From Trichoplax sp. H2 (lineage: Eukaryota): a stretch of 64,000 nt of DNA. The notes below the pieces were generated by a model, which searched no databases, was not told the origin of the DNA, and saw only the letters and a list, made by a program, of their open reading frames with translations. How positions within the stretch are numbered: position 1 is the first letter of the stretch; each line of letters opens with the position of its first letter. Both the position numbers and the translations under genes were made by a program. The stretch covers positions 170,119-234,118 of the forward strand of contig NOWV01000083.1 of the NCBI GenBank assembly GCA_003344405.1, read 5' to 3'. This document shows positions 1 through 64,000 of the stretch, in pieces.

Positions 1-43
1 ATTGGTGAGCCGCTGCACTTGAAATATGAACGCTTTTGCTTAC

Positions 44-186
44 TTATTATATATTATCATTGCATCATCTTGGGCTTCTCTCGCACAGTACTTGCCAGTC
101 TCTTTTGCCGTTACTAATTGCTGTCGAAAATTTTCCGATGTTTGCCAAAACTGTAGATAGTTTAAAGCATTTTCTTGCTCCATGAA
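44..186 (-). CDS. Candidate internal coding exon with an RGS-domain-like motif. It may belong to an unidentified gene downstream of NF1 on the same strand, or it may be spurious.
   Basis: Minus-strand ORF FMEQENALNYLQFWQTSENFRQQLVTAKETGKYCAREAQDDAMIIYN. The acceptor ...gcctag| lies immediately after an in-frame stop, and the donor AA|GTAAGC is at 43-42. The pattern F-EEN-x3-FW-x5-F+ resembles the RGS core (SEENIDFWISCEEYKK). No supporting upstream exons were found. Confidence 0.2.
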
Positions 187-589
187 CTAGGCATACAAAA
201 TAAGAAAACAGCACAATATTCATTGGTGTGTTGTGTTAAACACATACAAATCCTTAAACTTTGAATAAGCTATTATCATTATTTTATTTAAGATTACTCA
301 ATCAGCATATACCTCCATGAAGTAGAACATTGCCATCTCATTATATAATATGTCTGCAACGCTAATTCGCGTACTAGTTAATATATCTACTTGATAATTA
401 CTATACATTTCACTGCATAAAAAATATGGAAAAATCCTAATAATAAATATAGAGAAATATGCATTCAGTCTAGTGAAAGGATTTTGATAATTAAAATTTT
501 AACTTTTAAATATAAATTAGAAAAGCAATAGTACTTCAATACATCACTATCATAAATACGTTTGTAATATACCGTTCCATTTTATTAAA

Positions 590-20882
<20,293 letters not shown>

Positions 20883-23800
20883 CTAAAAAATATCATAGCC
20901 ATTAAATTAGTTCAGAAAGATAAATCAATACATTTTATATGAATGTGTATACGTTCACTGTATACGGATCCTATGCATTAGTGAAAAGTAGCAAATCGGA
21001 ATTTGAATGTATAGTGACGTATTTTATACCATTTCTGAGTGAACTACCCATAAATTGAATCGTTGCATTCTTAAGATATAATATACCATGGATTATAGCT
21101 ATCGCTTCGGAATAACACCCATTGCAATTGACCGACACACTAACATGTATGCATAGCAATTTTGCACTTAATAAAGACAGAAATATATATCCTAAATTTG
21201 ATCAAATCGGTCTTGTAATATATATTTATTATAAATACTACATACCAGAGACCTACAGTAATTAATAAACATATACGTATATTACTTGAATAGCAAGTTC
21301 TTTATGATAATGCTGGTCAAAATGCTTCGCAGCTAGTGTTCGTGAATTAGATATTGCAATATTTGCTTTGAGATGTGTTTGTATTGTAATCCTTTGTTGC
21401 ATAATGTAACGGGGGAAAATGAGTCAATTTTAGGATCTAGACAACATCAAGACCGAGCAATACGCGTATTTGATTGATAGAGGTACTGTTTTGTCTCTAT
21501 GGTTTCACCCAACTAATACGACTTACATAAATAAAAATTATTACAGTTATACAATCCCGTGGGATAGATATATATTATCATACAAAGGATATTCACCTGT
21601 GCCGCATGCTCAAATGACTGATGTACGTACTCTACTGGACATTGGTAGTCCGCTGAATGTTAATACACATACGCAATGATTCCTGTAGCGCGTAGTCATG
21701 CAATCGTTAAGCGTAATAGACGAGTACAGTACATTGATGACTGTACTGTGCTGTACTTTGTCATCGACAACGAGATGCACAATGAACTAAATGAGAATGA
21801 TAAAACACCTAAGAATCAATATTACATATTACTCATTATCGTAAATATCTACTATACACTATACAGTACTGTACGCTATACGCGTATTTCTTCAATCGAC
21901 ATAGTGTCAGGAAAGCACATTATTAAATAAAGTCTAAACGTGTAACACTAAATAATAGCTCTTAAATAAATTGATTATAAAAGTTAACTATCTTATAGGG
22001 TCTTTAGTTAAGCCCAATGAAATAATAACGTACGTAGAAATAATGTACTGCACTATTATTGATGAGTAAGGGTAATTCATTTATTGTTACTTAACAATAG
22101 TATGGATATAAAAATATACTCGTATTACCGACACAGATTTAAGCATTTCTGCTACTCTATTCGGAAACAGATTAAAAAAAAATAATTAAATAAAGAATAT
22201 TTTTGGTTGATTTAGTAACATGACAATGATGATAGAATAGTTTTATGCCTTTATAGTTAAAGGTACAAACGCACATTAGAATATGGATGAGTCAACGTGC
22301 CAGTAGTTACAATAGATAAATTATGATGACAAAAACTTGCTTCTAAAACTGATTGTCTGATCTGATTTGGCAACGTTAAACGGCACTTGAATAGCGTCAC
22401 CGTACAGAATATTACTTACCTATGCACTTATACATAGTATTTCAATCGTACTTTATAATGAGTTCACCAGCACCCCAATGTCAAAATGTAGAAGTGCAAA
22501 GTGAATGAAAACTTAAAATTTCTAGTAATTGAAATTAATCTTGTAACCGTAATATTAAACAGATCCTGCACACTAAGTTGAGCATTGTCAGTGAAAGTAC
22601 ATTGAACATGAATTCGAGTTTTTCCTTAAAATTTTTATTGTTAATATTAGTCGATTTGTGTGCAACCGTAAACTAGGCATAACTGCTCACAATAAAACCT
22701 ATTTATCAACACTGCGGTATCTAGAGGCCAATCTACTGCAGCAAGTTGACGACACTATTACAAGACCATGCGTCAATGGTGTATCACTTACGAAAGCATA
22801 AAATTGAGTAGTTTTGCTCTTTGAACAAAGTAGAAGAAAGTACGCGCATTACAAAAACGTAATACAGTATAGCGAAAATTCTCTCGACACTCCAAAGACA
22901 TCATCTGATTTATTATAATATTACATATTGTGAGAGTTTTAGCATCGTAAAGTAGTAGTAGTACAGGCTATAAGGGGTACTAATAAATTTTTTTTTCTTA
23001 AAAGTTAAGTTTGTACATTCACTTGCGGCATAAGGTACTGCAACACACTCACTCATTTACCTCATAACTATAACATCGTACACAGTAACTAAAAAATGAG
23101 GATTGACACTCACATCCCTTATGTACACATTTGTAAACGAATTTAATTTTTATAACAGAAACGGCATGCAGAGCACGATGTTATTCTATCAAACACTGTA
23201 CTGTACGGTAGACAATAATACCGTAATTACAACATAATAATAGCCAGCAAGTTCGTAATCCTGCAACTCTACTTTGTCAGTGGATATTCGATATCTTTTT
23301 AGATGAAGTAAATTCAGCCAATCACACATTCACTCTGTAAGCAATTCAAAGCTTCACAGTTTGTGAGGTAATAATTATATTATTGTTGTTGTACGATGCA
23401 TAGTAACATGTACACCGAAATATACAAGCACAAAGTGAATCTAGAGTTCCATACGGTATCAAAGTTTAAATTAATTAAATGTAAGTTTATCACCTCTAAA
23501 ACTAACAGGGAAGACCACTTTACCTCGGATGAGGGAAAAACAAACTAATTATCTTGCAGTAATAGTAAATTAACTGTGATAATGTAAATTATCCAATCTT
23601 AATCTGTTAATTAATCTGTTATTTCTGCAAAACCCAACCATAGGTAGCTTAAGTTAGTTAAAATCCTGAATGTCTGATTATAATAAAATAATAATTAATG
23701 CTTAATATCGGTCATACATGAACAAGAACGGTTAGTGTACAGTAGTAGTGTACCTTTTGGGGATTGTTTTGATAAGCTAGATTTAAGGATTAGGCAAAAT

Positions 23801-24644
23801 TGTAGGAATAGATAAACATAGGATACTGTTTCGAATATTCGTAATGATATACAGTATATGTTATATATATATATATATCTATAATATATACGTATATAAC
23901 AAAACTTTCTTAGTCAGCAGAATTGAACTGATTAAATCATCCAGTAACTGTAACTGTATTGAATAGCATTTCATTTAACTATGCCATACAGTGCAAAATA
24001 TGACTTTCTACACCGTAATTCATCAATTATTACTGATAAAATATGATAGTATCATTAATCAATAAAAATATTCCGAAATAAATGCACAATCCAGTCTTTA
24101 CCTGTTTATCAAATCGGTCGATTATTGCCTGAACCCATTCGTTACACTGAGGTATGATCGCCATGGATGTCCGATGACATGAAATGGTAATCTCTCTCTT
24201 ATGTTAGGCAGATATCGTAGTACGTACAGTAGTAGATATATCCTCTACTTTATAGTTTCATCCACTTAATCATAAGAGTTGATGGCTTCTAGAACGCCGG
24301 ATATAAGGCGATTTCAGTCTAATTTACTCGTGTACGTAAAGTATCTGCCCTCTAAACCATTCACTAAATTATTACTCAGTAAAGCAAGGTATCGTACAGT
24401 ACTACGTAGAATGATTGGTTAGTTAATTAAGTTACCGTAAGACCAAAGCATCTTTTACAATGTATTTGAAGGGTACAGCAATTGTCCAAAATTACTCATT
24501 ACTTTCTTATATTAATACTGTCAAACTGTTATTCCACCATTCACCAGTAACGGCAGCAAGTCACACAACATACAACACAATATCCTGATTATAATTACCA
24601 TTAATGATTTGCAAGCTGCTTATTTCGACACGGTTTTGTTTTTA

Positions 24645-24990
24645 CTGTATCAATTATACAATATACAGTACTGTCTGTGCTAATACGGTACAGTACTTAC
24701 TATAATTATTACAGTACGATACCGCGGACTAACAACCATTCGAAAGACGTCATACTCAGTTGATATACAGTAGGTATTGTACTGAACAGTACACTACTGT
24801 ACACTGTACAGTATAATAAAAAAAGAAAGAAAAAACTTTTATCTTTTTACCAGATCAAAGACTACTGTACAGTACAGCATGCTCCTTGCACGATCTCTAC
24901 AGTACTGTACTGTACATCATAATACAATACAGTAGTACTATACTGTACACACAGTACAGTATAGCGCACAGTACTGTACTGTACATTGGG
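24645..24990. repeat. Interrupted (TACTG)n/(CAGTA)n palindromic microsatellite cluster.
   Basis: Direct reading: gtacagtactgtctg...tactgtacagtacagcatg...ctgtactgtacat. Confidence 0.85.
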
Positions 24991-25183
24991 ATCCGATTTC
25001 TTCAATGCGTTTGAATAGTAAAAACTAAAAACTATAGGTAAAACGCTTAAAAACGATTAATCGTTATGAACCTTCCTATACAGATAGATCTCTTATTATA
25101 TATTAAAATCATACATTTGCGATCATTTTTGTACAAATTGATGCAGAAATTGTAATATCGAATCCATCGGATCACGTCGTGCA

Positions 25184-26200
25184 TACAGTACAGTATTACG
25201 ACACAGTGCAATAACCAAATCCATACTGTACTGTACTGTACTGTACACTGTACAGCATTCAGTGTCGTCAATCTTTCTTTTCAGCTTAAACAGTAATTCT
25301 CCAGAATTTACTGAAAAATTTTTTAAATTGGACATTTTACTGGACAGTGGCCCGGCAGGGCATTATCTTTTTCTGATTTATTAACAGATTATTTCTATTA
25401 TTGAGGAATTTTTACTTCTGTACTAACTCAAATCGTTTAACATTAAACCGGAACCTGATCCAGTGATGCATTACATACGGTACTGTAGTAATTGTAATAG
25501 TGTGTACTATACTGTACACTTGAAATATCTTTTACCGTGCGACTGTACTCTACTGTACCGTCTGTACGGTAAGAGTATGATTGCAGCTGGTTCGTCTGTG
25601 GTTACGAATTTACTGTACGTAATTGCTAGCGAATCTGACATGGAGGAATACGAATTCTTCCACCCCACTATCTTTAAACCGCAAGGAACAGTTTTTAGCG
25701 GAAAAATACAGATAATTATTCACATATCTCTTGATTTTAAGAGTTGGGGGCATATTACTGACCACACGCCCAGAAATCTATAAATAGCCATACACGCTAC
25801 AGTATACAGTGTACAGTTCGTCGTACAAAATTTTAAAATACTGTAATCTTCGTACTGTACTGTACTGTACTGTACTGTAGTGCTCAATAGAGACCCTACA
25901 GTACTGTACAGTACAGTGCTGTACTTTATACTGTACTGTACAGTACTGTACAGTATTCACTATTCAGTACCGTTCCGTAGTACTGTACAGTACTGTACTG
26001 TACTGTACTGTAAAAGAAATCTCGATACAGCACAGTACTGTACATTAAAGCGTATAGCAGAGTTCTGACTAGTGAGCATTAGTGTTAGGATTGCTTTCAT
26101 TTTGTCTGCATGTCTACAGTACTGTACAGTACTGTACATCCCTCTGTAATACTGTACTGTACTGTATAGTACTATACAGTCTATACTATACAGTGTACAA
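25184..26200. repeat. Cluster of several (TACTG)n/(CAGTA)n tracts in the intergenic desert between NF1 and KMT5A.
   Basis: Tracts lie at about 25184-25258, 25470-25570, 25790-26060 and 26115-26200. Every ORF here is a repeat translation (STVQYCTVQY...). Confidence 0.85.
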
Positions 26201-28856
26201 ATGTGTTTTGCTGGTGTAACAAATGCAACCAATCAACGATCGATATTTCCAGAGTGGGGGTGGCAACGTAAAGAATGTGTGAAAAATTTCTTTAATTTTT
26301 ATAGTAATATAAAAGTTATGTTATTATCGGTTGCAGCTCACATAACTTCGGTTCTGAAAACGTTCCAAGATTTGACATAACGGCTAAAAAAGTGCTCCAA
26401 ACGTTCGTGTGTCCACCTGAATGTACGTACTTATCACTTGTCTCTTCTATTTTCCTAGATGAATTCAAAATTTCGTATACGTACTGTAAGTACAGTGTTA
26501 TTAACCTTAACCTGGTCTTCTAAAACTAGATCCTGCTATCATATCAGAATAACTCTTACAGCCTCGATTTGCTAGAACTTGCAGATTGAACCCTTTGGTT
26601 AGCAAGACCTACGAATACAGTACGCAATTATTGTAAATAACACGTAACTGATGATAATTGTTAGTCGCCATAGTTGCAGCGACTTCACCTTTCGGATCAA
26701 CTCGATCCCACATTTCTTACCGTAACACCAAAAGTACAGTATTCGTAATCATTATTTACACCAATTTTCAACCATGTTATGGTAGCTTTTAGTATACTAA
26801 AGTAATGCTGTAGCACAACTTTATTAGGATCGTATATAATAGCTATTCTGCCGTTTTCTACTTCTACTTACCTTAAAATTTTGAAATTATGAAACTTAGA
26901 TCAATTCTATCCAAAGTTAACAGGATCCACAATGGGTCGAAAACTACTTAAATCTGGTAGGTTGAAAGTCTCCTAATGACGATGTATCTTATTATAATTA
27001 TAATTGTAATCAATAATCCGCTGTAACAATTACTAATCATAAGTATCGATCATTGCGCTAATACTTCTGTAATTCTATGGCTTATTCAATTAAATTATTT
27101 CGAAGCATCTACGTAGATCTTTCGATGTATAAATCTAGGATATTTTTAATATTTTTATTACTTGTGTTACATTGCAATTTGCACGGTATATGAACTGTTA
27201 ACAGCACACATCTCAGTATCGCTAAGAACTGTAGCTCGCTCGGGCTTGATGCCTTCGTATCAAATCATTATACTGTATCAAAAAGTGGTTAAAAGTTTAT
27301 AGTAGTACCATGGTAGTTTGTCTGCGAAGCGACTGGAAGTTAAGCCACCGATCGATTAATTTGTATTATAAAACGCGTGTTGAAGTGTACAATGTCAATG
27401 TACAGACCGCTTAAATCTATTATGTTAGGATAATTTTGTCCGTGTGTGTGTATACTTTTCAGTACATAATAACGCGAGTAGTAACTACTTAAAAGGTCTT
27501 CTTTTAAACGAAGACTGTAATGTAGTACGCTTGCATAGTACTAGGAAGTTACAGTCATCTGAAGTGATCCCAAATTTAAGATGCTAAAGAAATACGAAAT
27601 TCTTGACGCAGTAACTTTAATGCTGGTAGTTACTAACAGTAGTTAAGTAATTGATTAATATTCTACTATATTGCAGTTCTGGATATCTATAAATCAAAAC
27701 GTAAATAGTGGCTACGCAGATCTTGTATTCTCTAAAAGTGTACCGATGGTTATTGTACTGCAATTTTGCTTATGTAACTTAGAAATTTTTATAAGTATCT
27801 GCAGTAACAATTATAATTGCTCATACTCATTTAGAAAATAAAAAACTGCCTTTAAAAGCCAACGGAGAAGCCCTTAAAAGGTACAATATTTGTTCGTGAC
27901 GCATACGGAAGTAGATTTTCAGTAACGAGTATGCATCAGTTCTGCACTTTAGACGTGTTGTATACAGCAGCTGATTCCCTACATTCACCACTGTAAAGGT
28001 ACCGAGATATTTTATACGCATCTCTGCAGATTTACTGTTGACACTAAACTAGCTTTAAATAGTTTCTTGAATAACGTTGTGCTATCTCTTCAATGGAAAT
28101 TTTTATTCTACAATATACTGATAGATAGAATAAGATCATTGAGAACATTCTCTGTATTAATTAGTAATCCACTGCTATATATTGTCAATACCACTCAAGC
28201 AAGGCGCGTACGTAAATTCTCCCTTTAGAATAATGGTAAAAAACATTAGATTTCAAGAAATTGTTACCTCTATTCGACAGTGCCATAATATCTGCGATTT
28301 AGAGTACTGTACCTATCATAACTAACTAACATGATCTTGCAATGCTATATCACTCTGAAAATAATTAATCACATCAAGTCAAATATTATTGTATTATTAA
28401 TTCGGTTATGCGAGTATACGAGCGATCGACGTGGATATTAAATCATACGCTGCATAAATGACAAGAATCTTCTAATCTGTTTATGCTTCTACTGTACTAT
28501 TGTGTTCTCACGCTGTCATCGATTTATCTTTCATACTTGCAATATGTACGTGTCTTATCGTTTTAATAAATCCTCTCTTTGCCATAGTACTCTTTAATAG
28601 ATTACAGTACACTAGGTTCTCGTATCTTATGGCAGGTATACTAATAAAATTTACGTAAACAAATATAAAAGAATGCTACCGACACGAGCAGGACTAAATA
28701 AACTATAAACCTACAGTACTTGAAGAACAGATTTTAAAAGCTTACTGTACTTTCATTAAGCTATGTAGGAAACCTTTCGCACTTGCAATCTTTAAATCAT
28801 AACGTACTGCTTCTTTCAAAATGAATTTAAAGACACTATTATTGTCAATTTTGCAG

Positions 28857-29007
28857 AAGTCACCCATCAGTTCCACCACTACAAACAAAAATCACAGATT
28901 TATTTCCTGTACGACGTAGTACAAGAAAATGCAAATCGGATTTAAAGAACGCAGAAGAAGCTTTCATGATACAATACATTCTCACTAATAAAGAAGATGG
29001 AATACAG
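28857..29007 (+). CDS. KMT5A: KMT5A/SET8 (PR-Set7) exon encoding the pre-SET region. Upstream 5' exons were not located.
   Basis: The acceptor is ttttgcag| and the donor is CAG|GTACAT. It encodes SHPSVPPLQTKITDLFPVRRSTRKCKSDLKNAEEAFMIQYILTNKEDGIQ, which matches human KLTDFYPVRRSSRKSKAELQSEERKRIDELIESGKEEGMK. Confidence 0.8.
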
Positions 29008-29156
29008 GTACATTAAATTGATTACATACTTAAAGCAATTTAAAAGTAGCGATTTCATCGATGAAGGCGTCATCTAGTCGCACGATGCGACAAATTTTCT
29101 ATTTAAATTATTTCAAATTTAGTAATAATAGATCAAATCACGTCTACAATATATAG

Positions 29157-29347
29157 ATGATTTATACTGAAGGCAAAGGTAGGGGTATTGTAACGACAAA
29201 ACCCTTCAAGAAAGGTGATTTCCTATGTGAGTATGCAGGAGAATTAATCTCTCGAAAAGAAGCTTTACAACGCGAAGTTAGCTATGGTAAAGATCCAAAC
29301 ATTGGAAATTATATGTACTTTTTCTCATATAAAGGTTCTGATTTTTG
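29157..29347 (+). CDS. KMT5A: KMT5A/SET8 exon (SET domain, N-terminal half).
   Basis: MIYTEGKGRGIVTTKPFKKGDFLCEYAGELISRKEALQREVSYGKDPNIGNYMYFFSYKGSDF matches human IDLIDGKGRGVIATKQFSRGDFVVEYHGDLIEITDAKKREALYAQDPSTGCYMYYFQYLSKTY. The acceptor is atatag| and the donor is TG|GTAAGA. Confidence 0.9.
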
Positions 29348-29475
29348 GTAAGAAACGAAAGCTACCTAACTAATTAATAAATATGCTATTTCTGAGATAA
29401 TACTATTTTGTGTAAGTTTACAATAGAAACATTCGAAAACGTACGTATATTAATCATTATGGTAAATTTCTCTAG

Positions 29476-29692
29476 TGTCGACGCAACGAAAGAAACTGAT
29501 CGACTAGGGCGCCTTGTTAACCACAGCAGGAAGAACTATAATTCTATCAGCAGGCTCATACCTATAAACGGTAACCCTCACCTTGTATTGATAGCGTATA
29601 GGGATATTGGAATAGGTGAAGAATTATTATATGATTATGGTGATCATAGCAAAAAATCTATTGAAGCTCATCCATGGTTGGAATTATAAATT
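29476..29692 (+). CDS. KMT5A: KMT5A/SET8 terminal exon (SET domain, C-terminal half, with stop).
   Basis: (C)VDATKETDRLGRLVNHSRKN...HLVLIAYRDIGIGEELLYDYGDHSKKSIEAHPWLEL* matches human CVDATRETNRLGRLINHSK...HLILIASRDIAAGEELLYDYGDRSKASIEAHPWLKH*. The acceptor is tctctag|. Confidence 0.9.
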
Positions 29693-30464
29693 TAGAATTG
29701 TATTTGTATAGAATATTCAGAGTATCTTCTTTTATCTTACAGTGCAACGAACACTGAAAATCCTCTGTAAATTTTCTTATATACTATAATTATACTAAGT
29801 TATTAATTCTAAATAGCGCTCAAATAGTCCGTCTATCCGTAATAATTTTACTTAAAATGTAACGGTATATATATATGTCATATACAAACTATAGATTGTG
29901 ACACGAAACTCTAATGAGAATCGTTACAAGTTATAAGCTGTATTATTTCATGAGTAAAGTGTTTTAATATTATTCTGTACAGTAAGTAGCAATCGCATAT
30001 GTAAATTGTACAGTATGCTTTAGAATTTGTTTGATATACAGTACTATACTTCTTTCTGAATATGCTATGCACTCTGTGCAGCATATGGCACAAGGAATAA
30101 ATAACTCCTTGTATTGCTATAGTCTACAATTATGTTACTGTACATTTCTTTTTAATATTCTACTATTATACAGTTTATATAATTTTTCTGCATATGTGTT
30201 AATATGCTATTTAAAGCGACTGTTCATAAATTCTTGAACATTAAATTTTGACGCAATAAATTAAAATTTTTTTAATGCACACCACTATTTTCATTAGATC
30301 TTATTTATCGCATGAGGTATAGTATGATGTAAAGTAAAAAAAGGACATAAAACTATAGATATTTCTCTCTCTCATCTACGGATAAAATCTTAGAACTCAC
30401 TAGATATTGCAAAAGTAAAAAAAATTAGTAAAAATTTTTCCCAATAATTTAAGTTCACAGACTC

Positions 30465-30615
30465 ACTGTACTGTACAATACAGTACAGTAAGCTACAACG
30501 AACAATAGGATTGTATGGAGCACTGCGTATGATGCAAGTAACGTGCTGTACTGTACACTGTACAGTACAGAAAAGTAGTGTCTTGTACTGTACTGTACAG
30601 TATGTAATTGAAAAA
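30465..30615. repeat. (TACTG)n/(CAGTA)n palindromic microsatellite flanking the 3' side of the tRNA gene.
   Basis: ctgtactgtacaatacagtacagtaagc...gtactgtacactgtacagtacag...tactgtactgtacagtatg. Confidence 0.85.
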
Positions 30616-30618
30616 TTG

Positions 30619-30625
30619 AAAAAAA
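30619..30625 (-). terminator. RNA polymerase III terminator (T7 run) immediately 3' of tRNA-Ile.
   Basis: The minus-strand sequence after the tRNA 3' end is GTCATAAATTTTTTTC. Confidence 0.7.
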
Positions 30626-30633
30626 TTTATGAC

Positions 30634-30706
30634 TGGTCCGCATGGGGCTCGAACCCACGACCTTCGCGTTATCAGCACGACGCTCTGCCGACTGAGCTAA
30701 CGGACC
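30634..30706 (-). tRNA. tRNA-Ile(GAU): Nuclear tRNA-Ile with a GAT anticodon. It is 73 nt and has no intron.
   Basis: The minus-strand sequence is GGTCCGTTAGCTCAGTCGGCAGAGCGTCGTGCTGATAACGCGAAGGTCGTGGGTTCGAGCCCCATGCGGACCA. The fold is a cloverleaf with a 7-bp acceptor stem, a D stem GCTC/GAGC, an anticodon stem TCGTG/CGCGA with loop CTGATAA (GAT at positions 34-36), and a T stem GTGGG/CCCAT with loop TTCGAGC. The body closely matches eukaryotic tRNA-Ile(AAT) apart from A34 to G. Confidence 0.9.
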
Positions 30707-30819
30707 ACTCCGACAATGTACATTCTACAATACTATTAAAAACAAGATGTAGCGCTCAAACCTCACAAATTTCACCGGGATCGTAAAGACACGATTCATT
30801 CAATGAGTCACAGTATCGT

Positions 30820-30965
30820 ACTGTAACTGTAAAACATTTAGCAACACTTAATATTTTTACGTATTACATCATAATGTACAGTATAGTACCGTGCAGTACT
30901 ATACTGTAGTGTGCTGTACTGTACAGTATGGACCGTGACATACTGTACAATACAGTACTGTATAT
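30820..30965. repeat. (TACTG)n/(CAGTA)n palindromic microsatellite 5' of the tRNA gene, between the tRNA and the p62 promoter.
   Basis: gtactgtaactg...gtacagtatagtaccgtgcagtactatactgtagtgtgctgtactgtacagtatg...tactgtacaatacagtactgtat. Confidence 0.85.
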
Positions 30966-31040
30966 ATTTATTTATAAACATTAGTGTACTGTATAATATG
31001 GACGGTTTGTATTATATGCTGTATAATAACTTCTATATTT

Positions 31041-31062
31041 GCTGACTGTAATTGATTCAGCA
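31041..31062. promoter_or_regulatory. Inverted-repeat motif GCTGACTGTAATTGATTCAGCA, which contains Maf/ARE-like half-sites (TGCTGAC ... TCAGCA). This is copy 1 of 2 upstream of p62.
   Basis: The motif lies about 300 bp upstream of the p62 ATG. Copy 2 is at 31153-31173. Confidence 0.3.
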
Positions 31063-31152
31063 AAACATAGGTCTTAAAGACATTAAAGCATCGAACCTTC
31101 AAATCCTAGAGCAGATACGTATATGTATATTTCTAAAGCGTTTGTTCTTTCC

Positions 31153-31173
31153 GCTGACTGTCGTTGATTCAGC
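31153..31173. promoter_or_regulatory. Inverted-repeat motif GCTGACTGTCGTTGATTCAGC, copy 2 of 2.
   Basis: It is nearly identical to copy 1 over 21 bp and lies 112 bp downstream of it, about 190 bp upstream of the p62 ATG. Confidence 0.3.
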
Positions 31174-31343
31174 GAAATCTCCACTGTCCAGAACTTTCTA
31201 GAATATCGGGCGAAGTGCTTATATACTGAACTCTCGGCGCTGACATTTTACACTTACGATTTTACTCCGTTTCCTGTTTGGTTTCTGGAAAGACTTTCAT
31301 TCATCAAATTTAAGCTTCTCAAGTATCCCCGTGTTCATCCGCA

Positions 31344-31494
31344 ATGTCTCTTATCGTTAAAGCTTATAGTGACGACGAAATCCGTCGATTCGCATTGGAC
31401 CAGAACGTAACAACTAGTTACAACTATCTTTATCAAAAGATTGGCACTCTTTTTCCAAATTTACTAAGAGATTCCTATGTACTAAAGTGGTGTG
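31344..31494 (+). CDS. SQSTM1: SQSTM1/p62-like autophagy receptor, exon 1 (start codon and first half of the PB1 domain).
   Basis: MSLIVKAYSDDEIRRFALDQNVTTSYNYLYQKIGTLFPNLLRDSYVLKWC matches human p62 [25 protein letters not shown]...RVAALFPALRPGGFQAHY. The donor is G|GTAAGC. Confidence 0.8.
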
Positions 31495-31968
31495 GTAAGC
31501 ACTTATAGCGTATTTAGCCTGATTAAGCATAGCTTTACAATATTTTTAATCATTCGATTAATCAAACTCAGGATATGAAATTTAAAATTTTTGCTACTTC
31601 ATGTATTGTATTGTGCTACATGCTCTGCGTATACCTTTACGCTCTTCATTGATACGGAACCGATAGTTGAAAATTGAAAATGATGTTAAGAATTTTTCTT
31701 GACAAGGATACAGTCCTTAATCCTTCACAAATTTAGGTTCTAGACACAGTAAAGGTTGCTTGACTATCTTATCTCACTTTGTGTGGACTGTACTGTAGTT
31801 ACAAAATATATCCGTTTAAAAGAGTTCTAATGTAAAAGCAACATCTACTTTGCTATGCTGCATCGTGCAGTAATTGGCTCTTAAGGACCATATACATTGT
31901 ATAGGTGATAATCACTTCCATCGGTCACTTATCGTAATTTCGTTTCAAAATCGTATTTACAATTGCAG

Positions 31969-32064
31969 ATACTGATGGCGACCTTATCACTTTTTCGTCT
32001 GATGATGAATTGATTGATGCTCTAAGTAACAGGAATGATGAAATCTTCCGCGTATACATCAAAG
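31969..32064 (+). CDS. SQSTM1: p62-like exon 2 (PB1 OPCA motif).
   Basis: (D)TDGDLITFSSDDELIDALSNRNDEIFRVYIK matches human [33 protein letters not shown]. The acceptor is ttgcag| and the donor is AAAG|GTAAAC. Confidence 0.85.
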
Positions 32065-32310
32065 GTAAACCTAAGTGTGACACTTCTTGTTTTATAGTAA
32101 TTATATGATAAGTCATAGACACAATGGATGGAAATTTCGGATATGTTAGTCTGGTCCGAAATTCCTTCGTCATTGTCAGTAAACGCTGAAGGCACTTGGC
32201 TTATTTATTATCTTATACAAGTGATTAAAGATCGGCCGTAACAGTAACGATTCAGCGGTTATAAATCTTTTTAAAATTAATTAATATCATATTAAATTTA
32301 ATTTATATAG

Positions 32311-32999
32311 ACAGGCCGAAAGCTCCTTTCCCTCAAGCAGAATATCCACCTCATTGCAAGGCTTGGTGGTGGGGATACCCTGGTCAGAAACCACGCTGTG
32401 GTGGAAGGCCGGAAGGGTCTTGTAGATGGCGTAATGGCTCTCGTAGATGGCAATCATGGATGGAGGAAGCCCAACGTTGGAAAGATCACAAAGAACAGAA
32501 TTCGTCATTAAATGAAAACACTAACGAATCTTCTGAGAATGAAAATTCTGGAAACGTTTTCAATGCGTTTTGTCCTCAACAAATCAACCCCGAATTTATT
32601 AACTCTTTTGCTGCTAATATGCTAAGATCATTTGGCGTTGATCTGTCAGGATTTTGTCACACATCAAACGAGAGTAAGCCGGATCAACAAAATAGAGAAA
32701 GTGATAAGGGTTGTGACAGAAAGGACGAAGAGACGAATTCTAAATTAGCCGATGGTGCTTGCGCAAGCGCTACAACTACTGAATCTTCTGCAAATTCTAA
32801 ACCATCACAGCAAATCAATCAAGATCATAATCCTGATATAAATGAGAACATCCAACAAGCCATAACTCAAATGGAAGCCATGGGATTCGACAATCAAGGA
32901 GGATGGCTTACTCGATTACTTGAGGCTAAAAACGGTAATATAAGCCGAGCATTGGAAGCTATTTATCCCAACAGATCTAAAGATTCGGGTCTTCAATAA
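32311..32999 (+). CDS. SQSTM1: p62-like terminal exon, comprising a Trp/Gly/Pro-rich segment, a low-complexity acidic/Ser-rich linker and a C-terminal UBA domain.
   Basis: The acceptor is atttatatag|. The product runs ...[36 protein letters not shown]... to ...[32 protein letters not shown]. This matches the human p62 UBA domain [32 protein letters not shown]. The W-rich part resembles the human post-ZZ segment [17 protein letters not shown]. Confidence 0.85.
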
Positions 33000-35900
33000 T
33001 AGCTCTGTAGAGTATGCTTTATAACAATTTGGCATTATTAAATCATTTTAACCTATCATATTCGTCTCCATAACCTGGCTTGTACATTTATGATTATTGA
33101 TCCTACATAATATTAAGCAATCTAATTTATTCCTAAACTAAATGTATGTAAAATGCATTTTGTGGAAAAAAATTACGTAATTTATCGAAAATCCATAGCA
33201 TTATTGATTAGAAGCTTTTAATTGTGTCCTCATTATTTTTTTCGGGTGTTTATATAATCTTTTCCATAATAGCTTTAATTCTAAGTGTTGAGAGTTTTAT
33301 CTTTCTAGATATACTAAGATTATTCACGTATGTATTGCACCCTATTGATGTTAATTACAAGAAACCCTACATGTTATGGATACTAGCTATATCGTTGTAT
33401 AGAATTTACTGCTATTAGTTAGATAATAAATAAGTATGTCAATGCATAAACAACTGTTACATATCAATTACTATCGAAATTTAGAGATTTTCATAAAATA
33501 AACTTTTAATATCAAGACTTTGGCAGTTTTAAAGTCGATGGCAAACTTCTCGCATGGGAATCTACTTATATTAAAGCGATTTTTTGCTGATGATTCCTTT
33601 CAGCTTTGATTCTATAGCCGTCATATACACAAACCTTCTCTTTTTGGTTATTTTACAAAGTAACCAATTACTTTGTAAAAGAACTAATTTCTTAAAGTAA
33701 CCGTGATATACATAAAGGATATGGACATTCCAGTAGTAGATCAGTTTTTTTTCAGTTTTATAGAATATTACGGTATCATTGTTACTCCCGTACTTATGAT
33801 CACGGACTCCTATTTTGGATAATATTTCCTAATATTGTATACTTTCCGCAATTACACTGAGTCTGAGAAAGAAGGCTATAAAATAAGATATGCTATCTGA
33901 TTCACTGTAAAGCACAGTATGCAAATTCGCCTGACTATTATACATGAAATATTCGGTTCTTCACTAAGTATAATAAAACTAAGAATCATTTCTTTGTAGG
34001 TATTTACTATAGAATAACTACTCATGTTAAAAATGCATCATACAGTATACAGTATTCATAGTGTGTATTACGTATAACATATATACTATAACCAGTCGAT
34101 CTAATATCTACCATTAACAGCAATTACTGAAACCCTTCTTAAGTCGTAAATACGTATTCGTATATATGATCGAAAATTTATCGGTATCGTCTCTAGTATC
34201 GGCTAAATGTTCTCCATGCATAAAACTTATTATTCTGTTACAATCAATAGGTGTCTAACAGTAAACAAATTAATTAATTAAATATTATTCAGTGCGAATA
34301 GCTGACTATGAAACAGCGACCTTCTAAATACATGCCATCATACGAAATTAAAATTAGATACGCAGAGATCGATTATATCCATTCTTATTTTTAAGCCCCA
34401 TCATACCAGTAAAGAATTAGATATGATTTACTGAATAAAAAATGCCTTAGCACTGCAATTTGACCAAAATATAACACGAAATATTAGTAAATGCATGATC
34501 TTTTAAGTAAACGTACTACAAATACCCTTTAGTTTAAATTTTAGTCCCTAAATGGTCCCATACTATCTACTAGACATACCTTTAGTAGTCCATGACATTA
34601 CTGTAAGTAAATTCACTCTCTCCAGTACCGTACAGATGTAATTCGACAACGACGCTTTTGTCTTAGTTTTCGTCTTAGACTACAAATTTACTCGTTATTA
34701 TTTGATTGCGAATCATACTCTAGGCTCCGTGATTATGTAATATCATTGTAAAAATTAATTTATTAACGAAATCACATTTACTGATGGACACAACCTTACT
34801 ATCAACAGTTCCAGTAAACCTTTGCAGCTTAAAATTTAAGAGTTCTAATTTAAATTTTTTACTGTATACTGTAATGCACAAAGACCAAGATCTGGTGTGT
34901 TCTTGAAAGTGAGATCAAATTAATGTTAATGACGAAACCTGATATTATCATTACGAATAATTGCATGATTGTTCGGCATTGAATAAGCTCAACTTCAAAT
35001 AGCCAAGTATTTCTCAAATAAGCTGTTATGAAGCACGGTATTTCATAAGCCATTATCGCTACTTCCATAAAGTCCTTAAGAAACATTAAATTAAATTAAT
35101 AGTATCAATATCGCACCTATAAGAAACCAAGTGCAAGTAAAAAGTAATTTCAGCCATTAAATCTACTCTTTCTCAAGCATTTTTAATCCGTGATCTTAAT
35201 TTCAACAAATCAGGTTTGCGTTTTAGAGCATTAACTTAATGGCTCAATAGTCTATCAGGGACACTTCGCTCTCGTATCTTTTTCATTGCTCTTGTCTTTC
35301 TTATCCTTATCCAATAATTTATATAATGAAATATCTTCCTCATCTTCTCTGATATCATGCATGTTCAACGTACTATATTCATTATTAGATCCTCTAATAT
35401 AATGAAAATAGAGCATATACAAATATTACGAGAATACTGTGATATCAGTTACATTATAGAACAAAGTGCTGAAGCATTAATCAACTCATTCTAACAGTAA
35501 ACTTTTCGATATGCCTTACAGCAAGCAGTTTCTTTTCGACTACGGTATATTAAATAAATAATTAGGAGCAGAGCCTATTAAATCGTAAGTCAAGAGTTCG
35601 ACTTTAGAACATAATGATATTATCAATCGCAAACTCGAAAATGATAATGACCCGTATTAAGTTCCTTACAATTGTATTTAAATGAAATTGATAACTCACA
35701 TGTGAAATAGCTATAAATCCTAAAATCTATTAAAATTGTAATAAAAAAAGATTAATATCGTTGTACATTTAATTTCCTTAAAAGTATTTAGCACCAATAA
35801 AATAATTCCTTAACAAGAATAATAAAGGACCATAAAAGGTAGCACCGATTCAAGCACTTTGACATCGATTAAAGTAACAGAATATACTTGTAGGTCTTAA

Positions 35901-38900
35901 TGTATTATTTTAGATCTGTAATTGCAAACAGCTTTAAGGGATCAATTATTTCAAGTACGGTACCTACCGATGATCCCAACAAAAGTTAAGAGATGATAAA
36001 GAAGCTAAGAAACTGCCGAATGTAGGTCCAGTAATTAATACTAGGCAACTTTGGTAAAATCCGAGCCAAATAATAAGACGACAAATCAGATACTGTACTA
36101 GTGCAATTTAATGTCTCATACTAACTAATAAATAGCATTCTCATTACAAATAGCGTGTAACAAGTAACTTACCCGATGCAACGTGATAAGGTAAGTAAAG
36201 AAGATGCAATCGAGTAGACAGCCATATTATCACCAACATTTTCGTCTCTGAATCAGTTTTAAAAAATTTTAAATCAACGATACAACAATGTATAACTAAC
36301 TCATGAAGTAATGTGTTTTATTCATTTTTAACTATATGGCGAATTATGTCTTAAGTCAACCTTAACCATTAGCGACTATATTAGCAGTGATGATTTCCTC
36401 GTCTACTATACCACGATTATCACGTATTACTGTACTCAATAGCTAGACAAAAAAAATGGCGGAAAATAGTAACGATATAAGCAATGACCTATAGTATTGT
36501 AAGAAAATTTTAATATACCCACACCCATATCTTATATTTTCAGTGATATCATATCAATTCAAGATTGAATTACAATTAAATAATCTTATAATCTTTCACA
36601 TCTTCTTTTAGGTAAACAATACTGTACCTGGCTGAAGAAAGTAAATCCGCAAAAACTGGAATATAAACGAAATTCATAGCTGTACCACGAATAATCATTG
36701 AGACTATAATGATCGACAGTTTCCTAAATTAAAATACCATAGCAGGTACCATAATAAGGTATAAATATACGCTTACCAAATAATAAATGAATACATAAAA
36801 TCATGGTATTGCATTTAATTAATTAATGGATCTATTTAGGAACACTTCAAATAGTAAATCTTACTCCCTTTTATAACTGTAATCTAAGTAAAGCTAAAGA
36901 ATAATCTGTTATATGCTATATCTGATAAACTTTCTAGGCCATTAGAGACGAATTCCTTACAGTTTTAAGTGAAAATATGGGATGGAGCGATTAGTTGCAA
37001 TGATATCCCTAGTAATATTAATCCTATAATTATAAATGGTTTATGTCCCTATAAAAATAGCAAACAATTTCAATTTTCCTTTAGGGTTTGATTTCAATTC
37101 AATCGCAATAATTTTCAAATTAGATAAATATCAAAAGAGTATTTACAGACCAATTTATCGGCTAAAACACCAACTACAACTCCTAAAATCACATATACGC
37201 CAACCGGAATCGAAATAACGCTGGCAATCTGAACTGCATTTCATATGAAGCTATTTGATTTGATTTGTGAGGAAGAAATATAGGCAGATCTTTATTTAAA
37301 ACATACAGTATTTAATATCCCCTAGTTGACTCTTTGCGGTATATTAGTGTTATGCTATAACGTATGACAATATGTACTATTATAGGTACCTATATTGTGT
37401 TAAGAAAATAAACTAAAAAATGCAAATGTGCACTATTCTACGCATCCTATTAATAATTAGAAAGCACTAAAATTTAAAAGTATTAAAGTACTGGTATAAT
37501 TTGAAACAACTCAATTCATTTCTGCGCGCAGTGTACTCTATTGCCTTGAATAGTACGTAAATTTTATATCCGTAAGACTCGTTTCAATCAATAATGAATA
37601 ACGTAACTAATATGTCTTTAGCTGCTGAATAAGATGACTAAGTACATTTACTAACAATCTAATATCACTTATCATATCAACTTTATGCTACTTGTTTGTA
37701 TAACGTTAATTGATTGCTAATTTACCATATCTGATGCAATGCATTTAGATATTCAGACATCCTACTGAAAGGGTATTATCATGTAAATAATTTATCGAAT
37801 TCTTTAAAATTGTGACGATCAAAAACATTTGATTAACAATCAGTGTCAATAAGTGGTGTGATACGAACAATGATTACATTCACAGACCTCGATTGTTTAA
37901 AACCAATGGCTAAAATCTCGAAAAGAATAATATGTAATAAAATTCATGATCAAATGATAGAATAGTTGAAATCAGGAGCTAATTTGAATTGGTAATTTCG
38001 GAAGATCGTAGCTGATATTTCGATTGGTTCGCTTTAATATTAATGATCGTACAAAAATTTTATAGATAATAAGTTATTCATCCCTACCATTTCATGATAT
38101 TATATTAATGGCCAGTTATTTCTATCTTGTGAAAGATAAGTAATTTTTAAAGTTTTAATTAATATTATCACTTGTACACTATATATTTTTATACGTGTCA
38201 CCTTCGCTATTTAATGTATAAAATATTAAGGTGGCAATCATGCGACATTTAAATGTAAACGTTATAACTACGCTAATGCTAATTAATATTCTCCTTATGC
38301 AGCCCTACCTCGATATGTTAATCGAGTAGATTTATACTTGACAACATACGGTATAATACAAGATTATTACTTGTACATGAAAATTACAGCAACAGGTAAG
38401 GTTAAAGGTGTGAGTTATTTTTAGTGGTCTGTAGTACTTGTAATCTAATTCGCTGGTATAAAATCAAGAATATCAACTATGTTTCGTCTATTACTTGCCT
38501 TTTATTAAGTACATCAAAATATAAACTAGTATGCAAAGATACAGTAGGATCATTCGTAATATTATGGATTTATATAAAATAGATTTTGTGGTGAATTCCC
38601 AAGACTCCTTAAATACAATTTCTAATTAAGTTAAAGTATAAAGGATATCCTTAATCGGTTGTGTTCTCAAATGTTTATAGTGCGTATGCACCTACGAACG
38701 CATAATTATAGCTGGTCGATTTTATAACGTAAAGCTAGAGTATAACATGTTAATAATTTACGACACTACCTCTTCACGTAGTAAAATTTTTTATTTTACT
38801 TATCACTTCCCTACAAATGTGCCTCTATCAGTCCATACGAAATATTATATTAGCATTACTATATTCTGCTGCAATGAAACTATAACTAAACGAAACAGCT

Positions 38901-40210
38901 TAGTTTTTTCACGGTACTCGATAAATCTTAATAAACAATCGATCTGTTTAGGTAGATAAATTTTAACTGGCTATCTTTGTACATATTATATTGAGAATTG
39001 GACTTGAAAGAAAATTATTATGATATCATTTCCTTAGATTTGAAATTCCATTCTGAAATTTATAAAAATTACAATTTACAGAAACATATATTATACGTGA
39101 AGTGAGGGGCAAGAGTTATCGTCTGCAATAACTTAAATTGCATCTATACATACTAACATATGCAAAATTTCTGATTCTAATTTAGGTATCAACTCTATGT
39201 AAGCCTACTTTTTGCACATGATACTCTCAACTATGAACGAAAGGATGCCGCTGAATTAAGGGACGTATAAAGCAAGCGATGAAATTTATAAAATTAAATT
39301 TAATATAGCTTATACATTAAATGAAGTCTTAAAATAAGTACTAATAATTATCCATTGTGTTGTTAGTTATGCATTTATAATTGCAGATAGAATATGAGTA
39401 TTAAGGAAAGATCTTACTACAATCTCGTGATTATGTAATAATGCTATGACGCGAGAGGTATCTTTGAATCACAGTTAAATTTCTTAAAATATTCACTTCT
39501 AAAGGTGCTAGCACTTTAATCGGCATAGAATTAATTAGGGCATACGTGAATTGAATAGGCATATAGGGTACGGTTAAGAAGTTATGAACAATGATTTTTA
39601 TATTATTATTACAATTTAATTTAATAAATTTATCCTTTTAAAGTTGCCTTTTGCATGTATAAGGAAATAGCTTAACGATTTTGTCGAGGTAAAACGTGGC
39701 ACCGTATATCGGTGAAGCTGTGTTATGCATAAACCTAATTAAGTAGCATGTATACGAATATAAGTATATGGCCGGTCAGTCGCGAAAGGTGCAAGCGCAT
39801 CAGAATGATATAGGTATACCTAATGACAGCTACCAGAGTAAATATACTAGAATGAATTAGCCGCAGTAGTATAAAAAATATGAACGTATTTATTTTGTAT
39901 GTTTTACATTCACATGATAACCATGTATTAGTAGGACTATAGGCCTATGATCATTTTAATTAGTAAAATTATTTATTTACTTCAGATCACCTACGGATTA
40001 TCCTTTATCACTGTTAAGATGAATTTTATATTTGCAAATTATCACCAACTCAGTATCCTACGCGATTATATGCTATAAAAATATACATCTTGTTAATATT
40101 TAAAAGTGTGACAATGTTGTTCCTGTGGCTAGCTGTATCAAGTAGGCACAATTATATTTATTAGTTAGTTTTGTCATAGCGCCTTTATTAATTCTTTTAG
40201 CTATAACTGT

Positions 40211-40424
40211 TCATTCAGCATCATTAGCTGAACAAGTTGTGGAAGCAAAGGCACAACCATCATACTCTTTAAGTAGATGATAGTCTAAATCTCCATTGTT
40301 GCTATTTTTACTAGACTCGAAACTTGAAGGGCCTTTGGTTCGAATACAGGCACATCGTTTAAATTTGCCATTCTCGTAAAACAGTTTTCGCGGAACACCA
40401 ACCCAATCTCTTTCAATGCCCCCA
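40211..40424 (-). CDS. CYB5D2: Neuferricin (CYB5D2) terminal exon with stop.
   Basis: (S)GGIERDWVGVPRKLFYENGKFKRCACIRTKGPSSFES...GDLDYHLLKEYDGCAFASTTCSANDAE* matches human [36 protein letters not shown]...[25 protein letters not shown]. The acceptor is aatatag|. Confidence 0.85.
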
Positions 40425-40637
40425 CTATATTAAGAAATGAAATTGCCATAATGAGAGGGTAACGATAATTTAAGAATCCATATCACACAGAAAGTTAATA
40501 TAAGCATTTTTAATAAATGACTATAATTATGTACTTTTGTATACCTGGATGAGATATAATGAATATATACGTAACTGTATCATGGCTATCCTGAATGTTA
40601 GTATAGTTTTACTAAATAGATACAACTTTGTCTATAC

Positions 40638-40839
40638 CTCTTTTTTTCGCACCAATAAACTGTCCCCTCTTCTTTAGTCCAATGTGTATTACATCCTGGC
40701 ATTTTAAAATTCTCATTTTCGGCTTCTTTCCGTAATGCGTATGCTTTACTTAGCCTGGTTTTGATTTTAGACAAAATTGGAGCAGGTTCGCCTTTTGCAT
40801 TATAAAATCTCCCTATCAATTTGCCGACATAAGAATAAT
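40638..40839 (-). CDS. CYB5D2: Neuferricin (CYB5D2) exon 2.
   Basis: DYSYVGKLIGRFYNAKGEPAPILSKIKTRL...FKMPGCNTHWTKEEGTVYWCEKK matches human [31 protein letters not shown]...[23 protein letters not shown]. The acceptor is ttttcatag| and the donor is AG|GTATAG. Confidence 0.85.
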
Positions 40840-41366
40840 CTATGAAAAGTAAACATAATTCTTAGTTGAAATCAGGCCTTTAATAATTAATTTAATTACG
40901 GCTTTTCATTTTAAGATACTAGGACGACGCCTAGGACTTTGTATCAGGTTAATGACAAACTAAATGCAATGCATCAATAAATAAGTTGCTACATATTACC
41001 TTTGTGATAGAAATCGATCCATTCTTTAATACCTATGAAGTTCTCATGAGATAACCCTTTAATTTCATCATTTAGACCTAAAATAATTATATAATTTAAA
41101 TATAAGAAAAAACAAATACTATTTTTACCCGCATTCTAGATTAATCTGGTACAGCACTGCATTTCCTTTGAATTGTAGCCAATACAATATCGACATTTAG
41201 CCAACTTAGCCGTAGATCGTGATAATATATCGCACTGTTAGCTGGTATTGAGTGTTTATTGATGAAATAATTACGATTATTACTCTACTAAATATAATTA
41301 ATAAATAGTAAGGTATTCATACTGTTATGACTGCGATAGGAGATGGAATAGGTTTATGAGTTTTAC

Positions 41367-41853
41367 CTTTCTCACTAAAATCTCCAGTTACGAAAGCTCT
41401 TGTGCCATCACGACCGGAAAAAAAATTATATCCACCACCTTTACCGTAATGTTCCTTTCCTTTGGTTACATCAAATACTTGGCCCAAAACAGCTAAATAG
41501 ATTGGCTTCTGTGGATCATCACCGTTATATTGTTTTAGATCAGAAGCTGTAAATATCTGACCATCGGGCGCAATGACATTGCTGAGATCTGTACTAGATC
41601 CAGAACCAGTTCCGACAGCCGGTCGTTTAGATTCGTCTTTATAATTATTTTGATAGCTTTCGGCTGTATTCGCTAGTAAATCAACATCTTGTTTATAAGC
41701 GAATACACCTGCAGCAATCGCTGCTGCTAAGATAAAGATAGGAACTAATTTTGATCCTTTGGAATTACTTTCTTGGTTAGTTTCTTCTGGTTTCTCTATC
41801 TTATCAGTTTTGGAGTCATCTGATTTGGCTGCTTTTCGTCTAGTTACAGCCAT
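41367..41853 (-). CDS. CYB5D2: Neuferricin (CYB5D2) exon 1. It encodes an N-terminal TM/signal-anchor and a cytochrome b5-like heme/steroid-binding (MAPR) domain.
   Basis: MAVTRRKAA...LVPIFILAAAIAAGVFAY...FTASDLKQYNGDDPQKPIYLAVLGQVFDVTKGKEHYGKGGGYNFFSGRDGTRAFVTGDFSEK matches human [63 protein letters not shown]. The donor is G|GTAAAA. Confidence 0.85.
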
Positions 41854-42014
41854 TTCTATAATTCTTTACAGATCAAATTTAGTAATCCAATTATGGTAAG
41901 GGCCCCTCTGCAACTAGGTATGACTGTGATCAAGCATAAAAAGATATTTGATTTGTTAGTTGCTCGTTCCTTTTTGCGATCGAAATGCACCGGTAGAGTG
42001 AAACACTGTCCAAG

Positions 42015-42110
42015 TACAGTACAGTACTGTACTGTACTGTACAGTTACGATACTGTACTGTACTGTACTGTAGGTTTACTGTACTGTACACTGTACTGTA
42101 CAGTGCTGCT
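42015..42110. repeat. (TACTG)n/(CAGTA)n palindromic microsatellite in the neuferricin/HNF1 divergent intergenic region.
   Basis: gtacagtacagtactgtactgtactgtacag...tactgtactgtactgtag...tactgtactgtacactgtactgtacagtg. The ORFs 41893..42162 (+) and 41930..42139 (-) are repeat artefacts. Confidence 0.9.
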
Positions 42111-42427
42111 TTACAGTACGCCCATAGGCCACAGTCCAATGGTACAGTTTATGGACTACTAAAGTTTACAGTACTGCAACAGCAACCAGAAGAGCCAGAA
42201 AGGACTACGTAGATTACACTTGCGCAGATAATTTCATTTAGCGCTTTAGACTTATTAAACAAGGAGTGAGTTGTGGTGCTGACCATTTTTTGTTCGTTTA
42301 CACTGCATTGTACAGCTACACAAACCTTTCTTTTGTTCTCATTTGGGTTCTTTTCGTTCATGTTTTATTTATATTGCAGTTTTCCACTGCTTTTAAAACT
42401 GATATCGTAAGAAGAAATTCCAAGATC

Positions 42428-42595
42428 ATGGCACTAACAGAGCTACAGCATGAATTGCTCACTGCGTTGCTCGACAGTGGTGTCAGTAAAGCAACGTTGA
42501 TACAGGTTCTGACTATGCCAGAGCATTCGAATAGCATCTCACGGGATTATTCATATATTGGAAATGGTGATGTTGCCTTTGGGACCTTTCATCAA
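42428..42595 (+). CDS. HNF1: HNF1 homeobox gene, exon 1 (start codon and dimerization domain).
   Basis: MALTELQHELLTALLDSGVSKATLIQVL matches HNF1A/B [30 protein letters not shown]. The donor is inferred as CAA|GTTGGT (weak, phase 0), because the downstream acceptor is phase 0. Confidence 0.7.
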
Positions 42596-44044
42596 GTTGG
42601 TTAATAATTGTAATTATATATGTATAACATATACAATATATTATAAATAATTATTCGTTTCGCAAATTAGCATTGAACCATACTGACCTATTATTTACTT
42701 GCGTTTTTTTAAATTTTCATGCGCTTAAGTGCTGGTCTTGCTGTATTACATGATACATAAGGTGCACTATAGTACTACACTACGTATAATTAATTAATAC
42801 AACATCACTATAGAAATGATCATGATCACATTTCACAGCCGTCAACGACACAGTAGAAATATTCGTGTGGTATATATTTGTTTTCACGACTATATTAGTT
42901 GATAACATACAAAGTATATACAGTAGTACTGGTATCATTTATTTAATATGCTACTATGGATTCCATTTTTACTTCCAGTCAATATTTATGGCTAGTCTAC
43001 TTGATCTTATTACAGTACTGTAACTATAAACAGCACATCGGCTCGGCGGGAAAGTGTTTTACATGGTTGTAATACGGATAAAATCCATAGTAAAGGAACG
43101 GGGTCGATATATTGGTTACTAATATCAATATTAGTAGGGTCAAGGCAGAATTGTGCGATAATGCATTTGAATGTGATTGCTAGCTCTCGAAGCTGCAAAG
43201 GAATACTTCATCTATTTCAATATACTGTAAAGTACAGCACGGACAGTATAACACAGAAATACCAATCCAAGCAGAGAAGTCGAACACAGCCAATGTACGT
43301 ACATACTGTACAATAGTGTGCAATACTTAACCGTAGGCTGCTGCTTGTGTCAGGTAACGAGTATTAATCAGTGGCTGCACATTTTGAAGAGCGCGCTGGA
43401 ATCGTTTCAACGTGTTTTAAATAGTTCGTAACCCATATAGTAATCCCTACAACGTTTATTGCATTTATATTCCTAATAACTCACGCAGTATTTTAAAAAT
43501 TTATCAATACATAATACTAGATCAGTCTATTAAATATCTTTCAAGTTCTTCAAATAAAATTAGAGTCAGTTCAACATATATTTATATACAAAATTGAATG
43601 CGTCAACAGCTGTGAAATGTCTCTAGTATAGGGTCGTAAACGCTTGGCACATGGTAATATATAAACGTGCACAATCGTAATACGAAACAAAAGCGTAGTA
43701 TAGGGCGGTAGCAACCCTTGCATAGGAGATCCGCCTTATCCGCAATATGCAATGGCAGATAGTGGCAAAAGCGAACAAAATCGTAAGGAGTACCGGTACT
43801 ACGAGACGACTGTGAGTCTATAGTACTGTTTATGCAGGAGACTGGTACATACTGTACAGCACGCTGTAGGGTGTATCGCTATCTACAGATTTCTTGGCCG
43901 AGTGATCAGTAATACCTATGCCCCCAACTCTTGAAACCAAGAGATATGTAAATAATTATAATCATCTGTATCTTTCCGCTAAAAGCTGTCCCTTGCGGTT
44001 TAAAATAAAGATGGTATGCAAATCGTTAATTTGCGATACACCCT

Positions 44045-44110
44045 ACAGTGTACACTGTACAGTACAGTACTGTAAACATCGCGACTTGCTCTACTGTACA
44101 GTACTGTATT
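44045..44110. repeat. (TACTG)n/(CAGTA)n microsatellite inside the 2.8-kb HNF1 intron 1.
   Basis: cagtgtacactgtacagtacagtactgtaaac...ctactgtacagtactgtat. Confidence 0.85.
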
Positions 44111-45440
44111 TCTGAGATATTTGAACAAGAAAAATCAATGATTCTTTCTTTTTATCCTGCTTAAATTATACATCAATCGGTAGAGAAAGAGCTAAACAAC
44201 CGTAGTTCATCAATTAAAATTTGCGTGCGACGTCGATTGTACATCGCAGAGCATACTGTCATTAGAGAACACATACAGTACAGTACAGTACGGTAACACA
44301 GCTAAACTTGACCGTGCTAGAGAATGAAAATACTACACATTTAATAATTATATATAAGTATATACGCCTATAATAATTATTCCATAACGAACAATTAATT
44401 AATGGTTATAAAGCTGCTTAAATAGCCGATCTTAAAACTAGTTACCTTAAATGTTGTTCTCGTTCATATCCAGAATATATTAGCTTATTTTAATGTTGAC
44501 AAAATAATAGTTCGATACGAAAGGCTATTACAAAGCGGCTGGGATGTAACCATAATTAGCCAGTTAATTTACACAGATATACGTGTAGATGGAGGTCTGT
44601 GTTGACTGCCGAGACATGGATGCGACCAGGAATTCAGGAGACCAGGATTACTTAAAATACGCGTAGACCCTAATCATGCTGTTTGGAGTAATGCAATACT
44701 GTACAATTCCTTATTACGAAATCTACCGTTATGGTTCTTAAGCGGAGCTTATGACTAAGATTGCCATCTTTGAGTTTTATATAATTACTGTTATTTATTA
44801 TTTAATTATATTATATAACTATTGATACCTAATATCATCATTCGTAATTTATTAAATGTAAATACAATAATTTTCTTGGTTCATTATACTCATTTCGATC
44901 ATGCGATAAACGTTATTAAAATATTATAATATATACAACGTTATGATGTCGATTTTATGGCGATATTATACAATGTGACGATTAATATTCTGTACACGAG
45001 CGCATCTACATAAATACTGAAGGAATAGAATTTTACTAACATGAATGACTTCGACATTGTCTTTCATAAATAAAGTTCTGTAGTTATATATCAAATGAAG
45101 GCTTGCATGCGTAGAACTGTTTAAGACCCGATTAATCTATTTAATGTACAGTATTTGCGGTTTATAGGGTGTTCGCAGTGTTGTAATTGTTTTATATCCA
45201 TATTAAGCATGCTTTAATTTAAAATTGCGGTACTGGTGATACTGTATTTACTCTTTACTCTATGATATTGTAGAGTTCGCGTACAATGCAGACAGCACAG
45301 ACGGCTTGATTGCTAACGTGTGGATCTCGAATAAAGCAGAAATGCTTGATATCTTCTCTTATATAAAAGCCCAATCGCTTTATAATTTTCATTACTGGAT
45401 GTATTTAGCGTTAATCCATCTCTTACCTTTTATATTACAG

Positions 45441-45562
45441 TTAGATTCAACGTATCCGACTAATAATGATGCCATAGATCTTATAACTGATGCGAACGTG
45501 ACTGATATTGTAAAAGTTCTAAAGGATAGAGGACCTCTGGCAGCTGTTGAACGTTTACTAAG
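45441..45562 (+). CDS. HNF1: HNF1 exon 2 (linker and start of the POU-specific domain).
   Basis: The acceptor is ttttatattacag| and the donor is AG|GTAAAG. The product is LDSTYPTNNDAIDLITDANVTDIVKVLKDRGPLAAVERLL. This corresponds to HNF1B [26 protein letters not shown]. The acceptor choice is moderately uncertain because the frame is open upstream. Confidence 0.6.
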
Positions 45563-46549
45563 GTAAAGCGATATAATATTTTTATGCTCCAAGCTGATAA
45601 TGAAACACCTTTTTCCGGTATAGGCACGGCAGAACGTACAGTAATTCGACTTATGTAATCGTGAGATAATTTGTAAGCTCTCTAATTTAAATACGCGTTC
45701 TATTATGTACAATAATACTATTGTAATCACCCCGACCGTTTCGATTGTAATTATCGCTCTGTCCCTAACCATTGCACCACTTCAATATTTTGCACAGTGT
45801 TGTTCTAGTCAGCTCTCAAGTTTTTATTCGGTATCGAAAATTATACGGTACAGTTATGCGGTATTCCGAACGCTTGTTGATGAAGTTGTATTGCTTCAAT
45901 TATCAGTTATAACGAAGAGCATACTTAATAACAGCTATTGTCTTATTAGATATGCTAGAAACTACATTTCTAGTTAAATCTTACTTTTTTAGGGAATCTA
46001 CATTTTTAAAATCATTGTACATATTAAATTGGAACAAATATCTTTCTGTTATGACATTTAAATAATGGAGAGTTATTAAATACGAAAGTGCACAACTATA
46101 ACCAAAATTAACCTGTATTATATAGCTGCTTTCTATCTTCTGATAGCTAGTAAGGCATTACATAGAGATAAATCCTTAAAAGTTTTGATTCTTCATATCA
46201 ACGAAATTTAACCATTCATATCAGTATTTATTGCACTCAGCTAAAAATTTAGTTGAAACTCAGGTTACTGTGTATCAGTTATCCTATAATGATCTAAATT
46301 TTATGCTATCTGCCCACTGCCTAATTTCGATTGTAAGTAAATATGATAACGGTATTATTTGAGTGTGCCTTGGTGTTGTTGTTTTATTAGTTATACTGTA
46401 CTTACTTCTGTGATAGTATTAGCATGTGATTTTCAATAATCTGCTCTACATTAGCTGTTAAGGCTAAAAGCCAGTTTTTATACTGACTTAAAATATATCA
46501 TACTTCAGCAGGGATTGACAAAAATACAATGTTTAATTACAATTTACAG

Positions 46550-46749
46550 TAGTGACCCATACAAAGTTGCCAAAATGATCAAGACTTTTATGCAGCAGCA
46601 TAGCGTATCTCAGCGTGAAGTCGTTGAATCTACATCGCTGAATCAAAGTCATTTATCACAACATCTAAACAGAGGTACAGCAATGAAAACACGTAAAAGA
46701 TCTGCGCTTTACTTGTGGTATGTGAAGAGAATTATGTTACTACAAAGAC
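46550..46749 (+). CDS. HNF1: HNF1 exon 3 (POU-specific domain).
   Basis: [61 protein letters not shown] matches HNF1[62 protein letters not shown]. The acceptor is aatttacag| and the donor is C|GTAAGT. Confidence 0.9.
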
Positions 46750-46875
46750 GTAAGTTACTATTACACTTTACTTTTTGATATTCTCTCATTTTGGCTTCTA
46801 TTTCTATTCATATAGTTTAGTTTTGTATATATCTGTATGGTAATGAATTGTCTATCTTTATAAAATCGTTAATAG

Positions 46876-47211
46876 ACGAAAGCGATATAGAAGATGATAC
46901 TACAGTAAACTTAACTATAGATGATCTACCGAGTAGCCCTCCTTCCCCCAAGCGACAACGCCGTAGTCGATTTAAATGGGGTTCAGCTAGCAAACGTATT
47001 TTATATGATTCCTATGCTAACAATACAAATCCTTCAAAGGAGGAACGTGATATGTTAGTTGATGCTTGCAATCATGCTGAGTGTGTTCAACGCGGCTTGC
47101 TGCCAAATCATGAGAGTGCTTTAGGTTCTAGCTTGGTTACTGAAGTTCGGGTATACAATTGGTTTGCCAACCGCCGCAAGGAGGATACTTTCAAGATAAA
47201 ATATCGTAATA
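46876..47211 (+). CDS. HNF1: HNF1 exon 4 (atypical homeodomain).
   Basis: [81 protein letters not shown] matches HNF1 [78 protein letters not shown]. The acceptor is gttaatag| and the donor is A|GTAAGT. Confidence 0.9.
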
Positions 47212-47323
47212 GTAAGTATGAAGAATATAATAATAATTCTCCAAACCATACTTTCAAATAGAAATACTAGCGAACATGATTTATTTGACGTTACTAAATA
47301 TTTTACTTTGTGTGATTAATTAG

Positions 47324-47922
47324 ACCCAACTAGTCTTAACCCTTCGATGGAATCGACTCATCTAGATAACAACACTACCGACGGTTCTACGCTTTTAGAG
47401 TGTAACGGAGGTAGTGCAGTTACCCAGCAATTACAGGGGTTGACTGGTTCTCCTACTGGTACTTCTTGCGCGCTTTCAATGAGTCGTATTCCTCCAAGGG
47501 GTAGAAATTTAGTCAGTATGAGCATACCAGAACAAAATCTTGCAACTTCCGATTTTATGCAAGTTTCTCAGAATAACACGAAAAGAAACGATACTGATAT
47601 ACAGCCTAACAGCTCAAATATGCAGCAAGTAATGCTGCCTGGAATATCACATTTTAGATTAAATATAAGGAAGAACGACTTATCAATTAATCAAACTGAA
47701 GGATCTGAAGCTATTATTACTGCTTCTAATCTTGCCACCGCAATTAATAATCGCCAATTGAATACATTATCGAGTATTAAATCACAAGTTAACAACGAAC
47801 AGTTACGGCAAGGATGTTTACCTGAAGAAAGTCAGCCTTTGTTCGAAACTAGTAACAACCCTAGTTTACCAGTGTTATCTCAGTCTCAAATGCCACATTT
47901 AAATAGTATTTCTCATTGAATA
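47324..47922 (+). CDS. HNF1: HNF1 exon 5, encoding a low-complexity S/T/N/Q-rich transactivation-like C-terminus, with stop.
   Basis: The acceptor ttaattag| is in phase with the exon 4 donor. It is a 199-codon open frame rich in S/N/Q/T, as is typical of HNF1 C-termini. The stop TGA is at 47920-47922. Additional downstream exons cannot be excluded. Confidence 0.6.
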
Positions 47923-50523
47923 GTCCAGCTACCGTATTGACTTAATTATAACATAACGGTCACGTGCATCATAATTTTTATTTAAATTAACTTTGTCAAG
48001 ATAGTTTACTTAAAGGAAACAAATCTGGCAAAATTTCTGCATATCTGTATGATGCATCATTTTTTTTAAGTTTAATTTACTATTTGTGAATGATTTAAGC
48101 AGAAACTGATCAAACCGAATTTTAATACTTTAATGCTGGTGTTATTGTACTGTTAGATATAATATTATTAAATTTTTGAAAGAAAATTTGTTATACTTGT
48201 ATCATGACCACAGAAATTTTATGCAAACTATTCATCAGAGAAATATAGATTTTACTATCATAAATATGGAAATACAACGTTAAAAATCTGATTAGTAATT
48301 AATACTATTTGTCAGATTATATTCTGCCTCTATGTCAATGTTGTACACTGTTATAAATCAAATATGTTGCCTGTTTTTAAGAAGGAAACAATAGAGATAA
48401 ATTTTGCTTAAGTTCACCTTCAAATATTTTCTATTGCAACTCTAAAAATTTAGTCAAGAAATTCTTTCTTTTTACTATGTTCTCTATCACAGTGTTATCT
48501 GTCTGATTAAAATCTTTGAGCTGTTACAGTTTTTTTTAATTAGGCGCATTACCAGGAGATTCTGATGTATGATTTGATTCTTGCGATGAAATTTGACAAT
48601 TGCCCCTAAAGCTTAATTTTTATCTTACATATTGAAGCAATGGTCAGTAAGATGATACGTTTAACTGATTAATTCAACGATTGGTTTGTAGACATAATAG
48701 CATTTTTGATGAACTAAAGGATGGCTCTGTTGTGGCATCCATTGGCAATATTGAATCCTGTCACAATTGTATATGTATTACAATCTTTCTATAATTTATA
48801 GTATCAATTTCGAACTTTATTAAGTCATATTCAGTAATAATAATAATTGATCCGAAAAGTACTTTGAAATTATTTATGCTTTGATCAGTAGCGCATATTT
48901 ACAAAATAACTTTTAATATTTTATTATCAATATTTGAATTGTATAATATAAGTAAGAAGCATAGATCATATGCGAAGACATTGATCCACCTGGGTCCGCA
49001 GTTATCCCTTCCTGTATACCTTCCGGTATTTTATACTCTACGCTATCGGTTATAAATTACCGACCTTGACGTTGCATTGGCCATAAGCAGAAAGATTATA
49101 CTGTAGTTATGAGTATAAAAATATATAGTGCTATGTTTATGGTATCCTGTATTCAACTGCGACGCAATTAGGGTACTGCCCATCGCATTCGTTGTGATTG
49201 ATGCATAATAATATGTGGTTATGTTTGAATTAAGATTTCTATCGTCTTTTACCGTCGTATAAAACAATATTGTCGATACGATTTGTTCTCTATACTTTTA
49301 ATTTCAGCAAAGAAAACAAGCTTGATTTAGTCCATGTTATTTATTACAACCGACCTATTTGTAATTTCTACTAAGTTACAAATGTAGCTTCTTATTTAAT
49401 TATTCTATGCAATGATTAGCACTGAGCTATTAGTAAAGCATAAATGAGTAAGTTGTACTGTATTACATTGGTATTAAACTGTCAAAAAATGTATAGTTAT
49501 GTTTTTTTATTATACAGAACTGTTTTATGAAGTATTAAAAAGTATATTCAAGAAATTTCCATTAAAAATAATTTTACCCTATCGTGAATTGCAGATGATA
49601 ATACGCTAATTAAATGTCGATAAGTACAGTACTTAGTACTATTTATGAGTGGTTTAGTTATTGTACGTAACTGTTGTAGTATAAATCATCCGGAAGCCTA
49701 TGGAGGCCCTACATCTATAATAAAAAAATAATTTTAAGACTCATACTGTGGTAGCATTCATTACGGGGTATAGCACGACATAAAATTCAAGTACGACGAG
49801 CAAATACATAAATGATTATGAATACAGTACATAGAGTACGTTCACGCTGTATTTTATAGTTCATCTGCGGGACAGCTATCAGATTGGGATATGAAATTTA
49901 GATTCGAAAATTTACATTAATTTATAGCCTAAACTGTGTCTTTGTATTATACCGTTTATAATTTAATCTTAGAATATCGAGCTTTAAATCGAGTCACACG
50001 GAACTAAAAATTATAAAGAAGTCAAACGTAAGTTTAGTGCTTAGCATCACCGTATGATCGCTATCGTTTTAAAAATGTATAACACAGATTACAGTATAAG
50101 AGATACGTTACAACATTCATCAGCAATCAAGATTTAAACATCTATTGCGATAATACTTTAATGGAGAGGTATGCTTTAAGCAATATAACTTACTTTATTT
50201 CAATGATTTACTAAATAGTTCAAAGAACATTAATTTTACAGTCCGTTCACATAGATCTCATTTAAATATTTTAATTTAGTGTGAATAATATTACTGTTCG
50301 AATATTGATTATCACATAGCTAAATAATGCCTTGTAGACAGCTCTAGCACTATCTCATCCACCCTGATTTATCTATTAAATTTACATTATTAAATATTAA
50401 AATGAAGTGCATGTATGAGTAGTATTCTGGAACAACCTTTAAATACGTAACGTAACCTGCAATTACATAAGCATCCGAGATGAATTAGTTAAAATCCTTA
50501 ACTGTCTCGTCTTTACTTAGAGA

Positions 50524-50758
50524 TCACTTTTCTAATAAAGATAGTTCTAACGCAACACGCAATTCCTCTTCCTCTTTAATACGTCTACTACTATCTTCAT
50601 TAGCTACTTGAGTAGATAGCTGCATAGCCATTTTCAATTGATCGTCGAAATTGTTAGCTGTGACAAAAGTATCCATTACTGGGTCAGCCATTTCTGGATC
50701 TTGAACATTAACATTAGCATCGTTGGTTCGAGTAGCTCGAAGACTCTCTTCAATTGCC
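50524..50758 (-). CDS. ANKRD13: ANKRD13-family gene, terminal exon (two UIM motifs, with stop).
   Basis: The acceptor is gataacag|. The product is (G)AIEESLRATRTND...DDQLKMAMQLSTQVANEDSSRRIKEEEELRVALELSLLEK*, with UIM consensus e-e-x-L-x-x-A-x-x-x-S. The stop TGA is at 50524-50526. Confidence 0.8.
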
Positions 50759-51007
50759 CTGTTATCAATACATTACAACGGTAATTAAGTTAGATATAGG
50801 TGTCTAACAGGTATCTTTCATCAAGATTAAAAAGAATAGAATATTACCATGATAATTCAGCATCATTGTTTTCGTTCATTTCATACCGATACGGTCTATA
50901 TACAAACTCATCTCCTATTGCCTGTTATAAGTCCGGATAAAATGACTACTGAGGAAATACTAATTGGATCAGACGAGTAGCTACATAGTAGATTTATTGA
51001 TAGTAAG

Positions 51008-51355
51008 TTATTTATAAATACGGTAGTTGTTTACACTAACTGTAGTTTCTGAGCTTTCTTCTAATTGCCGATCGCTTAAGCTTTTCTGCAAAGCATATTG
51101 CAATAGCATATCTTCCTCATCAGCTCCGAAGTTATTGCTTTCTCTTTGCAGTACTTTAGAGTAACTGCTCGGAATGTCAAAGCAAGAATCATCAATTAAA
51201 TAGTTCTTTTGCTTAACGTCATCGGTAGTGTCTAGCTTAGCTTCCAACGGAGATAGTCCTTGGACGGCCTCGTTTTCGCCGTTCAGGTTCGCGAAAGTTA
51301 TGCGCGCATTAAGGATATGATACAGAGGGATTTCTGTTTTAAATATCAATAACAT
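51008..51355 (-). CDS. ANKRD13: ANKRD13-family exon-containing segment (conserved C-terminal core and first UIM).
   Basis: TEIPLYHILNARITFANLNG matches ANKRD13A EIPLFHVLNARITFGNVNG. It also has the UIM ADEEDMLLQYALQKSLSD. The 3' boundary is not resolved; a candidate donor is ACA|GTTAGT. Confidence 0.7.
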   Translation of the reverse strand: MLLIFKTEIPLYHILNARITFANLNGENEAVQGLSPLEAKLDTTDDVKQKNYLIDDSCFDIPSSYSKVLQRESNNFGADEEDMLLQYALQKSLSDRQLEESSETTVSVNNYRIYK

Positions 51356-51643
51356 GAAGAGTTAACTTTCAGAAACATTCCACTTTGTTGTTCTAGGAAA
51401 ATGGACTTTTAAACTAATTAATATTACATATTAACTATAATTGGGATATATAAGAATTCTTATAATTACCAATCTTGATAGGAAATCCAGATGGAAGTTG
51501 CATAGAGATAAAATCGCGTAATTTTTGAAAGTGAGGATTACTGATTGCCTGTTATAATTAATCGAAATGGACATGATAATCCATAGTTGAAGATCTTAAA
51601 GGAATTTCATATGAAGGTAGTATTTAATTTTATGTTAAAGATT

Positions 51644-51826
51644 TTAAAGATTACAGACTGTCAGAATTGTAATAAATGTTAGGTTTACCATCAAATTTAT
51701 AATTGGTAACACTTGCTCTTGTAATGATAAATAATAGTCATCACAAAGCCATAAAGATGCTTTAAGTCGCTGTTCTTTTACAGACATCTCCTTTGGACGA
51801 CCAATATCTAGGGAGAAATTGACCAA
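51644..51826 (-). CDS. ANKRD13: ANKRD13-family exon-containing segment.
   Basis: [41 protein letters not shown] matches ANKRD13A [41 protein letters not shown]. Confidence 0.75.
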
Positions 51827-52688
51827 GATTTTTACGTACTAATACATTGACAAGAAGTGCGGTTACAGTGAATCAACGAGTAACGATATTTACATAAGAC
51901 TTTCTATATAGGGTGGACATGGGAATAAAATGAGATTTAAGCTAATGAACCTTGCTTTTTAGTTTCTTCTGTAGGGTAAAAATAATCTTGAGATGATAAC
52001 GATTTCAGATCCGCCTGTTCGATTTCAGAACTATCCTCTCGTTTATCTTGCTGACAGATATCAGCATTAGACAATTACTGTTACTAAGTGTATGGTCTAT
52101 ATACATTGTGTATGCGTATGCAGCACATATTTTGAATAGAAATCATGATTCAATTAAATTAGCTTATTCCAAACCTGAATCGTTTCCGGAACTGCATCAG
52201 TCTTATCTTTCTCGTTCGAGTGTTGTTCAATGGCACCCATCAAGGAATGAAAAAACGATCGACCTTATACAACCAGAATTAATAAAACATTCGAGTTTAC
52301 CTTTCCTTGCGACTTGACGAATATCTATTATTGCCTTGACAAGTAATAAGAAGCAAACCTTCAGTTTTATTGCGTTCTTTATCTTCTTCAGAAAGGTGTT
52401 CATATCGGGTCCTAGCGATAACGACTACGTTTGAAACATTGTATACCTATCAAATGATACAAAAATTAACTTTGTATTTATGCAATCCAATATCTTGATG
52501 CTAAAATATACTAATAAGAGACAATACTCGTATGATAAAACAATTAAAATATTAGGCTAATATTAGAAATCAGTATCACTACATTATGCATAGCGATAAC
52601 TTTTATTGAATTTACACGAAAAACATCTTACTTTAATTGTGTCATGCCTGGCGTATGTATACTTTATTCTATAGCAAAAGATACTTAC

Positions 52689-52780
52689 TTTTGCTTCATA
52701 ATTGTTAACAGCTTCAGTTCTGTCCGTTCTCCATCCCCAAATTCCACTTTTTTGCCTATTGAATGTGTTTTTCAGATATG
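52689..52780 (-). CDS. ANKRD13: ANKRD13-family exon.
   Basis: The acceptor is tattatag| and the donor is AAA|GTAAGT. The product [30 protein letters not shown] matches ANKRD13A [28 protein letters not shown]. Confidence 0.8.
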
Positions 52781-54069
52781 CTATAATATTCCATGACAGA
52801 TTCAACATACAGTAATAGCCTAGTTACCTTGAGAATTCAATGTTATCAATATTGATGATAGTAGATGTGACAGGCATCCTCAATCGTTCAAATACTAGCT
52901 CCGATGAGGGTTCCGAACCTAAACGTCTACCAATTTCGCTATAATTGAAATAATTCCAAAATTTTAAAATTCAGATTATTATATTTAGGAAAATCAAAAA
53001 CATCCTAAAAGGCATACGTACTCAAGACTGATTGTTTCCGAACAAGCTTTACGCTTTTCATGATCTACTTCTATGATTTCAGCACCATTATCTGTCAAAA
53101 ATGCATTATTATTATCTGAGATAATACTATCGATTAGTATTCGTGATTTACTGTAAATAATTCTCTCCAACTGGTCACAGTTCCTTTATAAAAATGATGA
53201 TACACTTCTGTAAGATAATGTCAAACAAACTCACCAGCGGCTTTAAAAATAATACTTCTATTTCCTGTTTTACCAATATTTTCGTCTAGGCTTAGCAACG
53301 TTGTATCTACTCGAAGAAACGCACCTGGAAAGAATACAATTAGGTACTATTGTTACATTATTAAGGAAAAACTGATAAACCAGATACTAATTAGATCTTT
53401 AGATCTGTTACAAACACAAAAACATGATCAATTTGTAATCAGAGTCTGCGCATGAATAGTACGAATATAAGAACAACTTTCGCGGTCTAACGTATCAGTA
53501 ACAAGTGACCATTTGTTTTAGGTAGATCGCTGTCTTTGCATGATAGTACCTTTTTTCCAAATCTTGCATACATCGTTTGGAAAGGCTCTAGAAATCAGGG
53601 GAACTAAAATTAATAGATACTGTTAAGTATCAGTATAATACTTGTTTGCATAACTTTTATCTACTATATAAATAAAGATCATATTCAACTGACTCCAACT
53701 TGTAAATTCCCATTTCATCTCAATATAAAAATCTCTGGTCTAATTTAAATTAAAAGCAACTGTAAATATAATGATTAATTCGGTCTAATATAGTATGAAA
53801 GTAGATAAAACTATAAACATAATACTTACAGTCTGCAACATATCTAGTAACTCTGGGATTGCAGCTACCCTACTAGAAATTTGTTGTCGATCACGGTACT
53901 TAAGCACCATTTTCAAGATATTGGGTTTACCCAGACAAACCGCTTCTTGTAGTGCTAACGTAAAGAAACGATAATTGTGCTGAATTACTGGTCCTTTTAA
54001 ATAGTCAATTAAGACTAGATAATATCTGTTTCTGTGCTATTATATTATGACTGCAATATTACATATTAC

Positions 54070-54205
54070 CCGTCCATTTCATAGCATTGAGGGCACTGGC
54101 GCTACAATTAGCTTCGAGTAATACGCGCACGCAATCTTCATGACCTAATGCAATTGCAAGATGTAATGGTGTTCGCCCATGTTTGTCGAGTTTTTCATGT
54201 TCATG
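54070..54205 (-). CDS. ANKRD13: ANKRD13-family exon 2 (ankyrin repeat).
   Basis: The acceptor is ggtcattag| and the donor is G|GTAATA. The product HEHEKLDKHGRTPLHLAIALGHEDCVRVLLEANCSASALNAMKWT matches ANKRD13A [44 protein letters not shown]. Confidence 0.85.
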
Positions 54206-55059
54206 CTAATGACCAAAACAAATAAGAAAAACGTTGACTTAATTAAATATTCTTATGCACGTACAATACTGTACTGTATAGTATACATTATATATATACT
54301 TATACAGCATGTCAATTTTGTAAAATTAATTGATTACAATACAAATTCTGCATGGTGCAGACTGCTGAGTGACTTTAGCACCAAGTCTGCACGCCATTAC
54401 GTCATTCCTTGAAAATACAAGCATACGTACAGTATAATATTTTCACATTTTTACAATACTGTACAGTACAGTACAGTACGGCTCAGTTCAGCACCAAAAA
54501 ATGGCAGCAAACACTGCCTAAAATTTTTATGTAGAGAAGCAGAAATTGCGGCTTACAGTAGGTTTATCATGTAATATAATGATAGACTTCTTTCTGAACT
54601 TAAGTAATATAATAATGTTAGTTCATCTTTCTTACAATTTAAAAATTATATCATAAGGACTGATTGTACTGTACTAGTGTATAGAATTATTAACTAGAAA
54701 TTAAATTGGACTACACTAATCGTACAGTCAAAATTTAGACATGTTTTTACTTTGCAAATTTACATAGAAATGAACTCGGATGAAAATCATACTGTAATAA
54801 AATCAGTTTAGCAGTATAAAAAATGCTAGATCCAAGGAAGGAGGATCCTTAATAAAAGTTTATGGTTGTGCTACAGCTGTGTATATTAGTAGCAAATAGA
54901 ACAGTCAGTAGCTGTGAACGTATCATTTATCAGCTAACGATAAAGATAAATGTAGTACTGTCCAGTACTGTAAAGCGTACTGTCCCGTACTACTCGTACG
55001 TCTACTAAGGGTATTTGAATATTGTGTACTATATTTACTGTACTGTATTAACTACTAAC

Positions 55060-55161
55060 CTCTCCTTTGCATAACATTTCTTGTAATTCAGCTACACGAT
55101 TATTCCAAATGAGCCAATGTAATGGGAATTCCTTACTGGCCTTTTCACAGTTTTGAGCCAT
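55060..55161 (-). CDS. ANKRD13: ANKRD13-family exon 1 (start codon).
   Basis: MAQNCEKASKEFPLHWLIWNNRVAELQEMLCKGE matches ANKRD13A [32 protein letters not shown]. The donor is GAG|GTTAGT. Confidence 0.8.
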
Positions 55162-55486
55162 CAGTGATGACGCCGGTGGGTCAGATTCTGGAGATGTACA
55201 CACACTAATACGCTATTACTATATACTATAAATAATAATAAACACTCTAATATTTGGGCTCGTATCTTTACAGGATAGTACTGATTTACAATAAACGATC
55301 ATAATCTTAATTATCAGTTAATAATGTCATTCTACAGATACATAATGATATCCATGCTGTCTGCTATAGCGTAACTGGATGATATTTGGAGTGTTTAAGG
55401 AGAAATCTCTAACATCAGAGCAAGGGATGAACTTGAAAAAAATTTGTGAATGTCAAACTGCGGAATACTTTGTGAATGGTCAAACT

Positions 55487-55960
55487 GCGGAATACTGTAC
55501 AGTGTACAGTACAATACTAACTACAGTACATACTGTACACTGTACAGTACAGTACTGAAAAAAGCATTCGCTATCATCGTCATCGACGGTAGCCACGATA
55601 CGACAGTCTCACTCGTTGCAGTTTGTATGAGTCACAGTATGCCTTTTGCCTACCCGTTACGGTACTCTTGTTCGGCGTGCAGATTACTACGGTGGCCCAT
55701 TACTGTACAGATTGCTGTACAGTACAGTGTACAGTACAACAAGTACAATACTGTACTGTAAGTTGTACAATAAATACAATACAATGTACTGTACAATGTA
55801 CAGTGTACAGTACAGTACTCGATATGGCTACCTGATCCTTGCTTGGATCATCATAGCGTAAAAAACCTACAGTACTGTACTGAGTACACCTGAAATTTCT
55901 ATTAGCGTGATTAATTATTGTACTGTACAGTGTACTGTACACTGTAGAAGAGCACCGGTG
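55487..55960. repeat. Large interrupted (TACTG)n/(CAGTA)n palindromic microsatellite block in the ANKRD13/POLR1C divergent intergenic region.
   Basis: Tracts lie at about 55487-55560 and 55700-55960, for example gtacagtacagtgtacagtacaacaagtacaatactgtactgtaag. The ORFs 55450-56047 on both strands are repeat translations (YSTVQYCTV...). Confidence 0.9.
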
Positions 55961-56548
55961 GTAAAGTAAGATCCATAAAATTACAATTTCATCAATACAA
56001 GTTCTAATGATAATACGGTGACTTTTATCTGATAGACTTGAAATCATCGAAGTCTAAGATTTTAAAACTGTTTCAGCTGCATACTGCAGTAAATAAACCT
56101 GGTCCAGTCGAACTGTGCAGAACACATACTGTACTGTATAAAGGCACAATTTTTGTTAATAAACTGGCCAGTACGGATGCCGAATCAACTTTAAGTTCAT
56201 AGTCTTTACTTACTATATACTGCATGTGGTATGGCTACGCAAACAGCTCAGCTCCGGACTCGTGTTCAATTGGAAGAATACCAAGTTAAAAATGTTAGAT
56301 ACTGAACTTATATATCAAAGTGTTAATTAAGATCATCTTTGTATCTGGAACTACGTGTATTAATAGATTTCCTGTAATTTATTACGCCTCTCATTACTTG
56401 TTACCGTTATTTCACTTTCTACTTATAACGTGTATAGTTCTTGTAACACATACATTATATGCGAATGTAGTAATGGCAATGCATACCAGAATGCAATGAT
56501 TTCTAGTTTACAAATGCTCAATAATAATTTACAGATAGCAAGAAATAA

Positions 56549-56572
56549 ATGGTAGATGTCAATGAATTCAGA
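56549..56572 (+). CDS. POLR1C: POLR1C/RPAC1 (RNA polymerase I/III subunit AC40) putative exon 1 (ATG).
   Basis: ATG GTA GAT GTC AAT GAA TTC AGA followed by |GTAGTT (phase 0) gives MVDVNEFR, which joins in frame to THTVDFPG. The alternative 5' structure cannot be excluded. Confidence 0.4.
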
Positions 56573-56693
56573 GTAGTTTACATCTTGTTCCGACGAACCT
56601 TATCATTCGATTGTAGTGGTTAGCTTACACATTTAGAGTATTATATAAATTAAATAATCTACTTATTTGATTTAACGGATGCCAATTTTCTAG

Positions 56694-56765
56694 ACACACA
56701 CCGTTGATTTTCCCGGTGCATTTCACGGTTATGACGATGCCTGGAGTCTCAATAGCTTTAGAAAG
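56694..56765 (+). CDS. POLR1C: POLR1C exon 2.
   Basis: THTVDFPGAFHGYDDAWSLNSFRK matches human [25 protein letters not shown]. The acceptor is ttttctag| and the donor is AAG|GTCCGT. Confidence 0.85.
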
Positions 56766-56980
56766 GTCCGTATCAATAAATAATTTTGATGAAAACTTCT
56801 AGCCAAATCGTATGCATATGCGTTCTACAAACTAATAAGAATCCTATTTACGTTACTTTACTGAAATTATTATTTCAGATAGTTTGTCAGTTAAAGTTCT
56901 CATCAGTTATATACAGTGTAACTATGAATATATATATGTGTATATAATTACGTATTATTATTAACTATTATTATAATTAG

Positions 56981-57088
56981 AACTTCAAGATTGAAATCAT
57001 AAAGGTAGACAATGAAGAAATGGAATTTGACATGATAGGCATTGATGCATCGATTGCCAATGCTTATAGAAGAATTATGCTTTCTGAG
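56981..57088 (+). CDS. POLR1C: POLR1C exon 3.
   Basis: NFKIEIIKVDNEEMEFDMIGIDASIANAYRRIMLSE matches human [36 protein letters not shown]. The acceptor is ataattag| and the donor is GAG|GTAGTT. Confidence 0.9.
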
Positions 57089-57215
57089 GTAGTTACATAC
57101 GTACATGTTTCAAAAGTAACTTAATCTCACTGTACCCCAAGATAATCTTAAAATCTAGCTTCTATACTGAACAAAATAAATTGCTTTAGAGCTCTAAATC
57201 ATACCTTTATATTAG

Positions 57216-57278
57216 GTTCCCGCAATGGCAATAGAAAAGGTCGTTATCCATAATAATACATCAATTATACAAGATGAG
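57216..57278 (+). CDS. POLR1C: POLR1C exon 4.
   Basis: VPAMAIEKVVIHNNTSIIQDE matches human [21 protein letters not shown]. The donor is GAG|GTATAA. Confidence 0.9.
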
Positions 57279-57496
57279 GTATAACGCTCTCAATTCTTCA
57301 TTTTTGGCATGTTCTGTGATTAGATGAAATGTGTTTACAAAAAAGCGATTCGTGTCACAAAAGTGTAATAATAAAATTTTGTAAAATTTACATCTAATAT
57401 AATTCGTCATCACATGGCATTGTATGCAGCGAATTTATAATGTTTATAAACATCATGTTGTATAACAATTTCTGAATATTTGTTTCAATCTTTAAG

Positions 57497-57566
57497 GTAT
57501 TAGCCCATAGATTAGGTCTGATTCCTATCGCAGCTGATCCAAAGCTATTTGATGACTTTAATCCAG
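57497..57566 (+). CDS. POLR1C: POLR1C exon 5.
   Basis: [23 protein letters not shown] matches human [23 protein letters not shown]. The donor is G|GTACAA. Confidence 0.9.
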
Positions 57567-57971
57567 GTACAATAAATTAGTAAAAATAAATTCTACAGTT
57601 CAGACTATTTCTATTTAGGTTAAAATATATTAATTAACTAATCAATATCAACGGCAGTCCTTCATACTGCACCCATTATCGTATTGGGCGTGATAGTAAT
57701 TCAAATTGAAACTTTAATTATTGTTCTAAGACACGAATTGGATATTGATATCTATTTGATATTCTTTTTTGGCAAGTCTTACATATGAAGATCTATCAAT
57801 TAATACCTATACCATCCTTTCAGTGAAAATAACAAAAATTATTACTTGAATGTATTCAATGCCTATGCACTTAGTTACTACCATATAGAGCATTCATAGG
57901 TTAATAGCATACTTTGTAATATGGCTTCTGAGTAATGATTAAGGTTTATTAATAGTGTTTATATATTTCAG

Positions 57972-58088
57972 GGGATACGCCGACGAACAAGAACAGTATA
58001 ACTTTCACATTACAAATTAAGTGTATCAGAAATCGCTCGGCACATTCAGATGCAACTGATCCAGAAGAATTATATATTAATTCTAAAG
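57972..58088 (+). CDS. POLR1C: POLR1C exon 6.
   Basis: GDTPTNKNSITFTLQIKCIRNRSAHSDATDPEELYINSK matches human [40 protein letters not shown]. Confidence 0.9.
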
Positions 58089-58260
58089 GTATACTAGTAT
58101 TAGCAATCACGTAGTCTATATCCTATGATGAATAAGTCTACATCGTTTTCGGTTGACCTTACTATACAGAATATGTTCTTATAGCACACAGTTAAAATGT
58201 GCATACTAGCTACTTTAAATTTCTATTACTTTACTTAACTGCTATTCTTACTACAATAAG

Positions 58261-58310
58261 TAACCACCAAGGATTTAAAATTGAAATACAATGAAGATCA
58301 AGACAATGCG
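58261..58310 (+). CDS. POLR1C: POLR1C exon 7.
   Basis: (V)TTKDLKLKYNEDQDNA resembles yeast AC40 VYARDLKFEPQGRQ. The acceptor is caataag| and the donor is GCG|GTAAGT. Confidence 0.8.
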
Positions 58311-58405
58311 GTAAGTCAAAATATTGAGGACGTTATTATATTACTAGCTACGTTACAGATAGATGTTACATCTATTCACACAAATTTTGTTTTTTTGTAT
58401 GACAG

Positions 58406-58471
58406 ATTCCTAACAAGGACATACGTCCCGTCCATGAGGATATCCTCATAGCAAAATTACGACCTGGTCAG
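58406..58471 (+). CDS. POLR1C: POLR1C exon 8.
   Basis: IPNKDIRPVHEDILIAKLRPGQ matches human [22 protein letters not shown]. The donor is CAG|GTAATA. Confidence 0.9.
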
Positions 58472-58546
58472 GTAATAGAAATTGGTTGTGCCTAGATCAT
58501 ATGCTGCATTTCATCAGTAATTTTAATGACTCGTGATTCAATGTAG

Positions 58547-58613
58547 GAAATTGACTTGGAGATGATATGTGTTAAAGGAACTGGTGCCGATCATGCTAAA
58601 TTTTCTCCAGTTG
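58547..58613 (+). CDS. POLR1C: POLR1C exon 9.
   Basis: [22 protein letters not shown] matches human [22 protein letters not shown]. Confidence 0.9.
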
Positions 58614-58728
58614 GTAATAATTTATATCTATTAGTATGGTGATCAAGTTATTCACTTTTATCGTATGCAATGCATGTATAATAGTATCCAAGCACTGCAG
58701 GACCTCATCTAGAATTATCTCTTTTCAG

Positions 58729-58848
58729 CTACGGCCTCATATAGGTTAATGCCAGAGATTATCCTAAAACAAGCAGTTACTGGTAAGCGAGCTAAAAGAC
58801 TAGCAAAATGTTTTCCTGAAGGTGTTATTGGAATTAAAGAAATCAAAG
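58729..58848 (+). CDS. POLR1C: POLR1C exon 10.
   Basis: (A)TASYRLMPEIILKQAVTGKRAKRLAKCFPEGVIGIKEIK matches human [40 protein letters not shown]. Confidence 0.9.
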
Positions 58849-58948
58849 GTAACATATGTATTTACAGTTATCGTATTTTAAATCCATATAAGTATTTTGG
58901 ATTGTCTGCATCGTAACAGCCATTATTTCTTCTCTACTTCAAACAAAA

Positions 58949-59065
58949 GGTATAAAGACTGCCTACATAGATAAACCTCGTCTCGATACTTGCAGTAGGC
59001 AGGTATTACGTGATCCGGAATTAAAAGAACATGTAATATTGAATAAAATTCGTGATCATTTCATA
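58949..59065 (+). CDS. POLR1C: POLR1C exon 11.
   Basis: (G)IKTAYIDKPRLDTCSRQVLRDPELKEHVILNKIRDHFI matches human [39 protein letters not shown]. The donor is T|GTAAGC. Confidence 0.9.
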
Positions 59066-59151
59066 TGTAAGCTACAATGACATTCGAATTGATAAATTGA
59101 ACGATGTTAAATTGCGCGCTTTGCTAATTTTCATGATTTATTATTTCTTAG

Positions 59152-59279
59152 TTTGTATTGAATCTACGGGCTCCATCCCTCCTGCTGATATCTTTCGTGA
59201 ATCTGTGAAAATCTTAAGGCAAAAATGCCATAAATTTTTAGAAGAAGTAAACCGTAATGCTATCTCGGATGACACCTAA
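59152..59279 (+). CDS. POLR1C: POLR1C terminal exon with stop.
   Basis: (F)CIESTGSIPPADIFRESVKILRQKCHKFLEEVNRNAISDDT* matches human [39 protein letters not shown]. Confidence 0.9.
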
Positions 59280-59852
59280 ACTGAACGGTATTTGATGGCG
59301 GTATTTGTAATGTATTGTTCTAAATACATACTAACTGTATACACTGCTTTCTGTTAACTCATTCATTTGACAAGACACCCTTCGGACATGCACTGCAAAG
59401 AGTTTCATAATTATTAGATATTTCTATGTTACATCCTTCAGATATAGTGTACATTGTATACAAATAGCTATCACTATGTGTATACATATGCCGGTATACT
59501 GTATAAATCGCTTTACAAGAATACTCGGTAGGGTGTGATATACCGGTTTTACCTGATATTAAATATTTGATTGCAATGATCGCTTATATGACACCATCCG
59601 CCGTGCCAACAAAGGTTTATTACTGTACTTTATATGGCTAGTTTTTTGTATGAACTTATAACATATTTCTTGATTGCGTTATGTTTATGAGCGAAAATAA
59701 ATGAAGTAAATGTATAAACACCGCACGATGTACGGTATTAAATTGACAACGTCTCTGATTCAAGGAGTCAAATGATAGAACGCCTGACCATATCGAAGTA
59801 GAGAATACTCGTCTACGTACAGTACATAGTATCACCTTTAAGTTAGCCTATT

Positions 59853-59938
59853 CTACTGTACTGTAGAATAGGCTGTACTGTACTGTACTGTACATCAAAT
59901 GTACAGAATGTACAGTACACATTGTACGGTACAGTAGG
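59853..59938. repeat. (TACTG)n/(CAGTA)n palindromic microsatellite downstream of POLR1C.
   Basis: attctactgtactgtagaataggctgtactgtactgtactgtacatcaaatgtacagaatgtacagtacacattgtacggtacagtag. Confidence 0.85.
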
Positions 59939-60479
59939 GATAGTATGGACTGTCATTGCTGTCATGGCTTACCAGAAAATGATTTTTGAAGTTTTTAATA
60001 GTCCGTGATACTATCTACTTTACGTACAGTAGACCAGTGAAACTTAACTGGTCTATTGCACAGTATTTGTACTATATAGCCAGCAGAGTATGACATCAAA
60101 GATGAAGATACAGTACAGTATGTGTAAACTTGATATTAATGATATGAAAACTAGTACTGTAGCATTTATTTTCGAGAAGATATCCTCATTTACTTTGTAG
60201 CGATCAAAATGATTGCTAAATAGTCAGATATCCGTATTAAGTTAAGATAATATAGTATTCATTTATCATTAGTGATTGATATTGCATGGACTTTGCAAGT
60301 TGATCAATTAAAACAAGCCAGGGACCTCTAGCCATTTACGCATACTGATAATTTAAAATTTTTTTACTTGAGAGGTCACTGTACTGTACACATAGTGACA
60401 GCGCTGTACAGTACTGTATGAAGCCTGGCCTGGAGTACCGTACTATCAGTAGAACACTAACTAGTTTTAAGTTTTACTA

Positions 60480-61020
60480 GTACAGTACAAACTCCCGTCG
60501 CTATGCTGACGGATTACTTTGTTATAATATTACAAACTCCCGTCGCTTTGCTGACGGATTATGTTCTTATAATATTATACTTCTAGAATATTATTTTACA
60601 ATAATACTTCAAAAGTGACTCGGCCTTGCATCGCTATGCTGGCGGATTACGTTGTTATAATATTACAAACTCCCGTCGCTTTGCTGACGGATTATGTTCT
60701 TATAATATTATACTTCTAGAATATTATTTTACAATAATACTTCAAAAGTGACTCGGCCTTGCATCGCTATGCTGGCGGATTACGTTGTTATAATATTACA
60801 AACTCCCGTCGCTTTGCTGACGGATTATGTTCTTATAATATTATACTTCTAGAATATTATTTTACAATAATACTTCAAAAGTGACTCGGCCTTGCATCGC
60901 TATGCTGGCGGATTACGTTGTTATAATATTACAAACTCCCGTCGCTTTGCTGACGGATTATGTTCTTATAATATTATACTTCTAGAATATTATTTTAAAA
61001 TAATACTTCAGACGTGACTC
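60480..61020. repeat. Tandem minisatellite of about four copies of a ~133-bp unit. Each unit contains two ~45-bp subrepeats, and each subrepeat holds an imperfect inverted repeat (CCGTCGCTTTGCTGACGG).
   Basis: caaactcccgtcgc recurs at about 60488, 60533, 60666, 60800 and 60932. The unit is ...tcgctttgctgacggattatgttcttataatattatacttctagaatattattttacaataatacttcaaaagtgactcggccttgcatcgctatgctggcggattacgttgttataatattacaaactcccg..., with less than 3% divergence between copies. Confidence 0.9.
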
Positions 61021-61037
61021 GGTCTTGTCCTCATTTA

Positions 61038-61310
61038 CTATACTGTACTGTACAGTATAGTACAGTACGTAGCTAACATGTGATACAGTATCACTTACCG
61101 GCGTTTTTTTATCATTTGTACAGTACAGTACTGTACTGTAGATACTGTAGATAAAAAAAAATGTTATGCTCTTGATTTTTAATAAAGTGGCAGTTAGCGC
61201 GCACGCGTAGGGCGGAAAATTTAAAAATATGCTGTGGTCACTCAACATGCACAGTACAGTAATTTCAATTTGAAATTTAATTTCTGTTACAGTGTACAGT
61301 ACAGTACAGC
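61038..61310. repeat. (TACTG)n/(CAGTA)n microsatellite tracts upstream of BUB1B.
   Basis: Tracts lie at about 61038-61072, 61108-61150 and 61245-61310 (for example gtacagtacagtactgtactgtagatactgtag). Confidence 0.8.
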
Positions 61311-62247
61311 ATGTTACATTTGTGATGACAGACTAGTCTCTGTCGTTAAGTAGCTGGTGACGACTGTCGAAGCCATAGCGAATCTGGAATCGTGAAGAAC
61401 GACCGTTAATAGTTTACGCTACATTTTCTATCATTCACAGTAAAATTGACGGTCTGAAAAGCGATCTAAAAGGTAAGTTAAATGTCAAACTCTATCATGT
61501 ATGATCCTCCAACCTATAAACATGAGTAATAGCTGATTTTTAAGCTTAATCCTTAAATTTAAAAAATTTTGAATGCAATACATACAGTATAGTAGACAGT
61601 AATATGGATTTACAGTAAATATCAGTCGTCAGTTGAAAACAGCAACCTACGCAAGCAAGCAAAATAGGCTGTAATTAGGCTAGCTTTCTCGTCTACATTA
61701 CTGACAACATTAGAACTGGACAAACTAAATAATTTACTTATTGCTCTATCGTATCCTCTCCCACTATACATACACTACATTAGACGTATACAGTACTGTA
61801 CAGTATATCTATCCTCTTCTGTGTAACGTTATTTAGATGCATATACTGTACGTATATGGTGTTGAAAATTAATAATTCTCGAATTAATTCCTAACACTCA
61901 TATACTCAAATACGGTACAGTACTTTTAGTAAAACTGCACAAAGAATATAAGTGAATGTACTTATTAGGTCTCAGCGCACCGATATCTTAATCATTAACA
62001 ACATGGTGTTTAGTTTAGTGTTAGTGAAACTTCTGTCTAGAGTTTTCCAGGGGTAGCATGCATGTTAAAAAAATTTGAATCGTAACCTTAGGATTCATTT
62101 AATAATTTTTTAAAAGGGAACTTTGCAATCGTCTATTATAGGTATAATTCATCGTACGAATTTTAGCTGGAGGTGACAGACCAAACTAAAAAATCAATCC
62201 TTATTGATTGTTGATATTATAGCCGAGGGATAAAAAGCTGTCTAGAG

Positions 62248-62411
62248 ATGAGTTCAAGTGCTTCGCCGAAGGGAAATAGTGAAAATAACGAGTGGGAGGT
62301 TTGTAAGGAGAACATTCAGCCCTTAAAGCAAGGGAGAATCATGTCCAATCTCCAAGCTGCCTTATCAACGGAATCATCTACAGAACGAAAGAAGTTGCTT
62401 GATGAAAAAGA
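62248..62411 (+). CDS. BUB1B: BUB1B/MAD3 (BubR1-like mitotic checkpoint) exon 1 (ATG and KEN-box region).
   Basis: [54 protein letters not shown] matches human BUBR1 [31 protein letters not shown] (KEN box). The donor is GA|GTGAGT. Confidence 0.85.
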
Positions 62412-62546
62412 GTGAGTCTTTTCTTACATAAGCTTCATAAAAATCTTCTAATCTTTAAAATGATCTAGTAAGGTTTTCGCTCATTATTAAGTTAGACAGG
62501 GTAATTGGCCTAATCATGGTATTATTAATATTCAAACAAAATATAG

Positions 62547-62615
62547 ATTATTCGAAAAAAGGATCATTGCCATCGATTATGACAACGATGATGATCCTTT
62601 TGATATATGGTTCCG
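62547..62615 (+). CDS. BUB1B: BUB1B/MAD3 exon 2.
   Basis: (E)LFEKRIIAIDYDNDDDPFDIWF matches human [23 protein letters not shown]. The acceptor is aaatatag| and the donor is CG|GTATGT. Confidence 0.85.
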
Positions 62616-63126
62616 GTATGTAAGGAGTATCTTTAGATCCATATACATACACTCTGCTAAAGAATTATATTTCCGTAAACTCTAGTATATTTATGCAACT
62701 TACTTACACTGTATCACTCTTGTCGCTATACCGTGGTACAACTACAGTGTACGATGTAATCGTATTTGTAAGAGATCAAGCATTAACGCACTGTTTAATT
62801 AGGCTAATCAATACAGTATACTGTATTCCCGGTAACAGAGCAATATGGCTAATACATATTTATGTAGATCTGCTGATATTTTACAATTTTCTATTCTCCT
62901 GTTTAAAATGATGATGAAATACGACAAGAGACAATCCTGCAACAACATTTTCACGAAAGTGTCTCAATTTAGAATTCACTTGCATTAATTCTATTAAACT
63001 AAAATTTACTTAGCTGATCTTAATATTAGCTAAATCGTTATCGTTATTTGTCTCACCCAATATAAGATTCACTTATTTTATTCGTCATAATATCAGTGCT
63101 CTAATCTGCAGTTGTTGTTATTGTAG

Positions 63127-63268
63127 GTATATTGTTTGGGCTGAACAAAGTTTCAGAAACGCTGGAGAAGCCGGATTTTCCACTTTACTCAAGCGATGTT
63201 TAAGAAAATTTAAAGATGAACCTCGATATTATAACGACATACGATTTCTGTCCATTTGGATTAAAGCT
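63127..63268 (+). CDS. BUB1B: BUB1B/MAD3 exon 3 (Mad3/BUB1 homology region 1, TPR-like).
   Basis: (R)YIVWAEQSFRNAGEAGFSTLLKRCLRKFKDEPRYYNDIRFLSIWIKA matches human [49 protein letters not shown]. The donor is GCT|GTATGT. Confidence 0.9.
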
Positions 63269-63558
63269 GTATGTTATCATTCTTAGTTGCACGAGAATAT
63301 AATTTCGCCTAAAGTATCAGTTCTCTAGTACATTATTCAGTAGCATAAAATTGCGTACTGCAGATAAATAAAAATACTGTATACAGATAAAATTATCAAT
63401 GTGGATAGATACAGCATAGTGATACTTTTTGTAACATCGGTTAGTTTTCAACATCAAATAATTTGTATGAACAATTCAGCTTCATTTAGTTAAGTTCTAA
63501 ATCGAAGTAGAAGTTAACTGTACCCATAAACCATTAACATGATACATTGTAATAATAG

Positions 63559-63755
63559 GCTAATGCCTGTAAAGATCCTCGAGATATTTACAATTTTCTC
63601 CATGATCGAGGAATTGGTAAATATGACGCATTGTTATACGAATGTTGGGCAAAGGTGCTCGATACGATGGGTTCATATAAAAAGGCTGACTGGGTCTATA
63701 GAATCGGTTTAGAGAATAAAGCCCAACCTTTGAAGAGATTGCAAAGACATTACCA
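63559..63755 (+). CDS. BUB1B: BUB1B/MAD3 exon 4. The gene continues beyond the window end.
   Basis: ANACKDPRDIYNFLHDRGIGKYDALLYECWAKVLDTMGSYKKADWVYRIGLENKAQPLKRLQRHYQ matches human [69 protein letters not shown]. The donor is CA|GTAAGT. Confidence 0.9.
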
Positions 63756-64000
63756 GTAAGTCAACATGATTTCTTGGTCAATAACTAAAATCTGAAGTGC
63801 TATAGATTGCTTTATATAAATGCAGTATTTTGTGACTGTGCTCGGTGCTTAGGTAAGCAGTTATTAGTATATTTAAAGTGGTTTAGGTAGTACTCCTATG
63901 CTACATATGTATATATTGATCATTGAAAGGGATTGTCGATTACTGTACTAATACATATTTAAACTATACAAAGAGAATTCTTAGCAAGATCAGCTAATCG

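Follow-up and report, generated by a model that had tools for sequence, protein, structure and literature searches.

The protein p62/SQSTM1 is among the most studied hubs of selective autophagy and signalling, and both the ZZ zinc finger and the LIR are commonly counted among its core features; the placozoan gene described here codes for a p62 without a ZZ finger. Within the 64,000-nucleotide stretch of Trichoplax sp. H2 DNA analysed here (the window), the gene opens on the + strand with an ATG at 31344 and closes with a TAA that ends at 32999; the best-splice-site model, the only one of its kind, joins three exons across two GT-AG introns (Table 1) into a protein of 311 residues. The coordinates and the 246-nt second intron of a first-pass annotation of the same DNA were borne out by these signals, and all the peptides that it quoted, including DTDGDLITFSSDDEL and HCKAWWW..., are found in the protein. 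The OPCA motif DTDGDLITFSSDDEL lies on the second exon, together with the closing residues of PB1 (FRVYIK); the Cys/Trp/Arg block, the UBA domain and, between them, a polar disordered linker with a conserved helix motif come from the third. The product is 100% identical to RDD41119.1, deposited as Sequestosome-1 [Trichoplax sp. H2], and a single residue sets it apart from XP_002114993.1 of T. adhaerens ('expressed hypothetical protein'), which, as XP_002114993.1/B3S4E9, shares a 90% cluster with it. The autophagy adaptor p62/SQSTM1 in its placozoan form had thus already been annotated at this locus, and its expression is indicated by deposited annotations and comparative conservation.

Table 1. 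Features of the p62 locus, in positions of the window
Feature	Position	Strand	Remarks
Distal promoter palindrome GCTGACTGTAATTGATTCAGC	31041..31061	+	ARE/MARE-like; right arm fits TGAYnnnGC
Proximal promoter palindrome GCTGACTGTCGTTGATTCAGC	31153..31173	+	pattern match
HSE-like trimer GAACTTTCTAGAA	31191..31203	+	~150 nt upstream of ATG
TATATA	31220-31225		3' of HSE-like trimer
Exon 1	31344..31494	+	aa 1-50 and base 1 of D51 codon; donor G/GTAAGC
Intron 1	31495..31968	+	474 nt, phase 1; splits codon of first OPCA Asp
Exon 2	31969..32064	+	96 nt; aa 51-82 and base 1 of codon 83
Intron 2	32065..32310	+	246 nt, phase 1; no ZZ coding potential
Exon 3	32311..32999	+	aa 83-311 and stop
Conserved Cys/Trp/Arg block	32311..32426	+	aa 83-121; core EYPP[HF]C..WW.G....RCGGRPEG
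Trichoplax-specific 13-aa insertion	32433..32471	+	aa 124-136; two highlighted Trp
Mid-linker helix motif	32559..32648	+	aa 166-195; counterpart of [EY]L.N[VI]G..VA..L.P.GIDVD
p62-type UBA domain	32832..32966	+	aa 257-301; MGF loop, GGWLTRLL

The protein is a p62/SQSTM1 ortholog by its best matches, its mid-linker motif and the gene structure that it has in common with other p62 genes. Pfam recognises a PB1 domain (residues 5-80, E=1.5e-8) and a UBA_5 domain (residues 262-301, E=5.5e-11), in agreement with the first-pass description of an SQSTM1/p62-like protein with a type-AB PB1 and a canonical UBA, and the scan of the translated model for PB1, ZZ and UBA that had been suggested there returned those two domains and no ZZ. 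AlphaFold2 models both with a pLDDT of ~90, the UBA as a three-helix bundle; the UBA sequence matches 1q02, 2rru and 9h1j in the PDB (E~6e-8 to 2e-7), and all 12 PDB sequence matches are PB1 or UBA chains of sequestosome-1. Read from its sequence, the PB1 domain bears a basic face (K6, R14/R15) and an acidic one (D51/D53/D55 and SSDDEL); the lysine that had been named K7 does exist, but carries the number 6 here and is the equivalent of human K7. The domain keeps both faces of type AB, and head-to-tail polymerisation is predicted from them.

That ZZ and LIR, two canonical p62 features, are both missing might suggest a PB1-UBA protein outside the p62 family, for instance a truncated derivative of NBR1, from which p62 arose by early metazoan duplication (review PMC9582228). 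Such an origin is very improbable in view of a UBA that fits the p62-specific family UBA_5, a PB1 whose PDB matches are sequestosome-1 chains only, a mid-linker motif found throughout p62 proteins, and two intron positions and phases common to the SQSTM1 genes of a mollusc and a fish; moreover, among the 847 homologs at E<1e-3 the named top ones that were looked up all proved to be sequestosome-1 or ref(2)P, and the Pfam scan of the protein at E<=1 returned neither FW/N_BRCA1_IG (PF16158, NBR1) nor any other additional domain. With NBR1 (PB1-ZZ-CC-FW-LIR-UBA) the Trichoplax protein has in common the terminal PB1 and UBA and the selective-autophagy receptor lineage, but it lacks FW, coiled coil and ZZ, it ends in a p62-type UBA, and the basic face of PB1, lost from metazoan NBR1, is still there. 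Membership in NBR1 was considered and discarded, FW and ZZ both being undetected and the Trp-rich block being ~40 residues long, disordered in the AlphaFold2 model and without a PF16158 match. The absence of a ZZ has precedent among other family members such as yeast Atg19 (review PMC9582228).

The absence of the finger was established at the level of protein and of DNA alike. Neither the 311-residue protein, in the Pfam scan for PF00569 at E<=1, nor the window and two further placozoan contigs (L001 and L004), searched by tblastn with five p62 ZZ domains, gave anything beyond noise (E>0.6 in the window). A p62-specific ZZ HMM built from 144 sequences reached at best -1.7 bits across the six frames of the whole 64-kb window and was likewise negative in the six frames of both contigs (L004 best, -0.4 bits), whereas Haliotis genomic sequence, the positive control, scored 87.6 bits. 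With all filters off, the same HMM found no match in the peptides of H2 and of one other placozoan (placoC), and in that of the remaining one (placoB) the -3.8 bits obtained were no better than those of shuffles; a scan of long open reading frames elsewhere in the window brought up nothing p62-related. The earlier statement that the 246-nt intron holds no ZZ coding potential is thus confirmed by HMM and tblastn, and extends to the window as a whole. An unrecognised or alternatively spliced ZZ exon, or a gene model distorted by annotation or assembly, is hardly to be expected: a fish entry that lacks ZZ (P0011, Merluccius) probably owes this to an annotation artefact of that very kind, but here no frame of the window or of the two contigs holds a ZZ signal against a strong positive control, the introns measure just 474 and 246 nt and show poor conservation, and the same gene emerges from three assemblies and two annotations made independently, one of which bears the label 'expressed'.

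The two contigs derive from further, divergent placozoans (dS >1) and carry the same three-exon, ZZ-less gene. Exons are 81-85% identical among placozoans and introns 43-63%; exon 1, in particular, shows 83-85% nucleotide identity with the other placozoan contigs, against just 43-48% for intron 1. The dN/dS ratio is 0.04 for PB1, 0.04-0.09 for UBA and 0.14-0.18 for the block, the last computed over 22 gapless codons, with dS above 1. Strong purifying selection has preserved, in placozoans that are deeply diverged from one another, a p62 that comprises only PB1, UBA and two short elements in the linker.

The first of these linker elements is the Cys/Trp/Arg block, whose core is common to the three placozoans and which is 59% identical to its counterparts there, as compared with 24-35% in the flanking linkers. 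AlphaFold2 assigns residues 98-136 a pLDDT below 50, and in the model the block is unfolded and forms no domain. The conservation in relatives that had been anticipated for the Trp-rich segment holds for residues 83-121 and fails for residues 124-136, which the three-way alignment shows to be missing from both other placozoan genes; put differently, of the 36 residues originally singled out as 'W-rich', the other placozoans conserve only the initial ~24.

The cysteines of the block invite the reading of a degenerate ZZ left in situ with three of its eight zinc ligands, given that MAFFT aligns C98, C112 and C120 with cysteines that are invariant in ZZ-bearing homologs, that C98 lies ~15 residues past PB1, much as does the first ZZ cysteine elsewhere, and that the C98-C112 spacing in H2 equals that of C128-C142 in the human protein. 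We nevertheless rejected this reading, and hold it to be improbable, on the grounds that the block gives no ZZ-HMM signal and the p62-specific ZZ HMM does not rise above shuffles, and that the Cys spacing is unequal among the three placozoans; there are, besides, just three cysteines within residues 94-121, and similar C.AW(W)G blocks sit downstream of an intact ZZ in barnacle and sponge. A stronger contender, tenable although we would not favour it, is a lineage-specific disordered linker of biased composition, G/R/P/W/C-rich, that resembles the post-ZZ region of other p62 proteins for this reason only. An HMM of the block, run against p62 homologs, scores 8.2 bits on its best real match (Haliotis), the very value reached by the best reversed sequence, with fivefold shuffled sequences attaining 7.2 bits; the motifs AWWG and [AS]W{1,3}G occur in 4-7 of 115 cases where shuffled linkers lead one to expect 3-5; C. 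intestinalis p62 has nothing alike; and the variable Cys spacing and low AlphaFold2 confidence in the block point the same way. Composition does not readily explain, on the other hand, the purifying selection and the conservation of the block within Placozoa relative to its neighbouring linkers, nor the fact that it is collinear with the opening part of the exon that follows the ZZ in mollusc and fish; the best pairwise and HMM matches lie 20-60 residues past the ZZ (PPHCHQWM in Haliotis, HCTAWGGGRCGW in barnacle, ASWWGSGCGGGGGRRRC in sponge), a second ZZ-less lineage retains SAWWGNKKCGRGRP, collinear in the BLAST alignment, and a basic-Trp motif is enriched after the ZZ, being present in 18 of 115 cases against 3.5 expected with a regular expression written post hoc. 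In pairwise Smith-Waterman comparisons, the score exceeded those of all 30 shuffles in only 15 of 158 cases, a modest enrichment over the ~5 expected.

The block sits where other p62 genes carry their post-ZZ basic/Trp motif, and its likeness to the human post-ZZ region, proposed at the outset, therefore stands as regards position and composition; homology, and with it the claim of a conserved module independent of the ZZ, is without statistical support, the block HMM giving at best 8.2 bits on real and on reversed sequences alike. The human region, taken at the outset to be poorly characterised, is not wholly unexplored, its residues R183/W184/L185/R186/K187/K189 having been mapped as a client-binding patch (PMC9947424). 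Most likely, the block would serve as a 'sticker' or linear interaction motif of short length and not as a folded domain.

The second element, the mid-linker motif (residues 166-195), is 67-70% identical among placozoans, is aligned by BLASTP to EEYLKNVGSAVSDFLKPFGIDVD of the tunicate-like transcript P0134, and contains a helix predicted by AlphaFold2 at 176-188. A separate observation, overlooked in the first-pass annotation, concerns the LIR: outside PB1, all three placozoan proteins lack the canonical core [WFY]xx[LIV], while some 117 of 128 full-length homologs have it within 160 residues upstream of the UBA. This is a statement about the canonical core motif, and non-canonical ATG8-binding elements lie outside its scope; it follows that coupling to ATG8 must be indirect, non-canonical or absent. 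If Trichoplax has NBR1 or a similar protein that pairs with PB1, an indirect route might lead through it. An FW profile drawn up from the NBR1 sequences of human and Arabidopsis and from human ILRUN retrieved only fragments of less than 200 residues and no Trichoplax entry, and on NBR1 or another ZZ paralog in Trichoplax the literature offered general statements only (PMC3357945, PMC9582228).

How the finger came to be lost can be approached through the introns. Both Trichoplax introns coincide in position and phase with those of Haliotis (mollusc) and Enoplosus (fish), which also have in common with it the 96-nt exon 2 with phase 1 at both ends. In these two bilaterians a ZZ exon (phase 1 to 0) comes directly after the intron-2 position, and the exon that follows begins with a basic/Trp motif, PFMVPPHCHQWM or WFPRGKWMKRMRHCMW. 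Since the PB1 introns are common property and the ZZ exon is next in line in mollusc and fish, a deletion of the ZZ in Placozoa is indicated, and the ZZ is to be regarded as ancestral because p62 of the sponge Ephydatia comprises PB1, ZZ and UBA_5. The bilaterian ZZ exon, 221 or 293 nt long, is asymmetric in phase, so that simply dropping it would shift the frame. In the placozoan stem, a deletion would have taken the ZZ sequence that lay between the basic/Trp region and the conserved phase-1 intron after 'YIK'; the introns further downstream are missing as well, so that a single 3' exon codes for everything past PB1, and the block stands where other p62 proteins have their post-ZZ basic/Trp patch. 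That the gene is a placozoan p62 ortholog with a stem-lineage deletion of the ZZ and a preserved PB1 and UBA scaffold is the reading that we consider well founded and likely to be correct.

The comparison with known systems bears on what was kept and what was lost. With human and vertebrate p62 (PB1-ZZ-TB-LIR-KIR-UBA), the Trichoplax protein has in common the type-AB PB1 with its equivalents of the K7/R21/R22 basic residues and its acidic OPCA cluster, the p62-type UBA with GGWLTRLL and an MGF loop, the motif ...NVG..VA..L.P.GI.VD... of the mid-linker, introns 1 and 2 in position and phase, and a basic/Trp stretch past the PB1/ZZ region; it differs by the lack of ZZ, LIR core and KIR (no STGE), by its far shorter length of 311 residues, and by the lack of any intron downstream of the ZZ position. 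In our reading of the alignment, the residues at the positions of human S403 and S407 are Ala and Asp. The sponge Ephydatia muelleri and the mollusc Haliotis likewise have the PB1, the mid-linker motif and the UBA, Haliotis also the exon 1 and exon 2 boundaries, and their post-ZZ ASWWGSGCGGGGGRRRC and PPHCHQWMNNF, respectively, resemble the placozoan block ...RCGG; unlike in Trichoplax, their ZZ is intact (Pfam E 1e-12 to 7e-14) and in Haliotis sits on an exon of its own.

The closest parallel comes from sea squirts. By Pfam, the ZZ is also missing from C. savignyi H2YT48, from the four listed C. intestinalis isoforms (XP_018668857/XP_026691570-72) and from P0134, proteins of 317-386 residues that, like the placozoan one, combine PB1 with UBA_5. 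P0134 and C. savignyi also have an AW(W)G...C...GRP/RC block past PB1, and C. intestinalis, as Trichoplax, has no LIR core; C. savignyi and P0134 differ from Trichoplax in keeping a canonical LIR (MEWTFV, GEWTVV), and overall identity to the Ciona and P0134 proteins is just 27-35%. The ascidian loss is an independent one, within a bilaterian chordate lineage. The expectation that a ZZ-less p62 would be unusual among bilaterians is right as to its rarity, but Trichoplax is a placozoan and not a bilaterian, and Ciona is ZZ-less too. We found no published account of a ZZ-less placozoan or Ciona p62 in the literature searched.

The promoter adds a regulatory aspect. The ARE/MARE-like palindrome has two matches in the 64 kb, both upstream of the p62 gene, with none expected, and three copies precede the gene in each of the two other placozoan contigs. 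The exact sequence GAAnnTTCnnGAA, which has three matches in the 64 kb as against 0.46 expected, includes the HSE-like trimer among them, and at the corresponding place relative to the gene L001 and L004 carry two copies each of GAATATTC[TG]AGAA. Because its promoter combines a conserved HSE with ARE/MARE-like palindromes, elements attributed to their transcription factors from consensus only, the gene is probably stress-inducible.

In mammals, the ZZ of p62 serves N-degron (Nt-Arg) sensing and the binding of RIP1 and of vault RNA, and these ZZ-dependent functions would be absent from the placozoan protein. What may remain is a multivalent scaffold in which head-to-tail polymers of PB1, together with binding of ubiquitin chains by UBA, would cluster ubiquitinated proteins, with the disordered linker between the two domains presenting the block (residues 83-121) and the helix motif (residues 166-195). 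A bolder proposal, which we regard as rather unlikely, is that of a minimal p62 independent of ZZ and LIR in which the post-PB1 block, with C98 and C112, is regulatory by itself, through disulfide cross-linking of PB1 filaments or through membrane or RNA binding by its Arg and Trp residues. Oxidation-driven disulfide cross-linking is known for C105/C113 of vertebrate p62, and flies and worms reportedly lack it (PMC5772351); these cysteines are not alignable with the placozoan ones, but the placozoan-conserved C98 and C112 lie at a comparable position. Were the proposal true, then, taken together with the HSE and ARE/MARE-like promoter, the ancient p62 core would be a stress-induced, redox-responsive scaffold of ubiquitin condensates, and its coupling to ATG8 and to N-degrons would be dispensable additions.

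These results describe a lineage-specific domain loss in a known protein family, seen independently in sea squirts. Their value is tempered by the facts that the protein is already public as Sequestosome-1, that ascidians show the same loss of the ZZ, and that lineage-specific domain loss is a common evolutionary event. Even so, the placozoan protein offers a natural 'minimal p62' with which to test those functions that need polymerisation and ubiquitin binding only, and it brings to the fore the roles of the patch that follows PB1 or ZZ and of the mid-linker helix, as well as the route by which such a p62 may reach autophagosomes.

The ZZ zinc finger is truly missing from Trichoplax p62, which is made up of PB1, two short conserved linker elements and UBA. 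In the window, placozoan DNA of 33% G+C, three exons splice across two GT-AG introns (474 and 246 nt) into a 311-aa protein that matches RDD41119.1 ('Sequestosome-1 [Trichoplax sp. H2]'), a p62 already deposited and named in public databases, at 100% identity, and that clusters with T. adhaerens XP_002114993.1/B3S4E9 ('expressed hypothetical protein'), one substitution apart. A Pfam scan at E<=1 returns PB1 at residues 5-80 (E=1.5e-8), the p62-specific UBA_5 at 262-301 (E=5.5e-11) and no other domain, and 12/12 PDB sequence matches are sequestosome-1 chains, PB1 or UBA. The spliced model, the deposited protein and Pfam bear out the coordinates, peptides and 246-nt intron of the first-pass annotation; the basic PB1 lysine that it numbered K7 is present, as K6 here, the counterpart of human K7. 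Its claim of a ZZ-less p62 holds by Pfam and equally at the DNA level: five p62 ZZ domains gave only noise by tblastn against the whole 64-kb window (best E about 0.7), and a p62-specific ZZ HMM built on 144 homologs, found no match in six-frame translations of the window (best -1.7 bits) or, with all HMMER filters off, in the H2 interdomain peptide, with related proteins scoring no better than shuffles. Haliotis genomic DNA, the positive control, scored 87.6 bits.

Features of the placozoan p62 locus and its surroundings (window coordinates unless a contig is named)
Feature	Position	Strand	Remark
Palindromic TACTGTACAGTA-type repeat clusters	30458-30604; 30870-31006		dense, short
TACTGTACAGTA-like strings	L001 about 230-255; about 1596-1670		second in intron 1
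tRNA-Ile(GAU)	30633-30707; L001 638-712; L004 157-231	-	divergent
Palindrome GCTGACTGTnnnTGATTCAGC	31041-31061; 31153-31173	+	ARE/MARE-like
Heat-shock-element trimer GAAnnTTCnnGAA	31191-31203	+	perfect
TATA box	31220-31225	+	
Counterpart promoter units	L001 847-1191; L004 360-716		
p62 exons	31344-31494; 31969-32064; 32311-32999	+	
Second exact GAAnnTTCnnGAA match	32541-32553		coding exon 3
Mid-linker helix motif	32559-32648	+	aa 166-195
Neighbouring long ORFs	41317-41853; 42266-42604; 46848-47261; 51008-51355	-; +; +; -	

The same gene occurs on two more contigs, L001 (ENA metagenome) and L004 (Logan), whose resemblance to the Trichoplax gene is our ground for regarding them as placozoan; both have three exons as in the window (151, 96 and 635-650 nt) with identical splice phases, and both encode PB1 and UBA_5 without ZZ. 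Their nucleotide identity to the window is 81-85% in exons 1-2 and only 43-63% in introns, dS exceeds 1 between Trichoplax and each of the other two placozoans, and dN/dS among the placozoans rises from 0.04 in PB1 and 0.04-0.09 in UBA to 0.14-0.18 in the post-PB1 block, thereby indicating that the ZZ-less state is old within Placozoa and that p62 is under purifying selection there. The tRNA-Ile(GAU) gene lies just upstream of p62 in 3/3 placozoan contigs, a conserved synteny, and in the window has TACTGTACAGTA-type repeats on both sides. Domains across the neighbouring long ORFs comprise cytochrome-b5, an HNF-1 N-terminal-like segment with a homeodomain, probably from an HNF1-type homeobox gene, and the ANKRD13 C-terminal domain.

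The exact SQSTM1 exon structures that we reconstructed for the mollusc Haliotis rubra and the fish Enoplosus armatus agree with placozoan p62 at two phase-1 introns, one splitting the first OPCA Asp codon and the other directly after '(Y/F)IK', and in the 96-nt length of exon 2 between them. In Haliotis and Enoplosus, the second of these introns is followed by a single exon that encodes ZZ (phase 1->0; 221 or 293 nt), and the next exon opens with a basic/Trp motif (PFMVPPHCHQWMNNF and WFPRGKWMKRMRHCMW, respectively); in placozoans, the exon following the second intron starts with the post-PB1 block instead. Since p62 of the sponge Ephydatia is PB1+ZZ+UBA_5 and the parental NBR1 family carries ZZ (PMC9582228), these comparisons indicate that ZZ is ancestral and was deleted in Placozoa, and the phase asymmetry of the ZZ exon argues that the loss was not a clean exon drop.

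When the 847 homologs are clustered, a ZZ regex matches 144 of the 150 best-ranked representatives, the full-length exceptions being the placozoans, Ciona, the tunicate-like transcript P0134 and the unplaced metagenomic protein P0068. By Pfam, C. savignyi and 4/4 listed C. intestinalis isoforms (X1-X4) are ZZ-less (ascidian or tunicate-like entries P0018, P0047, P0162-P0164 and P0134), and C. intestinalis p62, like that of Trichoplax, is also without any LIR core. A ZZ-less p62 is thus unusual in being rare, as first proposed, but bilaterians do not escape it: with Ciona and tunicate-like p62 ZZ-less besides placozoans, the loss is convergent, and ascidian p62 shows convergent erosion in a chordate lineage.

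The Trp-rich stretch, proposed to be a conserved module independent of ZZ and akin to the human post-ZZ region, stands in part. Identity between the three placozoans is 59% over residues 83-121 (core EYPP[HF]C..WW.G....RCGGRPEG) vs 24-35% in the flanking linkers, whereas residues 124-136, holding two of the Trp, are a Trichoplax-only insertion; AlphaFold2 gives pLDDT below 50 at residues 98-136, with no fold predicted. Look-alike strings follow an intact ZZ in Haliotis (PPHCHQWM), the barnacle Pollicipes (HCTAWGGGRCGW) and sponge (ASWWGSGCGGGGGRRRC), and recur in a second ZZ-less lineage (P0134, SAWWGNKKCGRGRP; C. savignyi, GCPAWGAGKRHGRHPRC). Position, exon structure and this recurrence make such a module plausible but unproven, for the block profile scores at best 8.2 bits against real and 8.2 bits against reversed homologs, so that similarity outside Placozoa is not statistically demonstrable. 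Real linkers hold no excess of AWWG-type motifs over shuffled ones, and the sole enriched motif is a basic-Trp regex written post hoc (18/115 vs 3.5 expected). Nor is the human region entirely 'poorly characterised': mapping has placed IkBa binding in its patch R183/W184/L185/R186/K187/K189 (PMC9947424).

Outside PB1, 3/3 placozoan p62 proteins lack a [W/F/Y]xx[L/I/V] core; about 117/128 full-length homologs have one <=160 aa upstream of UBA, usually acidic-W-[TM]-x-[LIV]. No KIR-like STGE is read in the Trichoplax p62 sequence. The mid-linker helix motif (aa 166-195), conserved among placozoans and the second of the two linker elements, is the counterpart of a ...NVG..VA..L.P.GIDVD motif present in most p62 linkers examined, and we know of no assigned function for this pan-metazoan element. 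A protein search for Trichoplax NBR1 with an FW profile made from NBR1/ILRUN sequences returned only short fragments.

The promoter is a repeated composite unit of palindrome and heat-shock element, then TATA, conserved in three placozoan lineages. The 21-nt palindrome GCTGACTGTnnnTGATTCAGC, whose right arm fits the ARE core TGAYnnnGC, has 2 copies in the 64-kb window, both upstream of p62, where 0 are expected, and three copies each in L001 and L004; GAAnnTTCnnGAA follows by about 17 nt both proximal palindromes in those contigs and only the proximal one in the window, and in each promoter the element nearest the gene is followed by a TATA box. The GAAnnTTCnnGAA match in exon 3 is probably chance, falling in Asn/Glu-rich linker codons. 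Placozoans have a CNC-bZIP factor and no Keap1 (PMC12285602). The conserved promoter suggests that p62 transcription is stress-inducible (by HSF, possibly CNC-bZIP/Maf) and anciently so.

Our search of the accessible literature found no description of a ZZ-less placozoan or Ciona p62, an architectural variant within a familiar protein family. Judging from domain content, ZZ-dependent inputs would be absent and ATG8 coupling would be indirect, non-canonical or absent, while head-to-tail PB1 polymers would most likely display many UBA domains, a multivalent scaffold able to gather ubiquitinated proteins into clusters.

What the first reader, a model, noticed from the sequence alone, without database searches (positions are those of the whole stretch)
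41854..42427. 574-bp bidirectional promoter region shared by neuferricin (-) and HNF1 (+), with a central palindromic microsatellite
The start codons of the two divergent genes are only 574 bp apart. About 100 bp of (TACTG)n/(CAGTA)n alternating palindromes (42015-42110) sits in the middle. The same arrangement recurs between ANKRD13 (-) and POLR1C (+), whose ATGs lie 1.39 kb apart with about 470 bp of the same repeat at 55487-55960. Tracts also lie upstream of p62, BUB1B and NF1. Such palindromic pentanucleotide arrays can extrude cruciforms and exclude nucleosomes. Their systematic placement at promoters suggests a structural or regulatory role (nucleosome-free region, insulator, or a site bound by a sequence-specific factor), rather than random slippage.
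Basis: partly seen in the sequence, partly recalled or inferred. Interest (0 to 1): 0.6.

Follow-up and report, generated by a model that had tools for sequence, protein, structure and literature searches.

The report
Placozoan promoter-linked ACAGT/GTAC repeat arrays
The short repeat between two back-to-back Trichoplax genes is real and lies almost only next to gene starts, but this (ACAGT)n repeat and its upstream-of-gene bias were published in 2010, and its function is still unproven.

Summary
The window is Trichoplax adhaerens (placozoan) DNA. The neuferricin (-) and HNF1 (+) start codons are 574 bp apart, with a roughly 90-bp pentamer array at 42013-42104 plus remnants to 42176. The unit is best written GTACW. 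GTAC recurs at 5-bp spacing 104 times in the window against 0.7 expected, and the spacer is A or T in 100 of 104 cases. So the "alternating palindromes" are just A/T spacer changes. Placement is strongly non-random. Of 32 arrays, 24 lie in the six promoter-bearing intergenic regions (23% of the window) and one in the two 3'-3' intergenic regions. All seven genic arrays lie in first introns. The phenomenon is already known. Wang et al. 2010 reported (ACAGT)n as the dominant Trichoplax microsatellite (5,624 loci, 54% within 1 kb upstream of genes) and proposed it as a transcription-factor site. A 2026 Micro-C neural-network study recovered a repeating ACAGT motif as a chromatin-architecture determinant. 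Function is unproven. My best guess is a multi-site platform for a GTAC-reading factor that helps keep 5' regions open or insulated, with length evolving by slippage. A neutral promoter-biased microsatellite remains a serious rival. Cruciform and nucleosome claims are untested.

The parts
41854..42427 (.). 574-bp shared 5' intergenic region between the divergent neuferricin-like (-) and HNF1 (+) genes
   Evidence: ATGs at 41853(-) and 42428(+). The divergent arrangement is conserved in another placozoan, 843 bp apart there.
42013..42104 (.). Main (GTACW)n array of the finding: nine in-phase GTACWGTAC dimers with mixed A/T spacers
   Evidence: TRF rows 42014-42101 and 42020-42104, orientation track, array list. 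Identical in the GCA_000150275.1 copy.
42013..42038 (.). 26-bp perfect palindrome (AGTACAGTACAGT/ACTGTACTGTACT) inside the array
   Evidence: the repeat finder I6: 13-nt arms, 100% complementary, 0 nt between them. ssDNA fold of 42005-42125: -30.6 kcal/mol, z=-4.83.
42112..42176 (.). Degenerate array remnants (TACAGTAC, GTACAGT, TTACAGTACTG). Site of a 5-bp unit indel at about 42156 between two T. adhaerens copies.
42263..42427 (+). Non-coding block conserved with another placozoan (core 42283-42310). Probably the HNF1 5'UTR or core promoter. The array lies just upstream of it.
   Evidence: Alignment A2. The functional label is inference.
41317..41853 (-). First coding exon of the neuferricin-like cytochrome-b5 gene. 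The ORF listed here reads on into intron 1.
   Evidence: (100% identity to TRIADDRAFT_16260)
42428..42601 (+). HNF1 exon 1 (dimerisation domain). The 3' limit is only the end of the open frame.
   Evidence: HNF-1_N in the L003 orthologue. The Pfam hits fall on downstream exons.
3404..3611 (.). (GTACW)n arrays in the intergenic region upstream of an RGS-domain gene (-) and downstream of the NF1-like gene
24394..26162 (.). Cluster of six (GTACW)n arrays between the divergent NF1-like (-) and SET/KMT5A-like (+) genes
   Evidence: RasGAP and SET Pfam hits.
30468..30993 (.). Arrays flanking tRNA-Ile (30633-30707, -) upstream of p62 (+). A 5-bp unit indel lies at 30962.
44057..44291 (.). Arrays in HNF1 intron 1
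   Evidence: Intron assignment from ORFs is inference.
54461..54674 (.). Arrays in ANKRD13 intron 1
55504..55940 (.).
59817..61923 (.). Seven arrays between the POLR1C 3' end and the BUB1 ATG (62248)
   Evidence: Mad3_BUB1_I Pfam hit.

Best explanation
The tract is one local copy of the genome-wide Trichoplax (ACAGT)n microsatellite family. It is better described as arrays of the self-complementary tetranucleotide GTAC repeated every 5 bp with an A or T spacer. Shown: these arrays are confined to 5' regulatory neighbourhoods, meaning DNA upstream of start codons (including shared divergent promoters) and first introns. They read the same on both strands. Inferred: they act as multi-site platforms for a sequence-specific, probably oligomeric, DNA-binding factor that recognises GTAC in either orientation. 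Such a factor would help keep the region between neighbouring transcription units open or insulated. Shown in part: array length and spacer pattern drift by unit slippage. Inferred: spacer switches arise by strand-switch (inversion) events, so copy number is not precisely conserved.
For: (1) Distribution. 87 of 100 GTACWGTAC dimers and 24 of 32 arrays lie in the six promoter-bearing intergenic regions (22.7% of the window). One array lies in 9.8 kb of 3'-3' intergenic DNA. All six promoter regions outrank all eleven other regions (Mann-Whitney p=3.6e-4). All seven genic arrays lie in first introns of the NF1-like gene, HNF1 and ANKRD13. Eight of nine ATGs have a dimer 161-617 bp upstream. (2) Genome-wide literature. 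There are 5,624 perfect ACAGT loci but only 14 in ESTs; 54% lie within 1 kb and 85% within 5 kb upstream of genes (PMC2871265). My Poisson null gives 10.5% and 42.5%. A 98-row sample of their table gives 62% within 1 kb, median 711 bp, and includes several divergent gene pairs. (3) Core versus spacer. In units anchored by flanking GTACs, the core is G 81%, T 95%, A 88%, C 90%, with mostly transition-type decay. The spacer is A 42% and T 54-56%, with C+G only 2-3%. (4) Orientation is not tied to gene direction. (5) Ordinary ACAGT microsatellites elsewhere are single-orientation. In 120 metagenome contigs there were 1,393 same-spacer against 177 switched neighbours, and only 10 of 120 mix A and T. 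All six promoter regions here mix them. (6) A CNN trained on T. adhaerens Micro-C recovered a repeating ACAGT motif de novo. The authors state that all motifs they found significantly changed predicted contact maps on in-silico insertion (PMC12817080). (7) The 92-bp array is identical between two copies that differ by 0.8% overall. A short CAGTACAGTACTGTAG lies at a similar distance from the HNF1 ATG in a diverged placozoan.
Against: No binding protein, accessibility, nucleosome or expression data were available here. TSSs are unknown, so ATGs were used. Arrays are imperfect (64-79% matches), scattered over kilobases rather than at a fixed promoter position, and differ greatly in length between species (16 bp against about 90 bp), as neutral microsatellites do. 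Unit-length indels occur between haplotypes. The cross-species positional match is one locus and not significant: about 0.25 chance, my estimate from the motif counts. A CNN can learn any promoter-correlated sequence as a proxy, so the Micro-C result does not prove causation. The window is array-rich, about 7 times the genome mean. My gene map is approximate: the 5' ends of the RGS and SET genes are uncertain.
Confidence: 0.4

Rival explanations
1. Neutral by-product. This is an ordinary microsatellite whose birth and expansion is favoured in open, negatively supercoiled promoter DNA, where hairpins would promote slippage and strand switching, or whose spread into most transcribed DNA is selected against. 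It marks promoters but does nothing.
For: 5-bp unit indels between two T. adhaerens copies at 30962 and 42156, and 4-5 of 25 indels fall in tracts that make up 5% of the sequence (p about 0.04). Same-spacer neighbours are over-represented (27 against 11), as slippage predicts. Array length is not conserved between placozoans. ACAGT microsatellites exist in many other eukaryote-derived contigs. ACAGT loci are near-absent from ESTs (14 against 5,624).
Against: This rival does not explain why one motif alone makes up 78% of pentanucleotide SSRs. It does not explain why the spacer is a balanced A/T mix with almost no G or C, while the core decays by transitions. It does not explain why first introns, which are transcribed, are tolerated while 3'-3' intergenic DNA is empty. 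Interrupted arrays here are stable: the main array is identical at 0.8% background divergence.
Confidence: 0.3
2. Transposon-derived. The arrays are termini (TIR-like ends) or relics of non-autonomous DNA elements, such as those an automated pipeline labels 'Mutator'. These elements insert preferentially into promoters, and the promoter bias reflects their insertion preference.
For: Kim et al. 2025 report EDTA-annotated Mutator elements enriched at looping (GP1) promoters in placozoans (PMC12221973). Any two GTACW arrays look like inverted repeats to a TIR finder. One roughly 150-bp dispersed element (25673-25817 and 43851-44004) is flanked by arrays on both sides. The 133-bp ACGG-bearing tandem array is also flanked by arrays.
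Against: Self-BLAST of the window finds only array-to-array matches plus that single 150-bp pair. There are no shared flanks or internal sequences for the other arrays. The neuferricin/HNF1 region has no GACGG or CCGTC motif. The Chimaera authors assign ACGG, not ACAGT, to the transposon. Wang et al. found a TE content of 0.13% and a single MITE family of about 20 copies, against 5,624 ACAGT loci. There are no presence/absence polymorphisms between haplotypes, only unit indels.
Confidence: 0.12
3. Structure-driven element. The palindromic arrays work by extruding cruciforms or by intrinsically excluding nucleosomes, with no sequence-specific protein involved.
For: Perfect palindromes of 26-29 bp and long imperfect ones (27-nt arms, 85% complementary) lie in the array. 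Single-strand folding is much stronger than in shuffles (z=-4.83). The arrays sit between divergent genes, where negative supercoiling accumulates (established knowledge, not tested here).
Against: Palindromy is automatic for any GTACW array: about half of random A/T spacer pairs match. So it is not independent evidence. Perfect arms are short (13-14 nt). Many arrays are only 2-3 units long, too short for stable cruciforms. No nucleosome or nuclease data were available.
Confidence: 0.1

Closest known systems
(ACAGT)n microsatellite of Trichoplax adhaerens (Wang, Zhang, Meyer, Bao 2010, Biol Direct 5:18; PMC2871265)
   Same: Same organism, same motif, same upstream-of-gene bias and same TFBS hypothesis. 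This finding is an instance of it.
   Different: That paper counted only perfect, single-orientation repeats and used no null model. It did not note the GTAC core with W spacer or the orientation mixing. It also did not note confinement to 5' intergenic DNA plus first introns, or absence from 3'-3' intergenic DNA.
Repeating ACAGT motif recovered from T. adhaerens Micro-C by the Chimaera CNN (NAR 2026; PMC12817080)
   Same: Same motif in the same species, linked in silico to chromatin contact patterns. The model also predicts insulation at gene starts in this species.
   Different: It gets one sentence and is not characterised. There is no genomic distribution, no binding factor and no experimental test.
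Loop-anchor / GP1-promoter motif in 'Mutator' TIRs of placozoans (Kim et al. 2025, Nature; PMC12221973)
   Same: A placozoan-specific repeated sequence concentrated at promoters and tied to 3D genome features.
   Different: According to the Chimaera authors that motif is the ACGG type. In this window GACGG/CCGTC clusters only at 60495-60952 and is absent from the neuferricin/HNF1 region. The logo itself is not in the held text, so identity could not be checked directly.
(GA)n / GAGA-factor (and CLAMP) elements at Drosophila promoters and insulators
   Same: A microsatellite-like array of a short site at promoters, bound multivalently to open chromatin and contribute to boundaries. This is the working model proposed here (comparison from established knowledge).
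   Different: Different motif and lineage. No binding protein is known for GTACW arrays.
Heat-shock elements: contiguous 5-bp nGAAn units in alternating orientation bound by trimeric HSF
   Same: A 5-bp modular unit, tolerance of either orientation, and strength that depends on unit number (established knowledge).
   Different: HSEs have 3-6 units at specific inducible genes. They are not thousands of arrays at many housekeeping-type promoters.
Promoter tandem repeats and poly(dA:dT)/general-regulatory-factor sites in yeast nucleosome-depleted regions
   Same: Repeats enriched in promoters, variable in length, and sited between divergent genes (established knowledge).
   Different: Their mechanism (intrinsic nucleosome exclusion, Reb1/Abf1/Rap1) is demonstrated experimentally, but not here.

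Membership tests
Trichoplax (ACAGT)n microsatellite family (Wang et al. 2010) | Organism is T. adhaerens or a very close relative | tested here: met
   Exon ORF 100% identical to TRIADDRAFT_16260. 21.4 kb of the window is 99.2% identical to GCA_000150275.1 DS985249.1.
Trichoplax (ACAGT)n microsatellite family (Wang et al. 2010) | Perfect ACAGT/ACTGT repeats longer than 12 bp | tested here: met
   24 such repeats in the window, four of them at 42013-42089.
Trichoplax (ACAGT)n microsatellite family (Wang et al. 2010) | Located upstream of a nearby gene, mostly within 1-5 kb | tested here: met
   38% of dimers lie within 1 kb and 96% within 2.5 kb upstream of an ATG. The window nulls are 12% and 32%.
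Simple microsatellite (slippage-driven SSR) | Head-to-tail copies of a 1-6 bp unit | tested here: met
   Period 5, 16.8 copies.
Simple microsatellite (slippage-driven SSR) | Unit-length polymorphism between alleles | tested here: met
   5-bp indels at 30962 and 42156 against the reference assembly.
Simple microsatellite (slippage-driven SSR) | Single orientation or pure unit along an array | tested here: not met
   A and T spacers are mixed in every promoter region, with a 29% switch rate against 11% (mostly not A/T) in 120 other ACAGT-bearing contigs.
Bidirectional (divergent) promoter | Two head-to-head genes with starts less than 1 kb apart | tested here: met
   574 bp between ATGs. TSSs are not known.
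Bidirectional (divergent) promoter | Arrangement conserved in related species | tested here: met
   HNF-1_N (-) and Cyt-b5 (+) lie head-to-head 843 bp apart on Logan contig L003, from another placozoan.
Cruciform-forming inverted repeat | Arms of at least 10 nt with a short or no spacer | tested here: met
   13-nt and 14-nt perfect arms with 0-1 nt between them.
Cruciform-forming inverted repeat | Extrusion under physiological supercoiling | not testable with these tools
   Needs nuclease or chemical probing.
MITE / 'Mutator'-type non-autonomous DNA transposon | Multi-copy element with a shared internal sequence bounded by TIRs and target-site duplications | tested here: not met
   Self-BLAST shows no shared flanks or internal sequence for the arrays, apart from one 150-bp pair. 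TSDs were not searched systematically.
Placozoan loop-anchor motif of Kim et al. 2025 (ACGG type per Chimaera) | Presence of the ACGG-containing motif | tested here: not met
   No GACGG or CCGTC in 41854-42427. The cluster occurs only at 60495-60952. The published logo is not available in the text.
Insulator / architectural element | Measured insulation, or a bound architectural protein at the site | not testable with these tools
   Only in-silico support from the literature.

The most novel reading that the evidence does not exclude
GTAC-at-5-bp arrays are the recognition platform of an as yet unidentified placozoan-specific pioneer or architectural factor that reads the palindromic core in either orientation. 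This would be a functional analogue of GAGA factor. It would set up nucleosome-free, insulated 5' regions (upstream DNA plus first introns) at thousands of genes. Alongside the ACGG/Mutator motif, it would be the second sequence determinant of placozoan 3D genome organisation.
Probability: 0.3. Interest if true: 0.6.

Novelty: already known. Interest (0 to 1): 0.3.

Why it matters
Placozoans have a compact genome, with promoter-proximal regulation and thousands of promoter-promoter contacts. The proteins and sequences that organise this are unknown. A single 5-bp motif accounts for about half of all the microsatellites counted (5,624 of 11,697). It hugs gene starts and was flagged independently by a Micro-C-trained model. 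That makes it an obvious candidate cis-element that has gone 15 years without an experimental test. My refinements give concrete probes and controls for that test: a GTAC core, either orientation, and confinement to 5' intergenic DNA plus first introns with none in 3'-3' DNA. If the arrays prove neutral, they are still a clean example of promoter-biased microsatellite genesis.

Tried and rejected
(1) Searching papers for the literal 8-mer or 7-mers gave only primer noise.

(2) The Kim et al. 2025 text and supplements do not contain the motif sequence, so I could not compare it directly. Sebe-Pedros et al. 2018 is not held.

(3) Two of the three homologue searches were largely wasted. A chimeric POLR1C query and an ANKRD13 exon returned only short Logan ORFs. 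Orthologous ANKRD13/POLR1C promoters from other placozoans could therefore not be fetched.

(4) The metagenome scan for arrays of at least five units returned 120 contigs. None is homologous to the window, so it added no placozoan loci. It served only as a comparison set of ordinary ACAGT microsatellites.

(5) Rfam found nothing for the arrays or for the 150-bp dispersed element. The only hit is tRNA-Ile.

(6) I rejected the idea that the tract is the ACGG 'Mutator-TIR' loop-anchor motif, because no such motif lies in the region.

(7) I rejected the idea that array orientation follows gene direction.

(8) I rejected reading the palindromes as separate evidence for cruciform selection, since they follow from the GTAC core.

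(9) The bacterial promoter/terminator scan, structure prediction and plasmid/phage/E. coli searches were not used, being irrelevant to a eukaryotic non-coding repeat.

Full report
**Origin of the window.** The first coding ORF of the minus-strand gene (41317-41853) is 100% identical to TRIADDRAFT_16260 of Trichoplax adhaerens. 21.4 kb of the window aligns at 99.2% identity to scaffold DS985249.1 of GCA_000150275.1. The window is therefore T. adhaerens, or a very close haplotype or strain. It has 29-37% G+C and is gene-dense.

**Gene map.** The map comes from the NCBI calls on L001, six-frame ORFs and Pfam.
- RGS-domain gene (-), 1-1851
- NF1-like RasGAP gene (-), about 5145-24164
- SET/KMT5A-like gene (+), about 28831-29689
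- tRNA-Ile (-), 30633-30707
- p62 (+), about 31344-32978
- neuferricin-like Cyt-b5 gene (-), 40208-41853
- HNF1 (+), 42428-47919
- ANKRD13 (-), 50527-55161
- POLR1C (+), 56549-59276
- BUB1 (+), from 62248

**Observation.** The two ATGs are at 41853 (-) and 42428 (+), so the intergenic region is exactly 574 bp. TRF reports a period-5 array at 42014-42101 (16.8 copies, 79% matches). Motif 7-mers continue in remnants to 42176.

The motif is massively over-represented. TACTGTAC is the most frequent 8-mer in the window (96 copies). The second example also holds: the ANKRD13 and POLR1C ATGs are 1,387 bp apart. The "470 bp of repeat" there is four short arrays, and motif sequence covers 194 bp of that intergenic region. 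Tracts upstream of p62, BUB1 and the NF1-like gene are confirmed.

**What the repeat really is.** GTAC is the tetranucleotide with the strongest 5-bp periodicity. It occurs at 5-bp spacing 104 times, against 0.7 in Markov-1 simulations. The intervening base is T in 58 cases, A in 42, C in 2 and G in 2.

GTAC is its own reverse complement. GTACA and GTACT arrays are therefore the two strands of the same thing.

I examined units anchored only by their two neighbours. In these the core is 81-95% conserved and decays mainly by transitions. The spacer is a near-balanced A/T mix with 2-3% C+G. Neighbouring spacers are correlated (27 same, 11 different), as slippage would give. Even so, switches are far commoner than in ordinary ACAGT microsatellites. 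In 120 metagenome contigs with at least five units, I counted 1,393 same against 177 switched neighbours, and only 10 contigs mix A and T. Orientation shows no relation to the direction of the adjacent gene.

**Placement.** I split the window into 17 regions.
- The six intergenic regions that contain at least one gene start make up 14.5 kb. They hold 87 of 100 GTACWGTAC dimers (5.99/kb).
- The two 3'-3' intergenic regions make up 9.8 kb. They include a 7.2-kb gene-free stretch and hold one dimer (0.10/kb).
- Gene bodies make up 39.6 kb and hold 12 dimers (0.30/kb).

At the level of independent arrays the counts are 24, 1 and 7.
- Binomial test against region length: p=5e-10.
- Promoter-bearing against convergent intergenic DNA: p=4e-5.
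- All six promoter regions outrank all other regions: p=3.6e-4.

All seven genic arrays lie in first introns of the NF1-like gene, HNF1 and ANKRD13. Eight of nine ATGs have a dimer 161-617 bp upstream.

There are caveats. TSSs are unknown. The 5' ends of two genes are uncertain. This single window is about 7 times richer in perfect ACAGT repeats than the genome mean.

**Variation and conservation.** Against the reference assembly, two of 25 indels are exact 5-bp units inside tracts (30962 and 42156). Indels are modestly enriched in tracts (p about 0.04). The 92-bp main array itself is identical in both copies.

In a more distant placozoan (Logan contigs, neuferricin 60% identical), HNF1 and neuferricin are again head-to-head, 843 bp apart. 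The stretch upstream of the HNF1 ATG is conserved. A single CAGTACAGTACTGTAG lies 412-430 bp from the HNF1 ATG, whereas the T. adhaerens array lies 324-415 bp away. This is suggestive but not significant: about 0.25 by chance, given the motif density in that species' contigs.

**Structure.** The array contains a 26-bp perfect palindrome (42013-42038) and longer imperfect ones. As single-stranded DNA it folds much better than shuffles (z=-4.83). This follows automatically from a self-complementary core with A/T spacers. It shows potential, not use.

**Literature.** The phenomenon is published. Wang et al. 2010 (Biol Direct 5:18, PMC2871265) reported the following:
- Pentanucleotides are the commonest microsatellite class in T. 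adhaerens, and 78% of them are ACAGT.
- There are 5,624 ACAGT loci in the genome but only 14 in ESTs.
- 54% lie within 1 kb and 85% within 5 kb upstream of a gene.
- They proposed a role as a transcription-factor binding site.

They gave no null. A Poisson expectation from their gene number and genome size is 10.5% and 42.5%. A 98-row sample of their table gives 62% within 1 kb, with a median of 711 bp. It shows several arrays shared by two different genes, which suggests divergent pairs.

They also found transposons (0.13%) and MITEs (one family of about 20 copies) to be rare.

Kim et al. 2025 (PMC12221973) found promoter hubs in placozoans. Their loop-anchor motif lies in the TIRs of elements that EDTA annotates as Mutator. 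The Chimaera study (PMC12817080) recovered two repeating motifs for T. adhaerens from a Micro-C-trained network, ACGG and ACAGT. It attributes only ACGG to the transposon, and it did not follow ACAGT up. In this window the ACGG-type sequence clusters only in a 133-bp x4 tandem array upstream of BUB1. It is absent from the neuferricin/HNF1 region.

**Interpretation.**
- Shown: a GTAC-core, 5-bp-phased, orientation-free array family restricted to 5' regulatory neighbourhoods, evolving partly by unit slippage.
- Inferred: it serves as a multivalent platform for a GTAC-reading factor that helps keep shared and upstream regions open or insulated (confidence 0.4).
- Main rival: a functionless microsatellite whose genesis is favoured in open, supercoiled promoter DNA (0.3).
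- Lesser rivals: a transposon-terminus origin (0.12) and a purely structural cruciform or nucleosome-exclusion mechanism (0.1).

**Verdict.** The finding is real and the promoter association is well supported. It is a rediscovery of a 2010 result, re-flagged in 2026. The added value here is fourfold: the GTACW description, the contrast with 3'-3' intergenic DNA, the first-intron pattern, and the separation from the ACGG/Mutator motif.

Noticed in passing
window 60498-61027: A 133-bp unit repeated four times in tandem (98% identical) upstream of BUB1. Each unit carries the inverted motif CCGTCGC(T/A)TGCTGACGG. It is the only place in the window where GACGG/CCGTC clusters. It is a candidate for the 'ACGG' transposon-derived loop-anchor or insulation motif reported for placozoans, and GTACW arrays flank it on both sides.
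   Followed up: partly
window 25673-25817 (+) and 43851-44004 (-): A dispersed element of about 150 bp, 81% identical between the two copies, with two conserved hairpins. One copy lies in the NF1/KMT5A intergenic region and the other in HNF1 intron 1. Both are flanked by GTACW arrays. Rfam finds no match at any threshold. It could be a small RNA gene, a MITE core or a regulatory module.
   Followed up: partly
window 30633-30707 (-): A tRNA-Ile gene with anticodon GAT sits between two GTACW arrays (30546-30602 and 30875-30993) in the region upstream of p62. tRNA genes act as boundary elements in other eukaryotes.
   Followed up: no
window 32979-40207: A 7.2-kb stretch between the 3' ends of p62 and neuferricin. 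It has no annotated gene, no Pfam hit on any ORF, 29-30% G+C and no in-phase GTACWGTAC dimer. That is unusually long for this compact genome.
   Followed up: partly
window 55443-55496: A 27-bp direct repeat (TTTGTGAATGGTCAAACTGCGGAATAC, two copies, 96% identical) directly abuts the first ANKRD13/POLR1C array.
   Followed up: no
window 42263-42427 (core 42283-42310): A non-coding block upstream of the HNF1 ATG is conserved with a diverged placozoan. It includes an invariant CCATTTTTTGTTCGTTTACACTGCATTG and is probably the 5'UTR or core promoter.
   Followed up: partly
window 30235-51564 vs L001: The window differs from the 2008 reference assembly by 112 substitutions and 25 indels over 21.4 kb (0.8%), including a 16-bp indel at 40932 inside the neuferricin gene span. 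It is therefore another haplotype, strain or assembly, not the reference sequence itself.
   Followed up: partly
whole window: There are 24 perfect ACAGT-family repeats of at least 13 bp in 64 kb (0.38/kb). That is about seven times the genome-wide mean implied by Wang et al. 2010 (0.054/kb), so this neighbourhood is unusually array-rich.
   Followed up: no
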